IMG/VR virus record: IMGVR_UViG_3300042876_000891 | Span: 1-37,277 of that record | Reading direction: 5' to 3' (one strand) | DNA from: a virus | DNA length: 37,277 nucleotides | In this document: positions 1 through 37,277 of the stretch, in pieces | Layout: every line of letters begins with the position of its first letter | Position numbering within the stretch: position 1 is the first letter of the stretch | Made by a program: the position numbers and the translations under genes | The notes under the pieces: model-generated | Told to the model about the DNA's origin: nothing | Seen by the model: the letters and a program-made list of their open reading frames with translations, nothing else | Database searches by the model: none

Positions 1-127
1 TCTCGGGGAAGGTGACGCGGCCGCGGGGCGAGGACTGCCCGGGCTGCTCGAGCTGGACCTGCCCGGCTACTTGCGCTGCTTCTCGAAGAACTGCTCGGCC
101 GCCTGCGAAACCCTGTCGCTGAGCTCG
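1..127. repeat. Terminal direct repeat copy 1 (identical to 37151..37277); end overlap that closes the sequence into a circle
   Basis: Bases 1-127 match 37151-37277 base for base. The repeat lies inside coding sequence rather than at a non-coding genome end. Confidence 0.95.
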
Positions 128-2971
128 TCGCGGCTGACCTTCTCGCCGGCCCGCAGCACCGTCACGCCGCCGATCTTCAGCCCGCGATGCGCGGTCGGCT
201 GCTTCGGCTGCGACTCCCCGCTGCTTGTGGGCTTCGACGAGGGCGTCTGCTGCGTCATAGGTGGCTCCGAGTCCGTATCCGAAGGTGACGTTGAGCGGCT
301 CGCCATCCTCGTGTGTGATAGTAGCGCACAAGGCAGCGAGGTCGTCAATGAACGCCTGCAAGGCCTTGGGATCGTTGGACCGGGCCGCGAACTCGTCCCC
401 CGAGAGGTGCGCGAAGTCGAACTCGGCGCCGTAGGCCTTCGCCGCAGCGCGCGCCACGCCGATGAGCATCGCGTCGCCAACCTCGACGCCGAGCGTCTCG
501 TTGACCGCCCGGAGCCCGTTGAGGTCGATCGAGGCGACGTGCGCCGCCTTGTCGAGCTTCTCCAGGAGGAAGAACCCCTCCCCCGTCAGCGCGCCGTTCC
601 CGTCCAGGAAGGCGGCCTTGAAGGCGGCCTCGTCCGGCGGGAGCAGCTCCCGGACCTCGGCCGGGACGTCCGCGGCAGCGAGCTCCTCCGCGGAGAGCTT
701 CATCTCGGCCGCGGTCTCGACCTTCACGCCGAGGGGCTTCGCGCCGCGCAGCGCCCGCTTCCCCGAGCCCTCGAGCCCCTTCTTCGTGCCGGCGTGGGTC
801 GCCCCCGCCTCCTCGAGCGTGGCTCCCACCGCGCCGGTGAGCGCGATCCCCTCCGGCATGGCGGCCTGCGCCTGCTCGAGGATGCGCGCCAGCTCCGCCT
901 GGTCCGCCACGCGGACGGCGAAGTCGCCGCCCACCTTGGCGACGAGTGGGGCGGCGCCCCGCAGGGCGCGCGCCGCCGCTCGGTACAGCAGGTTGCCGGT
1001 CGTGTGGCCGCTCTTGTTGGCCCACTTCGTGCCCTCGACCGAGATGTGCGCGACGAGCGGCCGCGCCGGGTCCGCCGGCAGCGCCTCGAAGGCCCGCCGG
1101 TTCAAGGTGCCGGAGTTGTGGTCGGTGAAGAAGAGCGCCTCCTTCCCGGCCCGGTCGAGCCCGGTGAGGTGCTTCGTCAGGAGCTCCGAGGAGCGGGTGA
1201 ACGGCAGCCCCGCCGGCGTGAGCCCGCCGAGCGCCTCGTTCTCCACCTGCAGCCCCATCGTCTCGTAGAACGACCAGGCGTCGCCCTTGCCGAGCCGCTT
1301 CGCCATGGTGCGCGAGAAGGCGCTCCAGAGCGCGGCGTTCGTCCGGGCGATGTCCGGGTCCTGCCCGGCCGCCTCGAGCTTGGCGGCGACGTCGGCGAGG
1401 ACGCGCTGCTCGGGCGTCGCCTCGACCGGCTTCGCCTCCGCCTTCGCGCTCTCGTCGGCGAGCTGCTTCGCCTCCTTCTCGACCTTCTCGGCCTCCCGGA
1501 GCGTGAGCGCGTCGCCGACGCGCAGGTCCGGGACGAGCCCCTCGTAGCCCTTCAACGGCGCGACGTTCACCGCGAAGTCGTGGGTCGGGATCGTGACCTC
1601 GACGCCCGGGTTCCCGGCGGCCTCCTCGAGCTGGCGCGCGACGGCGGGCATCCGCTGGGCGACCCAGGCGAGATCCTTGTCGTTCGCCTGGAAGAGCTCG
1701 AGCAGCTTCTCGGCCGGCGCGGTGACCGACTCGATCGCCCCGCCCTGCCGCGCCTGGATGTTCTGGACGTGCTCGCGGGCGACGTCCGGCAGGCTCATCA
1801 CGGTCGAGGACTCGGTCGCCGCCTCGCCGAGGGCGGTGAAGAACTGCGCTCGCTCGCGCGCGTGCGACGCCTCGGTGACGTCCGCGCGGACCCCGGCGGC
1901 CACGCCCGGCGCGCCGTAGACGCCGCCGGCGAGCGCGCCCTCGAGGCCGGCCTCGCCGACCCGGCCCCAGTCGATCTGGACGCCCTCCTGGCCGTCGATG
2001 AACTGGCCGCCGAGGATGGTGTTCAGCTCCTGCATCGCCTCGGTGAGCCCCTCCGCCGTCATGCCGCCGGCGAGACGCGCCGCGGCGCGGGCGACCGCGG
2101 CCCGGCCAGTGTTCGAGCGCAGGGCGGTCCGGAAGACGTCCCGAGCGACCCCGCCCTTCATCAGGGCCTTCAGCCCGGGGATCTGGAATACCAGGTCGAG
2201 CGGGAGGACCTCGAGCGCGCCGTTCGCCGCGCCCACGATGCTGGACGCGAGGAAGGCCTGCTCGTGGGTGACGCCAGGGATCTGCATGTACTCCCGGTAG
2301 GCGCTCCCCATCTCGCGCTTGCCGGTGGCGATCGTCATCCCGGCCCGCCCGCCGACCGAGGCGCCGAGCTTCGCGCCGCCGATCATCGCCGGTCCGACCA
2401 GCGTCCCGCCGGTCCCCACCGCCGCGCCGAGGCCTGCGACCCCGGCCCCGATCATAGCGCCGGCCGCCGCCGTCGGGCCTGCCTCGAGCGCCGAGGCGCC
2501 CATCATCGGCGCCGACTCCGCCGCCGCGCGCAGGCCGCGCGCCACGATGCCGGTCTTCGGGCGGGGCACCGAGGCGGCGAGCTGCTCCAGGCGCTCGGCC
2601 TCCGCGATCTCCTCCGGGGTCGCCTCGCCGATCGCCTGCCGGTACCCGATGATGGCGATCCGGTCGTTCAGGCGCCCGCGGTAGGCCGCCTCGCCGATCC
2701 CGCCGGTGAGCATCGCGCCCGAGCCGCCGAAGACGTCCTCGAGGAAGGAGAGCCCCTTCACGTCGCCGGCGACCTGCGCCGCGCGCGCGGGGTCGGCGAG
2801 CAGCTCCTGCGTCGTCGGGGCGTCCTTCGTGAGCTCGGTCCAGCTCGGGGCGGCCGGAGCCGCCGGCTTCGGCTGGGAGGCGACGAGCGCCTGCGCCGCC
2901 GAGACCCCTGCCGCCCGCTCCCGGTCCTCCGAGCTCGGCGCGTCCGCCGCGAGCTCGTCCCAGGGGTTCAC
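1..2971 (-). CDS. N-terminal part of a giant virion-associated (ejection/polyvalent-type) protein. The ORF continues across the junction into 37150..33534.
   Basis: GTG at 2971 overlaps the upstream TGA (GTGA). My hand translation of this minus frame (codon tops congruent to 1 mod 3) from 2971 to 1 found no stop. The protein text is plausible: MNPWDELAADAPSSEDRERAAG..., a Gly-rich hydrophobic stretch GAMIGAGVAGLGAAVGTGGTLVGPAMIGGAKLGASVGG (2348-2461), then two GGDEF-like domains. The ORF track omits it because it runs off the window edge. Confidence 0.75.
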   Translation of the reverse strand, partial: MNPWDELAADAPSSEDRERAAGVSAAQALVASQPKPAAPAAPSWTELTKDAPTTQELLADPARAAQVAGDVKGLSFLEDVFGGSGAMLTGGIGEAAYRGRLNDRIAIIGYRQAIGEATPEEIAEAERLEQLAASVPRPKTGIVARGLRAAAESAPMMGASALEAGPTAAAGAMIGAGVAGLGAAVGTGGTLVGPAMIGGAKLGASVGGRAGMTIATGKREMGSAYREYMQIPGVTHEQAFLASSIVGAANGALEVLPLDLVFQIPGLKALMKGGVARDVFRTALRSNTGRAAVARAAARLAGGMTAEGLTEAMQELNTILGGQFIDGQEGVQIDWGRVGEAGLEGALAGGVYGAPGVAAGVRADVTEASHARERAQFFTALGEAATESSTVMSLPDVAREHVQNIQARQGGAIESVTAPAEKLLELFQANDKDLAWVAQRMPAVARQLEEAAGNPGVEVTIPTHDFAVNVAPLKGYEGLVPDLRVGDALTLREAEKVEKEAKQLADESAKAEAKPVEATPEQRVLADVAAKLEAAGQDPDIARTNAALWSAFSRTMAKRLGKGDAWSFYETMGLQVENEALGGLTPAGLPFTRSSELLTKHLTGLDRAGKEALFFTDHNSGTLNRRAFEALPADPARPLVAHISVEGTKWANKSGHTTGNLLYRAAARALRGAAPLVAKVGGDFAVRVADQAELARILEQAQAAMPEGIALTGAVGATLEEAGATHAGTKKGLEGSGKRALRGAKPLGVKVETAAEMKLSAEELAAADVPAEVRELLPPDEAAFKAAFLDGNGALTGEGFFLLEKLDKAAHVASIDLNGLRAVNETLGVEVGDAMLIGVARAAAKAYGAEFDFAHLSGDEFAARSNDPKALQAFIDDLAALCATITHEDGEPLNVTFGYGLGATYDAADALVEAHKQRGVAAEAADRASRAEDRRRDGAAGRREGQPRRAQRQGFAGGRAVLREAAQVAGQVQLEQPGQSSPRGRVTFPE
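67..258 (-). CDS. 63-aa ORF nested in an alternative frame inside the linker of the giant ORF (hypothetical protein)
   Basis: ATG at 258 is preceded by GGAG (268-265) with a 6-nt spacer, and the TAG stop is at 67-69. By hand count 60 of 63 codon third positions are G or C. Text: MTQQTPSSKPTSSGESQPKQPTAHRGLKIGGVTVLRAGEKVSRDELSDRVSQAAEQFFEKQRK. Confidence 0.6.
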   Translation of the reverse strand: MTQQTPSSKPTSSGESQPKQPTAHRGLKIGGVTVLRAGEKVSRDELSDRVSQAAEQFFEKQRK

Positions 2972-4719
2972 CGGCCACCCCGCAGGTACGCGCGGACCGC
3001 CATGTCGGCGATCGCCGTCGAGCTGGAGTCTTTCCCAGCCTTCTGGAGCGCCGCCTTGATCCGGGGGCCCTGCGTCTGGATGAGGTCGAACACCTGGAAG
3101 GCCTCCGGCTTGGTGAGCACGCGATCGCCGGCGCTGCGCTTCCAGCCGGTGGTGATGTCGCCCTCCCACGCGCTGAACTCGGTCATCGTCGTCTTCTGGG
3201 CCTCGGGGGTGAGCCCCTTCCCGCGGCGGAGCGTGCTGTCGCGGACCGCCGTCGAGTAGTCGCTCGGGATCCCGGAGTCCTTCGCCTCGGCCTTCCACGC
3301 CTTGGCGTTGACGAGCTTGTCGACGAGCGGGTTCACGATCGCGGTCTGCTCGGCCGGGGTGAGCGGCGCGGCGGAGCCCTTCCCGGCCTTCGCGCGCGCG
3401 GCGTTGTAGAGCGCCCGGTTCACCTCGCGCTGGACGTAGCCCACGGCGAAGGCGTCGTCCTCGGCGTCCTTCCCGGCGACGTGCAGCCCGTGGAAGACGA
3501 GCCTCGTGTTCGTCTCCTCCTGGGGGCCGAAGAAGGACGTGTACTTCACCGAGCTGGGGCCCTCGAGCTTCAGCGTCCGCTGCAGGTCGAGGAAGTGCTT
3601 CGCGTCCGGGACGGCCAGGCGGCTGAAGTACGACGCGAGGTCGGCGTTCTTGAACGCCTCGGGGTTGGTCGTGGCGAGGTTCGTCAGCTCGGCGTAGGCC
3701 TTCAGGTCCGTCTCGACGGGCTTCTTGTCCGGGCGGGTGCTCTCGACCAGGCGGATCGACCACTGGAGGGTCTCGCTCGACACGGTCCCGGGCGCGGGGA
3801 TGAGCTTCGTGGAGAGCTGGCGGCCGCCCGCCTGGATGTACGCGCCGAGCAGGGTGTTGCGCGCGGCCTCGTCGGCCTCCCGGAACTGGTTCGCTGCGGC
3901 GGACTTCTCGCCGTGCTCGAACTCCCGCACCTGCCCCTCGAGGACGCGCTTCCAGTCGGCGCGCTGGTCCGGAGAGAGGCGATCGAGCCCCTGCCCGCTC
4001 TCGAGCTGCCCGATGAGCCGGCCCGCCTCGAGGACGTCCGCGGTGGACCGGATGCCGGCGAGCCGCCGCGCCTCGAGCGGCCTCACCTGCTGCGCGAACT
4101 CGATGATGCCGAGCCGCTGCTCCTTCTCGGCCGGCTCGAACGCCGTCGTCTGGACGACCAGGTTGTGGGCCTTCAGGAAGTTTCCCGCCCGGATGCTGTT
4201 CGCGACCGCCTCGTCGAGCGTCTTCCGCTGGTCGGCGAGCATCCCGCGCAGCTGCGCCTGCTCGAGCCGCGCGCGGCGCCCCCGGATCTCCTCGGCCACG
4301 CCGGACTCGAACTCGGACTTCCATCCGCTGCCGACCGTCATCTCCCCGCCGGCCTGCGCGACCAGATCCTTCGCCGCCTTCGCGTGTAGGGCCCCCGCGA
4401 CCTCCCACGTCGGGATGGACCCCTCGCCGTTGAGGCGGCGCTGCACCTCGCTGTCGAGTGAGCCGATGTCGTCCCCGAGCCGCTCGCGGACGAAGGCCTT
4501 GTCCAGGTAGGGCGAGGCCCCGATCTTCGTCTCGACGTCGGCGAGCCCGGCCGCGACCTTCGCGTGCGCGGCCTCGAGCTGCGTCCGAACGAGCGAGCGG
4601 CCGAACTCGGCGAGCCCGGTCTCGATGGTCTGCGCGGCCTGCCGCTGCGCCTGGTCGACGCGGGCGAACGAGGCGCTCGAGTCCTGGACCGACGCGTACT
4701 CGATCTCGGGGAGCCTCAC
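2968..4719 (-). CDS. Putative internal virion/ejection protein (583 aa), in the position of the T7 gp15-type protein
   Basis: Plausible helical protein text with a GTG start at 4719. It sits between a small membrane-anchored protein and the giant protein, downstream of the tail-tubular-like genes. The function is inferred from position only. Confidence 0.55.
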   Translation of the reverse strand: MRLPEIEYASVQDSSASFARVDQAQRQAAQTIETGLAEFGRSLVRTQLEAAHAKVAAGLADVETKIGASPYLDKAFVRERLGDDIGSLDSEVQRRLNGEGSIPTWEVAGALHAKAAKDLVAQAGGEMTVGSGWKSEFESGVAEEIRGRRARLEQAQLRGMLADQRKTLDEAVANSIRAGNFLKAHNLVVQTTAFEPAEKEQRLGIIEFAQQVRPLEARRLAGIRSTADVLEAGRLIGQLESGQGLDRLSPDQRADWKRVLEGQVREFEHGEKSAAANQFREADEAARNTLLGAYIQAGGRQLSTKLIPAPGTVSSETLQWSIRLVESTRPDKKPVETDLKAYAELTNLATTNPEAFKNADLASYFSRLAVPDAKHFLDLQRTLKLEGPSSVKYTSFFGPQEETNTRLVFHGLHVAGKDAEDDAFAVGYVQREVNRALYNAARAKAGKGSAAPLTPAEQTAIVNPLVDKLVNAKAWKAEAKDSGIPSDYSTAVRDSTLRRGKGLTPEAQKTTMTEFSAWEGDITTGWKRSAGDRVLTKPEAFQVFDLIQTQGPRIKAALQKAGKDSSSTAIADMAVRAYLRGGR

Positions 4720-4722
4720 CGG

Positions 4723-5097
4723 CTACCTCCACCAGTTGTTGTTCTTCGCGAAGTCGAAGAAGGAGCCGGCGCCCCCGGTCAGGAAGGAGAACTTCGCCGC
4801 GGTCTCGGTCGCCTGCGCCTGCGCCATCCCGGCGTCGAGCATCCACTTCTCCTGGCGGCCGAACTCGGTCTCCATGTCGCTGAGGTCGCGCTGCAGCCCC
4901 TGGCTCTCGAACTCGATCCCGGACGCGGCGCCCCGGGCCTGCGCCTCGCCGAGCGTCGCCTGGTGCTGAAGCCGGAAGCGCCGGAGCTGCTCGCGCGTCT
5001 CGGCCCGCTGCTGGTCGGCCTGCTTGTTGCCGAGCCACCAGGAGGCTCCCGCGCTGGCGAGCCCGACTCCGAGTTGTGCAGCGAAGAGCGCGCTCAT
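4723..5097 (-). CDS. Small putative internal virion protein with a hydrophobic N-terminus (124 aa)
   Basis: N-terminus MSALFAAQLGVGLASAGASWWLG looks like a transmembrane segment, followed by a charged helical region. The gene is tightly packed in the tail/ejection gene block. Confidence 0.5.
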   Translation of the reverse strand: MSALFAAQLGVGLASAGASWWLGNKQADQQRAETREQLRRFRLQHQATLGEAQARGAASGIEFESQGLQRDLSDMETEFGRQEKWMLDAGMAQAQATETAAKFSFLTGGAGSFFDFAKNNNWWR

Positions 5098-5107
5098 CGT
5101 CCCCTCC

Positions 5108-7156
5108 TCACGACTCGTTCCGCTGCAGGTCGCCGAAGATGGTCAGGATCTCGGTCCTGAACGGCAGGTCCTGCTCGATGGTGATCTCCCCGTTCTCCGC
5201 CCAGCCGAGATTGCGCAGCTCGACGTCGGCGGTGAGTAGCGGCTCGCCCTCGTCCATCGGCGTGGCCGGGGTTCGGTCCGGGATGCGCTTGCCGTTGACC
5301 AGGGGGGCCGCCGAGTCGTTCAGGCGGAGACCGATCCGGGAGTAGCGCTTCTTCGCGCCCAGCGGCGGGAGGGTGATGAGCTTCGGCCGGTAGGCGAGAC
5401 CGACCACGACCTCGGTCCCGACCAACGTCGGGTCGTCAGCGATCCGCTGGGCAGTGACCGCCTGCACCTGCCCGCCGACGACGACCTGGTTCGCCTCGAG
5501 CTGATCGTCGACGACGACGCGCACCGTCTGCCCTTCGAGGTGGCCGAGCCCCGTCACGATACCGTTCCCGGCGAGCGCGCCCACGATGTGGCTGTCCAGG
5601 TACTGCGCTCCGACCTCGTGCATCGGGACGATCTCGAGCCGGCTCGAGCCGGCGCGGGTGACCCAGAGGATGAGCTCGTCGCCGTCCGGCGAGTCGACGA
5701 CGCAGGCCGTCACGATGCCGGTGACCTTGAGCTGCCACCACGCGGCGACCTGCGCGCCCTTGTCGTACGTGCACGCGACCATCGTCCCGTCGGTCCTGAG
5801 GACGAAGATCGTCGGGACTGGCTGCCGCGCGAAGTGGACCTCCTTCACGTCGTAGACGAGATGCTCGCCGGTGAGCGAGACGGGGGCGCTGACCCAGCCG
5901 TCCTTCACCTGGGCATCGAAGCTCAGGGAACGGACCTCCCGGAGACTGCGGCCGACGAAGAGAACCTCGTCCCCGAGGTGAGTCGCCTGGATCGCCGCTG
6001 AGCCGAAGGCGCTCTCGTCCTCGACCTGTACGTTTTCGGCGTAAACGACGGCGCCGCTGCCGTGGATGGACTGCTCGACGCGCTCGGCGCCGGCAAGGAG
6101 GGTCTTCTGCCCCTGCAGCCAGCGGATCCCGCCGCGCACGGAGGCGCTGATCGCGAAGCCGTCCGCCGCGCCCGCCCCGGTGGTGAAGTCGAACGGGTAG
6201 CCGGACTTCGACGCCTGGACGACGTTCGGCTCGTCCGGCGTGGCGCCGAGCCAGAGCCGGCCCTGGAAGCCCCAGTCGATGGTGCTCGGGTAGTGCGTGC
6301 CGACCCACGAGGAGGGCGGAGACACGAACGTCGCCGCGTGCAGCTCGAAGAAGCCGTGCACGTTCAGCGTGAGCAACTGCGGCGCCACGTTGCCATGGAC
6401 CAGCATCATCCGGTTCTTCGTGAGGTCCTGGTCGAACTGGACCGCCGCGACCTGCGCGGCCGTCCACGGGGCATCGATGTGGTCAGCCGCGGCAACCCCG
6501 TCATCCGTCACGAAGATGTCGTCGATGTACTTGAACGACCCTGTTGCCAGCGAGTGGACCGAAATGCCGGCGGCTGAGTCAGCCGTCGCCGTGAAGGTCA
6601 TCGAGTAGTTGGCCCACTGGGCCGTGAACAGGAACCCGGTGCCCGGCACGCCGGAGCCGAGAGCGGTGACCGTCGCCCCAGCCAGCGACGACTCATTCTT
6701 CGCTCGGAAGCGAACCGTGTACGTGTGCCCCGTCACCCAGTTGCAGACCTGGGTGACTGAACCCTCTCCGAGACGGACATAACCGCCAACCATCCAGGTC
6801 GCCTGTACGGCAAGCGTCCATCCCGTGGTCCCCGCGTCGAAGGTCCCGTTCGTCACGAGGTTTGTCAGGAACGTCTGCGCGACCCCGGCGCGCGAGAAGA
6901 TGCGCAGCTCCTGGTCGAGCAGCGCCAGCACGTACGGGCCGCCGCCGGAGACGTTGAAGGGGATCGACCGCAGCACCCCCGCCTGCGTCGCCTTGAACGC
7001 CGAGCCCGCGCGCATCAGCGCCGAGCCGTAGGAGAGCGGGATCCAGTCCTCGTCGAGCTTGAGCCCCTTCGCGTAGAGCGGGAGGTCCAGCCGCCCGCGG
7101 AGACGCGGCGAGAGCTCCCCGGCGGCGAAGCTGGACTGGATCGGCAGGTAGGCCAC
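5108..7156 (-). CDS. Tail tubular protein B-like (682 aa) with an inserted carbohydrate-binding-module-like segment
   Basis: GTG start at 7156. N-terminus MAYLPIQSSFAAGELSPRLRGRLDLPLY resembles the N-terminus of T7-type gp12 proteins. It directly follows a gp11-like gene. Residues about 98-218 (NGTFDAGTTGWT...) look like a CBM_4_9-type sugar-binding insert. Confidence 0.6.
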   Translation of the reverse strand: MAYLPIQSSFAAGELSPRLRGRLDLPLYAKGLKLDEDWIPLSYGSALMRAGSAFKATQAGVLRSIPFNVSGGGPYVLALLDQELRIFSRAGVAQTFLTNLVTNGTFDAGTTGWTLAVQATWMVGGYVRLGEGSVTQVCNWVTGHTYTVRFRAKNESSLAGATVTALGSGVPGTGFLFTAQWANYSMTFTATADSAAGISVHSLATGSFKYIDDIFVTDDGVAAADHIDAPWTAAQVAAVQFDQDLTKNRMMLVHGNVAPQLLTLNVHGFFELHAATFVSPPSSWVGTHYPSTIDWGFQGRLWLGATPDEPNVVQASKSGYPFDFTTGAGAADGFAISASVRGGIRWLQGQKTLLAGAERVEQSIHGSGAVVYAENVQVEDESAFGSAAIQATHLGDEVLFVGRSLREVRSLSFDAQVKDGWVSAPVSLTGEHLVYDVKEVHFARQPVPTIFVLRTDGTMVACTYDKGAQVAAWWQLKVTGIVTACVVDSPDGDELILWVTRAGSSRLEIVPMHEVGAQYLDSHIVGALAGNGIVTGLGHLEGQTVRVVVDDQLEANQVVVGGQVQAVTAQRIADDPTLVGTEVVVGLAYRPKLITLPPLGAKKRYSRIGLRLNDSAAPLVNGKRIPDRTPATPMDEGEPLLTADVELRNLGWAENGEITIEQDLPFRTEILTIFGDLQRNES

Positions 7157-7159
7157 GGC

Positions 7160-7735
7160 TCACCACCTCTTCGCGGCGAGCTCGCTGGAGCGGACCCTCT
7201 CGGACGTCCCCTGCATCCCGTCCCGCGCCGCCGCCTGCGCGAGTTCGCCCTGGTAGCGCCGCTCCATCGTCAGCGCGAGCTGGGGGTTCTCGGTGATCGG
7301 GCCGGCAAGGTCGGCCGCCACCCGGGCCGCCACGACCCGGCCGAAGCCGGGCGAGAAGAGCGCGGGGTCCTCGAGGAGGACGATCGCCTTCACGTAGAGC
7401 GTCGTGGGCGAGGTCTCGGTGAGGACGAACGCGCCCTCCCGCCGCCACTCGATCTCCTGCGTCCCGCTGCCGTCGTCGCAGGTCACGACGCGGATGACCG
7501 TCGCCGGGAGCGCGTACTTCGAGGGGAAGTCGGCGAGGCCCGTCGCCACCACCGGCCCGAGCTGCAGCCGCTGGGTGGCGAACGTCCACGCGCGCGCCTC
7601 GAGCGCGGCCCGGAGCGCCTCCGGGTAGACCCGCGCGCAGAGCTCCTCCACGGTGCCCAGCGTCGCGTCCAGGGCGGTGATGGACCGTTCGCCGAGCCAC
7701 CCGAGCGCGAGGTTGCAGATCCCGACGGCGTCCAC
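7160..7735 (-). CDS. Tail tubular protein A-like (191 aa)
   Basis: GTG start at 7735. ICNLALGWLGERSITALDATLGTVEELCARVYPEALRAALEARAWTFA parallels the T7 gp11 N-terminal pattern (..ILASIGEPPVSTL......RILNK....IQSRGWTFN). The size also matches (T7 gp11 is 196 aa). Confidence 0.6.
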   Translation of the reverse strand: MDAVGICNLALGWLGERSITALDATLGTVEELCARVYPEALRAALEARAWTFATQRLQLGPVVATGLADFPSKYALPATVIRVVTCDDGSGTQEIEWRREGAFVLTETSPTTLYVKAIVLLEDPALFSPGFGRVVAARVAADLAGPITENPQLALTMERRYQGELAQAAARDGMQGTSERVRSSELAAKRW

Positions 7736-7744
7736 GTCGGCCCC

Positions 7745-8152
7745 CTAGTACGTCGTCCAGCCGTTCAGCGAGACCGTGGCGAAGTTGGTGGCCGCCGGCG
7801 CTGCCGCGCTCTCCAGCGTCATCGCCGTGTTCTTCGTGCCGATGATGTTGACCTGCGCGGTGTGGCACATGCCCTGGCCGATCGTGGCCATGAGGCGGGT
7901 CGACCAGACGATGGTGCCGGCGCCCGTCGCGCCGTCCCGGAGGTTGAAGACCAGGGTCGGCTGCGCGGCCACCGCCGAGACGCAGATCGTGATGCTCGTC
8001 GCGACGTGGCGCCCGTTGGTGCTGGCGGCCTTGGCGATCGTCGCCGCGGTGGCCGCGGCCGGCTGGTGCTGGATGGCCCAGAAGGAGCCGACGCTCTGGC
8101 CCAGCGAGGCGACCGGGAGAGCGGCGAGGAGGAGCGCGAGGAGGGTCTTCAT
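7745..8152 (-). CDS. Secreted beta-rich protein with an N-terminal signal peptide (135 aa)
   Basis: MKTLLALLLAALPVASLGQS is a classic Sec signal with an A-S-L-G-Q type cleavage region. The remainder is Ala/Thr/Gly-rich. Confidence 0.6.
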   Translation of the reverse strand: MKTLLALLLAALPVASLGQSVGSFWAIQHQPAAATAATIAKAASTNGRHVATSITICVSAVAAQPTLVFNLRDGATGAGTIVWSTRLMATIGQGMCHTAQVNIIGTKNTAMTLESAAAPAATNFATVSLNGWTTY

Positions 8153-8164
8153 GGCGGCGGTCTC

Positions 8165-8590
8165 CTACAGGCCGAAGGTGGGGATGAAGGCGTCGAGCGC
8201 GCGCCGGACGGCCGCGAGGACCAGGTCACTCCGGTCGAGCAGTAGCGCCGCCGTCCGCCCCACGATGAGCCCGACCTCGGTCTCCGTGGGGGCGACCGCG
8301 TTCGCCTCGGTCGCGGCGGCGGCGTCGAGCTGGTCGGCGGTGAGACCGGGCGCGCCGAGGAAGGTGCGCACGAAGCCCGCCCCAACGACGGGATCCGGCT
8401 TCGAGCGGGACTTCCGGGCGAGCAGGAGGAGCGCCTCCTTCGTCTCGCTGCCGAGGCGCTGGCGGGCGACGGTATTCCCCACCATGACCGCGATCTCCTC
8501 GGGCTGGCAGACGCCGAGGGTGGCAGCCGCGGCGTCGACCGTCGCGCCACTCGTGGGGGCTTCCAGAATCACGCGGATCATCGTGGCCAT
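8165..8590 (-). CDS. Hypothetical virion-module protein (141 aa)
   Basis: ATG start with plausible protein text (MATMIRVILEAPTSGATVDAAAATLGV...). It lies between the capsid and tail genes. Confidence 0.6.
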   Translation of the reverse strand: MATMIRVILEAPTSGATVDAAAATLGVCQPEEIAVMVGNTVARQRLGSETKEALLLLARKSRSKPDPVVGAGFVRTFLGAPGLTADQLDAAAATEANAVAPTETEVGLIVGRTAALLLDRSDLVLAAVRRALDAFIPTFGL

Positions 8591-8602
8591 GGTGGGGTCT
8601 CC

Positions 8603-8803
8603 CTACTTCTTCGGGTCGGAGATGGGGGCCTTCTGCTCGCCCTTCCCCGCGACCCCGAGGAGGTGCTTCTCGTTGCGGACGAACCACTCCGGGTCGACGA
8701 CGGCCCGCAGCGGCGCGGTGGCGTCCTTGAAGGACTGGCCCGCCTTCAGCTTGGCGATGACCTGCTCCCGCTCCGCCTCGGTGGCTCCGACTCTCAGCGA
8801 CAT
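8603..8803 (-). CDS. Hypothetical small protein (66 aa)
   Basis: ATG start with plausible charged text (MSLRVGATEAEREQVIAKLKAGQSFKDA...). It is the first gene after the capsid terminator. Confidence 0.55.
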   Translation of the reverse strand: MSLRVGATEAEREQVIAKLKAGQSFKDATAPLRAVVDPEWFVRNEKHLLGVAGKGEQKAPISDPKK

Positions 8804-8834
8804 GTGGGTGAACTCCGTCCCTGCTCGGAAGAAT

Positions 8835-8872
8835 CGAGGGCGAGGCGGCGCAGGGAGGCCGCCTCGCCCTCG
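8835..8872 (-). terminator. Strong GC hairpin immediately downstream of the capsid gene (intrinsic-terminator-like or attenuator)
   Basis: A 15-bp perfect stem (8835-8849 pairs with 8858-8872) with an 8-nt loop starts 4 nt after the capsid stop. On the minus strand it is followed by ATTCTTCC. Confidence 0.6.
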
Positions 8873-8876
8873 GCTG

Positions 8877-9734
8877 CTAGGACTCGAGCACGTGCGCGCG
8901 GACGACGTGCTCGTCCTCGATGCGCGTCGCGCCGGCGGCGAAGGCGCTGTAGACGCGCCACGCGAAGGACTTCTCGGTGCTCTCGACCACGCGGGTCCAG
9001 ATGTCCTTCGTGATGTGCAGGCCGATCGCCCGCTTCGTCATCGCGAGGTAGTAGTACTCGGACCCGACGACGTTCGGGAGCAGGTTGGAGACGATCCAGG
9101 TGTAGCCGAGCCACCGCTCGACGTACCCGGTCGTCGCGAGCGCCTGGGCGTTCACGTAGTCCGAGCTCGTCGACTGGGTCATCTGGAGGAGCTTCTTCGC
9201 GCCGTTCGGCCGGATGATGAAGACCTTCTCCTCCTCGGGCGGGACCTCCTTCGCCCAGAAGAGCTCGTTCACCGACGTGATGAAGTTGAAGTCGAACGCC
9301 TGGGCGGCGCCGCCGAGGCCCTGCCCGACCGGGAAGACGGTCGGCGCGCCGGCCTCGTCCTCGGTCGAGCCGAGGGCGGCGGTGATGATGATGTCGTCGA
9401 ACTTCCGGCCGATGGCGTCCGCGTGGGCGCGGAGCAGGTCGGAGGTCGGGTCCGTGGTCGCCTGGGCGACGTTCTCCGGGTCGACCAGGTTCGAGACCTC
9501 GAACCCGGACGGCTTGGAGCGGCGCCGCGTGAGGCTGATCGCGGTGTCGGCGGTGGCGCCGCCGGGCGTGCGCGCGACGGCGGTCAGCGCGCCGAGGCGG
9601 TCCCAGAGGTGCATGTCGGGGGCGTTCCGCTCGATGCAGAACTGGCGGAACTTCGAGCCGCGCTGCTGGGAGAGCGCGCGGAGGTTCGCCTCGTAGGTGC
9701 GCTGGTAGATGGGGCTCAGGTCTGCGACGGCCAT
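8877..9734 (-). CDS. Putative major capsid protein (285 aa)
   Basis: It follows the portal and scaffold genes. It has a 204-nt leader with AGGAGA before the ATG and a strong hairpin after the stop, consistent with a highly expressed gene. The protein text is plausibly globular. The call rests on position and size, not on a recognised motif. Confidence 0.55.
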   Translation of the reverse strand: MAVADLSPIYQRTYEANLRALSQQRGSKFRQFCIERNAPDMHLWDRLGALTAVARTPGGATADTAISLTRRRSKPSGFEVSNLVDPENVAQATTDPTSDLLRAHADAIGRKFDDIIITAALGSTEDEAGAPTVFPVGQGLGGAAQAFDFNFITSVNELFWAKEVPPEEEKVFIIRPNGAKKLLQMTQSTSSDYVNAQALATTGYVERWLGYTWIVSNLLPNVVGSEYYYLAMTKRAIGLHITKDIWTRVVESTEKSFAWRVYSAFAAGATRIEDEHVVRAHVLES

Positions 9735-9938
9735 GTGGTTCTCCTGCCCGCGTCCGCGGGCGACTGGTCAGGTCGCCACGAGGAATCCGGACAGGTGCCG
9801 GGCCCGCGCTTGGAGCTGTGCGCCCGCTCCCGAGGCCCTGGGCTTCTGCGGGGCCGGCGCGAGGCCGGGAGACCCACCACCCAGGAGCAGCAACGAGTCG
9901 AGGCTACGGAGGGGCAGGGACAGGACGCCCCGCGGGGC

Positions 9939-10205
9939 CTACTTCGCGAAGGTCGCGGCCATCACGGCCACGAGGGCGCCGACGATGGTCCCAACGAGGC
10001 CGCCGGCGAAGAGGTACCCGCCGAGCCGGCCCTTCAGGTTCTCGAGCTGCTTCTCGATGGACGTCAGGGTCTTCTGCAGATCCTTGACCGTCTCGTCGTC
10101 CTCGAGATCGCGGATGCGCCGCTCGAAGTCCCGGAACTGCTGCGCGCACCCCGGGTTGGCGCAGAGGGCGTGCTCACCCGTTACAGCCCTCTCCATGTCG
10201 CCCAT
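9939..10205 (-). CDS. Tail-anchored coiled-coil membrane protein (88 aa), associated with the lysis cassette
   Basis: ATG at 10205 shares one base with the upstream TGA. The text has a central heptad-like segment (FERRIRDLEDDETVKDLQKTLTSIEKQLENLKGRL) and a C-terminal TM (GGYLFAGGLVGTIVGALVAVMAATFAK). Confidence 0.55.
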   Translation of the reverse strand: MGDMERAVTGEHALCANPGCAQQFRDFERRIRDLEDDETVKDLQKTLTSIEKQLENLKGRLGGYLFAGGLVGTIVGALVAVMAATFAK

Positions 10206-10429
10206 CACGGCACCGCTTCGACGACGGGGGGGCCGGCCAGCCACCAGCCCGGCAGCGCGCGGGCCTTCGTCTTCTTCAGCGTCCCGTCCGGCTGGCGCGC
10301 CCAGATGACCACGTCAGCTTCCTTCGCCAGTCGGTGCGGAATGGTTGGGTCCGGGATCACGCCCTTGCCGGCGCAGCTCGTCAGCGACAGCGCGGCGGAA
10401 GCGCAGAGCGCGCGTGCGGTCCTGGTCAT
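10205..10429 (-). CDS. Lipoprotein, o-spanin-like (74 aa)
   Basis: MTRTARALCASAALSLTSCAG carries a signal peptide with lipobox L-T-S-C. Third-position GC is about 90 percent. The gene overlaps the preceding membrane-protein ORF, as in overlapped spanin pairs. Confidence 0.6.
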   Translation of the reverse strand: MTRTARALCASAALSLTSCAGKGVIPDPTIPHRLAKEADVVIWARQPDGTLKKTKARALPGWWLAGPPVVEAVP

Positions 10430-10535
10430 CGGGGGCCTCCTCGATCGCCGTGCGGCGAGCGTCCTGGGCGTCCAGCCACGCGCACGCGATGGCGTAGGCC
10501 ACCGCGTACACGAAGCGCTGCCACGCGGTCGTCAC
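10314..10535 (-). CDS. Small membrane protein (73-aa ORF), a possible i-spanin-like or holin-accessory protein. Only the first 35 or so codons look selected.
   Basis: GTG at 10535 overlaps the upstream TGA (GTGA). The N-terminus MTTAWQRFVYAVAYAIACAWL is hydrophobic. Third-position GC is about 97 percent up to 10430 and falls to about 63 percent where it overlaps the lipoprotein gene. Confidence 0.45.
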   Translation of the reverse strand: MTTAWQRFVYAVAYAIACAWLDAQDARRTAIEEAPDDQDRTRALRFRRAVADELRRQGRDPGPNHSAPTGEGS

Positions 10536-10762
10536 GGGGCCTGCTGGAGCCTCGCCGCGGCCTCGGACGTCGCCGGGACGGTGCCGCCGGTGACGTTGGC
10601 GTCCTTGGCCGTGATGAGGCCGATGCCCGCCGAGATCGCCGAGAGCGTCGCCAGGATGTCGGGGACCGTCTCCGGCTTGCCGTCGAGGAGCGCGGTGCCG
10701 AAGGCGACGACGGCGCCGAGGATGGCGAGGATGCCGAGGATGGTGGTCTTGGGGCTCTTCAT
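10532..10762 (-). CDS. Holin-like two-TM membrane protein (76 aa)
   Basis: The ATG at 10762 gives MKSPKTTILGILAILGAVVAFGTALLDG...LATLSAISAGIGLITA, with two hydrophobic helices. It lies directly downstream of the peptidase gene. Confidence 0.5.
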   Translation of the reverse strand: MKSPKTTILGILAILGAVVAFGTALLDGKPETVPDILATLSAISAGIGLITAKDANVTGGTVPATSEAAARLQQAP

Positions 10763-10785
10763 GGCGATCTCCTTGGGCCGGTCTT

Positions 10786-11181
10786 TCACCCGCCGGCGGG
10801 GTCGAACTCGATGTGGATGTGCGCGCCCGTCCACTGGCCGCCGACGCCGGCCGCCTCCGCGTACGTGGGCGTCGCCTCGTCCAGGACGTCGAAGGCTCCG
10901 GCCGGCTTGGAGAGCCGGGCCCGGATGGCGGCGACCACCGCGGTCGCCTTGTCGGGCGGCGGATACGCGAAGTCGCAGGCGTCGCAGACGCCGCGGCGGT
11001 GCGCGCGCTTCAGGTCCCGGTCGGTGCCGTGCAGGAGGGTCTTCGCCCAGGGACCCGGACGGAAGCAGCTGGTGATGCGGGCTTCGAGACCCGCGCGCCG
11101 GAACTCCTCTTCGACGACTGCGATGCCGAAGAGGAGCTCCGCGCTGGCGTGGTCCAGGTTGGCTCCGGGCTTCACTCGCAT
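10786..11181 (-). CDS. Putative peptidoglycan peptidase / endolysin, LAS (M15-like) zinc peptidase fold (131 aa)
   Basis: The H-x3-G-x-C-D-A-C-D segment (HRRGVCDACDF) and the C-terminal HIHIE resemble the His/Asp/His zinc ligands of M15-family D-Ala-D-Ala and L-Ala-D-Glu peptidases. Holin-like and spanin-like genes are adjacent. Confidence 0.5.
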   Translation of the reverse strand: MRVKPGANLDHASAELLFGIAVVEEEFRRAGLEARITSCFRPGPWAKTLLHGTDRDLKRAHRRGVCDACDFAYPPPDKATAVVAAIRARLSKPAGAFDVLDEATPTYAEAAGVGGQWTGAHIHIEFDPAGG

Positions 11182-11221
11182 GGGAAACGAGTACCCGGGC
11201 GCGGGGACAGCGAACCCCGAC

Positions 11222-12037
11222 TCAGGCCCCGATGAGCTCGTTCAGCTCCGCGACCTTCGCCACGAGCGACTGGTGGATCGCGCGCTGGGACGGCTTCGGG
11301 TTGAAGTACTCCGGCCGCGCCATGATCTCGGCGCGCTGCGCCTTCGCCTCGGCCGGCGTGAGCTTCCCGCCCGCGCCACCGCCCTGCTCGGCCACCTGGC
11401 GCGTCTCCCCGAAGCCCTTCGCGATCGCGGAGAAGGCCTTGAACGTGGTCCCGTCCACCGCCCCGCTCTTCAGCGCGGAGACGAGCGACTCCGGGAAGCC
11501 GAGCTTCGCCGCCACCGCGGCCGCCGAAGCGGTCCGCTCGTCGAACGCGGCCCCGAGCTCCTTCCGCAGCGCGGTCATGGCCTCCTTCTGCTGCTGCGCC
11601 GCCGTGCCCAGGGCGTCGGCGAACCGCTTCGCGCGGGAGGCGAACTGCGCCTTCGTGAGCCCCTCCTCGAGCGCCTCCTTGCGCAGCGCCTCGACGTGCT
11701 CCTCGGCGAGCTCGACGTCCTTCGGGAGGGAGTACTCCTTCGCCTCCTTCGGCTTGCCGAGGCGCGACCAGGCGGCCTCGCGCGCGACCTTCGCCGGCTC
11801 GTCGTCGCCGTCGGGGATGAGGACGAGCTCGGGCACCTTCTCGCGGAGCTTCGTCACGAACTCCAGCCGCGCCTCCGGCTTCGCGTCGGGCCCGGGCGGG
11901 CGGAGCGAGCCACCGACGAGCGCCTTCGTGTCGACGAAGCGCTTCGCCAGGGAGGCGACGTCGTTCACGTCCTTCAGCGAGGGGTCGCTCTTCAGCTCGG
12001 CGGGCCAGTCCTTCGTCAGCTCTTCGGGGAGTGCCAT
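11222..12037 (-). CDS. Putative scaffolding protein (271 aa)
   Basis: The text is highly charged, Ala/Glu/Lys-rich and helical. It lies just downstream of the portal gene. Confidence 0.55.
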   Translation of the reverse strand: MALPEELTKDWPAELKSDPSLKDVNDVASLAKRFVDTKALVGGSLRPPGPDAKPEARLEFVTKLREKVPELVLIPDGDDEPAKVAREAAWSRLGKPKEAKEYSLPKDVELAEEHVEALRKEALEEGLTKAQFASRAKRFADALGTAAQQQKEAMTALRKELGAAFDERTASAAAVAAKLGFPESLVSALKSGAVDGTTFKAFSAIAKGFGETRQVAEQGGGAGGKLTPAEAKAQRAEIMARPEYFNPKPSQRAIHQSLVAKVAELNELIGA

Positions 12038-12040
12038 GGG

Positions 12041-12247
12041 TCAGGTTCCTTTCGCCTCTTCGCGGAGGCGCTCGAGGTCGGCCAGGGCGTCGAGGCGCCC
12101 CAGCCGGTTCAGCATCTGGTGCTCGGTCTCGCTCGGCGCGCCGCTCCGGTAGACGCGGCGCAGGTGCCGGAGCAGCGCGGCACCCTCCTCGGTCGCGAGG
12201 ATCTGGACGGCAGCCCTGCGGTCGCGGTCGCGCTCGTCGACGCTCAT
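12041..12247 (-). CDS. Hypothetical small protein (68 aa)
   Basis: The ATG overlaps the portal stop (ATGA). The text is plausible and charged. Confidence 0.5.
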   Translation of the reverse strand: MSVDERDRDRRAAVQILATEEGAALLRHLRRVYRSGAPSETEHQMLNRLGRLDALADLERLREEAKGT

Positions 12248-13980
12248 CCGAGCACCCCGCCGGACGGCAGGAGGGCGGGCTGCTCACCGATGCCCGGGGG
12301 ACCGCCGACAGGCACGCCGGCAGCGGCGGCAGCGGCCATCCCCTGCCCCGCGTTCTTCATCGTCTCGGCCTCCTGGGCCCTGGCCATGGCGGCCTGCTCG
12401 GCGTCGATGCGCCGCTGAGCCTCGGCGGGCGAGTTGAACATCGCCGCCGGCGAGCCGACCCGGCGCGAGTGCTCGCGGATCATCCCGGCGAGGTTCAGGT
12501 GGTGCCGCGCCTCGGTGAAGCCGAGCTTGACCAGGTTGGCGATGAAGCCGGCGCTGCGCTCGATCGCGACGACCTCGTCCATGAGCTGCGCGCGGGCGAT
12601 CGGACCGCGGAAGCGCAGCTTCAGCTCCGCCTTCTTCCGCTTCACGATCTCGGGCGCCTGCGGGAGCCGCTTCGCGCGCGAGAGGTGGTCCAGGACGATC
12701 AACACGACGGGCGCGAGCGCGTCCCACTGGAGCCGGGCCACCGGCGAGCCGATCGCCCGGTTCATCTCGTCCTTCCGGGCCGCGACCTCGGTCGCCGTCA
12801 TCTGCGGCGACTCCTTCAGCTGCAGGTCGTCCTCGTGGAAGCACCGGCGGATCTCGATCCGCTCGTCGCGGAGAACCTCGACGGAGACGTCGAACCGGGC
12901 CGCGCTCTCGAGCGGCCACCAGTCCTCCTTCGACGGCATGACGGTCGTCTTGCCAGGGCGGAGGTCAATCGACCCGGAGACACGCTCGGAGACGCCATGT
13001 GCGGGGTCCACGGCCTTCTCCGCCGCGTTCCGCTGCAGCTCCTTGAACCCGTTCAGCCACTTCACGTGGCGCAGGGCGATGTGGCCGCGGCCGAAGCCCC
13101 ACTGCGTGCCGGGGCGCTTGCCCCAGCGGGCCATGAGCGCGGGCATCTTGTAGTAGCCGTCCTCGAAGCCGAGCTGCTCCCCCTCCCCCTCGAGCGTGAA
13201 GTAGACGTAGCCGAAGGGGCGCTTCTCGCCGATCGCGTCGCCGGGGAGATCGGCGTCGATCGTCTCCGTGCCGAAGGAGCCGTCGCGGCGGAAGACGCAG
13301 AAGATGACGGGGATCTTCGTCGTCGCGGCCGACGGGTCCTGGGCGAGCCGCTTGATCCGCTCGGGCGCCTCGAACGCCTGGCCGCTCGTGTCCCTCGAGC
13401 GCGCGCAGTGGTCGAGGATCTGGACCGGCGTCCAGCTCAGGTGCCGGTACCAGCGCAGCACGCCGCCGCGGCTGTCCTCGACGAAGCCGGTCTGCCGGAC
13501 CGGCACCGCGGTGAAGTCGAGCCCCTTCCACTCCCCGGGCTTCGCGCTCATCGGCTCGACGACGAGCGCCATGTTCCCGATGGAGCTCCACTCGAGGTAG
13601 CCGGACGCGATCTCCATCCCGAAGTCGCTGGCCTGCAGCTCCGACCAGACCAGCTCGGCGAGCTTCTCGCGGTACGCGACGGCCTCGTGGTCCTGCTCGA
13701 TCTCGGAGTCCTGCCACTCGAGGTCGAGCCAGCGCGCGGCCGGCGACGTCACGTCAGCGTGCAGCGCGCTGGCGAGGTGCTCGGCCGCGAGCGGAGCGGT
13801 GAGGTCCCAGAGCCCGACGTCGGTCTTCGCCTCGACCGAGGACCGACTCAGGGCCTGCGACGTCTGCCCGCTGAGCGGCATGATGAACTTCTCGATGTCG
13901 TCCCAGACCGCCTCTTCCTCCGCGCGGTCGGTCCGCAGCGCTTCCCACTCCTGCTTCAGCTTGAGGATCTCGACGGCCAT
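12244..13980 (-). CDS. Portal (head-tail connector) protein (578 aa)
   Basis: The size and the position after the large terminase fit a portal. The protein text is long and plausible. The C-terminal Gly/Ala/Pro-rich tail is typical of podovirus connectors. Confidence 0.7.
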   Translation of the reverse strand: MAVEILKLKQEWEALRTDRAEEEAVWDDIEKFIMPLSGQTSQALSRSSVEAKTDVGLWDLTAPLAAEHLASALHADVTSPAARWLDLEWQDSEIEQDHEAVAYREKLAELVWSELQASDFGMEIASGYLEWSSIGNMALVVEPMSAKPGEWKGLDFTAVPVRQTGFVEDSRGGVLRWYRHLSWTPVQILDHCARSRDTSGQAFEAPERIKRLAQDPSAATTKIPVIFCVFRRDGSFGTETIDADLPGDAIGEKRPFGYVYFTLEGEGEQLGFEDGYYKMPALMARWGKRPGTQWGFGRGHIALRHVKWLNGFKELQRNAAEKAVDPAHGVSERVSGSIDLRPGKTTVMPSKEDWWPLESAARFDVSVEVLRDERIEIRRCFHEDDLQLKESPQMTATEVAARKDEMNRAIGSPVARLQWDALAPVVLIVLDHLSRAKRLPQAPEIVKRKKAELKLRFRGPIARAQLMDEVVAIERSAGFIANLVKLGFTEARHHLNLAGMIREHSRRVGSPAAMFNSPAEAQRRIDAEQAAMARAQEAETMKNAGQGMAAAAAAGVPVGGPPGIGEQPALLPSGGVLG

Positions 13981-13983
13981 GGG

Positions 13984-14268
13984 TCACCCCCTCACGACGT
14001 GGATGGAGCGCTCGGGACGCAGGATTCTGGGACGCTCGGCGGTCTTCACCACCGCGTAGAGCGGACGGCCGAAGCCCTGCGCCGCGGCGATGACCCGGCG
14101 TGCGTTCGCCTTCTGGACCTCGCTCTTCTCCGCGTCCAAGACGACCGCCTCGTGCGCGTGGATGACGTCCTCGAGGACGACGAGGATGTGCTTGCCGACG
14201 AGGGCGGTCGCCTGGTCGGAGGTGATCGCATCCTCGGCGGGTTCGGTCTGCGTGGTCGCTTCGTTCAT
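13984..14268 (-). CDS. Hypothetical protein (94 aa) between terminase and portal
   Basis: ATG start with plausible text and tight spacing on both sides. Confidence 0.5.
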   Translation of the reverse strand: MNEATTQTEPAEDAITSDQATALVGKHILVVLEDVIHAHEAVVLDAEKSEVQKANARRVIAAAQGFGRPLYAVVKTAERPRILRPERSIHVVRG

Positions 14269-14271
14269 GGG

Positions 14272-15747
14272 CTACCTCGAGCTGCCGAACGAGCGCACGG
14301 CGGAGCGCTCCCCGGTCTGGTTGTCGACGATGACGACGGTGCGGATCGCGGCGAGGACGACGGCGTCGCCGCGATCGGGAGAGCGGCCGAGGCGCTTCTT
14401 CACTTCGGCCTTCTCCTCGATGACGAGGCCGCGACCGCTGAGCCGGTAGCGGGGCGCGCAGAGGTCGGCGAAGAGCCGCTGGTCGGGCGGGAGAGCGACG
14501 CGGGGCGCGCGGTCGGGAGAGAGCGCCTCGCGGAAGCGCCACCAGGTCTCGGCGCGCCGGTTCGTGAAGGCGAGCTTACCGCTCATGTCCGTACCGTCCG
14601 AGCCCTCGGAGTTGTTCACACCCACGACGCGTCGGCCGACGAGGCCGTCCAGGTGGTCGATGACGGAGGCGCCGATCCCGATCACGTCCACGTGGATCGG
14701 CGCCTCGTCGCCGGCGACCTCCATCGCGCGCAGGGCGGCCGCTCCGCCGGTCACCACTCCCGACGAGTCCGGCTTCACGGTGACGATTTCGTCGTAGCGC
14801 CAGCCGTGGCGCGCCGCGATCGTGGTCTCGTCCCCACCGCGCGACGGGTCCACGCCGACGCTCGAGACGGGGCCAGAGGGCTCGCTCTGGCGCCAGCGGT
14901 CCATGGCCGCCTTCACCCAGGCGCTCGGGATGACCTGCCACTCGTCGTCCTGGCGGCCGGCGGTGAAGTCGCCCTGCAGCATCTGCGAACGGAGCGGCTC
15001 GGGGAGCGCCTGCAGCTGCCGGACGTAGTTCGTGCCGGCGAGGAAGCGGTTGTCGGCTACGCGGCTCGGGATGAACGTCCGCGAGATCGGCGAGATCGTC
15101 TCGCCCTTGTGCTCGAAGGGCTCGGGGCCGTCGACCCAGCGCTCGGCGCCGTCGACCATCGCGACCCACCGGAGCTCGCCGGGGAGCGCCGGCTTCGGGA
15201 AGGACGGGTCGAGCCAGGGCGCGAACCAGCGGACGAGCCACTCGCCCTCGGCGCTGGTCGGAGGGTTGGAGCACAGGAGCGCGCGCACGCGCTGCTTCCG
15301 GTCCGTGGTGCGGAGCCAGCCGAGCAGGAACCGGACCTGGCTCTCGAGCAGGTTCGCCGCCTCGTCGCAGACCAGGAGGTCGCGCGGGTTGCCCTGGAAC
15401 TTCGACTCGTCGCCGGCGTTGGGAACGCCGCCGAACTGGATCTGCCGGCCGTGCGGGAGGCGCCACACGTGCTCCTGGCCGTTGAGTCCGACGCGTCCGC
15501 CGAGGAGCGCGGCGAGCTCGTCGATGACGGGCATGAGCTGCGTCGCCTCTCGCCGGACGAAGAGCGTGCGGCGGTGGCGGGTGACGGCGAGGCCGATGCC
15601 GAGCGCGGTCTTCCCTCCGCCGGCGGCTCCGCCGTAGAGCAGCTGGTCCGCCTCACACAGAAAGGCCTGCAGCTGGGGTCCGGGCTGCGGCACCCACGGG
15701 ACCGTGCTCGATAGCTCGGAGAGGCGCGCGCGGTCGACGACGCTCAC
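14272..15747 (-). CDS. terL: Terminase large subunit (491 aa)
   Basis: GTG at 15747 overlaps the upstream TGA. The text has Walker A LYGGAAGGGKTAL and Walker B-like DLLVCDEAANL, with a C-terminal nuclease-sized domain. The upstream part of the 633-aa track ORF is Arg/Pro/Gly junk. Confidence 0.8.
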   Translation of the reverse strand: MSVVDRARLSELSSTVPWVPQPGPQLQAFLCEADQLLYGGAAGGGKTALGIGLAVTRHRRTLFVRREATQLMPVIDELAALLGGRVGLNGQEHVWRLPHGRQIQFGGVPNAGDESKFQGNPRDLLVCDEAANLLESQVRFLLGWLRTTDRKQRVRALLCSNPPTSAEGEWLVRWFAPWLDPSFPKPALPGELRWVAMVDGAERWVDGPEPFEHKGETISPISRTFIPSRVADNRFLAGTNYVRQLQALPEPLRSQMLQGDFTAGRQDDEWQVIPSAWVKAAMDRWRQSEPSGPVSSVGVDPSRGGDETTIAARHGWRYDEIVTVKPDSSGVVTGGAAALRAMEVAGDEAPIHVDVIGIGASVIDHLDGLVGRRVVGVNNSEGSDGTDMSGKLAFTNRRAETWWRFREALSPDRAPRVALPPDQRLFADLCAPRYRLSGRGLVIEEKAEVKKRLGRSPDRGDAVVLAAIRTVVIVDNQTGERSAVRSFGSSR

Positions 15748-16211
15748 CGGCTGCTCCCGAAGGCGCGGATCGCGTGCGGCGGGCGTCGCGGCCGGGACGC
15801 CGGCGGCAGGACGCGCTGGAGCGCGGTGCGCATCCTCCCGCCCTCGACCTGGATGACCTCGGTCAGGTCGAGCTCGACGTCCAGATCGGGGGCTCCCGGG
15901 CGCTGCCAGATGCCGAGCTCGCGCGGGACGAAGTCGCGGCGGTGGTTCACGCGGATGAGCCGCTCGATCCGCTTGACGAGCACGCGAGCGCGGGAGCCGT
16001 CGAGGATCACGATCGCGAGCACCTGGCCCGAGCCGTGGCGGCCGAAATCCTCGCCGAACTCGATCTCGCCAGGGCCGGCGCCGGGAAGCGCCTGGGTGGG
16101 GTCGTCGGGGTTGAGCTTCAGCGCCATCGCCTCGAGGTTGAAGCGCTCGAGGACCATGCGGAGCGCACGCCACGCGAGCCGGCGCGGGTAGAGCGCGCTG
16201 GGATCAACCAC
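15744..16211 (-). CDS. Hypothetical protein (155 aa) between the small and large terminase genes
   Basis: GTG start at 16211, high third-position GC, plausible text. Confidence 0.55.
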   Translation of the reverse strand: MVDPSALYPRRLAWRALRMVLERFNLEAMALKLNPDDPTQALPGAGPGEIEFGEDFGRHGSGQVLAIVILDGSRARVLVKRIERLIRVNHRRDFVPRELGIWQRPGAPDLDVELDLTEVIQVEGGRMRTALQRVLPPASRPRRPPHAIRAFGSSR

Positions 16212-16728
16212 GACGCACCTCGTGCTCGAGCACCGAGAGCTTCGCCCACTCCTCGTCGGTGATGTCGCGGGTCTCGGTGACGTCCTTCACCTCGAGGATC
16301 TCGCGGAGGAGTCCGTGGTGCTTCGCGAGGAGTCCGGCGGCTTCGTTCTTCGACCAGAACCGGATCTTCAGGTTGCCCTTGGTGTCGCGCTCGATGCTCG
16401 AGATGGCGCGGCGGACGTCCTCGGGCATCTTGTGGATCGGCAGCACGCGCCCCTTCGCGTCGAAGGCTTGAGCGATGTCGACCTTCGCGACGCGAGCGAG
16501 CTCGAGCTTGATGCTCTCGGCCGAGGCGTCGATCTTCGCGAGCTGCGGCGCGGTGAGCTGCGCGACGCGGCGCGCGACCTGAGGCCTCCTGAGGAGCGCT
16601 GGCCCCTCGGTCTCGGCCGTCGCTCGGCTCGCCTTCGGGTAGACCTCGCGGTACGCAGCGGCCGCGTTGCCGCCGTTCTTCACGACGACGTGCGCGAACC
16701 GCTCGTGCCTGGCGTTGAGCTTGCTCAC
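16204..16728 (-). CDS. terS: Terminase small subunit (174 aa)
   Basis: GTG at 16728 overlaps the upstream TGA. VSKLNARHERFAHVVVKNGGNAAAAYREVYPKAS matches the N-terminal HTH pattern of Terminase_2-type small subunits. Confidence 0.65.
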   Translation of the reverse strand: MSKLNARHERFAHVVVKNGGNAAAAYREVYPKASRATAETEGPALLRRPQVARRVAQLTAPQLAKIDASAESIKLELARVAKVDIAQAFDAKGRVLPIHKMPEDVRRAISSIERDTKGNLKIRFWSKNEAAGLLAKHHGLLREILEVKDVTETRDITDEEWAKLSVLEHEVRRG

Positions 16729-17126
16729 CTGCGAGGCATCCTCCGCTGACCCGGGGAAAAGTCGCCCCGGTCGGCGCGGGCGCGGACGCGAGCGTAGGCG
16801 TCCACGGCGGCGTAGAACTCGCGCTGCGCCTGGCGGTACTGGCCGTCGTTCTCGGTGTCGGCTTCGGCGTAGCCGTGACCGAGGTCCTCGATCTCGGCCA
16901 TGAAGCCGGACTTCGCGTCGGCGAGTCGCAGGAGCGCGGCCTCGAGGTTGTCGCGGGCGAGCTCGAGCCGTTCCTTCCGGCTCTTCGGCTGGAGCGGAGT
17001 CAGGGGCTTCCCGCGCTGGAGTTGCTTCCGGTGTCCCGCGCAGAGGCCGGCCTGCTCCTCGTCGTTCGGGCAGCCGTCGAACGTGCACCGATCCGCCACC
17101 GTCGCTCCCCCTCCGTTGGTCTTCAC
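16725..17126 (-). CDS. Zinc-finger protein (133 aa)
   Basis: GTG at 17126 overlaps the upstream TGA. The cysteine/histidine cluster is C-x4-C-x9-C-x2-H (CTFDGCPNDEEQAGLCAGH), followed by a helical region. Confidence 0.5.
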   Translation of the reverse strand: MKTNGGGATVADRCTFDGCPNDEEQAGLCAGHRKQLQRGKPLTPLQPKSRKERLELARDNLEAALLRLADAKSGFMAEIEDLGHGYAEADTENDGQYRQAQREFYAAVDAYARVRARADRGDFSPGQRRMPRR

Positions 17127-17470
17127 GACACGTCCTCCTCGCGCAGGCGCCACTCGCGGATGGTCTTCGTGGGTGGTCTCCAGCCGTGGACCAGGAGCCG
17201 GATGCCGGCCTCGCGCAGGAGCGGCACGAAGGCGTTCGCGGCGATCTTGTCCAGGCGGGCGTTGATGTTCGACGCGGAGGTCGTCTGGACCAGGACGAGC
17301 TGGCCGCGGGTCTCCGGCGTCTTGCCGACGGCGAAGACGTCCCACGCGTTGAAGAGGTCGCGCTTGAACACGAGGGGGCCGGCGCGGACGGTCTGCTCGA
17401 CGACCCACGGCTCGTAGCCGCGTTCGCGCAGGAGCTCGAGGGAGCGACTGGTCGGGGACTGCTTGGCCAT
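17123..17470 (-). CDS. Putative PD-(D/E)xK-fold nuclease / Holliday-junction-resolvase-like protein (115 aa)
   Basis: The ATG shares one base with the dnaB stop. The DLFNAWDVFAV...LVLVQTTS arrangement resembles the D...(E/Q)xK core of small resolvases. The call is weak. Confidence 0.35.
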   Translation of the reverse strand: MAKQSPTSRSLELLRERGYEPWVVEQTVRAGPLVFKRDLFNAWDVFAVGKTPETRGQLVLVQTTSASNINARLDKIAANAFVPLLREAGIRLLVHGWRPPTKTIREWRLREEDVS

Positions 17471-18918
17471 CAGTCGATCTCCTCGAAGCGGGAGTACTTC
17501 CGGTCGGCGTAGAGTTTCACGACGCCCTTCGGCCCGAGGCGCTGCGCCGCGATGATGAAGTTGAAGGGGCCGTGCTCGCGCTTCTCCGGGTTGAGCGCGA
17601 GGTCGAACGGGTGGTGGATGAAGCAGACGGCGTTCGCGTCCTGCTCGAGGGCGCCCGACTCGCGGAGGTCGTGCAGCTGCGGAGGCGGCATCGGCTCGTC
17701 TTCGGGGGGCGTCTCGGGCTCGGGCGGCGGCGGTGGCGTGACGCCTGGGAGGGCCATCGGGTCGGCCTTCGGCTTCGCCTTCTTGCGGGCCGGGCGCCAC
17801 GGTTTCTCTCCGCGCTTCGCCGACTCGCGGTTGAGCTGAGCCAGGGCGAGGACGGGGACGCCGGTGCGCTGCGCGAAGGACTTCAGCGCGCGGGAGATCG
17901 TGGCGACGACCTGCTCGCGGGTGGCGTTCTTCCCGAGCTCGAGCTGGACGAGCTGGATGTAGTCGACGACGACGAGCGAGAGGCCGTGCTTGCGGTGGAG
18001 CTTCTCGGAGATGCGGAGGATCGCGCCGAGGCCGTGGTGGTAGTGGTTCGCGTGCAGGTAGCCGTGGGTGCCCTCGGGAACGCGGCGAGAGACGGCGTGC
18101 TGGATGCCCTCCCAGTGCTCCGGGGTCCAGTTGTTCACGTCGTCGAAGAACTCGGTCGAGTCGATGCTGAGTTCGCGCGAGAGGTCCAAGGCGACGACCT
18201 CGGGGACGGACATCTCGAGCGAGTGGAAGGCGACGTGCTTGCGCTGGAGCGCGACGGTGTCGGCGAGCTGGCGGGCGAAGGTGGTCTTCCCGACCTTCGA
18301 GCGCGCGCCGACGATGACCAGGTTGCCCGGCCGGATCCGCAGGATGCGGTCGATGCGGTCGAAGCCGGTCGTGAGGCGCTTCGAGTTGCCCTGCTTGATC
18401 GCCTCGACGGCGTCGATGGTCTGGAGCGCGGCCTCTTCGTACGAGACGACCTCGGGCTGATCGGGGTGGTCGATGTCGAGCAGCGTCGCGGTGACGCCGG
18501 CGACGATGTCGTCGGTCGCGGCGCCTCCGTCTAGGGCTTCGACGGCGCGGGTGAGCATGGCGCGCGTCTTCGCGCGGCGGTGGCGATCGAGCAGCGCCTG
18601 GGCGTGGTCGCGGACCGTGGACCCGCGGGTGGCCAGGTCGTCGACCGAGTGCTCGGCCGTGAGGAGCACCTGCCGGGCGTCGTCCGAGAGACCGGTGTCG
18701 GCTATGAGTTGGGCGTGGTCGATCGGGCCGGCGGGGAGCTTCTTCGTGCGCGAGAGCCGCTCGATGCCGGTGAGCGCGGCGCGCAGGGTGCCGTGCTGCA
18801 GGATCGAGCTCGAGAAGCCGGCGGGGAGGTCGTAGAGCGCGTCGGAGCGCGCGAGGACGGCGCCGACGACGCGCATCTCGAGCTCGAACGCGGTGACCTC
18901 GACGTTCGTGAGCCTCAT
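17470..18918 (-). CDS. dnaB: DnaB-like replicative helicase (482 aa) with a Pro/Lys-rich insertion
   Basis: Walker A VGARSKVGKTTF, Walker B LVVVDYIQL, and LAQLNRE...DLRESGALEQDANAV are all typical DnaB C-terminal domain motifs. Confidence 0.8.
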   Translation of the reverse strand: MRLTNVEVTAFELEMRVVGAVLARSDALYDLPAGFSSSILQHGTLRAALTGIERLSRTKKLPAGPIDHAQLIADTGLSDDARQVLLTAEHSVDDLATRGSTVRDHAQALLDRHRRAKTRAMLTRAVEALDGGAATDDIVAGVTATLLDIDHPDQPEVVSYEEAALQTIDAVEAIKQGNSKRLTTGFDRIDRILRIRPGNLVIVGARSKVGKTTFARQLADTVALQRKHVAFHSLEMSVPEVVALDLSRELSIDSTEFFDDVNNWTPEHWEGIQHAVSRRVPEGTHGYLHANHYHHGLGAILRISEKLHRKHGLSLVVVDYIQLVQLELGKNATREQVVATISRALKSFAQRTGVPVLALAQLNRESAKRGEKPWRPARKKAKPKADPMALPGVTPPPPPEPETPPEDEPMPPPQLHDLRESGALEQDANAVCFIHHPFDLALNPEKREHGPFNFIIAAQRLGPKGVVKLYADRKYSRFEEID

Positions 18919-19826
18919 GCGTGGCCGCCCTTCTTCGCGAGCTCGGCCTTCTCCTCGGGCGTGAGCGGCGGCTTGTAGACCGGGCGCTTCAGGCCGGTGG
19001 CCTGCTCCCAGGTCTTGCCGTCGGTGCGCTCGAGGAAGGCCTGCTGGTCGACCCAGGCGGCGGGGTCGTTGAAGTCGGGATCGCCGAGCTTCGGGTTCTC
19101 GCCGGCGTCGCGGTGCGGACGAGCGGGCTCGAGCTCGTCGATGAACGTCGCGACGTAGTCGAGGGTCTTCGGCGTGGTGCCGCTGTCGCGACAGCGATCG
19201 GCGCAGAGGGCAGCGGCGGCCTCGGGACCTCCGAGGCGCTCGACGTGTTCGCGCAGCTCGGCCGCGAGCTCGGGCTTCGCGAGCCGGAGGGGGTTCATGC
19301 CGACGATCGCGAGCTGGTCGGCGAGGGCTCGGCGGAAGGTGCCGAGCGGATCCCCTGCGTGCTCAAGAGATCTTGATCCTTGTGGATGTGGATGTGGATG
19401 TGGATCGCTTGGCGAGGCTTCCCTTTCGCTTGAGCCTCGCTTAAGCCCTGCTTTAGCCCTGCTTCCGTCCGTAGGTTCCCGGTTTCTGGGGGCTTTCCCG
19501 CCCTTGGCACCGGCGGCGGCAAGTCGCTGTCTCAATTCCTGGGCCCTGCTGCGCTCGGTCTCCATCCGCCTCGACACGAGACGCTCCGCGTCATCGGCGG
19601 CGACGAAGCGGTCTCCGATGGCCGCCCAGACGCGCTTCATCGCCTCCTCGTCGAGGTGAAGCATGCGGCGGATCGCCTCTGTCGAGGACGGGATCGATCC
19701 CTCGCGCCAGCACATCAGCAGGAGGTGGAACCAGGCGCCCTTCTCCTCGCACGTCCAGCCCTGGAAGCGCTCGTCGGAGAGCGTCTCCTGCGCGTAGATC
19801 GGGAACCACGGGAGTTCGCCGGCCAT
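18915..19826 (-). CDS. Replication initiation / helicase-loading protein with a DUF1376 (YdaU)-like N-terminal domain (303 aa)
   Basis: WFPIYAQETLSDERFQGWTCEEKGAWFHLLLMCWREGSIP matches the DUF1376 pattern. The stop overlaps the dnaB start (ATGA). The protein contains a (His-Pro)n linker. Confidence 0.55.
   Translation of the reverse strand: MAGELPWFPIYAQETLSDERFQGWTCEEKGAWFHLLLMCWREGSIPSSTEAIRRMLHLDEEAMKRVWAAIGDRFVAADDAERLVSRRMETERSRAQELRQRLAAAGAKGGKAPRNREPTDGSRAKAGLKRGSSEREASPSDPHPHPHPQGSRSLEHAGDPLGTFRRALADQLAIVGMNPLRLAKPELAAELREHVERLGGPEAAAALCADRCRDSGTTPKTLDYVATFIDELEPARPHRDAGENPKLGDPDFNDPAAWVDQQAFLERTDGKTWEQATGLKRPVYKPPLTPEEKAELAKKGGHA
19382..19405. repeat. Hexanucleotide repeat (GTGGAT)x4 encoding PHPHPHPH in the replication protein
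   Basis: Four exact tandem copies are visible in the sequence. Confidence 0.9.
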
Positions 19827-20108
19827 CTACTCCTCCTCTTGCGGATTGCGTGGCCGCCCGCGGTGGCGGTCTGCTTGGGCGTACCGGAGCGCCGCCTTCC
19901 GGAGTCGATCCCAGGTCACGGGGAGATCGTCGGCGGAGACCTCCACGGCGGCCGCGTACTCGAGCGCAGCCACGCGCAGGTTCCAGGCGGGATGAGCGAC
20001 GCGACCGCCGGTGCGGCGGTCCACAAAGCAGGCCCCCGAGGTGTCGATCCTCGCGTGCGCGGGTTTGGAGTCCGCGCTGCTCGCCGGAGCGGGGCCCGGG
20101 TTCTTCAC
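19827..20108 (-). CDS. Hypothetical protein (93 aa)
   Basis: GTG at 20108 overlaps the upstream TGA (GTGA). The central region reads plausibly. Confidence 0.5.
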   Translation of the reverse strand: MKNPGPAPASSADSKPAHARIDTSGACFVDRRTGGRVAHPAWNLRVAALEYAAAVEVSADDLPVTWDRLRKAALRYAQADRHRGRPRNPQEEE

Positions 20109-20332
20109 TGGATGACGTCCTCACAGCCGTAGCCGTCGCCGTAGCCGGAGCCGTCGCCGTAGCCGTCGCCGTAGCCGTAGCCGTAGCCGTAGCCGTCGCC
20201 GTAGCCGTCGCCGTCGCCGTCGCCGTAGCCGGAGCCGTCGCCGTAGCCGTAGCCGTAGCCGTAGCCGTAGCCGGAGCCGTCGCCGTAGCCGGAGCCGATC
20301 GACGGCGTGCCGCGCAGGATCACCGCGTCCAC
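20105..20332 (-). CDS. Gly-Tyr/Asp/Ser alternating-repeat peptide (75 aa, or 72 aa from the alternative GTG at 20323)
   Basis: GGGAGAAGG lies 4 nt upstream of the GTG at 20332. The second GTG, at 20323, overlaps the upstream TGA. Text: ...ILRGTPSIGSGYGDGSGYGYGYGYGYGDGSGYGDGDGDGYGDGYGYGYGYGDGYGDGSGYGDGYGCEDVIQ. The stop is coupled to the next gene. Confidence 0.6.
   Translation of the reverse strand: MDAVILRGTPSIGSGYGDGSGYGYGYGYGYGDGSGYGDGDGDGYGDGYGYGYGYGDGYGDGSGYGDGYGCEDVIQ
20126..20296. repeat. Hexanucleotide microsatellite, about 28 tandem units of GCCGTA / GCCGTC / GCCGGA
   Basis: Uninterrupted 6-nt periodicity over about 171 nt, in frame with the minus-strand ORF. Confidence 0.95.
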
Positions 20333-20625
20333 GGCGCCTTCTCCCAGGCCTCGGCGGCCGCCGGCGTGACCTCGGCGACGCAGGTGATCGCGCGGAGCTG
20401 GATGTCGGCGGGCGGGCCGATCCTGCACGAAGCGTTCGGGCCGGTGGACGCGAGGCCGAGGAAGCCCTTCACGTCGGCGGACCAGTAGACGCAGTTGCGC
20501 GCGCGCTTCAGCGCGATCGTCTCGCCGTCCGTCTCGGTCGCGTACCCGAAGAAGACGCCGCGGTGGACGGTGGTGACCAGGACAGCGCGCTCGGTCGGGG
20601 TGCTCTTCGTGGACTTCTTCGCCAT
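20320..20625 (-). CDS. Hypothetical protein (101 aa)
   Basis: The ATG at 20625 is preceded by GAAGGAG. The text is plausibly globular (MAKKSTKSTPTERAVLVTTVHRGVFFGYATETDGETIALKRARNCVYW...). Confidence 0.6.
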   Translation of the reverse strand: MAKKSTKSTPTERAVLVTTVHRGVFFGYATETDGETIALKRARNCVYWSADVKGFLGLASTGPNASCRIGPPADIQLRAITCVAEVTPAAAEAWEKAPWTR

Positions 20626-20690
20626 GGCGTTGCTCCTTCGATGTGCCGGACTCGCCGGCGGTTGATCGGCGCGACGTGCGCCGAAGGGGG

Positions 20691-21092
20691 CTACGTCTCC
20701 TCGCCGTAGGCGCGCCGGAGGATCGCGTCGCCTGCCGCGCCGGACGCCCGGAGCTCGCGCTCGAGCAACTCGAGGCGCTCCTCGGGGGAGAGCTTCCGCG
20801 CCGGGACGATCGCCTGCTCTCGGAGCGCGGCGAGGTGGCGCAGGATGCGGTGCTCCCGGTCCACCTCGAGCACGGCCGGGAGCCACTCGACCGAGAAGTT
20901 CTTCCCTGAGGAGTGGAGCGCGGCGGAGAGGTGGGAGGGGGCGACGCCGAGGTCGGAGGCCAGGCCGTCGGCCTGCTTCACCTCGGCCTTCACGACCTCG
21001 CGGATCACGGCGAGCAGCTGCTGGCCGGCGCGCCGGTAGACCTGGCGGTGCTCGAAGGCCAACGGCAGGACCTGCTGTTTCGACGGTGCCAT
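20691..21092 (-). CDS. Putative DNA-binding regulator (133 aa)
   Basis: The ATG at 21092 is preceded by AGGAGGGG. It has an HTH-like segment (QADGLASDLGVAPSHLSAALHSSGKN). It is the second gene of the leftward operon. Confidence 0.45.
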   Translation of the reverse strand: MAPSKQQVLPLAFEHRQVYRRAGQQLLAVIREVVKAEVKQADGLASDLGVAPSHLSAALHSSGKNFSVEWLPAVLEVDREHRILRHLAALREQAIVPARKLSPEERLELLERELRASGAAGDAILRRAYGEET

Positions 21093-21191
21093 CTACCCCT
21101 CCTGCGTGAAGCTCAGCGACCGCAATTCACTCTGGTTGACCGTGGGCTTCGGTGCAGGCTCCTGGGCAGGAGGTGCACCATGCAGCGGTGC

Positions 21192-21425
21192 TCACGGGGT
21201 CAGAAGGTCAGCGGGACGGCGGCGCAGCGCCTTCGCCAGGCGCTCGATGCGGGCGAGGCCGACGCCCCGCTCCCCGCCCTGCGCGTTCTCGATGCGCGAG
21301 ACGTCGGCGGCGGTGAGGGCCGCGGCGCCCGCGAGCTCCTCCTGGCTGAGCTCGAGCTCCTCGCGGGCCTTCCGGACGTTCTTGGCCAGGACCTCGGCAG
21401 CGGAGAGGGTCTTCGGGGTCTTCAT
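21192..21425 (-). CDS. XRE-family HTH transcriptional regulator (Cro/CI-type, 77 aa)
   Basis: MKTPKTLSAAEVLAKNVRKAREELELSQEELAGAAALTAADVSRIENAQ fits the HTH_XRE pattern. It is the first gene of the leftward arm and abuts the operator repeats. Confidence 0.8.
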   Translation of the reverse strand: MKTPKTLSAAEVLAKNVRKAREELELSQEELAGAAALTAADVSRIENAQGGERGVGLARIERLAKALRRRPADLLTP

Positions 21426-21426
21426 G

Positions 21427-21442
21427 TTGTCGTGGATAGCAA
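21427..21442. promoter_or_regulatory. Operator-like site O1, TTGTCGTGGATAGCAA (imperfect palindrome)
   Basis: It shares TTGTCGT..AT..CAA with three other sites. It starts 2 nt from the XRE gene start codon. Confidence 0.6.
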
Positions 21443-21451
21443 CTCCTACCG

Positions 21452-21467
21452 TTGTCGTCAATGACAA
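21452..21467. promoter_or_regulatory. Operator-like site O2, TTGTCGTCAATGACAA (TTGTC-N6-GACAA inverted repeat)
   Basis: Perfect 5-bp arms. It lies 25 bp from O1 in the divergent intergenic region. Confidence 0.65.
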
Positions 21468-21514
21468 GCCGGGGGCCCACATCCAACTACCCGGAATCGC
21501 TAGACTCCGACCAC

Positions 21515-21790
21515 ATGTCGCGAGAGCTCGCACAGCCCCCACCGAAGAGCCGCTACTCCTACAAGTCGGCGACGCGCGAGATCGCGCGCGAGTTGAGTTC
21601 GAGGGAGGAGGCCGGGCTGCAGAAGCAGGTCGCGGGGTACTGCAACCTGACGGAGCCGCAGTTCTCCCACCGGATGAGGGGCGTCTACTCGTTCTTCAAG
21701 GTCGAGCACTTCGGCGCGATCGCCGACTTCCTCGAGATGCCGCCCGGGTGGCCCTTTGTGCCGGCGGAGCCGAAGGGACGGAGGAAGTGA
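21515..21790 (+). CDS. Small protein divergent from the XRE gene, a possible HTH regulator (91 aa)
   Basis: ATG at 21515. The segment REIARELSS...LQKQVAGYCNLTEPQFSHRMRG is HTH-like. It is the first gene of the rightward arm. Confidence 0.45.
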   Translation: MSRELAQPPPKSRYSYKSATREIARELSSREEAGLQKQVAGYCNLTEPQFSHRMRGVYSFFKVEHFGAIADFLEMPPGWPFVPAEPKGRRK

Positions 21791-22188
21791 TGGACCGCGC
21801 CGACATCGAGCAGCTCTTCGTCGGCGTGATGGTGGTGCTGCTCCTGGTCGGCGCCGTGGTGGCGTTGGCGCACTTGGTGACCAGGTCGCGTCACGAAGTG
21901 GAAGAGCCGCCGTTGCCAGTCGGCGAGGAAGACCGACGCGCCCTCGAGCTGCTCCTGGTGGAGTATCTGGCTGGCCAGTGGGGCGTGCCGAAGGACCGCG
22001 CTCCCCTTTTTGCTCTTCGACTCTGCCGAGAGGCGCATTCCGACGGGCCCGAGGGGGACCGCGCCCGAGAGCAGATAGCCGCTGGACTCGACGCCTTCTC
22101 CGCCTCTCCCGACCTCCTCGCGGGGTTCGATCGCTTTCTCCTGGAGAAGGACGAGGGGATCGGCGTCGATGTCCGACCGCCGCTGTAG
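21790..22188 (+). CDS. Membrane-anchored hypothetical protein (132 aa)
   Basis: The ATG shares one base with the upstream TGA. It has an N-terminal TM (LFVGVMVVLLLVGAVVALAHLV). Third-position GC is visibly lower in its second half. Confidence 0.55.
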   Translation: MDRADIEQLFVGVMVVLLLVGAVVALAHLVTRSRHEVEEPPLPVGEEDRRALELLLVEYLAGQWGVPKDRAPLFALRLCREAHSDGPEGDRAREQIAAGLDAFSASPDLLAGFDRFLLEKDEGIGVDVRPPL

Positions 22189-22197
22189 AAGCACCGG

Positions 22198-22434
22198 ATG
22201 CACTCTCTGGAGGGGTCCGCGGCCGCCGCTTCGGCGACGCCCCAATCCGCGGCCAGAGGCAGTGTCCTTCGCTGCATCGAACACCTGAGCCACGCGCTCG
22301 ACCTGGCACAGCTCGCCGTGCAGGGTCCCGAGCCCGAGATCGCAGCCCGCTACATCCTCGACACGCTCGACGATCTGCAGCCCGAGTTGAGCGCCCTCCG
22401 CCGCCTGCTGCCGGCGACCCCGGACAACCAGTAG
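22198..22434 (+). CDS. Hypothetical protein (78 aa)
   Basis: ATG start, good third-position GC, plausible helical text. Confidence 0.5.
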   Translation: MHSLEGSAAAASATPQSAARGSVLRCIEHLSHALDLAQLAVQGPEPEIAARYILDTLDDLQPELSALRRLLPATPDNQ

Positions 22435-22476
22435 TCCTCTTGCGGGCTTAGACCCACCCCCGAAACGCGCCGCGTC

Positions 22477-22492
22477 TTGCTATTGACGACAA
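22477..22492. promoter_or_regulatory. Operator-like site O3, TTGCTATTGACGACAA (reverse complement TTGTCGTCAATAGCAA)
   Basis: Same motif family as O1 and O2, in the intergenic region upstream of the 22555 gene. Confidence 0.6.
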
Positions 22493-22513
22493 GCGTTCAG
22501 GCTGCTATCCGTC

Positions 22514-22529
22514 TTGTCGTCGATGACAA
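22514..22529. promoter_or_regulatory. Operator-like site O4, TTGTCGTCGATGACAA (TTGTC-N6-GACAA inverted repeat)
   Basis: Perfect 5-bp arms. It lies 37 bp from O3 and 26 nt upstream of the ATG at 22555. Confidence 0.65.
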
Positions 22530-22554
22530 GCGCAGCACCAACGGGGAGGACGCA

Positions 22555-22809
22555 ATGACGACGACGGAGACGCAGCGGGGCAGCACCACGCAGGTTCTCT
22601 CGCAGGACCTGCAGCCCGGGGACGAGCTCATCGCCACCGCGCTCGGCGGCACCTGGGGCCGGCACCTCTCGCGGGTGAGCATCTACCCCGAGTGCGTCGA
22701 GGTGACGTGCGGCGCGCAGCCCACCGCGGTCCGCCTCCGGCTCCCCCACAACGAGATCTGCCAGGTGCGCCGCCGCGCCTGCGCCCTCGTTCCCAACCCC
22801 GCAGCGTGA
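22555..22809 (+). CDS. Hypothetical protein (84 aa)
   Basis: The ATG is preceded by GGGGAGGA with a 4-nt spacer. The text is plausible. Confidence 0.55.
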   Translation: MTTTETQRGSTTQVLSQDLQPGDELIATALGGTWGRHLSRVSIYPECVEVTCGAQPTAVRLRLPHNEICQVRRRACALVPNPAA

Positions 22810-22820
22810 AGGAGGTCCCC

Positions 22821-23897
22821 ATGTCCTCGCTCCCGATCCTCACCACCTCCCGCCAGAGCGCCGCTCGGCGCTGCCAGCGCGAGCACCACTACAGCTACCA
22901 GCTCGGCTACCGGCCCGCGGTTGACGCGGAGAACCTCCGCTTCGGCGCGCTCGTCCACCTCGGCCTCGAGGCCTGGTGGAAGACGGTCGGCGGGCTGCAG
23001 ACGCTCGCCGCCGGCACGGTCCCGCTGGACGCCGCGCTCGCCGCCATGGCCGGCGAGGCCGACCCGTTCGACCGCGTTCGCGCGGAGGCCCTGATGGTCG
23101 GCTACGACGCCCGGTGGCTCGAGCGGGCCGCGGACTTCGAGGTCCTCGCCGTCGAGGAGCGCTTCGAGGCGCCGCTCATCAACCCCGAGACCGGCGCCCC
23201 GAGCCGCACCTGGATCCTCGGCGGGAAGATCGACGCCATCGTCCGGGAGAAGTCCACCGGCCGCGTGCTCGTCGTCGAGCACAAGACCGCCTCGGCCGAC
23301 ATCACCCCAGGCTCCGACTACTGGAAGCGCCTCCGCATCGACGGCCAGGTCTCGACCTACTACGCCGGCGCGGCCGCCCTCGGCCACGACGTCGAGGGGT
23401 GCCTCTACGACGTCATCGCGAAGCCGCAGCAGCGGCCGAGCCAGATCCCGGTCCTCGACCAGGACGGCGTGAAGATCGTCCTCGATGCCGCCGGCGTCAG
23501 GGTCCGCACGAAGGACGGCAAGAAGTGGCGCGAGTCGGCGTCCTCGGCCGACGGCTTCGTCCTCCAGACCCGCCAGGAGACGCCGGAGGAGTACCGGGAT
23601 CGCCTGCTCGAGACGATCGCCGCCGACCCGGCCGGCTTCTTCCAGCGCGGCGACGTGGTCCGCCTCGAGTCGGAGCTCGCGGAGGCCGCCTTCGACGCCT
23701 GGCAGGTGGCGAAGCAGCTGCGCGAGGCCGAGCTCGCCGGTCGCTACCCGCGCAACCCGGACGCCTGCGTCCGGTACGGCAACACCTGCCCGTTCTTCGA
23801 CGTCTGCACGGGCACCGCCTCGCTCGAGGACCCCGAGCGCTTCCGTCGTTCCGATGACGTTCACCCCGAGCTCGCCGACCAGGCGAGCGCCGCCTGA
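22821..23897 (+). CDS. PD-(D/E)xK exonuclease, Cas4/RecB-like, with a Cys cluster (358 aa)
   Basis: The ATG is preceded by GAAGGAGG. Motifs are GGKIDAIV ... LVVEHKTAS (D...ExK) plus one N-terminal Cys (RRCQREHHY) and the C-terminal CVRYGNTCPFFDVC. That gives four Cys, as in Fe-S Cas4-type nucleases. Confidence 0.7.
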   Translation: MSSLPILTTSRQSAARRCQREHHYSYQLGYRPAVDAENLRFGALVHLGLEAWWKTVGGLQTLAAGTVPLDAALAAMAGEADPFDRVRAEALMVGYDARWLERAADFEVLAVEERFEAPLINPETGAPSRTWILGGKIDAIVREKSTGRVLVVEHKTASADITPGSDYWKRLRIDGQVSTYYAGAAALGHDVEGCLYDVIAKPQQRPSQIPVLDQDGVKIVLDAAGVRVRTKDGKKWRESASSADGFVLQTRQETPEEYRDRLLETIAADPAGFFQRGDVVRLESELAEAAFDAWQVAKQLREAELAGRYPRNPDACVRYGNTCPFFDVCTGTASLEDPERFRRSDDVHPELADQASAA

Positions 23898-23908
23898 AGG
23901 AGAAGACC

Positions 23909-24901
23909 GTGGCCACCACCACCAGCACCGCGAAGCCGCTCCCCGCGCCCCCGTCGGCGCCGAAGCTCACCCTCGCCCGCGTCTCGAAGGGGCGCGTCGA
24001 GCACGCCGCCTGGCTGCACGTCTACGGCCCGGAGGGCGTCGGCAAGTCGTCGCTCGGCGCGGCCGCGCCCGAGCCGATCTTCATCGACGTCGAGCAGGGC
24101 ACGATGAACCTGGAGACCACCCGGTTCCAGTTCGACGACGCCGGCCGGACGATGCCGACGACCTTCGAGGAGTTGCTCGAGGCGGTCCGCGTCATCGAGC
24201 GGGAGTCCCACCCGTACCGGACGCTGGTCCTCGACACGCTCGACGCCGTCGAGGCGCTCATCTGGCAGCACGTCTGCGCCCGCGACGGGAAGGAGAACAT
24301 CTCGAGCTACGGCTTCGGGAAGGGTGAGAACATCGTCGCGCTCGACGAGTGGCGGAAGCTCATCGCCGCGCTCGAGCGGGTCCGGGCGAAGGGGATCAAC
24401 GTCCTCACGCTCAGCCACTCGGTGGTGAAGCGGTTCGACGACCCGGAGAGCGAGGGGTGGGACCGCTACATCCTGAAGCTGCACGAGAAGGCCGGCGGGC
24501 TGGTGAAGGAGCGGGCCGACGCGGTCCTCTTCGCCAAGTTCGAGACGGTGCTGAAGGCGAAGTCGAAGGGCGACGCGAAGAAGCTCCGCGCCATCACGAC
24601 GGACGCCCGCTTCCTCTACACGAAGAAGACCGGCGCGTTCGACGCGAAGAACCGCTACGACCTGCCGGAGGAGCTGCCGCTCGACTGGAACGAGCTCTGG
24701 ACCGCCATCCAGTCGCACCGCCCCGCGGACCCGAAGGACCTGGTCGACGCGATCAAGGCGCGCGCGGAGAAGCTCCCGGCCGACCTGAAGACGAAGACGC
24801 TCGGCTTCCTCGCGGCCGCCGGCGACGACGCGGTGAAGCTCTCGAAGCTCAACACGTGGGTCAACACCAAGCGGGCCGAGCTCGGCCTCGAGGAGGAGTA
24901 G
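23909..24901 (+). CDS. AAA/RecA-like ATPase (AAA_24 / Sak4-like, 330 aa)
   Basis: GTG start after AGGAGA. Walker A is YGPEGVGKSSLG and Walker B is TLVLDTLD. It has the usual neighbourhood of a Cas4-like nuclease and a DUF669-like gene. Confidence 0.7.
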   Translation: MATTTSTAKPLPAPPSAPKLTLARVSKGRVEHAAWLHVYGPEGVGKSSLGAAAPEPIFIDVEQGTMNLETTRFQFDDAGRTMPTTFEELLEAVRVIERESHPYRTLVLDTLDAVEALIWQHVCARDGKENISSYGFGKGENIVALDEWRKLIAALERVRAKGINVLTLSHSVVKRFDDPESEGWDRYILKLHEKAGGLVKERADAVLFAKFETVLKAKSKGDAKKLRAITTDARFLYTKKTGAFDAKNRYDLPEELPLDWNELWTAIQSHRPADPKDLVDAIKARAEKLPADLKTKTLGFLAAAGDDAVKLSKLNTWVNTKRAELGLEEE

Positions 24902-24904
24902 GTC

Positions 24905-25483
24905 ATGCTGAACGAGGGCAACTACAGGGGCAAGCCGGTCCGCGCGGCGCTGGGGCTCACCAGCACCGGCAAGGAGCAGATCGCGGTGCAGTTCGAGCTC
25001 GTCGAGCCGGCCGGGACCCGGATGACCTGGTACGGGTTCTTCACCGACGCGGCGACGGAGCGGACGGTCGAGTCGCTCCGGCACTGCGGCTGGCGCGGGG
25101 ACGACCTCTCGGAGTTCGCGGAGGGCCGCCCGCTGCCCGCGGGCTTCGACCAGGAGGTCGAGCTCGTCGTGAAGCACGAGGAGTACCAGGGCAAGACGAA
25201 CGCCCGGATCGCGTTCGTGAACGGCGGCGGCGGGCTGGCGATGAAGGAGGCCCTGACGGCCGACCAGGCGACGGCGTTCGCGCGCCGGATGAAGTCGAAG
25301 ATCGGGGCGTTCGACCGGGCGGCGGGGCGCGCCCCCGCGGCTGCGCCGCAGCAGCAGAGCCTGCCGAGGCCGCTCCCGCGGCCCGCGCCGAGCCCGGCCG
25401 CCGTGCCTCCGCCGGTGGACCAGCCCCCGCAGGAGCTGCTCGACGAGCAGGCCGGCCAGCAGGACGCGGACGTCCCCTTCTAG
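24905..25483 (+). CDS. DUF669-like protein, a putative single-strand-DNA-binding/annealing accessory protein (192 aa)
   Basis: It lies directly after the AAA_24-type ATPase. It has a Pro/Ala/Gln-rich acidic C-terminal tail ending DEQAGQQDADVPF, as in SSB-type tails. Confidence 0.45.
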   Translation: MLNEGNYRGKPVRAALGLTSTGKEQIAVQFELVEPAGTRMTWYGFFTDAATERTVESLRHCGWRGDDLSEFAEGRPLPAGFDQEVELVVKHEEYQGKTNARIAFVNGGGGLAMKEALTADQATAFARRMKSKIGAFDRAAGRAPAAAPQQQSLPRPLPRPAPSPAAVPPPVDQPPQELLDEQAGQQDADVPF

Positions 25484-25615
25484 CCGGGAGGGGAGCGGGG
25501 CCGGAGCGCGGCGCTCTCCGGTACGTGTCAGCGGCGACGTCGAGGGGCCGGATGGTGGTCCTGCCCGACGGAGGGTGCCGCACTCGGTCCCCGCTCCCTT
25601 CCCCCGGAGCTCCAG

Positions 25616-25834
25616 ATGGCAGCGCACTTCCAGTTCGTCTACCAGGCCGAGGGAGAACAGGTGTCCGCGCGGGCCTATGTCGGCAAGGAGGGCGAGCCGA
25701 ACCGGCAGGTCGGCACGCTCACGATGACGCAGCGCGAGTGGTGGGAGCTCGCGGAGATCCTGATGTCGGCGTGGCCGCAGCGCGTGGACTTCGTCCGGCT
25801 CGAGCCGGCGAAGCTCGAGGTGGCCCATGGCTGA
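25616..25834 (+). CDS. Hypothetical protein (72 aa)
   Basis: The ATG is preceded by GGAG with a 6-nt spacer. The text is plausible. Confidence 0.55.
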   Translation: MAAHFQFVYQAEGEQVSARAYVGKEGEPNRQVGTLTMTQREWWELAEILMSAWPQRVDFVRLEPAKLEVAHG

Positions 25835-26078
25835 CCCCGTCGGCTGCGACTGCCCTCACTGCCGAGCCGTCTCGACCGCCGCGGCGATCGCGCTGCGCCA
25901 GACCGAGGACTCGTTCTCCCGGCTCACCCAGGTGTCGAAGACGGCGTTCATGCTGGCGAGCGTCCTCTTCGTCGCCCGGGAGATCCGGCGGCTCTCGCCG
26001 GCGTCCCGCCGGGTCCTGATCGCGAACGCGCGGCTCATCGAGGCCGACTTCGCGGCCGAGAGGGCCAGGCTCTCGTGA
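25827..26078 (+). CDS. Hypothetical protein (83 aa) with an N-terminal CxCxxC motif and a hydrophobic segment
   Basis: The ATG overlaps the preceding gene by 8 nt. Text: MADPVGCDCPHCRAV... Confidence 0.5.
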   Translation: MADPVGCDCPHCRAVSTAAAIALRQTEDSFSRLTQVSKTAFMLASVLFVAREIRRLSPASRRVLIANARLIEADFAAERARLS

Positions 26079-26305
26079 CCTGCCCAGCGTGTGGCGCGCC
26101 CGCGTTCAGCGCCGTCGACCAGGCGGGCCGGCACCTGGTCCTCGACGAGGAGAGCTCGATGACGGGGACGCACATCGTCTCCGTCTCGACGCTGGCCGGC
26201 GAGCTGCCGCGGGCCCAGCTCGCGCCGCTCCCCTCCCCCGGCCCGCTCTTTTACCCGCACCACTGCCCCACCCCGAAGCCCACCCGAACCAGGAGAACCC
26301 CGTGA
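26075..26305 (+). CDS. Hypothetical protein (76 aa) with an N-terminal CxxC
   Basis: The GTG overlaps the upstream TGA (GTGA). Text: MTCPACGAPAFSAVDQAG... Confidence 0.45.
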   Translation: MTCPACGAPAFSAVDQAGRHLVLDEESSMTGTHIVSVSTLAGELPRAQLAPLPSPGPLFYPHHCPTPKPTRTRRTP

Positions 26306-26796
26306 AGCCGACCGGAGCGCTGCGAGACGAGCTGATCGACGAGCTGATCCTCAAGGAGAGGACCATCGAGAAGATGAAGCAGAAGCTGAAGGACGACACG
26401 AAGCTGCAGCGCGACAAGATCGGCGCGCAGGAGGCGCGGCGGGACGAGCTCGTCGACCTCCTGGAGGGCCGCGAGCACCAGCAGCCGAACCTGCCGCTCG
26501 TCGCGCCGGGCAAGGACGGCAAGAAGCCGGCGCCGGCCGAGCTCGCGTGGAAGGTCGAGGGGGCGAACGACGTCGCCGAGACGCCCGCCGGGACCTACTG
26601 CGTCGAGAGCGGCAACCCCGGCGCCGCGAAGCAGTTCGTCGTCTACTTCACGCCGCCGAAGGGGAAGTCGAAGAAGCTCGGCGAGGAGTACTCGAGGTCG
26701 CTCGCGAAGGAGACGGCGCGGAAGCACTGGCTGGAGCTCGCCGCGAACGCCGTGCTCGCCAACGCGGGCGACTCGAAGCTCAACAAGAAGTCCTGA
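26302..26796 (+). CDS. Hypothetical coiled-coil protein (164 aa)
   Basis: GTG at 26302 follows AGGAGA and overlaps the upstream TGA. The N-terminus is charged and heptad-like (LIDELILKERTIEKMKQKLKDDTKLQRDKIG). Confidence 0.55.
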   Translation: MKPTGALRDELIDELILKERTIEKMKQKLKDDTKLQRDKIGAQEARRDELVDLLEGREHQQPNLPLVAPGKDGKKPAPAELAWKVEGANDVAETPAGTYCVESGNPGAAKQFVVYFTPPKGKSKKLGEEYSRSLAKETARKHWLELAANAVLANAGDSKLNKKS

Positions 26797-26807
26797 CGCA
26801 GATCGGG

Positions 26808-26870
26808 CGAGGAATGGCAGGGCAGGCCCTGGCCGGTCCAGGCATGTAACGGCGAGGCGAGGCGTGGCAA
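26808..26870 (+). promoter_or_regulatory. Conserved upstream module copy 1: CGAGGAATGGC, 40 nt, then GAGGCGTGGCAA
   Basis: The boxes sit at 87 and 36 nt upstream of the ATG at 26895. The arrangement is colinear with copy 2. Confidence 0.55.
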
Positions 26871-26894
26871 CGCAGTACCAACCAAGGAGCGCAC

Positions 26895-27533
26895 ATGGCG
26901 AAGCAGGCGACAGCAGCGGTGATGCCCATCGGCGGCGGCGGAACCCCAACGAACGGCGCGAAGGGCGTCATCGACCTCTCGATCCCGTACGTCGCCCAGG
27001 TGGCGATCGTCGGGGTGGCGGACTTCCTCTTTCACCGCTGGAACACGGACGCGGTGGACGAGAAGGCCAAGGCCGCCAAGGGCTCGAAGGCCAAGAAGAC
27101 CGACGACGTGGAGTCCTACGTCTACCGGACCGAGTCGGGCGAGCTGGCGATCCCAGGCGAGTACCTGCGCATGGCGGTGATCGGTGCGGCGAAGTTCCGG
27201 CAGGATCCTCGCTCCCCGCGCAAGAGCGCGATGGATCTCTACAAGGCCGCGGTGATCCCGCTGACGGCGCTCGCCCCGCTGGGCACGCCGACGTGGGACT
27301 ACGAGCACAAGTGCCGCGCCGTGGTGCAGCGGAACGGCGTGAACCGGGTGCGCCCCGCGATGCGCTCCGGCTGGAAGGCCGTCTTCGAGTTGATGGTCAA
27401 CCTGCCTGAGTACGTCTCACCCGAGGCTCTCAACGAGACCATCCAGCAGGCCGGGCGCCTGGTAGGCGTCGGTGACTTCCGTCCCACCTACGGCAGGTTC
27501 CAGGTGGTTGGGTTCAACGTGAAGGACGTGTAG
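26895..27533 (+). CDS. Hypothetical protein (212 aa) with a glycine-rich C-terminal loop reminiscent of RAMP/Cas6-type proteins
   Basis: The ATG is preceded by AAGGAG. Non-coding DNA flanks it on both sides (98 and 129 nt). The C-terminus is AGRLVGVGDFRPTYGRFQVVGF, and an internal segment reads ELAIPGEYLRMAVIGAAKF. Confidence 0.6.
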   Translation: MAKQATAAVMPIGGGGTPTNGAKGVIDLSIPYVAQVAIVGVADFLFHRWNTDAVDEKAKAAKGSKAKKTDDVESYVYRTESGELAIPGEYLRMAVIGAAKFRQDPRSPRKSAMDLYKAAVIPLTALAPLGTPTWDYEHKCRAVVQRNGVNRVRPAMRSGWKAVFELMVNLPEYVSPEALNETIQQAGRLVGVGDFRPTYGRFQVVGFNVKDV

Positions 27534-27576
27534 CGGCCGGTCGGGGCACGGCCCGTTGGGGCTTGGTGAGCTGAGC

Positions 27577-27639
27577 CGAGGAATGGCGCGTAGCGGCATC
27601 GCCTGGCGAGCCAAGGCGCGGCGGGGTGAGGCGGGACAA
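27577..27639 (+). promoter_or_regulatory. Conserved upstream module copy 2: CGAGGAATGGC, 40 nt, then GAGGCGGGACAA
   Basis: The boxes sit at 86 and 35 nt upstream of the ATG at 27663. The box spacing is identical to copy 1. Confidence 0.55.
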
Positions 27640-27662
27640 GGTCTGGAACGGAGGGGCAAGGC

Positions 27663-28193
27663 ATGGGCTGTTCTAGCGACACGACGAAGACGCCTCCGAG
27701 CCACGAGCCGAAGGCCTGCCGCAGCTGCGGCGCGTCCATCTACTGGGCGCAGCTCGTGGACGAGCGCGGCGAGGTGGTGAAGAAGCCGGATGGGGCTCCG
27801 AAGGCGATCCCGGTGGACGCGACGCCGACGGAGAAGGGGAACGTCCAGCTCTACGCGCGGGGGACCGGGATCGTCGCGCGAGTGCTGGGCGTGGAGCAGG
27901 CGAAGCAGATCCGCGACGCGGCGTGGGCACTCGGCGGGAAGCACACGCTCCGGGTGTCGCACTTCGCGACGTGCAAGCAGGCGGAGGAGTGGAGGACGTC
28001 CAAGAAGGTCGCGGCCGCCATGGAGCGGATCAGCGTGGCCCGGCAGGCGATCGTCGCCACCGGCCTGAAGAGCGGCGTCATCGCGTGCCCAGTGTGCAAC
28101 GCCGACAACGCCCTCCGGTTCATGGTCAGCCCCCGCAACAACCACGTCCACGCGGCCTGCTCGACGCAGGGCTGCGTGTCCTGGATGGAGTGA
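27663..28193 (+). CDS. Zinc-ribbon protein (176 aa)
   Basis: N-terminal CRSCGASIYWA...HFATC and C-terminal CPVCNADN...HVHAACSTQGC motifs. Confidence 0.55.
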   Translation: MGCSSDTTKTPPSHEPKACRSCGASIYWAQLVDERGEVVKKPDGAPKAIPVDATPTEKGNVQLYARGTGIVARVLGVEQAKQIRDAAWALGGKHTLRVSHFATCKQAEEWRTSKKVAAAMERISVARQAIVATGLKSGVIACPVCNADNALRFMVSPRNNHVHAACSTQGCVSWME

Positions 28194-28196
28194 ACG

Positions 28197-28526
28197 ATGC
28201 GCTACGTCTACGTCTCCGGCCCGATCTCCTCTGACCCGGAGGGCCACGCCGTCGCCGCGATGGGCGAGGCCGCGAGGCTGATGGACGCGGGGCTGCACCC
28301 TTTCGTTCCCCACCTCTCGGTCTGGTGGGAGAAGCACCACCCCCGCGCCTACGAGTCCTGGATGGCGTGGGACTTCGCCTGGCTGAAGCGGTGCGACGCG
28401 ATCCTGCGCCTTCCCGGCCACTCGCCGGGGGCCGATCGCGAGATGGCGATGGCGCGCGAGCTCGGGCTCCCGGCGTTCCACTCCGCCGCCGACGTGATCG
28501 CCTGGGCGCAGGGAGCCGCGACGTGA
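28197..28526 (+). CDS. DUF4406-like / nucleoside 2-deoxyribosyltransferase-superfamily protein (109 aa)
   Basis: MRYVYVSGPISSDPEG...A..L...G..PFVPH........W...D...L..CDAILRLPGHS.GADREMAMARELGLP follows the DUF4406 layout. Confidence 0.5.
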   Translation: MRYVYVSGPISSDPEGHAVAAMGEAARLMDAGLHPFVPHLSVWWEKHHPRAYESWMAWDFAWLKRCDAILRLPGHSPGADREMAMARELGLPAFHSAADVIAWAQGAAT

Positions 28527-28747
28527 AGCGCGCCCTCTTCGCCGCGGCGGTCCTCCTGGCTGCCGGTCTGTGCAGCGCGGGCGGCTGGTGGCTCGGTCAC
28601 CGCGTCTCCCGCCCTCCCCTCCCGGACGCGCTCCCCGCCGCGCAGGCACTGGAACGCCGGCTGCGCGCGGTCGACGTCATCCACTGCGACGCCGACGAGA
28701 TCCTGGTCGCGACCTGCGAGCCGCGCGACGTCCGGACGACCCGGTGA
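28523..28747 (+). CDS. Small membrane or secreted protein (74 aa)
   Basis: The GTG overlaps the upstream TGA. The N-terminus VKRALFAAAVLLAAGLCSAGGWWLG is hydrophobic. Confidence 0.5.
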   Translation: MKRALFAAAVLLAAGLCSAGGWWLGHRVSRPPLPDALPAAQALERRLRAVDVIHCDADEILVATCEPRDVRTTR

Positions 28748-28800
28748 CCGATGCCGAGCTTCCACGAGATGAACCCGCCGAATGACCCAGATGGGACGAC

Positions 28801-28811
28801 GGGGGGGGGGG
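28801..28811. repeat. Homopolymeric G11 tract, ending 4 nt before the start codon at 28816
   Basis: Eleven consecutive G residues occupy the position normally taken by the ribosome-binding site. Confidence 0.9.
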
Positions 28812-28815
28812 CGCC

Positions 28816-29367
28816 ATGTCGCTAGCCACCGAGCCGCAGCTCGCCGGAGTCCACGGTGCCGCTGCCGACCGCTTCGCCGCCGAGGACGAGGCCCGGATGC
28901 GTGAGCTGACCGAGCAGATCCGGGCGAACAAGAACGAGCGCGAGACGAAGCTCTGCCCGTGCGGCTGCCTCGGCCTGCTCGGCGAGTGCCAGGACGGGAA
29001 GCCCCGAGCTGCTCCACCCCTGCCGCCGATGAAGACGTTCACCCCGCCGGCGCCGCCGGCCGAACCGAAGGAGTCCCCGATGCCCTGCTCGAAGTGCGGG
29101 AAGGACGGGCACAACGCCCGCAGCTGCTCGAAGACGGACCCGAAGCCGGCCCTCCCTGCCCCACCCAAGGCTCGCGCGGCCGCGCCGGCGAAGCGCGTCG
29201 TCCGGAGCCACGCCGGACTCGAGAACATGGAGATCGACGAGCTGCTCCAGATGCGCGACGAGGTGGAGGCGGAGATTGCCACGCGCCTCGATCAGGCCGA
29301 GAAGGATCTCGCCGCACTCCGGGCCGCCGTCTCGAAGGCCGCTCAGCGCGCGAGGGAGGCGGCGTGA
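28816..29367 (+). CDS. Cys-rich protein with a CCHC zinc knuckle and a C-terminal coiled coil (183 aa)
   Basis: CSKCGKDGHNARSC (29086-29127) fits C-x2-C-x4-H-x4-C. The text also contains CPCGCLGLLGEC, Pro-rich linkers and a helical C-terminus. Confidence 0.6.
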   Translation: MSLATEPQLAGVHGAAADRFAAEDEARMRELTEQIRANKNERETKLCPCGCLGLLGECQDGKPRAAPPLPPMKTFTPPAPPAEPKESPMPCSKCGKDGHNARSCSKTDPKPALPAPPKARAAAPAKRVVRSHAGLENMEIDELLQMRDEVEAEIATRLDQAEKDLAALRAAVSKAAQRAREAA

Positions 29368-29585
29368 CGATCCACGTCTACACGGCCGGCATCTGCTCCG
29401 CGAGCGTCTGCGCGCCGAAGGAGATGTCGGTCGAGGCCGTCACCGAGGAGCTGAACGCTACGCACCCGACGGGCATCGAGTCGCGCTGGTCGCTCTCGAC
29501 CGATCCGACGTTCGCGACCGGCCAGCCGAACCCCTGCCCCTGCGAGATCAACCCGCTCCGGCTCCACTACCTCTTCGCCTGCTGA
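29364..29585 (+). CDS. Hypothetical Cys-containing protein (73 aa)
   Basis: The GTG overlaps the upstream TGA (GTGA). The text is plausible (VTIHVYTAGICSASVCAPKEMSVEAVTEELN...). Confidence 0.5.
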   Translation: MTIHVYTAGICSASVCAPKEMSVEAVTEELNATHPTGIESRWSLSTDPTFATGQPNPCPCEINPLRLHYLFAC

Positions 29586-30053
29586 GTGCCCGCGCCCGCC
29601 GCCAGCGAGGTCCGGTACCTCTCCCCCCGGTCCCTAATGACCCGGTGGGACTGCTCCAAGTCCTCCGTCTACCGGGCGCTGGACGAGATGCAGCGGCTCG
29701 GGCTCTACTCCCCCTCCAACCCCGCCACCTGCATCTTCATCGGCGGCGACCGCCGCGTCTCCCTCTCCTCCGTGGAGGCCTACGAGCAATGCCACGCGCG
29801 CCTCGAGACGCAGCGACGATCTGGAAGATCGGCGGCCGCCGGGTCGGCTTCCTTCGGGAAGGCGTGTACGTCATTGACCGTCGTGTCCACGGGCGCCGCC
29901 TCAAGCGCTCGACGGGCTGCCTCGACGCGGCCGCGGCCGAGCTCGAGTACCGCCGCTTCGAGGCCGATCCTCTTGGCTACCTTCCTCGCAGCCGCGAAGG
30001 CGTCTCCTGGGCGGAAGCCGGGAAGCGGTTCCTCCGGGCCCAGCGGGCCGTAG
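29586..30053 (+). CDS. xis: Excisionase-like HTH protein. Only the first 70 or so codons look selected, and the ORF then stays open into the integrase gene.
   Basis: VRYLSPRSLMTRWDCSKSSVYRALDEMQRLGL...IFIGGDRRVSLSSVEAYE resembles Xis/AlpA-type HTH proteins. It lies directly upstream of int. There is no in-frame stop until 30051-30053. Confidence 0.45.
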   Translation: MPAPAASEVRYLSPRSLMTRWDCSKSSVYRALDEMQRLGLYSPSNPATCIFIGGDRRVSLSSVEAYEQCHARLETQRRSGRSAAAGSASFGKACTSLTVVSTGAASSARRAASTRPRPSSSTAASRPILLATFLAAAKASPGRKPGSGSSGPSGP

Positions 30054-30838
30054 CCCACAACACCGAGTACTGGACGCTGCAGCAGGCGCGCATCCTCGCC
30101 ACCTGGGGAGCGCGCCCCGCCTTCGTCACCCTCGACAGCTTCAACGCCGCCGACGTGAAGGCCTACCTGGCCGACCGCGCCGAGGGGAAGGCCGGGCCCG
30201 AGAAACGCAAGGGCCCCACCGGCCGCGCCACCAGGAACCGAGAGCTCGCCACGCTGAAGGCGCTCATGTCCTGGGCGCGGGACGAACGGCTCACCGCCAA
30301 CCACGCCGACGAAGAGATCCCCATCCTCCGCGAGGGGCGCGGGAAGAACGCGCCGCGCGAAATCCCCGAGACCGAGTGGCGCGCCGTCCTGAAGAAGCTC
30401 CTCCCGCGGTGGCGCCTGGCGTGCGAAGTACTCCTCGGCGTCGGCCTCCGCTACGGCGAGCTCGCCAGCCTCCAGCCCGAGCACGTCCGGACCGGCGGCA
30501 TCTTCGTCCCCGAGTCGAAGAACCGGGACGCCCGGACCATCCCGGCGAGCGAGCGCACCGTCCGGAGCGCGCAGAAGCTCCTGGCTCTCGGCGGCGTCCC
30601 GGCCGACCGCGGGATGCAGCTCGGGGACCGCCTCGAGGTGGCGTGCCGTCGGCTGAAGCTCCGCCCCTTCTCCGCGCACGAGCTCCGGCACACCTACGCG
30701 ACGAGCTGCCTCCGGTCGGGGATCGACCTGGAGACGCTCCGGGTCTGGATGGGGCACCGGAGCATCCTCACCACCCAGCGCTACCTGCATGTGGTCGCCG
30801 CCTCGACGTCGAAGCGCAGCGTCGGCGCGCCGCTGTAG
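29789..30838 (+). CDS. int: Tyrosine recombinase / phage integrase (349 aa)
   Basis: LRYGELASL (Arg), HELRHTYATS (H-x-x-R) and GHRSILTTQRYLH (His...Tyr) are the catalytic signature. The upstream part of the 520-aa track ORF is Arg/Pro junk. Confidence 0.85.
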   Translation: MPRAPRDAATIWKIGGRRVGFLREGVYVIDRRVHGRRLKRSTGCLDAAAAELEYRRFEADPLGYLPRSREGVSWAEAGKRFLRAQRAVAHNTEYWTLQQARILATWGARPAFVTLDSFNAADVKAYLADRAEGKAGPEKRKGPTGRATRNRELATLKALMSWARDERLTANHADEEIPILREGRGKNAPREIPETEWRAVLKKLLPRWRLACEVLLGVGLRYGELASLQPEHVRTGGIFVPESKNRDARTIPASERTVRSAQKLLALGGVPADRGMQLGDRLEVACRRLKLRPFSAHELRHTYATSCLRSGIDLETLRVWMGHRSILTTQRYLHVVAASTSKRSVGAPL

Positions 30839-30855
30839 CGCCGTGGCTCCACCTT

Positions 30856-30894
30856 GGGACTACCGGCAGGGACTTCCGGGGACTCAGGGGGACC
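30856..30894 (+). repeat. Four direct GGGAC(T/C) repeats with 13/10/10-bp spacing, candidate recombinase or Xis arm-type sites
   Basis: GGGACT at 30856, 30869 and 30879, and GGGACC at 30889. They lie between the int stop and the tRNA-like segment. Confidence 0.45.
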
Positions 30895-30941
30895 GGGAAC
30901 GGCCGGAAGTGCGCGTATTCGCTGGGAATGGAGCCCACCTC

Positions 30942-30988
30942 GCTGATTCGTAATCAGTAGGTCCCCAGTTCAAATCTGGGTGTCGGCT
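30942..30988 (+). tRNA. 3' portion of a tRNA-Thr(CGU) (anticodon arm, variable loop, T arm, 3' acceptor strand), the probable attP core
   Basis: The anticodon stem GCTGA/TCAGT carries the loop TTCGTAA (anticodon CGT). The variable loop is AGGTC. The T arm is CCCAG-TTCAAAT-CTGGG, followed by TGTCGGC and T. No matching 5' acceptor strand (GCCGACA) lies at the proper distance. Confidence 0.6.
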
Positions 30989-30997
30989 CTCGTAATT

Positions 30998-31031
30998 ACA
31001 GGGGATTTCGGCCACCGCCGGGATCCCCTGT
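30998..31031 (+). terminator. Hairpin followed by TTCGTT, a terminator-like end of the rightward arm
   Basis: The 9-bp stem ACAGGGGAT/ATCCCCTGT has an internally paired 16-nt loop and a short T-containing tail. Confidence 0.45.
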
Positions 31032-31084
31032 TTCGTTGATGGGCCTACCGCGCGCCTACGCGCACCCTCTAGAACGAACGGAAA

Positions 31085-31115
31085 CGGCCCGCCCTGAGGT
31101 TCGGAGGGCGGGCCG
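31085..31115 (-). terminator. Intrinsic-terminator-like hairpin downstream of the tail fiber gene
   Basis: An 11-bp GC stem (31085-31095 pairs with 31105-31115) with a 9-nt loop, followed on the minus strand by TTTCCGTTCGTTCT. Confidence 0.6.
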
Positions 31116-31192
31116 CTGGGTCGGGTCGTCCGGTGGAGTGAACGCTTCAGGGCGGGTCGGGGCGACCTGCTGCCTGCCGCCTTCCGCGCCAC

Positions 31193-33475
31193 CTAGAGTC
31201 GGTCGAACCACTCGGACACCGTCACGACATCGATCTGCCCGGCGGCCCTGCGGGTCGCGAGCCCAGCGATGAAGGTCTCGAACTCGGCGATCGCCATGGC
31301 GGTGGCGTCACCGACAGGGGCGATCCGGTGTCCGATGAAGATGAGCGACGCCTGCTCGGTGATCGCGCTGTCCACCCAGGACAGGAGCTGTGCGGCGGTG
31401 CGGTTGTCGATGGAGATGGACGGCAGCCGATGCGGCGCCCTCAGCCCGTTGAGCGTGCGGTAGTAGCCGAGATCGCCGTACCCGCCCGCCGTCGAGCGAG
31501 AGGTCTTGATTCCGGTCGTGCCCATGAAAGCCACGGCCTCTGGGCTGAAGTTGCCGTAGGGGTACGCGAAGTGCTCCACGGGTCCGAACCCGTTGGCCGC
31601 GAACACCGTCGCGCTCTGGTCGATCTGCGACTGCATGGCGGGGGTGGAGACTCCGCCGACGATGTAGTAGCGGCCCGCCACCGTGGTCTCTGCCGATGTC
31701 CCCGCCGTGTCGAAGGTGATGGTGGTGTTGTTCGGAGTGGTCACCACCGTCTTCACGCCATTGAACTCCGGTTCGTCGCAGCCCTGGATCTCCAGCGTGT
31801 TGCCGACGGAGTAGCCGTGCGGCTCGTTGAACGTCATCGTGGCCGTCGTGCCAACCCGGGAGTAGCTGGAGATGCGCTTCGCGAACGCCGTGTGGCCGAA
31901 GCTGTGGTCGCCCAGGTCCCACCCCTTCGCCTTGAGTTCCAGTGCCTGGGCTGCGGTGATGTAGCTCGGGTTGGTCAGGTACGAGGTGACGAGGTAGGCC
32001 GTCGCCCTCATCCCCGCGGCGGTGAGCCGGGGCAGGATGTCGTCATAGACGCTGTCCCACCCGTCGTCGAAGGTGAGCATGATCTGCGGCCGCGTCGCCG
32101 CGTTCGCCCACGCCCCGAAGACGCGCATCGTGACGGCCCCCTGGACGTTCGCCAGGGACCGCTTCACCCGGACCTCGATGTGCTTCACCGCCGCCCAGTC
32201 CATGACGCCCGTGACGGTGCAGGAGGCCTTCGTGGTCGTGAGCACGAGGCGGTCGGCCTTCAGGGTGAGCTGCTGGAACATGTCCTGCTTGCGGGCGTAG
32301 TTGAGGTAGTCCGCGACATTCACGTCGCACGAAAACCGGACGTCGACGTTGCAGCGGTACGCGCCGCCGCCGGGAAACCCGATCTCGATCCCAACCCGGT
32401 CGCCAGCCGACAAGTCGAACGCCCCGTCAGCTACCACGCCCGCGAACTGCCCGCTGCCGAGCGCCTCCGTCCAGCCGGTCTCCCATGCTCCGGCACCTGC
32501 GTTGAAGGCGGCGAACGCGCCCGTGGCCGACGCCCCGGGCGAGAGCGTGTGCGCCCCCGCGACGGTGAAGTCCTGGGCGAGCGTGCCGCTGATTCTCGGC
32601 TTCGCGACGGGGTCGAGCGCCTGCGTCACGACCGACCCGTACCAGATCGTCCCGCTCAACGTGGTCAGACGGTAGACGTCTGACTTCCCCGGCGTCACGG
32701 TCATCGTCGGGACCGTTCCACCGGCCCAAATGATGGTGTTCGGCCAGAAGACCTTTCGGCTGCCGGTCGCGTCCTGCGTGAACTGGAGCAGGATCTCTGC
32801 CGCGCCCGGCGCGTCGGGGACGCACACTGCGACATCCTGCGTCAGCAGGACGTTGCGCGCCTGCTTCGTGGAATCCACCACCACCAGGCCAGCCGTTGCC
32901 GGCGCCTCGGACGAGAGGGCAGCTCCGAGCACCGCGGCTTCGGCGGCAGCCTGGGCGGCCTCGGCGGCCACCTGGGCTGCCGCGGCGGCGTTATTGGACC
33001 CGAGCGCGGCGGCCGCGCTTCCCGAGGCGGCAGAGGCTGAAGTCGATGCGGTCTGCTCCGACAGGAGCGCGGCTGCCGCAGAATTCATCGCCTGGGCGGT
33101 GGGATCCACCGAGCGGAAGTCGTCCAGATCGCGCTTCACCTGCTGAGCCGCCATGATCGCCCGGTCGATCGTGCGCTCCACGGCCTCGGACGGAAAGGCG
33201 CTGTGCGCCCCCAGGTTGGTCTCCTGGGTGAGCGGGACCACGCGCTGAAGGCGAACGACGACGTCGACCTCCGGCGCCGCGAGGAACGTCACCGTCCCGC
33301 CGGCCGCCAGATCCTGGTTCGCGTTGAGCAGCGTGGTGAACCCGGCCGCTTGCACCACTCCGTCGAGTAGAACCTGGACGTGGGTCGAAGCGTACGTCTT
33401 GAACCCGAAGGCGAAGGCGACGGTGACGCCGTCCCCCGTGTAGTCCTGCCGCGTCGTCGTACTCGAGATCGTCAT
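31193..33475 (-). CDS. Tail fiber/spike protein with a C-terminal NodB-type (CE4) polysaccharide deacetylase domain (760 aa)
   Basis: The N-terminal fiber-anchor-like text is TRQDYTGDGVTVAFAFGF. An Ala-rich coiled segment follows. The C-terminal NodB motifs are TFDDG, HSFGH, FAYPYG and LIFIGH. AAGGAGAGG precedes the ATG. Confidence 0.75.
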   Translation of the reverse strand: MTISSTTTRQDYTGDGVTVAFAFGFKTYASTHVQVLLDGVVQAAGFTTLLNANQDLAAGGTVTFLAAPEVDVVVRLQRVVPLTQETNLGAHSAFPSEAVERTIDRAIMAAQQVKRDLDDFRSVDPTAQAMNSAAAALLSEQTASTSASAASGSAAAALGSNNAAAAAQVAAEAAQAAAEAAVLGAALSSEAPATAGLVVVDSTKQARNVLLTQDVAVCVPDAPGAAEILLQFTQDATGSRKVFWPNTIIWAGGTVPTMTVTPGKSDVYRLTTLSGTIWYGSVVTQALDPVAKPRISGTLAQDFTVAGAHTLSPGASATGAFAAFNAGAGAWETGWTEALGSGQFAGVVADGAFDLSAGDRVGIEIGFPGGGAYRCNVDVRFSCDVNVADYLNYARKQDMFQQLTLKADRLVLTTTKASCTVTGVMDWAAVKHIEVRVKRSLANVQGAVTMRVFGAWANAATRPQIMLTFDDGWDSVYDDILPRLTAAGMRATAYLVTSYLTNPSYITAAQALELKAKGWDLGDHSFGHTAFAKRISSYSRVGTTATMTFNEPHGYSVGNTLEIQGCDEPEFNGVKTVVTTPNNTTITFDTAGTSAETTVAGRYYIVGGVSTPAMQSQIDQSATVFAANGFGPVEHFAYPYGNFSPEAVAFMGTTGIKTSRSTAGGYGDLGYYRTLNGLRAPHRLPSISIDNRTAAQLLSWVDSAITEQASLIFIGHRIAPVGDATAMAIAEFETFIAGLATRRAAGQIDVVTVSEWFDRL

Positions 33476-33533
33476 CGCCTCTCCTTGGTGGCCCCGAGTT
33501 TCCGGGCCGGCGGGGACAGCGTGCCCCCGGGCG

Positions 33534-36500
33534 CTACTCCCACTTCGACGGGTTGCGGAAGAGCAGGTCCTGGACCGGCTCCTCGAGCTCGCCCGAGAGC
33601 AGCTGGTCGGTGAAGAGTCCGAGGTTCCAGAGTCCCCCGGTCGGCAGCTGCATCGTCGAGCCGACCAGGTCGACCACCGCCTTCGCGTCGGACTTGCCCA
33701 GGTCGTCGCCCTTCACGACCTTCCCGGCCGCGAGCGCGCTCCGATAGATCGTGTCGAGCCACGGCGCTCCGCGGGGGGGGCGCCCCTGAACGCCGACCGA
33801 GACGACGTCCCCGGCGAACGGAACCGTGCTCACCGGGAGGAGCGCCATCTCAAGCGAGAGCCGCTTTGCCACGTCGTCCGCGTCCTCGTCGTCGCCGACC
33901 CCGTTCATCAGGAGATGCTCGGCGACGACCGGAAGGAAGACGAGCCAAAGAAACCGCGCAGCGTACGTCTGGAGCGCCTTCGCGCCCTTCTCGCTGGTCC
34001 GCTCGGAAAGCAGGTTGTAGAGCACGCTCCGGTAGCTGAACATCACCGTGAAGAACTTCCGGAGCTCCCCGCCCCGCTGCACCGCCGCCAGGTCCTTCGC
34101 CCCGCCGCCGGTCTGGGTCATCGACACGACCGAGTCGGCGTAGGCGTTCGGGTTCGGGTGCCCCTCCTCGAGGGCCTGCTCCTTCGCCGCATACCAGGTG
34201 ATCGCGTTCACGCTCTTTTGGACCAGCATGATCGGCATCGCGCCGAACTCGACGACCCTCCGCCTCAGCCCACCGAGTTCGGTGAAGCTCGACTCGAGCG
34301 CGGTGAAGAGCTCGCGCGCGTCGCGGTCGAGCTGCTTGTCGATGAACTTGAACTCCGGGCTCTGCTCCCGGACCTCGGCCCAGCCCTCGCGCAGGAACTT
34401 GCGCAGGCCGGAGACCATGTGCCGACGCCGGAGCTCCTTCCCGGACGTGAAGAGCCCGAGCGCCTGCTTCACGCCCGTCGGGATCTTGCCGAAGAGGAGG
34501 ACGACCGAGGATCCGAAGCGGAGGTTGCGGAAGATGCGCTCGTACCGGAGGAGCGGCTCGGTCGTGTTCCCGTCCGCCGCGATGTTCTCCAGCCAGGGCC
34601 GGAAGCTGTTGAAGTACTCGCGGCCGATCCCCTCGGTGATCGCCTCCCGGACGTCCCCCTGCTGCAGGAGCCGGTCGACGCCGCGGATCGCCTCGTAGTG
34701 CGTCAGGTAGTGGATGACCTTGTCGAGGTGCGCCGGAACGACATCGAGGCTCAGCTCGAGCGGGCTCATGTCGCGGCCGCGGCTCTTCGTGAAGCCGTGC
34801 TCAACGACGGGCGCGAAGAAGTTCGACTCCCAGAGGGCGTCCGCGCGTTCCGCGAGTTGCAGGCCGAGGTAGCTCATCCGGCGCGACTTCACGATCGGGT
34901 AGTAGCCGCCGGAGAGCTTCCGTCCGCCGGGGAGCTGAAAGGGGGTCGCCTCGACCCTCGGCGGCGGCGAGCCGACATGCCGCTCCGAAAGCTCCTTCAT
35001 CGCCGGCCAGAGGGAGTCGACCGTCTTCCAGATGTGCTCGACGATCGCGAGGTCGCCGTCGTCCAGGAGCTGGTCCAGGCGGGCGAGAACCTCCTCGCGC
35101 TTCCAGCCGTAGCCGGCGAGCAGGCGGTCGGCGTTGCCGGCGTTGCCCAGGTTGAGCGCGACCGTGAGCACGTTCCGCCGGGTGAGCGTGACCATCTTCC
35201 CAGCCTTCGGCGAGTACAGGAACCCGACCTTCTCGGCGTAGCGCTTCCGGCGCGCGAGGGTGAGCTCCTGGAAGGGCTTCATCAGCGCGCCGTGGACCGC
35301 CTCGTTCATCTGGCTGCGCGCGTTCTGGGCGTCGCGCAGCGGTTGGAAGAGGAGCGAGTGGGCGAGGCCGGCCGTCTTCCCGCCGTCCAGGATCCGGGCG
35401 ATGAACTCGACCTTCTTCATCTCGGCGTCGGCGGAGCGCAGCCACTCCTTCGCCTTGTCGAGCGCGCCGAGGTCGCCCGGGGTCGGCTTCGCCGCCGTCC
35501 CGAGGTTCGTCCGGACGTGCTCCGAGAGATCAGCCGCCGTGCGCGCAAGGTCGCGCCGCTCCTTCCCGAGGAGAAGCTTCCCCTTCAGCCTGGCCATCGC
35601 CTCGATGTTCGCGGCCGCGGCCTCGACGCCCTGGAGCTCCTCGAGCGTCATCGCCCGCCAGGACTTCGGCTCGGAGAGGTCCTTCAGCGCCGGCGAGACC
35701 GTGTCGCCCTCGGCCTCCATCTCGGCGACGTACTTCGCGAGCGAGGCGCGCTTGCGGACCGCCTTGCCGCTCTCCTTGCGGAGCTGGATGCCGTCGATGA
35801 GGGCGTCCAGCGCCTCGACGTAGCGCTGCCCGGCCTTGCCGATCCGGCGCCGGGTGCCGACGTCCTCGAAGCCGCGGAGGTAGGCGCGGATCCGCTCGAC
35901 CTCCTCCTTCGCCTTCGCCGTCTCGGCTGCCATGAAGTGGTTCCAGATCTGGCGCCACTTCGCGTCGTAGGCCTCCGCCCACTTCTTCGCAGCGATCGCC
36001 TTCCCGAACTCGGCCGCCGACGTCGCCTCCGCGCGCCGGTACTTCCCCGGCTGCAGCTCGAGGTCGGTCATCCGGGCGACGCGCTCCTTCGCGCCGCGGC
36101 GGAGAGCCTCGACGGAGACCCGGCCGGGCCCGGCGGCGAGCCGCTTCCCGACCACGTCCAGCTCGCGGCGCATCCCGACGACCAGGCCCTCGACGTCGTG
36201 GACCGCCTTCACCGACATCTTCCCGAGCTGGGCGAGCTGCCCCTCCGGGTAGCGCTCGGCCATCCGGCGCTCGGTCTCCGCCTTCACCCACGTCTCGCGG
36301 CTCGGCGTCGTCACCAGCGCCTGGACGAGCTCGTGGCCGTCCTTGAAGCCGAAGTAGGGGGCGAGGTCCTCGGCCGAGAAGCCACCCTCCTTCGCGAGGA
36401 AGGGGGCGAGCCGGCGCAGCCCGCGCGCGTCCGTGAGCCCCTCGAGCGACGCCGGGTCCAGCTGGGCGCCGGCGATCGCCTCGTCGACCACCTGGCCGTC

Positions 36501-37277
36501 GAGCCGCTCGCCGGTCCGCAGGAACTCGCGGAGGTTGAAGACGGGGTCGAGCGTGGAGAGCTCCTGGACGTCGTCCCGGACCGCGTCCCGCTCCTCGCCG
36601 AGCTGGCGCCGGAGTCCCTCGAGCGACCGCTGCTCGACGGCGGCCTGCGCGTCGCGCGCGGCCCCCTGCCAGCCGGACTGGTAGGTCGCGAACGCCTCCG
36701 GCGTCATCCCGGCCTCCTCGGCCGTGGCGAAGGCGGGCACGATCCCCGCCTCCTGGCGCGCCTGCGCGATCTCGGCCTCGGTGGCGAGCAGCCGGTCCAT
36801 CACGCCGCGGACCTCGTCGGTCAGCTCGACGTTGAGCCCGCGGAGGGTCCGGTAGACGTGGAGAAGCCACGCCTTCATCGACTCGAAGGCCTGGACGAGC
36901 CCCGGCGCCGGCGCGCGCCCCTCGCGCAGGTAGGCCTCGAAGCCGCGGGCGAAGCGCTCGAGCTGCTCGGCGGTGAACTCGCCGGAGAGCGGGACGCCGA
37001 GCCACTCGTGGATCGTGGCGAGGTCGGCCTGCAGCTCGGGGCTCTGCTCGGCGGTCTTCCGGAGCGTCTCGAGGAAGACGTGGCCCGACTCGTGGATGAA
37101 CGTCGAGAGGTTGGCCGACCCGGTCAGGGTGACCTTGAACCACGCGCGGTTCTCGGGGAAGGTGACGCGGCCGCGGGGCGAGGACTGCCCGGGCTGCTCG
37201 AGCTGGACCTGCCCGGCTACTTGCGCTGCTTCTCGAAGAACTGCTCGGCCGCCTGCGAAACCCTGTCGCTGAGCTCG
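33534..37277 (-). CDS. C-terminal part of the same giant virion-associated protein, including an HExxH zincin-like motif. 37151..37277 duplicates 1..127.
   Basis: The track ORF 33534..36878 stays open upstream to the window end in the same frame. Upstream text is ...FPENRAWFKVTLTGSANLSTFIHESGHVFLETLRKTAEQ...EQLERFARGFEAYLREGRAPAPGLVQAFESMKAWLL. Third-position GC there is near 100 percent. No ATG, GTG or TTG precedes the HExxH segment, so it must be read from upstream. Joined ORF is 6,588 nt, or 2,195 aa. Confidence 0.8.
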   Translation of the reverse strand, partial: RAQRQGFAGGRAVLREAAQVAGQVQLEQPGQSSPRGRVTFPENRAWFKVTLTGSANLSTFIHESGHVFLETLRKTAEQSPELQADLATIHEWLGVPLSGEFTAEQLERFARGFEAYLREGRAPAPGLVQAFESMKAWLLHVYRTLRGLNVELTDEVRGVMDRLLATEAEIAQARQEAGIVPAFATAEEAGMTPEAFATYQSGWQGAARDAQAAVEQRSLEGLRRQLGEERDAVRDDVQELSTLDPVFNLREFLRTGERLDGQVVDEAIAGAQLDPASLEGLTDARGLRRLAPFLAKEGGFSAEDLAPYFGFKDGHELVQALVTTPSRETWVKAETERRMAERYPEGQLAQLGKMSVKAVHDVEGLVVGMRRELDVVGKRLAAGPGRVSVEALRRGAKERVARMTDLELQPGKYRRAEATSAAEFGKAIAAKKWAEAYDAKWRQIWNHFMAAETAKAKEEVERIRAYLRGFEDVGTRRRIGKAGQRYVEALDALIDGIQLRKESGKAVRKRASLAKYVAEMEAEGDTVSPALKDLSEPKSWRAMTLEELQGVEAAAANIEAMARLKGKLLLGKERRDLARTAADLSEHVRTNLGTAAKPTPGDLGALDKAKEWLRSADAEMKKVEFIARILDGGKTAGLAHSLLFQPLRDAQNARSQMNEAVHGALMKPFQELTLARRKRYAEKVGFLYSPKAGKMVTLTRRNVLTVALNLGNAGNADRLLAGYGWKREEVLARLDQLLDDGDLAIVEHIWKTVDSLWPAMKELSERHVGSPPPRVEATPFQLPGGRKLSGGYYPIVKSRRMSYLGLQLAERADALWESNFFAPVVEHGFTKSRGRDMSPLELSLDVVPAHLDKVIHYLTHYEAIRGVDRLLQQGDVREAITEGIGREYFNSFRPWLENIAADGNTTEPLLRYERIFRNLRFGSSVVLLFGKIPTGVKQALGLFTSGKELRRRHMVSGLRKFLREGWAEVREQSPEFKFIDKQLDRDARELFTALESSFTELGGLRRRVVEFGAMPIMLVQKSVNAITWYAAKEQALEEGHPNPNAYADSVVSMTQTGGGAKDLAAVQRGGELRKFFTVMFSYRSVLYNLLSERTSEKGAKALQTYAARFLWLVFLPVVAEHLLMNGVGDDEDADDVAKRLSLEMALLPVSTVPFAGDVVSVGVQGRPPRGAPWLDTIYRSALAAGKVVKGDDLGKSDAKAVVDLVGSTMQLPTGGLWNLGLFTDQLLSGELEEPVQDLLFRNPSKWE
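37151..37277. repeat. Terminal direct repeat copy 2 (redundant with 1..127)
   Basis: Identical to 1-127. The unique replicon length is therefore 37,150 bp. Confidence 0.95.

Follow-up and report, generated by a model that had tools for sequence, protein, structure and literature searches.

In phage lambda, the o-spanin gene Rz1 is embedded within Rz in the +1 frame and encodes a lipoprotein with a signal peptide and a lipobox Cys. Programmed ribosomal frameshifting in phage structural genes is known from lambda G/GT and T7 10A/10B. Morons of the HK97/lambda type, which Juhala et al. are said to have described in 2000, are reportedly promoter-gene-terminator units inserted in the late operons of temperate phages. 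In hepadnaviruses a spacer of the polymerase lies over the S gene, and in Pavesi's model the spacer is the novel frame (PMC8227390, section 8). An E. coli pangenome study describes out-of-frame remodelled gene segments that arise from indels within one gene family (PMC8788219).

The locus described here resembles lambda Rz1/Rz in that an ORF of about 60 codons is wholly contained in a longer gene of the phage, reads in the +1 frame and has its own RBS and start. It also resembles lambda G/GT and T7 10A/10B, as the coding signal changes frame inside a late structural gene. The window, i.e. the whole stretch of 37,277 nt that was analysed, is a temperate epsilon15/BPP-1-like podovirus. The phage contig is circular, with 37,150 bp and 70.8% GC, and an integrase is found in the genome. 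The largest gene, here called the giant gene, has 2195 codons on the minus strand and runs from GTG 2971 across the contig junction to the stop at 33536-33534. Its parts and the nested ORF are located as follows.

1 to 2971, minus strand: 5' part of the giant gene (start GTG 2971; GTGA overlap with the stop of the upstream gene; Bbp10/IVP-D homologue)
33534 to 37150, minus strand: 3' part of the giant gene, on the far side of the circular junction (zincin motif HESGH at 37094-37080; stop 33536-33534)
37151 to 37277, no strand: terminal overlap of 127 bp, a copy of 1-127, of the circular contig
218 to 547, minus strand: second GGDEF-like domain (SGDEF), giant aa 809-918 (Pfam PF00990, E 7.3e-07, residues 809-910)
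26 to 217, minus strand: giant linker, approximately aa 919-982, VAAEAADRASRAEDRRRDGAAGRREGQPRRAQRQGFAGGRAVLREAAQVAGQVQLEQPGQSSP, mostly an off-frame reading of the nested gene
67 to 258, minus strand: nested 63-codon ORF in the +1 frame of the giant gene (ATG 258-256, TAG 69-67), recognised by its GC3 and its homologues

By homology, the giant gene encodes the predicted internal virion (ejection) protein IVP-D, a homologue of Bbp10, which is IVP-D in Table 2 of PMC4819975. A tblastn comparison of BPP-1 bbp10 with giant aa 973-2182 gave 30% identity (E 2e-102), and homology to the IVP-D type (T7 gp16-like, BPP-1 Bbp10 type) spans the C-terminal ~1200 aa. The gene order fits this type as well, with tubular tail genes, internal virion protein genes, the giant gene and a tail fibre. 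The stop-to-stop frame from 5107 to 33536 (2907 codons) was rejected as a single gene; a 583-aa gene in another frame fills 4719..2968. Relatives carry the giant gene as one continuous gene. For annotation, the largest gene of the phage is one continuous gene of 2195 codons, and neither a 2907-codon gene nor two genes.

The nested ORF is complete, with start and stop, within the giant gene (2971 to 33534) and in a different frame. Its 63-aa product is MTQQTPSSKPTSSGESQPKQPTAHRGLKIGGVTVLRAGEKVSRDELSDRVSQAAEQFFEKQRK. The original prediction, made from the letters alone, had placed here a 63-codon ORF with its own ATG and Shine-Dalgarno sequence, and its coordinates are exact (ATG 258-256, GGAG 268-265 with a 6-nt spacer, TAG 69-67). 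The GC3 values over the nested interval are 60/63 (small frame), 31/63 (giant frame) and 39/63 (third frame); the earlier hand count of ~28/58 for the giant frame agrees with the computed value, and the one for the small frame was reproduced. In the small frame GC1, GC2 and GC3 are ~0.70, ~0.50 and ~0.95, like those of every real gene of the phage. For comparison we used 63-codon windows, 1952 others in the giant gene and 4169 in ten other genes. A +1-frame GC3 of at least 0.95 occurs in 0/1952 and 0/4169 of these, respectively (maximum 0.889), and none has an own-frame GC3 of 0.6 or less, the minima being 0.857 in the giant gene and 0.762 in the ten other genes. The signature of the nested frame is far beyond chance and unique among more than 6000 windows.

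The switch in codon bias had been described as exact at both borders. This is correct at the 3' border, where the giant frame is back to 100% GC3 from the codon following the TAG, but not at the 5' border, where the fall in giant-frame GC3 begins upstream, from ~373. The GGDEF-like domain ends in a helix (YDAADALVEAHKQRG) that extends ~14 codons into the small ORF. The giant frame is open across the small ORF because its first codon positions are the G/C third positions of the small ORF, so that stop codons are hardly able to arise. The reading of the Arg/Gly/Ala string in the giant frame as an off-frame product of this kind stands. Annotation pipelines do miss the nested ORF, as had been expected: the gene call on the Logan contig consists of the 2195-aa product only. 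The giant gene would hold a second, unannotated protein, and the small protein is missing from the protein databases searched.

That the frame change comes from compensating indels in the assembly, or from de novo overprinting within an old linker, has next to no likelihood. The interval is near the ends of the circular contig, as an artefact might be, but an independent Logan assembly (contig L030) matches it at 100% identity over 6004 nt and passes through the junction as a linear contig, and the same gene is found in two further sequencing runs. A second phage, L001, differs by 31 substitutions without any indel and keeps both frames. As far as these sequence data go, the suggestion of paired indels in the original prediction is refuted. 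The interval had also been said to straddle the contig ends; it is the giant gene that crosses the junction, the interval itself does not, and the terminal overlap at 37151..37277 repeats the end of the nested ORF, from 20 codons before the TAG through the TAG. High-GC DNA often contains off-frame ORFs, which would suit a de novo origin, but this is contradicted by the genome-typical codon usage of the small frame and by its stand-alone homologues.

In phmmer searches against 1.84 billion representatives, P0002 (60 aa) was found with 50% identity over nested residues 16-63 (E 2.7e-5); P0003 (182 aa), also found by phmmer, carries three copies of the small domain. P0002 and P0004 are paralogues whose called genes (57/60 aa) are adjacent and in tandem on another phage-like contig. 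They belong to its early region, where small genes on one strand form a run upstream of replication-initiator-like and DnaC-like genes. The word-indexed protein searches, with the small ORF and two profiles, returned P0002 and P0004 only, and the family is tiny. The alignments of both begin at nested codon ~15-16. The nested copy of L001 shares 53% aa identity with P0004, and 73% nt identity over 132 nt. The homologous part is the following.

67 to 213, minus strand: segment homologous to the stand-alone small genes, a presumed captured fragment of ~150 bp (3n) with its own stop

In the AF2 model of the small protein, a beta-hairpin and a helix follow a disordered N-terminus, and pLDDT is ~90 for residues 30-60. 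A Pfam search of the small protein gave DUF5805 only (E 0.14), there was no match in PHROGs, NCBIfam or the PDB sequence search, and Foldseek against the PDB was negative (best E 3.9). As the relatives are tandem paralogues and a triple-repeat protein, we suggest that the small protein acts as an oligomer. An apparent second copy in the window, at 28382..28284, was an off-frame chance match. A mosaic origin, with the window copy P0002-like and the L001 copy P0004-like at 9 informative columns, was dropped, the DNA of both copies being nearer P0004.

The genome-typical GC1/GC2/GC3 and the stand-alone homologues support the small frame as the older, native frame and the giant-frame linker as a novel off-frame reading. 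The earlier reading of an overprinted gene in a tolerant linker is therefore supported as to the nested gene, but the direction of overprinting is the reverse.

Homology of the giant protein to L012 extends to aa 909; the L012 linker is unrelated, ~190 aa long, in a single frame and without a nested ORF. Relatives of the giant protein align past the linker only from ~RGRVTFPEN onward. The giant frame has no stop upstream, and no ATG, GTG or TTG from 258 to the HExxH motif. Between L001 and the window there is a 9-nt indel just past the TAG, which preserves the giant frame. We infer that the giant gene is translated straight through the linker without recoding, EAAQVAGQVQLEQPGQSSPR being an example of a giant-frame peptide that spans it.

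Recoding would take the form of a +1 shift near 258-217 followed by -1 at AAG-TAG, or of initiation at ATG 258 with a -1 shift that yields the 1230-aa part. We consider it very improbable, although the native frame changes twice without a stop or start in the giant frame, and the small domain can sit inside a larger protein, as in P0003. A search by eye for heptamers of the type X XXY YYZ found none in the small frame ahead of the TAG; a single one, G GGT TTC, belongs to the giant frame, and a shift there would end in a junk frame. L001 does not share the candidate +1 region (CGG GGA). Around the TAG there is no variation, as could be the case at a shift site, but the sequence past it diverges in L001, with the 9-nt indel mentioned above. 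RNA folding with shuffles gave z-scores of -0.8 to +0.9 in the two phages, those for a downstream stimulatory structure being +0.91 and -0.19, and Rfam gave one weak match, far below the gathering score and outside the interval. An in-line module would have no need of an ATG, GGAG and stop of its own, all of which the ORF has. The recoding option of the original prediction is thus not borne out.

The putative signals in front of the nested ORF are written in codons of the giant gene.

265 to 268, minus strand: Shine-Dalgarno-like GGAG with a 6-nt spacer (CCACCT) to the ATG, kept in L001
318 to 348, minus strand: sigma-70-like promoter match, TTGACG (348-343)-N19-TACTAT (323-318), within the GGDEF-like coding sequence
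259 to 373, minus strand: abnormal synonymous-site stretch of the giant gene, where 11/39 codons are A/T-ending against a baseline of 2.9%

In the giant frame, GGAG is made from the rare Gly codon GGA and the G of GCC, and 3 of the 12 GGA codons of the giant gene are at 280, 274 and 268. The promoter match is 60 nt before the nested ATG and on the correct strand. It is the single match to TTGAC-N16-20-TANNNT in the 37-kb window, both strands included, where 0.15 would be expected, although the consensus of the host may differ; a stricter scan with a 16-18-nt spacer does not list TTGACG-N19-TACTAT. Judged from the genome-wide count, a 120-nt target would contain a match of this kind by chance with a probability of ~2e-4. 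Both hexamers are identical in L001, and 4 spacer positions differ. The giant gene has no ATT or ACA codon outside the match, which also uses one of the two ACT codons of the gene. The stretch at 259..373 includes TAT-GAC, the source of the nested ATG, and the rare codons TAT, GGA, ACT, ACA and ATT cluster exactly upstream of the nested ORF. In L001, 9/11 of the A/T-ending codons of 373..259 are still A/T-ending, about what is expected from divergence alone. No terminator-like site was found downstream of the nested ORF on the minus strand. ATG 306 was considered as the nested start and is implausible, since it is missing from L001.

The L001 phage shares 84% nt identity with the window over the giant gene and has the same two-frame layout. 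It keeps the ATG, the GGAG, the TAG, the nested length and the open giant frame, with 0 indels in 192 nt; the question raised earlier, whether the giant frame stays stop-free in relatives, is answered in the affirmative for L001. Scans of genomes, metagenomes and viral contigs gave the L001 phage as the sole second carrier, so the arrangement is carried by only two independent genomes. In these carrier scans, L024, L025 and L029 are the same contig. Frame-switch islands were also sought in high-GC relatives, and the only ones found were boundaries of upstream genes.

Over the nested interval the window and L001 have 31 differences, distributed 15/10/6 on small-ORF codon positions 1/2/3. Synonymous and non-synonymous codons number 6:19 in the small frame and 6:18 in the giant frame, and since these counts are nearly equal the pairwise comparison favours neither frame. 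The check proposed earlier, which frame accumulates synonymous changes only, singles out neither frame in this pair. The small frame is intact in L001. Amino-acid-change and BLOSUM tests of the pair were not significant in either frame. One conserved run overlaps the end of the ORF.

63 to 115, minus strand: 53-nt run identical in both phages; it spans the helix at the C-terminus of the small protein (VSQAAEQFFEKQRK), the TAG and the next 4 nt

Among the identity runs of the 6.6-kb giant gene it ranks fourth in length, although in the giant frame it is only linker.

In-frame capture of a gene fragment may have left a mere passenger, a small ORF that is no longer expressed or never was, with DNA that serves only as giant linker; the ORF, ATG, GGAG and promoter-like match would then persist by chance and because the two phages diverged recently. 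This is unlikely, if by no means negligible. The substitutions between the window and L001 are without clear purifying selection in the small frame, and when the 31 differences were placed at random the small ORF stayed intact in 19% of trials (both frames in 9%), so that survival by chance is feasible at this divergence; yet columns conserved between the stand-alone paralogues are kept preferentially in the nested copies (16/18 vs 17/28, p = 0.038). An unexpressed passenger would also fit the non-ideal 19-nt promoter spacer and the rare-codon retention, which is no higher than divergence predicts. It does not account for the only promoter match of the genome standing 60 nt upstream on the right strand, nor for the fact that one of the gene's four longest invariant runs falls on the giant-frame linker. 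A start-less fragment would, moreover, not be expected to gain an in-frame ATG and a well-spaced GGAG from near-absent codons.

Based on these observations, we regard in-frame capture of a small gene, with the giant gene read through and the ORF expressed as a separate 63-aa protein, as the probable history. A ~150-bp (3n) fragment of a small phage early-region gene would have been inserted into the giant linker, which joins the second GGDEF-like domain of the Bbp10-type protein to its zincin domain, in the common ancestor of the window phage and its one known relative. The fragment would have kept most of the ORF and the stop codon. With nearly all third positions of the insert G or C, the giant frame would read it without stops. 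As the insert is 3n and stop-free in that frame, the giant protein would merely have gained ~50 Arg/Gly/Ala-rich linker residues. The captured ORF is intact in the +1 frame, and it gained an N-terminus of ~14 codons, its ATG (from the rare TAT-GAC) and its GGAG from the sequence of the giant gene. We suggest that it is expressed as a moron-like accessory protein of 63 aa, by internal initiation on the late mRNA, from a promoter of its own that acts early or during lysogeny, or by both routes.

The stronger claim, that a small gene of foreign origin entered an essential virion-protein gene out of frame and is kept alive via a start codon, RBS and promoter in the synonymous sites of the giant gene, as an intragenic moron, has in our view about an even chance. 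Such a capture would create in one step a linker of ~50 residues in an ejection protein, i.e. overprinting in reverse. If true, it would be a moron inside a gene, expressed independently of the late operon. The overlap itself is a clear case of a small nested gene in the ancestral frame, with a linker of a large protein as the novel frame. High GC3 would make out-of-frame 3n insertions into genes harmless, and this may be a route for multidomain virion proteins to gain linkers and for phages to hide accessory genes. A change of TAT to TAC at 259-257 is silent in the giant gene and removes the nested start, so what the small protein does can be told apart from what the overlap costs.

Compared with lambda G/GT and T7 10A/10B, no slippery site or stimulatory element was found here, a single shift would not suffice but two, and the segment in the other frame is bounded by a start and a stop codon of its own. 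Like morons, the nested ORF would be a small accessory gene that probably came from outside and lies among the late structural genes of a temperate phage, and it is preceded by a sigma-70-like promoter match. It differs from them in that it lies inside a coding sequence, not between genes, has no terminator, matches the rest of the genome in its GC3-rich base composition, and has its start, RBS and promoter match written in the codons of the host gene.

As with lambda Rz1, standard gene callers miss the nested gene. Rz1 works with the product of its host gene, whereas the nested protein has no evident link to the virion protein. In contrast to Rz1, with its signal and lipobox Cys, the nested product has no Cys and no signal sequence or hydrophobic N-terminus; the nested gene has stand-alone homologues and may have its own promoter, and its host gene encodes an internal virion protein, not a spanin.

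As in the out-of-frame segments of the E. coli pangenome study (PMC8788219), a protein segment here is read from the coding sequence of another protein in a different frame; unlike the cases described there, a different gene was apparently inserted and its original frame is still an intact ORF. The hepadnavirus polymerase/S overlap is similar in that the novel frame, a tolerant spacer in a large multidomain protein, covers a short gene that was there before it, and in both cases the direction was deduced from sliding-window codon usage. It concerns a eukaryotic reverse-transcribing virus, with an overlap of ~1200 nt that originated by elongation, whereas in this dsDNA phage a short gene was apparently inserted into an already continuous gene.

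From its PHROG and tblastn matches, among them an integrase, terminase, portal, major head protein, tubular tail proteins and a tail fibre, the window phage is identified as a temperate podovirus of the epsilon15/BPP-1 type. The window is circular: positions 37151-37277 are a copy of bases 1-127, giving a unit length of 37,150 bp, with a GC content of 70.8%. The features discussed here are as follows.

4719..2968, minus strand: 583-aa Bbp11-like gene, in a frame other than that of the giant gene
GTG 2971 to stop 33536-33534, across the contig junction, minus strand: giant gene, 2195 codons, its start overlapping the stop of the upstream gene as GTGA
268-265, minus strand: GGAG, with a 6-nt spacer to the nested ATG
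ATG 258-256 to TAG 69-67, minus strand: nested ORF, 63 codons, in the +1 frame of the giant gene

One frame of the minus strand is stop-free throughout from 5107 to 33536. A single gene of this extent was rejected, as the 583-aa gene in another frame holds 4719..2968 and the GC3 signal there. Upstream of the real giant start the giant frame stays stop-free for another 712 codons (window 2968-5107, minus strand); this is an off-frame shadow of the 583-aa gene, and a naive longest-ORF call would thus yield a 2907-codon chimera.

The giant protein is 30% identical to Bbp10 of BPP-1 over aa 973-2182 (tblastn, E 2e-102), and is assigned as its homologue on this alignment. Bbp10 is internal virion protein D, the equivalent of T7 gp16 (PMC4819975), and its residues 700-1000 were the seed for a zincin family (PMC3650047). 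Pfam places a GGDEF domain at giant aa 809-910, with a degenerate one (GGDF) upstream. Within this ejection protein, GGDF and SGDEF mark two degenerate GGDEF-like domains (giant aa ~630-918, window 218-1100, minus strand). The GGDEF-like part also occurs in the relative L012, and the alignment with BPP-1 Bbp10 runs only from the zincin onward. The giant N-terminus has a weak LPD22 match (aa 38-88).

The original prediction placed a 63-codon ORF with its own ATG, GGAG and TAG in the linker, and these coordinates were borne out. The predicted move of GC3 into another frame was also confirmed: over the interval, GC3 is 60/63 in the small frame, against 31/63 for the giant frame and 39/63 for the third, and the giant-frame mean outside the interval is 0.97. 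Among the other 63-codon windows, 1952 from the giant gene and 4169 from ten further genes, none had a +1-frame GC3 as high as 0.95 or an own-frame GC3 as low as 0.6. The small frame has GC1 of ~0.70, GC2 of ~0.50 and GC3 of ~0.95, the full coding signature of the window genome. The switch was said to fall exactly at the ORF borders; this holds for the 3' border, whereas at the 5' border giant-frame GC3 is already falling from ~373. The openness of the giant frame across the nested ORF is no evidence in itself, since its first codon positions are the G/C third positions of the small ORF and stops hardly form.

An assembly error, in the form of a pair of compensating indels, had been offered as one explanation, and is rejected. 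A 13,233-bp contig (L030) in the Logan assembly made from run SRR26046407 agrees with the window at every base along 6004 nt, nested ORF included, and is linear across the contig junction of the window. The neighbouring gene is also present in two further runs. In addition, a second phage (L001, IMG/VR UViG_3300034178_000058, also metagenome contig Ga0210377_10000464), with a giant gene 84% identical in nucleotides and 81% in amino acids, also has its giant frame open and, in the +1 frame, an ORF of 63 codons that shares the ATG, GGAG and TAG (L001 3440-3631). Over the 192 nt the two phages differ by 31 substitutions and no indels. The two-frame stretch is real and reproducible.

At the start of the second GGDEF-like region (giant aa 781-810, window 541-634, minus strand) the protein is 100% identical between the two phages, with only two nucleotide differences across 90 nt; identity runs (47 and 41 nt) reveal unusually strong conservation of synonymous sites there too. 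Contig Ga0210377_10000464 (L025, 39,066 bp) exceeds by 4.5 kb the IMG/VR viral contig that was cut from it (L001/L024, 34,553 bp). Host sequence flanking an integrated prophage may account for the excess and could then reveal the host. Contig scans found no relative in any GTDB genome.

Recoding, by which the giant ORF would be two proteins joined or separated by frameshifts, was rejected as well. Ahead of the TAG the small frame lacks any X XXY YYZ heptamer, and the stretch required for a +1 shift is not conserved in the second phage. The sole heptamer, G GGT TTC (window 110-116, minus strand), of the canonical -1 slippery form, is in the giant frame within a run invariant between the phages, and a shift there would enter a junk frame. 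The -1 frame owes its ~550 open codons solely to GC3, and the heptamer is probably meaningless. RNA folding around the TAG and around the start gave z-scores of -0.8 to +0.9 in both phages, and the sequence past the TAG is diverged between them, with a 9-nt indel. Rfam gave one weak match only, far below the gathering score and outside the nested interval. In the giant frame, ATG, GTG and TTG are all absent from 258 to the HExxH motif, as are stops upstream, and all relatives have one continuous giant gene. To produce the essential C-terminal 1200 residues, translation straight through the linker is therefore the simplest route.

Against 1.84 billion representative proteins, phmmer gave two relevant matches to the small product. 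P0002, a protein of 60 aa, matches residues 16-63 with 50% identity (E 2.7e-5); its gene, a stand-alone call, is on a high-GC contig of 10.5 kb. P0003 (182 aa; L028 806-1354) has the same ~40-residue motif three times in tandem. A second paralogue of 57 aa, P0004, lies directly upstream of P0002. The pair (L026 902-1282) belongs to a series of small genes on one strand, after which come replication-initiator-like and DnaC-like genes, a neighbourhood that looks like a phage early region. The tandem paralogues and the triple-copy protein hint at an oligomer as the working form of the domain. The family is very rare, with at least five loci among the matches listed from all collections searched.

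The nested copy of the second phage is 53% identical to P0004 in amino acids and 73% in nucleotides. At nine informative columns the window copy has the P0002 residue or the second phage's copy the P0004 residue (e.g. G/N, V/I, L/F), never the reverse. At the DNA level both nested copies are nearer P0004 than P0002 despite this pattern, which could be due to either gene conversion or chance.

Homology to the stand-alone genes begins at nested codon ~15-16 (~window 213). This coincides, in the giant frame, with the end of the last GGDEF-like helix, YDAADALVEAHKQRG; matches to Pfam and L012 extend to aa 909-910. L012 has the same GGDEF-like-to-zincin architecture, with an ordinary single-frame linker of ~190 aa. 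Phylogenetic distribution and codon usage are used to recognize the ancestral frame of an overlap (reviewed in PMC8227390). By both, the small frame is the ancestral, native one in 213..67 and the giant-frame linker there the novel reading; in 258..217 the roles are reversed, the giant frame being the older. The reading of a genuine nested gene in a tolerant linker was right in substance, as a reproducible two-frame stretch in the +1 frame of the IVP-D gene linker, and the implied direction of overprinting was the wrong way round. In the likeliest history, ~150 bp (3n) of a P0004-like gene, stop codon included, would have been inserted into the giant-gene linker.

We infer expression and function of the nested gene from sequence. 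Of the 2195 codons of the giant gene, 104 end in A or T, and 43 of these 104 fall within 373 to 68. Just ahead of the nested ATG, 11 of 39 codons end in A or T, versus a 2.9% baseline. The ATG is spelled by TAT-GAC, TAT being used for 3 of the 37 Tyr codons of the giant gene, and GGAG by GGA-GCC. Further upstream, TTGACG-N19-TACTAT (348..318) contains the ATT and the ACA that each occur just once in the giant gene, and one of the two ACT codons there. It is the sole TTGAC-N16-20-TANNNT match in the whole window (0.15 expected); its hexamers are identical in the second phage, where four spacer positions differ. This candidate promoter, with its 19-nt spacer, was missed by a stricter scan. No terminator was found 3' of the nested ORF. 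Another in-frame ATG (304-306, minus strand), 16 codons ahead of ATG 258, follows the -10-like hexamer by 11 nt; it was rejected as the nested start, having no usable SD spacing and being absent from the second phage.

Columns conserved between the stand-alone paralogues are kept between the nested copies in 16/18 cases, versus 17/28 for the others (p = 0.038). The invariant 53-nt run, 115..63, spans the most conserved helix of the small protein, is only linker in the giant frame, and is the fourth-longest identity run of the 6.6-kb gene. Together with the upstream codon usage and the promoter-like match, we take these as signs that the nested gene is kept alive. In an AlphaFold2 model the N-terminus is disordered, residues 27-35 form a beta-hairpin and residues 43-62 a helix, with pLDDT ~90 for residues 30-60. 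No Pfam family, PHROG, NCBIfam model or solved structure matched the small protein.

Aligning relatives for synonymous-only change had been proposed; in the second phage the giant frame is open, and a frame preference did not emerge, with synonymous to non-synonymous codons at 6:19 in the small and 6:18 in the giant frame (two genomes). Differences on small-frame positions 1/2/3 are 15/10/6, a pattern uninformative with two genomes. The chance of an intact small ORF surviving is 19%, and of both frames 9%.

The annotation of the window is corrected to one 2195-codon giant gene plus a nested gene, a clean example of high-GC3 DNA tolerating out-of-frame gene capture. Replacing TAT by TAC at 259-257 would leave the giant protein unchanged and remove the nested ATG, a simple silent-mutation handle. 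Predicted peptides are IGGVTVLR and VSQAAEQFFEK for the nested product, and QGFAGGR and EAAQVAGQVQLEQPGQSSPR for the giant-frame linker. Among known systems, the nested ORF resembles the embedded gene Rz1, the captured small gene is akin to morons, and the linker over the nested gene is like the spacer-over-S arrangement of hepadnaviruses.

Follow-up and report, generated by a model that had tools for sequence, protein, structure and literature searches.

Tandem GGDEF domains, one degenerate and one intact, as candidate cyclase cargo of a podophage ejection protein

A giant protein encoded by an uncultured podophage carries two GGDEF domains in tandem, one degenerate (unit 1) and one with its catalytic residues in place (unit 2). 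We put at roughly one half the probability that this two-domain cargo of an ejection protein is an unregulated, dimerisation-independent GTP cyclase delivered on infection. A narrower version of this proposal is possible, though we hold it more tentatively: a large podophage clade without any cultured member, including many Myxococcota prophages, would inject a single-chain diguanylate cyclase in which the dead GGDEF paralogue supplies the acceptor GTP pocket, and the one catalytic site would work without dimerisation, sensor input, or product inhibition.

The window, meaning the whole stretch of 37,277 nucleotides that was analysed, is a circular 37.15-kb contig whose ends overlap by 127 bp (37151-37277 repeats 1-127). 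The giant ORF was previously read as a joined one, and it is indeed one uninterrupted frame of 2195 aa on the minus strand (2971 to 1, then 37150 to 33534), free of stops across the circular junction. Its GTG start matches the start in the homologues P0001 and P0002 (MSGSxWD[DE]L). This frame is truly coding, with a GC3 of 0.95-1.0 over 300-2950, and in 17 of 17 related loci checked the tandem module is enclosed by one open frame of 2155-3424 codons. The encoded protein consists, in order, of an N-terminal polyvalent-protein module, unit 1, unit 2, an Arg-rich linker, an HExxH motif, and an IVP-D-like C-terminal module:

1-2971, minus strand: 5' part of the giant ORF (aa 1-990), with the GTG start at 2969-2971 overlapping the upstream TGA (GTGA)
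1238-2971, minus strand: N-terminal module of the LPD22 type of polyvalent proteins (aa 1-578), 50-54% identical to P0001 and P0002
737-1237, minus strand: unit 1, degenerate GGDEF domain (aa 579-745), identified by family profile, fold, and unit 2 profile
215-736, minus strand: conserved inter-domain linker (aa 746 to about 790) and unit 2, intact GGDEF domain, together aa 746-919; Pfam match at 242-547
95-214, minus strand: Arg-rich linker between unit 2 and the C-terminal module (aa 920-959), in frame and kept in homologues
33534-37277, minus strand: 3' part of the giant ORF past the junction, with the Bbp10/IVP-D-like C-terminal module (aa 960-2195) and the stop codon at 33534-33536
37080-37094, minus strand: a zincin-type HExxH motif (HESGH, aa 1010-1014) at the C-terminal module's start, with HExxH kept in homologues

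The possibility that 67-259 contains a small gene of its own (MTQQ...FFEKQRK*) or a frameshift was considered, as GC3 of the alternative frame is about 0.97 versus about 0.43 in the giant ORF frame at 61-210, and was rejected. The in-frame Arg-rich peptide is kept in homologues such as P0010, P0014, and P0038, homology to the phage HU1 giant protein starts in the giant ORF frame at aa 960, the ORF is unbroken in relatives, and a search with the alternative-frame peptide gave no significant match. The high GC3 of the alternative frame is the in-frame first-position GC of a stretch rich in R, A, G, and E.

The sequence-only reading described two tandem GGDEF-like palm domains and proposed a PF00990 search and structure prediction as checks. 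Unit 2 matches PF00990 at E 1.4e-8 and 35.2 bits, above the gathering cut-off of 23.8, whereas unit 1 alone has no Pfam match; the score of unit 2 against TIGR00254 is under that model's cut-off. Unit 1 does match a 148-aa GGDEF protein, P0003, at 36% identity. A family profile built from 24 sequences, 22 of which match PF00990, was searched against solved diguanylate cyclases, where unit 1 matched at E 2.3e-10 and unit 2 at about 5e-7. The two unit profiles align to each other with an hhalign probability of 99.2% (E 6e-20), so the units are homologous to one another, and as judged from their sequences the tandem pair arose by duplication within the GGDEF family. An AlphaFold2 model of the pair has a pLDDT of 91.1 and a pTM of 0.87, and we take the high pTM to indicate a defined predicted packing of the two units. 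Foldseek comparison of this model with the PDB gave a probability of 1.0 and target TM values up to 0.69; the top 50 matches are all GGDEF cyclases or GGDEF-domain proteins except for GTP cyclohydrolase III at rank 19, which superposes poorly. The likeness of both units to GGDEF domains is far above chance.

The peptides quoted in that reading translate on the minus strand at the positions given for them (GTLNRRAF 1088-1111, GHTTGN 992-1009, GGDF 920-931, the Asp at 524-526, and SGDEF 389-403), apart from ALTGEGFF, which is present but spans 569-592 rather than 569-589. Unit 1 is marked by DHNSGTLNRRAF at 1088-1123, by S644 (1040-1042) where the metal Asp would be, and by GGD-F at 920-931, and unit 2 by D816 at 524-526 and SGDEF at 389-403.

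A resemblance to Cas10-type tandem palms was also suggested. The nearest relatives by both sequence and fold are instead classical GGDEF cyclases: PADLOC models for Cas10, mCpol, and CD-NTases gave no match at E <= 1, and Cas10 is absent from the top 50 Foldseek matches. Mammalian adenylyl cyclase C1/C2 and Cas10 Palm1/Palm2 are pairs of homologous domains of which one is catalytic and the other, though degenerate, contributes to the nucleotide or ligand pocket. The likeness of the tandem GGDEF module to these pairs is one of analogy only, as no specific sequence or fold similarity to them was detected.

Residue conservation was counted over 137 aligned copies with a mean pairwise identity of 31%. 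In unit 2, the metal Asp D816 (equivalent to PleD D327) is present in 137/137 copies, G858 and D859 in 136/136, and E860 in 135/136. The guanine-reading positions (PleD N335 and D344) are N824, which is Asn in 117 copies and Asp in 14, and D833, which is Asp in 114 and Asn in 21; the phosphate Lys K916 is found in 114 of 120. The signature of unit 2 is [S/H]-G-D-E-[F/Y], with both acids invariant, the first Gly replaced, and His in place of the Arg that precedes GGDEF. Its N-terminal TGL-NRR helix motif is weaker than the canonical one, and the Arg that corresponds to PleD R446 is not conserved. In unit 1, the Glu of GGDEF is deleted in all 137 copies and the metal Asp is absent in 131; position 644, Ser here, is acidic in only 14/137. 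Other positions of unit 1 are well kept, with K649 in 131, N652 in 133, and H656 in 134 of the 137, and the base-reading position 660 being Asp in 67 and Asn in 62. The absence of an RxxD inhibitory site, also pointed out from the sequence, holds across the family: five residues before the unit 2 signature, the Arg position (849) is occupied by Ala in this protein, and only 6/137 copies have Arg there, while Asp 852 occurs in 96/137.

These counts support the description of a degenerate palm paired with an apparently competent one, unit 1 having lost the metal Asp (S644) and the Glu while unit 2 keeps D816 and G858-D859-E860. They do not fit the idea that the two units are degenerate in complementary ways, since unit 2 holds the full catalytic set and departs from the canonical form only in its weaker TGL-NRR helix and the Ser or His at the first Gly. 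As the metal Asp, the GDE acids, the guanine-reading Asn/Asp, and the phosphate Lys are all kept, we infer that unit 2 is a probable active, GTP-using nucleotidyl cyclase. Conversely, with the metal Asp missing and the Glu deleted, we infer that unit 1 would be incapable of catalysis. Most likely it holds the second (acceptor) GTP, having kept the P-loop Lys, the base-reading Asn and D/N, and the conserved His.

The strong conservation of a non-catalytic unit 1 would also suit a module that is not an enzyme at all and acts as a sensor or sponge for a nucleotide (GTP, c-di-GMP, or a defence messenger), or gives the ejection apparatus a folded spacer or a unit for oligomerisation. Binding of GTP or c-di-GMP as the sole function of a degenerate GGDEF domain is well established, as in PdeA/CC3396 and FimX, and the FimX GGDEF domain is among the Foldseek matches. 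We consider such a role quite unlikely, since unit 2 keeps its metal-binding and catalytic acids invariant at 31% identity, which is hard to explain without catalysis. T7 gp16 is present in few copies per virion, and a similarly low copy number, which is probable here, would make stoichiometric sequestration ineffective.

What unit 2 would make is a related question. Its departures from the canonical motif and its TIGR00254 score under the cut-off mean that activity or product could differ from those of a typical diguanylate cyclase, though SGDEF and AGDEF variants are reported to be active elsewhere. The same chemistry might yield linear pppGpG, a hybrid or adenine-containing dinucleotide, or a short cyclic oligonucleotide, acting as a decoy, agonist, or antagonist of CBASS, type III CRISPR, or Panoptes-like immunity. 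Consistent with this, there is a single intact catalytic site per chain, the motif [S/H]GDE[F/Y] after His is non-canonical, Asn replaces the base-reading Asp in 21/137 unit 2 and 62/137 unit 1 copies, and the cargo domains found beside the module in homologues, ART-PolyVal and PBECR5, are conflict effectors. A minimal palm enzyme that makes decoy cyclic nucleotides is on record from the host side (PMC12657218). We nonetheless think a product of this kind unlikely, as most unit 2 copies retain the guanine-specifying Asn/Asp pair, the closest relatives in sequence and fold are all c-di-GMP synthases, and models of Cas10, mCpol, and CD-NTases show no similarity.

For the favoured reading of a delivered GTP cyclase, comparison with characterised enzymes suggests how the module might work. 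Unit 2 resembles PleD, WspR, Dcsbis, SiaD, and the T. maritima diguanylate cyclase in fold, metal Asp, GDE acids, guanine-reading Asn/Asp, and phosphate Lys. Unlike canonical diguanylate cyclases, the module has neither a sensor or receiver domain nor an RxxD I-site, the first Gly of unit 2 is replaced by Ser or His and the preceding Arg by His, and its partner is a fused dead paralogue rather than a second identical subunit. One polypeptide would take the place of the regulated homodimer on which ordinary diguanylate cyclases depend. The lone catalytic site would first make pppGpG, and this intermediate would rebind for cyclisation, as in single-site cyclases. Because both the RxxD feedback site and a sensor domain are absent, the enzyme would be constitutive. 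Within minutes of infection, the level of c-di-GMP, or of a similar guanine dinucleotide, would be expected to rise, which could reprogramme pili, motility, and exopolysaccharide or disturb nucleotide-based defence. A Pfam search of the 20 other ORFs of the genome for c-di-GMP receptors or phosphodiesterases (PilZ, EAL, HD-GYP) found none, which speaks against the proposal in that no signalling circuit is indicated.

The case for delivery comes from the surroundings of the module. The giant ORF of this BPP-1-like podophage is flanked by the tail-tube/internal-protein genes on one side and the tail fibre gene on the other:

7160-7735, minus strand: tail tubular A, PHROG match
5108-7156, minus strand: tail tubular B, PHROG match
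4723-5097, minus strand: small protein at the bbp12 position, with no profile match of its own
2968-4719, minus strand: lysozyme-like internal protein, PHROG match
2968-7735, minus strand: the block of these upstream virion genes, in the gene order of BPP-1 bbp14-bbp11
31193-33475, minus strand: tail fibre gene directly downstream of the giant ORF, matching tail-fibre PHROGs and a polysaccharide deacetylase domain

The locus is syntenic with BPP-1 bbp14-bbp9, and bbp12 is annotated as an internal virion protein in BPP-1's record. The C-terminal module matches phrog_9880 at E 1.8e-257 (profile positions 941-2211 of 2231). Its identity is 31% to the giant protein of phage HU1 (1241 aa aligned) and 30% to BPP-1 Bbp10 (1310 aa, E 1e-104). 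Hardies et al. (2016, PMC4819975) list Bbp10 among IVP-D homologues and describe IVPs as carriers of domains destined for the host cytoplasm, the N4 RNA polymerase being one. By homology and matching gene order, the carrier is a Bbp10/IVP-D (T7 gp16-type) homologue and its ejection into the host is likely, in line with its earlier designation as a putative ejected virion protein. The phage itself is probably a BPP-1/epsilon15-like podophage with a myxobacterial host.

The overall plan is that of phage N4 gp50 vRNAP and IVP-D proteins: an N-terminal module, an embedded enzyme (here putative), a C-terminal peptidase-type region, and an ejection domain. The N-terminal module weakly matches (E 3.4e-7) the N-terminal part of phrog_2206, the family of N4-type virion RNA polymerases. 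Against LPD22, the 50%-identical homologue P0002 scores 61.5 bits and the window protein only 19.2 bits. P0001 and P0002 have the N-terminal module in common with the giant protein but differ in their downstream modules, and the C-terminal half of P0001, when compared, showed no homology to the giant protein's C-terminal module. In N4 vRNAP an MPTase domain lies in the region required for encapsidation; here there is an HExxH motif, kept at the equivalent position in 100/100 homologues, and the C-terminal module has no Pfam match at E <= 0.01 and hence none to MPTase-PolyVal. N4 vRNAP has a beads-on-a-string form, which has been proposed to allow its translocation through a tail/ejection-protein channel (Bellis et al. 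2026, PMC13434306). The GGDEF module would be cargo among ejection modules, threaded into the cell like the N4 polymerase. Unlike N4 gp50, the cargo is a GGDEF pair and not a T7-like RNA polymerase, with a small-molecule signal as its predicted output instead of transcripts.

The gene lies within a late structural operon, and a protein made late in infection could also act in the producing cell before packaging, on lysis timing or on the envelope; or HExxH-dependent cleavage could leave only the C-terminal module packaged, with no enzyme delivered. The conserved HExxH just downstream of the module would fit such cleavage, and phage P1 DdrB is cleaved ahead of packaging, but N4 vRNAP, built on the same plan and equipped with an MPTase domain, is packaged without processing (both PMC5512222). 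Hundreds of proteins have the module at one constant place upstream of the ejection module, and the effector domains that accompany it are of kinds typically seen in delivered polyvalent proteins; we therefore give little credence to either variant.

The tandem module was found by exhaustive search (E <= 1e-3) in at least 583 protein clusters, almost all of giant proteins, and about 110 of the top 150 clusters have the order unit 1, unit 2, and then the C-terminal module. Word-indexed protein searches returned 2 N-terminal homologues for the N-terminal protein, 1 for unit 1 alone, and 0 for the family profile, which reflects the sensitivity limit of that method given the 583 clusters. Gene order is equal in IMG/VR and GTDB loci with the full tandem module wherever the contig extends far enough, and no tandem module was found in GenBank phages, cultured ones included. 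The closest GenBank phage relatives of unit 1 (33-35% identity) are standalone GGDEF proteins of about 150 aa in Yuavirus/Vojvodinavirus siphophages (Bordetella phage CN1 APL99421; PMC8471281), with a BFVD fold match at TM 0.78. Like the module, these are minimal and without sensor domains; unlike it, they are single, intact, and encoded in an early/accessory region beside anti-restriction genes, outside any virion protein.

The giant protein is a polyvalent protein, being multidomain, carrying an LPD22-type module, and lying in a structural operon; homologues also bear LPD22 and the effector domains ART-PolyVal and PBECR5. The sequence-only reading knew of no established phage strategy of this kind, but a 2017 study had already pointed out GGDEF domains in polyvalent proteins of phages and proposed their delivery on invasion (Iyer et al., J Bacteriol, PMC5512222). 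The Acetonema longum prophage protein WP_004096050.1 in that paper similarly has a GGDEF domain in a giant multidomain virion-locus protein predicted to be delivered, and LPD22, ART-PolyVal, PBECR, and a peptidase-type motif such as HExxH are used by polyvalent proteins generally as by this family (PMC5512222). GGDEF is called "not very widespread" among polyvalent proteins there, whereas here at least 583 clusters have a near-constant pair. The GGDEF passages of that paper (PMC5512222) do not describe a tandem degenerate-plus-intact pair, which here lies just upstream of an IVP-D-type ejection module.

If the proposal is true, this would be a previously undescribed build of GGDEF enzyme, and the fused dead-plus-live pair would show how the family can escape from regulated dimerisation. 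The module is compact (about 340 aa), confidently predicted, and represented by hundreds of orthologues, which makes it amenable to in vitro study. In many bacteria c-di-GMP governs pili, motility, exopolysaccharide, and development, and structures of this kind often serve as phage receptors. An injected cyclase would shift this signal ahead of any phage gene expression, and small-molecule signalling would join RNA polymerase, ADP-ribosyltransferase, and anti-restriction among the known virion-delivered functions. It would then be the first virion-delivered second-messenger synthase, rewiring host c-di-GMP or emitting a decoy dinucleotide at entry.

The window has a G+C content of 70.8%. Its ends form an exact 127-bp direct repeat (1-127 identical to 37151-37277), so the assembly is circular with a length of 37,150 bp and probably represents a phage genome that is complete or circularly permuted. 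The minus-strand frame across approximately 300-2950 is genuinely coding, as judged from a third-position G+C of 0.95-1.0. This giant ORF encodes 2195 aa and spans the circular junction. Its start codon, a GTG at 2971, overlaps the upstream TGA and agrees with the N-termini of two homologs; the first stop comes only at 33534. The motifs quoted from this frame in the sequence-only reading all translate as given, including ALTGEGFF, although the latter ends at 592 rather than 589. Profile searches identified the neighboring ORFs as a series running from portal to fiber.

Predicted genes of the window, with the basis of the assignment for the structural series

12244-13983, minus strand: portal (profile match)
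8877-9767, minus strand: major head protein (profile match)
7160-7744, minus strand: tail tubular protein A (profile match)
5108-7159, minus strand: tail tubular protein B (profile match)
between tail tubular protein B and the lysozyme-like gene, minus strand: small protein (gene order)
2968-4722, minus strand: lysozyme-like internal protein (profile match)
31193-33712 (open frame), minus strand: tail fiber (profile match), overlapping the giant ORF end at 33534
17470-18918: DnaB-like helicase
22692-23897: PD-(D/E)XK nuclease
23909-24901: AAA_24 protein
20691-21092: weak match to a CII-like regulator
14272-16173: 633-aa ORF adjoining the portal, without Pfam match, probably the large terminase

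The last five genes listed belong to the remaining part of the genome (14272-30053). Integrase, PilZ, EAL, and HD-GYP domains were not detected in the 20 ORFs scanned. The tail fiber gene (31193-33712, minus strand) includes a domain of the polysaccharide deacetylase family (PF01522, E 3.2e-15), suggesting that it encodes a receptor-binding protein that modifies exopolysaccharide (EPS) or capsule. EPS is under c-di-GMP control, which makes this domain of interest here.

The structural genes follow the same order as bbp17...bbp9 of Bordetella phage BPP-1, in which the 2052-aa Bbp10 occupies the position of the giant ORF. Bbp10 aligns to residues 960-2195 (30% over 1310 aa), as do a 2062-aa Pseudomonas phage HU1 protein (31% over 1241 aa) and phrog_9880 (E 1.8e-257, profile positions 941-2211 of 2231). 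Bbp10 has been listed as a homolog of T7 internal virion protein D (Hardies et al., PMC4819975). Homology and synteny thus make the earlier label of putative ejected virion protein well founded.

At the other end of the protein, the N-terminal module (aa 1-578, window 1238-2971) shares 50-54% identity with 2 metagenomic proteins, P0001 and P0002, whose downstream parts differ, with a ClpP/NfeD-like protease domain in P0002 and an unrelated region of about 700 aa in P0001. Cargo is thus exchanged as cassettes, while the N-terminal module in front of it stays constant. Homologs of this module carry the polyvalent-protein domain LPD22, and the module has a weak match to the N-terminal region of the PHROG for N4-type vRNAP (E 3.4e-7).

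At the start of the Bbp10-like module lies HESGH (aa 1010-1014, window 37080-37094), a zincin-type HExxH motif kept in 100/100 homologs. A Pfam search with this module returned no match, and hence none to the MPTase profile. The motif may belong to a peptidase that processes its own chain, comparable to the MPTase found in polyvalent proteins and in N4 gp50. It is preceded by a conserved Arg-rich linker (40 aa in the window), where (window 61-260, minus strand) the in-frame third-position G+C falls to about 0.43 versus about 0.97 elsewhere. An alternative frame in this stretch (259 to 67, MTQQ...FFEKQRK*) was considered as a small gene and rejected, since homologs conserve the in-frame peptide. 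Recent recombination, RNA structure, and translational pausing are possible sources of the atypical codon usage.

Between the N-terminal and Bbp10-like modules lies a tandem GGDEF module (aa 579-919, window 215-1237). Its second domain, unit 2, had been read as GGDEF from its motifs, and the Pfam GGDEF profile bears this out (35.2 bits against a curated threshold of 23.8, E 1.4e-8). The first domain, unit 1, has no match in a Pfam search; it shares 36% identity with a stand-alone GGDEF protein of 148 aa and 33-35% with the "diguanylate-cyclase GGDEF domain proteins" (approximately 150 aa) encoded by Bordetella and Pseudomonas siphophages. A profile built from 24 family members matches solved diguanylate cyclases with both halves (unit 1, E 2.3e-10; unit 2, about 5e-7). 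Profiles of the 2 units match each other at E 6e-20, so the pair arose by an ancient internal duplication. An AlphaFold2 model of the pair from the 24-member family alignment (mean pLDDT 91.1, pTM 0.87) predicts 2 beta-alpha palm domains with a confidently placed linker between them. All of the top 50 Foldseek matches in the PDB are GGDEF cyclases or proteins with a GGDEF domain (Dcsbis, WspR, SiaD, PleD, T. maritima DGC), except GTP cyclohydrolase III, which ranks 19th and superposes poorly. Cas10, with whose tandem palms the pair had been compared, is absent from these 50, and a search of a defense-system library gave zero matches.

Conservation of catalytic residues differs between the 2 units, with residue equivalences confirmed by aligning them with SadC, Dcsbis, and further cyclases.

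Conservation in 137 aligned copies of the tandem (mean pairwise identity 31%)

Metal Asp (PleD D327): unit 2 D816, 137/137; unit 1 S644, with S/T/G in 107 and an acidic residue in 14
Signature: unit 2 H-x-[S/H]-G-D-E-[F/Y], with G858 and D859 in 136/136 and E860 in 135/136; unit 1 GGD-F, Glu deleted in 137/137
Base-reading Asn (PleD N335): unit 2 N824, N in 117; unit 1 N652, 133
Base-reading Asp (PleD D344): unit 2 D833, D in 114; unit 1 position 660, D in 67 and N in 62
P-loop Lys: unit 2 K/R821, K in 79 and R in 22; unit 1 K649, 131
C-terminal Lys (PleD K442): unit 2 K916, 114/120; unit 1 K730, 86
Other conserved positions of unit 1: H656, 134; a Gly-x-Arg stretch at 737-739

Unit 2 has no inhibitory I-site, with Arg at position 849 in just 6/137. 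From this residue pattern unit 2 looks catalytic and unregulated, while unit 1 looks non-catalytic, yet shaped for holding a nucleotide. The proposal that the units are degenerate in complementary ways is therefore half right, applying to unit 1 but not to unit 2. The non-canonical S/H and His positions of unit 2 mean that the product could be a different one.

Searched exhaustively, 1.84 billion representative proteins yielded 583 clusters that match the tandem module at E <= 1e-3, 65 of them at <= 1e-30. Nearly all are 2300-4500 aa long and have the module near residues 700-1100, and in some 110 of the top 150 unit 1 is followed by unit 2, a variable insert, and the Bbp10-like module, in that order. 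With hundreds of clusters, the tandem is a family feature and no one-off. Related loci were collected from IMG/VR (34) and GTDB genomes (10); wherever the contig reaches, full-tandem loci show tail tube genes, the giant ORF, and the fiber, and a single open frame of 2155-3424 codons was found in 17/17 loci checked. Three larger homologs (P0007, P0014, P0019) carry ART-PolyVal ADP-ribosyltransferase, PBECR5 nuclease, DUF7178, and DUF6861 inserts behind the GGDEF pair and ahead of the C-terminal module. The slot that follows unit 2 is a variable effector bay, present in the window in minimal form as a 40-aa linker.

The tandem module was not found in any GenBank phage. Seven of the 10 genome matches are Myxococcota MAGs (L005, L007-L010, L013, L014), and the others were binned to Sideroxydans, Planctomycetaceae, and Alphaproteobacteria. 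One locus, L007, lies at 319-340 kb within a 523-kb Archangium gephyra MAG scaffold (QFQP01000002.1), indicating an integrated prophage. This distribution makes myxobacteria the probable main hosts of the family and, together with the 71% G+C, suggests a myxobacterial host for the window phage. Ten other IMG/VR contigs (L039-L048, 29-69 kb) have a match of about 110-185 aa (mostly about 110) to unit 2 alone; the genes concerned may be stand-alone GGDEF genes of the kind found in Yuavirus/Vojvodinavirus phages. In 2 loci with that type of gene (L003, L004), it lies in the early region, adjoining anti-restriction or endonuclease genes.

In their treatment of polyvalent proteins, Iyer et al. (2017, PMC5512222) already recorded GGDEF domains in those of phages and plasmids, described them as "not very widespread", and suggested that they interfere with host nucleotide signaling, so this kind of protein was known as a computational prediction. 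Stand-alone phage GGDEF genes have been annotated and linked by correlation to hyper-biofilm lysogens (PMC8471281). Full-text literature searches found no paper linking GGDEF to internal virion or ejection proteins. What is new is the conserved pairing of an apparently dead with an apparently live GGDEF domain, the fixed place of this pair in predicted ejection proteins of the IVP-D type, and how common it is in uncultured, putatively largely myxobacterial phages.

Ordinary GGDEF enzymes depend on 2 identical GTP-holding domains joined by regulated dimerization. In the mechanism proposed here, the fused, apparently dead paralog, unit 1, would supply the second GTP in place of a homodimer partner. 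The single metal site would form the first bond to give pppGpG, which would rebind the other way round for the same site to form the second. In single-site cyclases such as cGAS, the second bond likewise follows rebinding of the intermediate. The result would be a monomeric, constitutive enzyme, which would suit a protein of which each virion probably has only a few copies and which would pass into the cell like beads on a string, the mode of entry proposed for N4 vRNAP (PMC13434306). Given the conserved HExxH motif and Arg-rich linker, the module could possibly be released by self-cleavage, as Iyer et al. (PMC5512222) discuss for polyvalent proteins. Candidate effects of the resulting signal are shutdown of pili, motility, or EPS, superinfection exclusion, and interference with nucleotide-based immunity.

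Follow-up and report, generated by a model that had tools for sequence, protein, structure and literature searches.

A Gly-Tyr/Asp/Ser repeat gene in a virus genome and its conserved pairing with DUF6948

A conserved pair of phage genes

A hexanucleotide array in the virus record IMGVR_UViG_3300042876_000891 (37,277 nt, all of it analysed and here called the window) is, judged by its reading frame and its relatives, the main part of a genuine early phage gene that is translated. By the same comparisons that gene, a Gly-X (GX) repeat ORF, is the second member of a conserved cassette of two genes, DUF6948 being the first; in hundreds of phages a gene of this kind directly follows that of a small Sm-like barrel protein or, in some, is fused to it. 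An earlier note on this DNA had singled out the array as a microsatellite; the cassette context goes beyond it, in that the ORF appears to be one half of a widespread conserved pair and not a one-off microsatellite. We give a probability of roughly 40% to the reading in which the product serves the Sm-like DUF6948 protein, early in infection, as a partner or tail of low complexity, acidic and disordered.

The array and its reading frame

Tandem Repeats Finder reports the array at window positions 20125-20297, with period 6, 28.8 copies, 87% matches and a score of 255. Counted on the minus strand, its units are 15 GGCTAC (Gly-Tyr), 9 GGCGAC (Gly-Asp) and 4 GGCTCC (Gly-Ser), arranged as SYDSYYYYYDSYDDDYDYYYYDYDSYDY, and their translation equals the peptide given in the earlier note. 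The array is interrupted, pure runs reaching at most 5 units. A higher-order periodicity was considered, as the array matches itself over 42 nt at 93%, and was rejected: the order of X is near random, and about this much self-match is expected from three unit types one base apart. Misassembly does not explain the array, since independent assemblies from two other samples (L170 and L171) gave identical DNA that takes in the array; a fourth contig (L169) is likewise identical but stops about 50 nt past the ORF start, in the first repeat units.

The GX-repeat gene (minus strand, 20105..20332) runs from GTG 20332 to TGA 20105, 75 codons and a stop, as placed by the ORF and its translation, codon-position GC, the JGI gene call (75 aa), and the start position and N-terminal motif of relatives. 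Its product is MDAVILRGTPSI-(G-[Y/D/S])28-GC-EDVIQ, with the N-terminal leader MDAVILRGTPSIGSGYG and a strict Gly-X alternation over 57 residues. The Gly-X run of this frame is 29 pairs long; the runner-up among the six frames of the window has 6 pairs, and 100 shuffles gave at most 8. GC at codon position 3 is 0.93-1.00 across the array in the GX frame, and the plus-strand frame that shares the same third position is interrupted by TAG.

These measurements bear on a different kind of reading, in which the feature is a DNA-level element, an antisense plus-strand (Ala-Val)n ORF (19850-20488) or a precursor peptide for Tyr modification. The plus-strand ORF is indeed open across the array, and the replication genes are found a short way downstream of the repeat. 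Against this, codon-position GC fits the minus-strand GX frame only, relatives keep the GX pattern with other codons and in frame with protein domains, and a search for an RNA family, promoter or terminator found none. Next to the GX gene the window has no modifying enzyme such as a radical SAM, YcaO or P450 protein, and none recurs near the cassette in 103 loci, so the GX protein is unlikely to be a substrate for Tyr modification, one of the roles floated in the earlier note, or a modified-peptide precursor. The comparative data already largely refute this family of readings, which we regard as scarcely credible.

Two starts are available. The in-frame GTG 20332 gives 75 aa and a 13-nt overlap with DUF6948; it is the start called by JGI and matches the most frequent start position among relatives. 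The alternative, GTG 20323, gives 72 aa and overlaps the DUF6948 stop by 4 nt (GTGA, 20320-20323). A Shine-Dalgarno-like GGGAGAAGG (minus strand, 20337..20345), read directly from the sequence, lies 4 nt upstream of GTG 20332, within the codons of the conserved W-E-K at the DUF6948 C-terminus. The upstream start/stop coupling (GTGA) and the Shine-Dalgarno sequence that the earlier note had pointed out are therefore both confirmed in the sequence. The coupling it had also proposed at the other end stands in part: a GTGA does exist at 20105-20108, but the downstream start is uncertain, with JGI choosing GTG 20024 and codon-position GC being ambiguous over 20040-20160. The ORF concerned (minus strand, 19827..20108; 93 aa from GTG 20108, whose GTGA overlaps the GX stop, or 65 aa from GTG 20024) has no homologue in any fetched locus and no family match, and by this comparison is outside the conserved cassette.

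The GX gene occupies the -1 frame relative to DUF6948, and a programmed -1 frameshift producing a DUF6948-GX fusion in the window was considered. It was rejected because no slippery heptamer precedes the stop; many relatives also have their own ATG and several have an intergenic gap, so that coupled re-initiation is preferred.

The 75-aa product has a mass of 7.4 kDa and a net charge of -11.5, with 40% Gly, 20% Tyr and 15% Asp, a single Arg, no Lys and neither Gln nor Asn; the motif GYG occurs 15 times in 57 residues, the array is free of Ala and the protein has no signal peptide. AlphaFold2 draws it as a long beta-hairpin at meaningless confidence (pLDDT 36.5), and we take the product, which has no confidently predicted fold, to be probably disordered. 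Searches of Pfam, PHROG, NCBIfam and PADLOC returned sub-threshold low-complexity matches only (a serine-rich protein, and TrAA12, whose 22 bits fall short of the 30.9 cut-off). A homology search with the 75-aa protein gave weak, composition-driven matches, all 'hypothetical', and an exact look-up in the collection showed it to be absent there.

The DUF6948 partner gene

The partner gene (minus strand, 20320..20625) encodes a DUF6948 protein of 101 aa and pI 9.2 (Pfam PF22253, E 1.2e-22). Its AlphaFold2 model (pLDDT 87.4) has five strands and two helices. In a Foldseek search of the PDB the top 50 matches of this model are nearly all Sm/LSm-fold chains, the best at E 7.9e-3; these matches are weak (E 8e-3 to 6e-2, TM-score 0.4-0.7). 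Structure matches in the viral library include Sm-like and Hfq-like phage proteins. DUF6948 is thus predicted to be a small five-stranded beta-barrel, Sm/LSm-like at the fold level only: PF22253 is its only Pfam match, with none to LSM/Hfq, Sm1/Sm2 motifs were not identified, and a PDB sequence search gave no match at E <= 1. Because the Sm-like assignment is at the level of fold (E ~1e-2, with neither an LSM/Hfq match nor Sm1/Sm2), nucleic-acid binding by DUF6948 is something that we infer. The family comprises about 1000 clusters at 50% identity, and W94 and E95 are invariant or nearly so across it. In 75% of 102 cassettes the DUF6948 core has a net positive charge; beside the negative GX arrays this speaks for a model in which the GX protein is its partner tail, while a share no higher than 75% speaks against it.

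Upstream in the same operon is a CII-like regulator (minus strand, 20691..21092), whose matches are below the Pfam cut-off (Phage_CP76, E 5e-4; phrog_101, E 1.5e-3). Downstream lies a replication module (minus strand, 17470..19826) with a DUF1376/primosomal-like gene (18915-19826) and a DnaB-like helicase gene (17470-18918). Across 103 loci no third gene was found to be constant; among the neighbours of the cassette in several phages are SSB, Erf and RecT genes.

Conservation in relatives

The earlier note had proposed looking for (GY/GD)n ORFs at the same locus in other phages. Among 45 related loci found through DUF6948, 42 have an intact GX ORF directly after it, usually overlapping its stop; of the remaining three, two run off the end of their contig and the third (L024) has a degenerate repeat that is still in frame with the C-terminal domain. 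Eight annotated phage records were inspected, and each shows the same order, DUF6948 then GX (Ralstonia NK-7, Iodobacter PhiPLPE, Pectobacterium Ymer and Sabo, Chlorobiaceae CV-1-33, Vibrio IKEMa6-1 and two uncultured phages). Loss of the reading frame in relatives, which the earlier note had named as evidence against its view, is accordingly not what these loci show. Its description of the ORF as expressed-looking and not spacer is borne out, as far as comparison of sequences goes, by the frame, N-terminal motif and short C-terminal tail kept in relatives, and by the frequent continuation in frame into a conserved C-terminal domain.

The motif VDA[VL]I[LV]RG / [VI][IL]RGxxP recurs at the N-terminus of relatives, as does a tail like SQDVVQ / CEDVIQ. 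The window leader reads VDAVILRGTPS, and those of relatives VDAVILRGAPT, VDALIVRGSVP and VDAIILRGNAP; we use the [VI][IL]RGxxP leader as the mark of a close subfamily. The DUF6948-coupled (Gly-X)n family delineated here has three marks: an uninterrupted (G-X)n of at least about 20 pairs with X nearly only Tyr/Asp/Ser/Asn, a start that overlaps or abuts the DUF6948 stop, and a short conserved leader with a net-negative repeat. The window gene shows all three, its array comprising 28 pairs in which X is Y 15 times, D 9 times and S 4 times.

Retrieval by the repeat DNA pattern alone gives a broader picture. One exact 21-nt repeat pattern is common to more than 120 viral contigs; among genome contigs only four metagenome bins match, each of a different phylum. 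DUF6948 precedes the GX ORF in 47 of 108 testable ORFs from pattern-retrieved loci, and since the remaining 61 have no DUF6948 upstream, the GX repeat can work in other contexts. The cultured hosts of cassette phages include Ralstonia, Pectobacterium, Iodobacter, Vibrio and Chlorobiaceae; further carriers are metagenome bins (Acidobacteriota, Chloroflexota, Gemmatimonadota) and human-gut contigs. The cultured phages were reached only with a more distant DUF6948 query: no match to cultured phages came from a near-identity DNA search with the 12-kb neighbourhood, or from tblastn of the window DUF6948 and of the relatives' C-terminal domain. A literature search on the domain names and repeat motifs found nothing relevant.

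Natural fusions occur in both orders, DUF6948-GX and GX-DUF6948, and also as TIGR02996-GX-DUF6948. About half of the relatives have a conserved C-terminal domain of 115 aa that the repeat runs into in frame; the window has no copy of it. This domain gave nothing in a PDB sequence search; a profile comparison with DUF7666 gave E 0.06 at a probability below 1%, with weak matches in 2 of 17 members. In some fusions the repeat joins two folded domains, an arrangement that fits a passive linker equally well.

Slippage, residue choice and charge

The earlier note had predicted length polymorphism of the repeat in related genomes, always in frame. Between genome pairs 97.8-99.7% identical we found array indels of 6, 6, 6, 6 and 54 nt, all in-frame multiples of 6 nt. 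The accompanying claim of hypermutability is overstated for the window array, which is interrupted and is unchanged in L170 and L171 (in full) and in L169 (first units only).

Across the family X is Tyr (0.41), Asp (0.23), Ser (0.21) or Asn (0.09), and the other residues one step from TAC are 30-70 times rarer, at 0.008 for His, 0.007 for Phe and 0.003 for Cys. Different arrays spell this one amino-acid pattern with GGC-TAC, GGG-TAC or GGC-TAT codons, and codons are homogeneous within each phage's array. This homogeneity points to slippage; the constancy of the pattern across codon sets, together with the exclusion of His, Cys and Phe, points to selection at the protein level.

The same data speak to whether the repeat is a passive, largely neutral linker or remnant, that is, a slippage-prone spacer whose window copy is decaying and is open only because indels are multiples of 6. 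Such a spacer would account for the position of the repeat between folded domains in many relatives, for array lengths of about 16 to 140 residues, for the codon homogeneity as a trace of recent slippage, and for the window's lack of the relatives' C-terminal domain. It would not lead one to expect at least 11 complete stand-alone versions in divergent phages with start, motif and tail conserved, nor an X alphabet so strongly restricted, contrary to mutational expectation. Arrays are moreover never basic, and 40% Tyr is atypical of passive linkers. A TAC to TAA or TAG change would soon kill an unselected ORF, yet the GX frame is open in 50 of 53 loci. We consider a neutral spacer unlikely.

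Of the GX arrays in 102 cassettes, 98% carry a net negative charge and none a positive one. The strong acidity that the earlier note had remarked on holds for the window product, which is also Gly/Tyr-rich and of low complexity; it is common, not universal, among arrays. Asp makes up from 0 to 0.53 of X, and this variability weakens metal binding and DNA mimicry as general functions. Tyr is always present (0.15-0.83 of X) and is interspersed and not clustered, with a median longest Tyr run of 3 and near-random order.

An acidic aromatic polymer could act as a nucleic-acid mimic or decoy, in the manner of Ocr and ArdA, blocking host DNA- or RNA-binding defence or nucleoid proteins. The early-operon position, the charge of the window product and the negative charge of nearly all cassette arrays suit such a role, and an aromatic and acidic pattern might imitate base and phosphate. 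Known DNA mimics are folded, however, and the GX protein, at pLDDT 36.5, has no confident fold; it has no match to mimic, anti-defence or defence families in Pfam, PHROG, NCBIfam or PADLOC, Asp can be near zero, and the pairing with DUF6948 is left unexplained. This role seems to us quite improbable.

Comparison with known systems

The nearest annotated relatives, which come from cultured phages, are XCO36015.1 of Ralstonia phage NK-7 ('fibroin heavy chain-like protein') and hypothetical proteins of Pectobacterium phages Ymer and Sabo. They belong to the same cassette, as (G-[S/Y/D])n ORFs of 73-137 aa in the early region; their leaders (MKRWHKPSG, MSKLIKPEKYG) differ from MDAVILRGTPSI in the window, and they are richer in Ser. 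The name 'fibroin' in NK-7 derives from composition alone. Bombyx mori fibroin heavy chain (GAGAGS/GAGAGY) does share Gly-X alternation from hexanucleotide-type repeats, with some X being Tyr or Ser. The likeness to silk drawn in the earlier note extends to composition only, since the GX array has neither Ala, silk's dominant X, nor GAGAGS, contains acidic residues, and belongs to a non-homologous protein of 75 aa (versus about 5000 aa) that lacks a signal peptide.

FUS-type [G/S]Y[G/S] domains share GYG/SYG-like motifs, of which the GX protein has 15 GYG, and Tyr 'stickers' in a Gly/Ser background. They are, in contrast, nearly uncharged, Gln-rich and not strictly of period 2, whereas the GX product has 15% Asp, a charge of -11.5 and no Gln or Asn. 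A separate reading is autonomous self-assembly, in which (G-Y/D/S)n would form beta-sheet fibres, a hydrogel or a liquid condensate through Tyr-Tyr contacts, with DUF6948 a mere neighbour or client. Stand-alone GX ORFs are common, including several classes without nearby DUF6948 and tandem paralogues; the constant, interspersed Tyr resembles a sticker-spacer pattern, and AlphaFold draws a long beta-hairpin, though at meaningless confidence. A net charge of -11.5 over 75 aa nevertheless opposes self-association unless cations or a basic partner intervene, and the tight coupling and the DUF6948 fusions argue against acting alone here. We think self-assembly rather unlikely.

Small barrels with low-complexity tails offer parallels to the partner-tail reading. 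E. coli Hfq has an acidic C-terminal domain, SmD1 and SmD3 have Gly-Arg dipeptide tails, and yeast Lsm4 has a prion-like tail; among Sm/LSm/Hfq proteins, tails of the acidic kind control nucleic-acid binding, and those of low complexity drive the assembly of granules. The GX cassette shares with them a small barrel, here predicted to be of Sm type, and a repetitive Gly-rich, probably disordered tail, with a dipeptide period as in SmD1. It differs in that the tail is a separate gene, fused in some relatives only, that X is Tyr/Asp/Ser and not Arg or Gln/Asn, and that DUF6948 has no detectable sequence relationship to the LSM/Hfq families, the resemblance being at the fold level only. SSB likewise combines a small beta-barrel, a Gly-rich disordered region and an acidic end, and is found among recombination/replication genes. 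Its linker supports cooperativity and condensate formation, and its acidic tail, like that of Hfq, modulates nucleic-acid binding. The SSB barrel is of another type (OB-fold), its linker is Gly/Gln/Pro-rich with no strict alternation and no Tyr, and its tail is, to our knowledge, never supplied in trans. As a precedent for the partner-tail reading, the Sm-like Hfq of Acinetobacter carries a Gly-rich, repetitive domain at its C-terminus (PMC5663733).

Proposed role and significance

In our preferred reading, DUF6948 and the GX gene are translationally coupled through their overlapping stop and start codons, and the GX protein would be a low-complexity 'tail' given in trans to the Sm-like barrel, and in cis, by fusion, in other phages. 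Within the tail, Tyr would make sticky contacts resembling those of bases, Asp and Ser would serve as spacers that are negative or polar, and Gly would keep the chain flexible. Either the presumed nucleic-acid binding of the barrel would be modulated by the tail, or the barrel would be multimerised by it into higher-order assemblies, in the early replication/recombination phase. At the DNA level the array grows and shrinks by in-frame 6-nt slippage, with selection holding X to Tyr/Asp/Ser (or Asn). The sequences show the gene, its frame, the cassette, the fusions, the limits on composition and the slippage; the physical partnership with DUF6948 and the mode of action are proposed.

For annotation, the consequence is that GX genes have gone unannotated in PhiPLPE, have been placed in the wrong frame in CV-1-33 and carry the misnomer 'fibroin-like' in NK-7, and standard low-complexity filters hide them from homology searches. 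Because the module occurs in culturable phage-host pairs, it would be a tractable bacterial system for sticker-spacer or tail-mimic mechanisms.

Doubtful, in our estimation, is a fuller picture of a widespread, hitherto unrecognised two-part phage system, comprising an Sm-like nucleic-acid-binding ring and a detachable acidic Tyr-rich tail whose length is tuned by in-frame slippage, the tail being either a single-stranded nucleic-acid mimic that gates the ring or a condensate driver for early replication/recombination. If true, it would be a phage counterpart of the eukaryotic Sm/LSm low-complexity granule scaffolds. If the partnership that we infer holds, phages of many bacterial phyla would carry a compact, easily recognised module of Sm-like barrel and Gly-Tyr/Asp/Ser tail, and low-complexity sequence would be used in them for a defined early-infection task.

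The repeat array and its reading frame

The window (JGI contig Ga0453684_0003232; G+C, 70%) contains a single outstanding tandem array, at 20125-20297 (Tandem Repeats Finder: period 6, 28.8 copies, score 255). Its minus-strand units are 15 GGCTAC (Gly-Tyr), 9 GGCGAC (Gly-Asp) and 4 GGCTCC (Gly-Ser), in the order SYDSYYYYYDSYDDDYDYYYYDYDSYDY, and their translation matches exactly the alternating peptide read in the earlier note. The Gly-X run spans 29 pairs, against 6 for the runner-up in any frame of the window and 8 for the longest run among 100 shuffles. GC at the third codon position across the array is 0.93-1.00 in the minus-strand GX frame, and the only other frame having the same third position is interrupted by TAG. 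The GX ORF (minus strand, 20105-20332) starts at GTG 20332 (75 aa, the version called by JGI) or GTG 20323 (72 aa) and stops at TGA 20105-20107; GGGAGAAGG precedes the start on the same strand, 4 nt before GTG 20332. The last residues of the protein form the short tail CEDVIQ, for which the related loci L006 and L014 have SQDVVQ and SQDIV. A plus-strand antisense ORF (19850-20488, 212 aa) is also open through the array, reading (Ala-Val)n. This ORF is a side effect of the repeat, and its third codon positions are at odds with the genome GC3 bias.

The array is not an assembly artefact, since assemblies of two other samples (L170, L171) contain the same DNA, array included, at 100% identity. 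A fourth contig (L169) matches without a difference for 3358 nt and stops ~50 nt beyond the ORF start, inside the first repeat units. In-frame length polymorphism by slippage had been predicted, and is borne out in the family because five near-identical genome pairs (97.8-99.7% identity) differ by array indels of 6, 6, 6, 6 and 54 nt. One of these pairs involves the closest relatives of the window's cassette (identical DUF6948 protein, P0054; GX proteins of 65 and 63 aa). In the window, by contrast, the interrupted array shows no variation among the available samples.

Operon context

The GX gene belongs to an operon that forms a tailed phage's early/replication arm. Its minus-strand members include a helix-turn-helix regulator (21192-21542), a weakly CII-like protein (20691-21092) and the DUF6948 protein (PF22253; 20320-20625; Pfam E = 1.2e-22), after which come GX, an orphan ORF, a DUF1376/primosomal-like gene, a DnaB-like helicase, an HNH endonuclease and the small terminase subunit. 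Start/stop coupling had been proposed on both sides of the GX gene. Upstream it is real, because the DUF6948 stop TGA (20320-20322) falls within the GX start region; downstream, the GTGA overlap at 20105-20108 is present, but the next gene may start either there or at GTG 20024. Between 19.0 and 22.0 kb no Rfam match turned up, nor any site resembling a promoter or terminator.

Two replication genes have unusual segments of their own. A second hexanucleotide repeat (19381-19405, minus strand; period 6, 4.2 copies, 100% matches) lies within the DUF1376/primosomal-like gene (18915-19826), where it encodes a His-Pro dipeptide run (SDPHPHPHPQG), apparently an inter-domain linker of this replication protein. 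In the DnaB-like helicase (17470-18918, minus strand) a Pro/Glu-rich insertion of ~50 residues (…KPKADPMALPGVTPPPPPEPETPPEDEPMPPPQ…) cuts the DnaB_C match in two.

A cassette with DUF6948

Relatives of the window's DUF6948 protein were collected from 43 loci on viral contigs and 4 from genome bins. An ORF dominated by (G-[Y/S/D/N])n begins at most a few bases away from the DUF6948 stop in 42 of 45 assessable loci, most commonly 12 or 3 nt ahead of the end of the stop codon. In two of the three exceptions the contig ends at the site; in the third, a degenerate repeat still reads in frame into a C-terminal domain. Independently, scanning viral contigs with one exact 21-nt piece of the array retrieved at least 120 loci; of the 108 testable GX ORFs in them, 47 have a DUF6948 gene immediately upstream, as identified with a DUF6948 profile. 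Some small (Gly-X)n ORFs on viral contigs have no DUF6948 gene nearby (L060, L061, L070, L088, L106, L113, L127-L129, L154, L155, L158 and others), some of them tandem paralogues; one such class has the leader M-x-F-R-P-V-G and the basic tail G-T-V-S-x-x-R-R-R, and others start LTLDG, MKYPKG (ending AYPYxLVTR) or MAIKTVNEDAHS.

A more distant DUF6948 query found 16 annotated phage records, and a GX ORF follows DUF6948 in all eight examined: Ralstonia phage NK-7 (annotated 'fibroin heavy chain-like protein'), Pectobacterium phages Ymer and Sabo (hypothetical, 73 aa), Iodobacter phage PhiPLPE (NC_011142; an unannotated 81-aa ORF at L183 1164-1409, between gp84 and gp83), Chlorobiaceae phage CV-1-33 (L185 2770-3027, where the annotation follows another, incorrect frame that reads (Met-Ala)n), Vibrio phage IKEMa6-1 and two uncultured records. 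The NK-7, PhiPLPE and CV-1-33 entries are annotation errors in public phage records. No constant third gene was found beside the cassettes, whose neighbours are a shifting mix of RecT/Erf, YqaJ exonuclease, SSB, DNA methyltransferase and regulators. The DUF6948 family forms about 1000 clusters at 50% identity.

Fusions and other domain contexts

In viral locus L057, DUF6948 and the repeat form a single polypeptide (Pfam E = 3e-23). Used as a database query, this protein found further fusions in both orders, DUF6948-GX (P0323, P0339, P0363, P0365-P0367) and GX-DUF6948 (P0364, P0368, P0416, P0422), and three-part TIGR02996-GX-DUF6948 proteins (P0383, P0428; TIGR02996 E = 1.6e-15), alongside which P0370, P0373, L064 and P0035 are listed. 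Elsewhere, TIGR02996, the 'repeat-companion' domain, is known as the N-terminal partner of Gemmata repeat proteins. Other fusion partners of the repeat are DUF7666, an uncharacterised 'GAC-motif' N-terminal domain and either of two uncharacterised C-terminal domains, all absent from the window, where the GX gene has the stand-alone form shared by at least 10 other complete relatives.

The second C-terminal domain, which is conserved (IKSFNG…FAHGETL…WHHxLTGSC…), follows the repeat in gut-type phages (L048, L065, L076, L080, L083, L085, L109, L117, L138, L152, L153, L188). It has no match in Pfam or PHROG, and shares 30% identity with a gene that Riemerella phages CRP5 and CRP6 carry under the annotation 'ribonuclease inhibitor'. 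In P0298 the initial ~60 DUF6948 residues run straight into the C-terminal domain usual after the repeat, which looks like a deletion of array and gene junction; in P0180, DUF6948 runs into the GX frame via a frameshift. Each of the two may be a genuine variant or a product of misassembly.

Evidence for selection on the protein

Codons are almost monomorphic inside any single array, and different phages reach the same amino-acid pattern with GGC-TAC, GGG-TAC or GGC-TAT sets. Every common X residue is a single-base neighbour of the Tyr codon; the Ser codon is TCC or TCT in nearly all cases and AGC in none. Together Asp, Ser and Asn supply 53% of X, while the remaining Tyr-codon neighbours, His, Cys and Phe, account for 0.3-0.8% each, although transitions give His and Cys. 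Arrays are net negative in 98% of 102 cassettes and net positive in none, and Tyr occurs in every array, interspersed without clustering. Without selection such an ORF would be expected to decay fast, because a single base change can turn TAC into either of two stop codons; yet essentially all relatives keep the frame open. Non-protein readings of the repeat are one rival to the mechanism proposed below; these patterns suggest that selection acts on the GX protein, beyond the DNA alone. We put the probability that the GX gene is a real, selected member of a DUF6948 cassette at about 0.9.

Predicted structures and a possible mechanism

The DUF6948 model (36-sequence alignment; pLDDT 87.4) is a five-stranded barrel with two helices. 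Its best 50 PDB matches are nearly all Sm/LSm-fold chains, at modest scores (E from 8e-3; TM-score on target at most 0.71), and in the viral library DUF6948 proteins rank first, followed by Sm-like and Hfq-like phage proteins. 'Sm-like' is a statement about fold only, since no link from DUF6948 to LSM/Hfq was found in sequence. The GX protein alone gave no confident fold (pLDDT 36.5) in a single-sequence prediction, which is often poor and not by itself proof of disorder.

Any mechanism has to explain three things. GX is obligatorily paired with, and occasionally fused to, a small, basic barrel whose fold class usually binds RNA or single-stranded DNA. The tail owes its flexibility to Gly, its aromatic character to Tyr and its acidic or polar character to Asp/Ser/Asn, and is never basic. 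The position is among early DNA-metabolism genes. As rival readings, the peptide might self-assemble autonomously, be a passive linker remnant or act as a host-directed mimic. Because of the pairing and fusion, tail composition, early position and analogous tails of Sm-like and OB-fold proteins, we tentatively propose that the GX protein may be a low-complexity tail for DUF6948, supplied in trans, a reading we hold at somewhat less than even odds. In these closest working analogies, a disordered tail controls the binding of nucleic acid or promotes higher-order assembly; examples are the Hfq acidic C-terminal domain, the SSB linker with the acidic tip that follows it, and the tails of Lsm4 and SmD. 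Another is Acinetobacter Hfq, whose Gly-rich tail is repetitive (PMC5663733).

No literature on DUF6948, DUF7666 or GX repeats in phages was found, and a general survey of phage prion-like domains mentions neither glycine nor tyrosine (PMC5694896). The window's GX gene joins a family that, though widespread in sequence databases, is unnamed and unstudied. With DUF6948 it would be a variant of the 'small barrel plus low-complexity tail' that is unusual in its strict dipeptide alphabet and its split-gene layout.

Follow-up and report, generated by a model that had tools for sequence, protein, structure and literature searches.

The largest open reading frame of this viral DNA runs off both ends of its contig, which raises the question of whether the two pieces form one gene and what such a gene would encode. 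The window (the whole stretch analyzed, 37,277 nucleotides) is best explained as the genome of a temperate BPP-1-like podovirus, assembled as a circle and broken arbitrarily inside its largest gene, which encodes a single large polyvalent protein of 2,195 amino acids (aa) from the LPD22/Bbp10 family. This explanation as a whole, including the mechanism proposed below, is assigned a probability of about 0.85.

Continuity of the giant frame

Comparison of the two ends of the window revealed that bases 37151 to 37277 are an exact duplicate of bases 1 to 127. The nonredundant unit is therefore a circle of 37,150 bp, and the duplicated end reflects overlap in the assembly of a circular path and adds no genome. 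On this circle, the join of 2971..1 with 37150..33534 (minus strand, as for all genes and protein features below) spans 6,588 nt and translates as 2,195 codons with a sole, terminal stop codon (33536..33534). A previous sequence-only reading had proposed a single 2,195-codon frame across the junction; translation of the circle and the uninterrupted gene of the related locus L003 bear this out, and the proposed join order is correct given the 127-base overlap. The recircularization and retranslation that it recommended show the frame open from GTG 2971 to the stop at 33534, and the overlooked in-frame stop between 2971 and 1 by which it could have failed is not present. The 5' part (1..2971) holds codons 1 to 990 and the first base of codon 991, in open frame with a third-position G+C (GC3) of approximately 0.95 to 1.0, whereas the 3' part (33534..37150) holds the remainder of codon 991 to codon 2195. 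The 1,114-aa ORF called from ATG 36878 is, as suspected, only a fragment, lying within this 3' part. The segment upstream of it, from 37277 down to 36879, was correctly read as devoid of ATG, GTG, and TTG, and in the joined frame none of these occurs between codon 881 (TTG 331) and codon 1082 (ATG 36878). Its coding nature is confirmed by a conserved HExxH...E domain and a GC3 of 1.0, with the reported HExxH present as HESGH at 37094..37080. The GTG start (2971..2969) indeed overlaps the preceding gene's stop codon in the letters GTGA, and the predicted N terminus (NPWDELAADAP) is like those of homologues, P0003 beginning with MNWDELAADAP. The upstream 583-aa gene (2968..4719) is translationally coupled to the giant ORF, which is the largest gene and occupies 17.7% of the genome, in line with the earlier estimate of about 18%.

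The genome has a G+C content of 71%, and shadow ORFs in the window reach 1,227 codons. Because long open frames are cheap at this composition, the codon-position signal is the deciding evidence. GC3 in the giant frame is 0.89 to 1.00 in all 300-nt windows except one, and only 104 of 2,196 codons end in A or T. In L003, an independent contig collinear with the window across the join, the giant gene is contiguous and internal, and its product is 81% identical to the giant protein over aa 3 to 2195 with 4 gaps. Database homologues are continuous through the join sequence '...WFKVTLTGSANLSTF.HESGH...'. Comparison with related genomes, also recommended earlier, found the frame kept as one unit in all 24 related loci, with the C-terminal module within one open frame of 1,700 to 3,060 codons. 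Across these loci and approximately 120 database homologues, the product is a single protein of roughly 1,100 to 3,050 aa, mostly 1,800 to 2,100 aa, and closer database relatives (P0003 and P0005 to P0008) are single proteins with matching N- and C-modules. An artefactual origin of the long frame, whether by chance in very G+C-rich DNA or through a misassembled junction, has a negligible likelihood: the window does have spurious ORFs of >1,000 codons and the join does fall within the assembler's 127-bp overlap, but the codon-position signal persists along the entire ORF, the collinear contig and the database homologues carry the join, and the same giant ORF exists in relatives of low G+C content (50 to 58%).

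Codon usage breaks at about 330..70, and codons 881 to 1000 account for 40 of the 104 A/T-ending codons. Over 190..70, frame-0 GC3 drops to 0.4 to 0.5, whereas that of the +1 frame is approximately 0.95. Over 258-67 it is the +1 frame that shows the native usage, leaving in frame 0 a stretch of some 60 codons with nonnative usage. The locus could thus be read as making two proteins, with the N-module and cargo moving, past the GGDEF domain, into the +1 frame and ending at TAG 69..67, and the C-module made separately. The native usage of the +1 frame from about 250 to 67 would fit, as would its stop, at the very point from which frame 0 regains native codon usage and homology to the family. However, a separate C-module would have no frame-0 ATG, GTG, or TTG from codon 881 to ATG 36878, although the intervening HExxH...E region is conserved with a GC3 of 1.0. 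The modules are fused in one frame in homologues at 63 to 85% identity, as in the 24 related loci, and in the window, L003, and L041 the interval from the GGDEF helix to the core of the short +1-frame ORF (X, described below) contains no conserved slippery site. Moreover, X has its own ATG and GGAG, and its length matches that of free-standing homologues. Two proteins are therefore very improbable, and a single continuous polypeptide is retained.

A polyvalent protein with GGDEF-like cargo

The giant is of a type already known from temperate podoviruses resembling BPP-1, the LPD22-type large polyvalent proteins (Bbp10, PHROG 9880). Its 3' part matches PHROG 9880 with an E value of 1e-253 over profile positions 958 to 2211 of 2231. 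The suggested resemblance to multidomain polyvalent proteins holds, since homologues carry Pfam LPD22 above threshold together with interchangeable cargo (PBECR1, PBECR5, ART-PolyVal, LPD3, HATPase, and GNAT). A Zeta-toxin domain occurs in one homologue, which itself has no LPD22 match. A conserved N-module is followed by a slot for variable cargo, then by a zincin domain with HExxH, and finally by a C-module of ∼1,100 aa that is entirely helical. The N-module (aa 1 to 589; 1205..2971) has tblastn matches in the same frame in L001, L005, L006, L012, L013, and L015, and matches PHROG 2206 (N4 virion RNAP family) over profile positions 214 to 547 (E 3e-7). It contains an LPD22-like stretch (aa 38 to 88; 2860..2708), which at 20.3 bits is under the Pfam cutoff of 28.6, while close homologues carry PF18834, and, by hydropathy, a Gly/Ala-rich hydrophobic stretch (aa ∼150 to 215; 2524..2327). 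The HExxH motif (H1010, E1011, and H1014; 37080..37094) lies in a zincin-like domain; in comparisons of 36 to 80 homologues its H and E show little or no variation, and an invariant E1055 lies downstream. This region matches no Pfam MPTase model, and its equivalent in Bbp10 has been described as a CLCA_X zincin (PMC3650047). Fold matches in BFVD are to the C-terminal pieces of LPD, ART-PolyVal, and MuF giants. In the C-module, a hydropathy scan detects two hydrophobic helices (aa 2054 to 2075 and 2093 to 2111; 33789..33962) that are helical in the AF2 model.

The borders of the cargo cassette are defined by comparison with cargo-less relatives (P0005, P0007, and P0008) and differently loaded ones (P0003 and P0006). 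The slot here holds two GGDEF-like domains in tandem, the first degenerate and the second with SGDEF, a cargo that is rare in the LPD22/Bbp10 family. This cargo had gone unrecognized in the sequence-only reading. Domain 1 (aa ∼619 to 735; 767..1117) has a GGDEF-like fold with the degenerate motif VGGDFAV; it is modeled by AF2 with a pLDDT of 70 to 90, has GGDEF folds as its best PDB matches, and matches PHROG 9661 over aa 616 to 707. Domain 2 (aa ∼794 to 919; 215..592; SGDEF at 403..389) is recognized by Pfam GGDEF at 29.5 bits against a cutoff of 23.8 (E 7e-7) and matches PDB diguanylate cyclases weakly, the AF2 model of the cargo being poor here (pLDDT of 35 to 65). Alignment of domain 2 to a cellular cyclase shows IDLNG.(K/R)AVN(D/E)TLG..(A/V)GD...GDEF kept. 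The motif has S here, and H or T in relatives, in place of the first Gly of GGDEF, so canonical diguanylate cyclase activity is uncertain. A fold search with the cargo returned GGDEF domains and the tandem-domain GTP cyclohydrolase III (2qv6). The stand-alone protein P0001 is 43% identical to cargo aa 590 to 930 (39% by BLASTP), and a conjugative element has the same tandem module on its own, adjacent to a T4SS coupling protein.

From terminase through portal, capsid, and tail tube A/B, the genes continue with a small protein, the 583-aa protein, the giant, and the tail fiber, the same order as in BPP-1 and Carin1. The 583-aa protein takes the position of Bbp11 and Carin1 gp33, has a weak PHROG endolysin match, and is 54 to 58% identical to the same-position gene in L068 and L069. 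The 760-aa tail-fiber gene downstream (31193..33475) matches PHROG tail-fiber N-terminal families, and its N terminus resembles Bbp9 and Carin1 gp31. The T7 gp16-type slot assigned earlier is supported by this order and by the listing of Bbp10 as a divergent IVP-D homologue by Hardies et al. (PMC4819975). An LPD-bearing protein of 2,811 aa has been detected by mass spectrometry in phi24B virions.

By gene position and analogy with relatives, the giant protein would be packaged in the capsid with other internal proteins and leave through the tail at infection. The N-module, with its Gly/Ala-rich stretch, and the ∼1,100-aa helical C-module, with its C-terminal hydrophobic helices, would form the carrier or ejection part, and the variable slot (aa ∼590 to ∼967) would hold the payload. 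The zincin domain may cleave the polyprotein or a host target. With domain 1 degenerate and domain 2 retaining metal- and base-binding residues and SGDEF and lacking an inhibitory RxxD site, the two domains could together be a self-contained pseudodimeric nucleotide cyclase that may alter host nucleotide signaling early in infection. The giant might instead be a structural part of the virion or tail, or act only in the producing cell, delivering no effector to the next host. For every LPD22/Bbp10-family member, any evidence of ejection is indirect, and the C-module lacks a relative among solved structures, both of which leave room for this reading. Nevertheless, enzyme- or toxin-like domains (ART, RNase-like PBECR, Zeta toxin, GNAT, and GGDEF) vary at one slot of otherwise conserved proteins, which fits payload delivery; the gene is in the internal-virion-protein position, and the same cargo adjoins the T4SS coupling protein in the conjugative element. 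A role without delivery is thus unlikely.

Nested +1-frame gene X

The 3' end of the cargo cassette is dual-coding, as judged from codon usage and conservation: frame 0 (68..259; codons 905 to 968) provides the tail of domain 2 (905 to 919) and then a poorly conserved Arg/Gly/Ala/Gln-rich linker, and the +1 frame carries the 63-aa gene X (67..258; ATG 258..256, TAG 69..67). Both the break in codon usage and the nested gene had been missed earlier. Frame 0 must be read through X because no start codon occurs from codon 881 to codon 1082, yet the HExxH...E region there is conserved in the family; the openness of frame 0 across X is what composition alone would give. The ATG of X is preceded by a GGAG at a distance of 6 nt. 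The X peptide is conserved at 70% in L003 and at 50% over its core in L041. Free-standing homologues (P0123, 60 aa; P0125, 57 aa) are found on the phage-like contig L064, and P0124 is a three-repeat homologue. A relative with different cargo has neither the codon-usage anomaly nor a nested ORF.

X probably is a separately initiated 63-aa protein, although its expression and role are deduced from these features. The +1 signal could instead be the relic of a captured gene bypassed by a frameshift, or the end of a product made by programmed +1 frameshifting. Consistent with this, the stop of X coincides with the 3' end of the cassette, its ATG is at a different place in L041, and substitutions between the window and L003 show no preference for the +1 third position. 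Against it, the 50% conservation with L041 in the +1 frame, compared with ∼23% identity in frame 0 over the same bases, is accompanied by 7 codon changes that are synonymous, among them a serine switch between AGC and TCG. The ATG and GGAG are made from rare TAT and GGA codons and are both kept in L003, and the free-standing homologues have a similar N-terminal length. A relic or frameshift tail is therefore the less probable account, with a real but minor chance.

Comparison with known systems

The closest known proteins are Bbp10 of BPP-1 (2,052 aa; PHROG 9880), gp32 of the Cobetia phage Carin1, the giant of Pseudomonas phage AF, and giants of Xanthomonas, Caulobacter, and Vibrio podoviruses. 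With the Bbp10 family, the giant shares a C-module homologous over ∼1,200 aa at 30 to 33% identity, the HExxH domain in the same place, an LPD22-type N-terminal module, and a gene between the tail-tube/internal-protein genes and the tail-fiber gene. It differs in cargo, which is PBECR1 in Bbp10 and PBECR5 in Carin1 gp32 but here a tandem GGDEF-like pair with a nested +1 gene. The polyvalent-protein concept of Iyer, Burroughs, Anand, de Souza, and Aravind (2017; PMC5512222), in the part of that text available, describes unrelated enzymatic domains on one polypeptide, LPD domains, a zincin-like HExxH peptidase as a hub domain, and genes within the phage packaging/structural module, as here, and explicitly lists GGDEF as rare cargo. 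The GGDEF example there, from an Acetonema longum prophage, is accompanied by SNF2, MTase, and ART, whereas here the tandem pair is the only recognizable cargo; the same part of the text describes no overprinted gene inside a polyvalent ORF, in contrast to X.

As with T7 gp16 of the gp14/gp15/gp16 ejectosome, the gene for the giant closes the internal-protein block, is its largest member, and directly precedes the tail-fiber gene. Unlike gp16 (1,318 aa), the giant has 2,195 aa, a swappable cargo slot, and no lytic transglycosylase domain; the two have no detectable sequence similarity (hhalign probability of 4.7%), and Foldseek matched the C-module to none of the solved structures, T7 gp16 included. 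With diguanylate cyclases (PF00990), domain 2 shares a match above the Pfam threshold and the Asp, Asn, Asp, and GDEF residues, but it has SGDEF in place of GG(D/E)EF and lacks the RxxD I-site and a sensory or dimerization domain, and domain 1 lacks the catalytic Glu and first Asp. A two-domain likeness is offered by the tandem GTP cyclohydrolase III (MJ0145), the 2qv6 structure returned by the fold search. Two-palm arrangements are also found in Cas10 and in the C1/C2 pair of adenylyl cyclase. For X, the parallel is lambda Rz1 inside Rz, an embedded out-of-frame phage gene. As with Rz1, X is a complete small +1 gene wholly within a larger same-strand gene; unlike Rz1, it has no lipoprotein signal and is unrelated to lysis, its host gene encodes a predicted giant virion protein, and it has free-standing homologues elsewhere.

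One open frame across the contig junction

The first 127 bases of the window (37,277 bp, 70.8% G+C) are an exact duplicate of its last 127 bases (positions 1 to 127 versus 37151 to 37277), and removal of one copy leaves a circle of 37,150 bp. On the minus strand of this circle, 2971 to 1 followed by 37150 to 33534 is a 6,588-nt sequence that can be read as 2,195 codons before the only stop, at its end. This agrees with the single frame proposed by the sequence-only reading, including the stretch from 2971 to 1, where a missed in-frame stop had been considered. The 1,114-amino-acid ORF from ATG 36878 (minus strand) was also rightly taken for a fragment, as it forms the 3' part of the joined frame. 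No ATG, GTG, or TTG lies between the window end and 36879, as had been reported, and frame 0 (that of the giant ORF) contains none from codon 881 (TTG 331) to codon 1082 (ATG 36878) at which the all-helical C-terminal module could start independently. The only near-start codons in this interval are CTG and ATC, within or after the HExxH region. The proposed start, GTG 2971, shares a GTGA overlap with the upstream stop, and the predicted N terminus (NPWDELAADAP) matches the N termini of homologues.

The length of the frame alone is weak proof, because DNA as rich in G+C as that of the window yields chance open frames exceeding 1,000 codons. Two antisense shadow ORFs lie opposite real genes, one of 1,062 codons at 71 to 3259 and one of 1,227 codons at 12031 to 15714 (both plus strand); very long shadow ORFs are typical of very G+C-rich DNA and are a trap for arguments from ORF length. 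Codon position is the telling evidence: third-position G+C (GC3) of the giant ORF is 0.89 to 1.0 in all 300-nt windows except one, and A/T-ending codons number 104 of 2,196.

Three lines of comparison agree in indicating that the giant ORF is one gene and not an artifact of the join, the frame being conserved as one unit in related genomes. In the related contig IMGVR_UViG_3300034178_000058 (L003, with the same sequence as L033), the giant gene is one open frame in mid-contig, its protein is 81% identical over amino acids 3 to 2195 with four gaps, and at the DNA level contig and window are collinear over the 1/37150 junction. In 24 of the 24 loci first collected (G+C content, 50 to 70%), the C-terminal module lies inside a single open frame of 1,700 to 3,060 codons, and the N-terminal module (amino acids 1 to 589), where detectable, shares that frame. 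Database homologues at an E value of ≤1e-10 number 259; of the 120 listed, the majority have 1,800 to 2,075 amino acids. The closest full-length proteins (P0003, P0005, P0006, P0007, and P0008), whose C-terminal modules are 63 to 85% identical, are single proteins that carry both modules and read through the junction of the window ('...WFKVTLTGSANLSTF.HESGH...').

Because a conserved gene runs through it, the 127-bp duplication is read as a signature of circular assembly, not as a biological terminal repeat; assemblers often use 127 as their largest k-mer. A direct terminal repeat of a linear genome was rejected as its cause, since neither L003 nor any homologue shows a break in the crossing gene. 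The splitting of the giant gene by the contig break was correctly recognized earlier, yet it is an ordinary finding by itself. Automatic calling mis-splits the gene whenever a circular contig opens inside it. A database protein from a 7.8-kb ENA contig (P0004) has 1,114 amino acids, the length of the truncated ORF of the window, and begins at the methionine equivalent to 36878, which suggests that public data contain further instances of this truncated call. Such mis-split calls therefore leave the largest and most informative protein of the phage underannotated.

The phage, the polyvalent family, and the cargo slot

PHROG scans gave the minus-strand gene order helicase, small and large terminase, portal, 271-amino-acid protein, major head protein, tail-tube A, tail-tube B, 124-amino-acid protein, 583-amino-acid protein, giant, and tail fiber. 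The 271-amino-acid protein has no assignment and occupies the scaffold position between portal and major head protein, the 583-amino-acid protein upstream of the giant has a weak endolysin-family match (PHROG), and the downstream tail-fiber gene carries the usual N-terminal adaptor. The plus strand holds recombination genes and a tyrosine integrase (29789 to 30838). The nearest cultured relatives are Bordetella phage BPP-1 (giant Bbp10, 2,052 amino acids), Cobetia phage Carin1 (giant gp32, 2,854 amino acids), Pseudomonas phage AF, and Xanthomonas, Caulobacter, and Vibrio podoviruses. The gene order surrounding the giant is identical in BPP-1 and Carin1; a literature search on Carin1 returned nothing directly relevant. 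Prophage-like relatives occur in Caballeronia, Paraburkholderia, and Cardiobacterium genomes and in a Myxococcales metagenome-assembled genome (loci L025, L026, L028, and L029, of which L026 is the Myxococcales one). The integrase and the relatives sitting in bacterial genomes indicate a temperate phage, and the 71% G+C content and the Myxococcales relative give a hint of its host.

The C-terminal 1,200 amino acids of the giant match PHROG 9880, the family of Bbp10 and gp32 (E value, 1e-253; profile positions 958 to 2211 of 2231). Fold matches of the C-terminal module in BFVD reach an E value of 3e-57 and are C-terminal pieces of giant phage proteins named LPD-, ART-PolyVal-, MuF-, or nuclease-containing. 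The AlphaFold model of amino acids 996 to 2195 (36-sequence alignment) is nearly all helical, with a mean pLDDT of 80; no solved-structure relatives of this module were found by sequence, and the best Foldseek match in the PDB had an E value of only 0.48. Hydrophobic stretches are present at amino acids ~150 to 215 (Gly/Ala-rich) and 2054 to 2111. The LPD22 domain (PF18834) scores 20.3 bits in the window giant, below the Pfam cutoff of 28.6. It is carried by the equivalent N-terminal module of the close homologues P0003 and P0006 to P0008 and lies above threshold at the N terminus of Bbp10 (88.5 bits), of gp32, and of most database homologues.

The HExxH motif that had been noticed upstream of Met-36878 is HESGH at 37094 to 37080, and it is conserved across the family: H1010, E1011, H1014, and the downstream E1055 show no or almost no variation in alignments of 36 to 80 homologues. 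No Pfam MPTase model matched this region at an E value of ≤1, and no solved-structure relatives were found in the PDB. The equivalent region of Bbp10 has been assigned to the zincin family CLCA_X (PMC3650047).

The architecture of "polyvalent proteins" was defined by Iyer et al. 2017 (PMC5512222), who also describe GGDEF as infrequent cargo and zincin-like HExxH peptidases as the hub domain. Between the conserved ends, Bbp10 carries PBECR1, Carin1 gp32 carries PBECR5, and other relatives carry ART-PolyVal, LPD3, HATPase, GNAT, Zeta toxin, DUF7178, or none. Both unrelated domains in one polypeptide (GGDEF and HExxH here) and their shuffling among relatives (varied cargo at the same slot) were found. 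This bears out the earlier polyvalent-protein reading, and sequence comparison places the window giant in the LPD22/Bbp10 polyvalent family.

Alignment with close relatives sets the borders of the cargo cassette at amino acids ~590 to 967 (coordinates ~1204 to 70). In P0005, P0007, and P0008, which are without cargo, '...GLQVEHEDIAAIPVEPGLQVAAQ...' runs directly into '...RGYVTFP..R.WFKVTLTG'; in P0003 and P0006, a different insert of ~170 amino acids with a GNAT-like 'GGQGYSTALY' stretch occupies the same position; and in the window giant and L003, the insert is ~378 amino acids long. The latter consists of two GGDEF-like domains (amino acids ~619 to 735 and ~794 to 919). Domain 2 matches Pfam GGDEF (PF00990) over amino acids 809 to 910 with 29.5 bits against a threshold of 23.8, and in alignment with the cellular diguanylate cyclase P0002 it keeps IDLNG..AVN(E/D)TLG...GD and GDEF. 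Its motif is SGDEF, with Ser in place of the first Gly, and it has no RxxD inhibitory site. Domain 1 has a degenerate VGGDFAV (GGDF without Glu) and no catalytic acidic residues. The AlphaFold model of the cargo is confident for domain 1 only; a PDB search with it returned, as best matches, GGDEF domains and, spanning both domains, the tandem-domain GTP cyclohydrolase III. Related cargo in the giants of loci L015 and L026 has the motifs HGDEF and TGDEW, respectively.

A word-indexed protein search with the cargo returned only two matches, low-complexity words having probably saturated the candidate list. A stand-alone tandem GGDEF-like protein of 469 amino acids (P0001; L062 positions 1545 to 2954, ENA k119_1063674) is 39% identical and is encoded two genes upstream of a TraG/TrwB-type coupling protein of type IV secretion on a contig resembling a conjugative element, so that the cargo module appears also to travel in conjugative elements. 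The tandem pair could be an intramolecular pseudo-dimer, which would spare regulated dimerization, and it may make c-di-GMP or something else. A literature search on phage-encoded diguanylate cyclases returned nothing directly relevant. Tandem GGDEF-like cargo is rare and lies beyond the ordinary for polyvalent giants. The same slot in close relatives is empty or holds a different ~170-amino-acid cargo or the tandem pair, and the locus gives a clean view of payload exchange at one fixed slot in polyvalent ejection proteins.

A nested reading frame at the 3' end of the cargo

Codons 881 to 1000 hold 40 of the 104 A/T-ending codons of the giant ORF. From ~250 to 70, frame 0 is rich in Arg, Gly, Ala, and Gln and has a GC3 of 0.4 to 0.5, the linker of amino acids 920 to 975 including GFAGGR, AVLR, and EAAQVAGQVQLEQPGQSSPR. 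The +1 frame there has a GC3 of ~0.95 and reads MTQQTPSSKPTSSGESQPKQPTAHRGLKIGGVTVLRAGEKVSRDELSDRVSQAAEQFFEKQRK up to a stop. It contains a nested gene, X, of 63 codons with native codon usage, its own ATG (258) and GGAG, and a TAG at 69 to 67 (minus strand). Right after this stop, the codon usage of frame 0 and its homology to every relative return. The ATG of X is formed by a TAT codon, which accounts for 3 of 37 Tyr codons in the giant gene and 2 of 104 in other genes, and the GGAG is formed by a GGA codon, GGA codons being clustered there. The X ORF is kept in L003, including ATG, GGAG, and stop. L041 is a fragment (58% G+C) of a further GGDEF-bearing giant. Identity to it over 30 codons is 50% for the +1 peptide and ~23% for frame 0 on the same bases, and the +1 frame has seven synonymous changes and an AGC/TCG serine switch. 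L068, with different cargo, has no codon-usage break, and its +1 frame stops at the equivalent border.

The core of the X family is ~40 amino acids long (G-L-x-I-G-G-V-x-V-x(3)-G-E-x-[VI]-S-x(2)-E-x(3)-R...F) within a small protein. An exhaustive HMMER search with the 43-amino-acid core of X found a free-standing protein of 60 amino acids (P0123; 51% identical; E value, 1.4e-4) and a three-repeat protein (P0124; E value, 6e-4). The gene for P0123 lies on a phage-like contig of 72% G+C (L064) and adjoins that of a 57-amino-acid paralogue, which was detected with an E value of 4e-13 by a profile built without it; the X-family profile search gave E values of 5e-19 and 1e-18.

Conservation, rare-codon start signals, free-standing homologues, and cargo specificity argue that the +1 frame of X is translated. 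The signal could possibly come instead from a +1 frameshift product, but no conserved shift site is seen; a −1 slip just before TAG 69 was rejected, as no slippery heptamer is present. The plus-strand shadow ORF at 71 to 3259 shares its third positions with the minus +1 frame and was rejected as the source of the GC3 signal, because its translation is meaningless and rich in Cys and Ser, in contrast to the minus +1 frame, for which homologues exist. The idea that X is the ancestral in-frame tail of P0001 was dismissed with a best E value of 0.11 (one-sequence search, not significant) and no frame anomaly in the P0001 gene.

The conserved HExxH domain can be translated only from a start upstream of X, so that frame 0 must be read across X. 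We therefore read 258 to 67 as a dual-coding stretch, in which frame 0 would specify a tolerant linker within the giant protein and the +1 frame a separate protein of 63 amino acids. At 116 to 63, a segment that spans the 3' end of X and the switch back to frame 0, ~55 nt are identical to L003 in a region otherwise ~85% identical. This identity is consistent with a double coding constraint and might also reflect an RNA or DNA signal. A conserved overprinted gene at the 3' end of the cargo lies beyond the ordinary, and X, overprinted on the linker between cargo and carrier, makes a compact and testable case of a gene kept inside an uninterruptible ORF.

After the GGDEF-like cargo of L015 (~6360 to 6620) and L026 (~6375 to 6625), there are +1 ORFs of 83 to 84 codons that end just before the C-terminal module. 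Their start is the equivalent ATG, which arises from a NAT codon of the last GGDEF helix, and third-position G+C shifts locally. Membership of the X family was rejected for both, as the X profile misses them and pairwise similarity to X is not significant. It is conceivable, although we consider it unlikely, that the cassette is a two-component unit forced into the giant ORF, comprising a tandem cyclase-fold enzyme and its cognate small protein X. The enzyme would be self-sufficient, with one catalytic SGDEF domain, a degenerate partner, and no I-site, and, injected with the genome, it would flood or jam host nucleotide signaling or defense. X would keep the enzyme inactive in the cell that makes it, or would cooperate with it in another way, and would be linked to the cargo only by +1 overprinting because a stop codon would break the carrier. 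On this view, the nonhomologous +1 ORFs of L015 and L026 would represent alternative partners, resembling those of toxin-immunity pairs.

Proposed ejection and comparison with T7 and N4

The internal-protein block ends with the giant gene, after which comes the tail-fiber gene; comparison with the T7 gene map places the giant at the position of gp16, as the sequence-only reading had it. A profile link to gp16 was rejected, since hhalign of the family profile was not significant (probability, 4.7%; one short motif only). The Foldseek search of the PDB likewise gave no fold link to gp16. Bbp10 was assigned to internal virion protein D on the basis of divergent homology, with customized methods (Hardies et al., PMC4819975), and mass spectrometry detected a different LPD giant in phi24B virions. 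We infer that the giant acts like an ejection protein of the gp16 slot, though homology to gp16 is undemonstrable; its position and relatives suggest packaging in the virion and delivery with the DNA. The protein would be synthesized late, incorporated as an internal virion protein, and expelled via the tail at infection. The conserved N- and C-terminal modules would supply packaging and ejection functions, the putative zincin domain would process the polyprotein or a host target, and the cargo would act inside the newly infected cell. This model draws on the gene position, the payload-like variable middle, and the literature on Bbp10 and the phi24B giant. A virion-delivered nucleotide cyclase, if true, would mean direct phage control of second-messenger signaling at entry; the idea goes back to a 2017 prediction, for which no experimental test was found.

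T7 gp16 has an N-terminal lytic transglycosylase domain, whereas the window giant has none, with no Pfam or PHROG match to such a domain; BPP-1 and Carin1 encode the lysozyme or transglycosylase in a separate gene upstream of the giant. Part of the N-terminal module of the window giant (amino acids 146 to 534; window 2971 to 1370) matches the PHROG of N4-type virion RNA polymerase (phrog_2206, positions 214 to 547 of 3406; E value, 3e-7). The latter is another giant ejected protein, and this similarity hints that giant ejected phage proteins share an N-terminal module.
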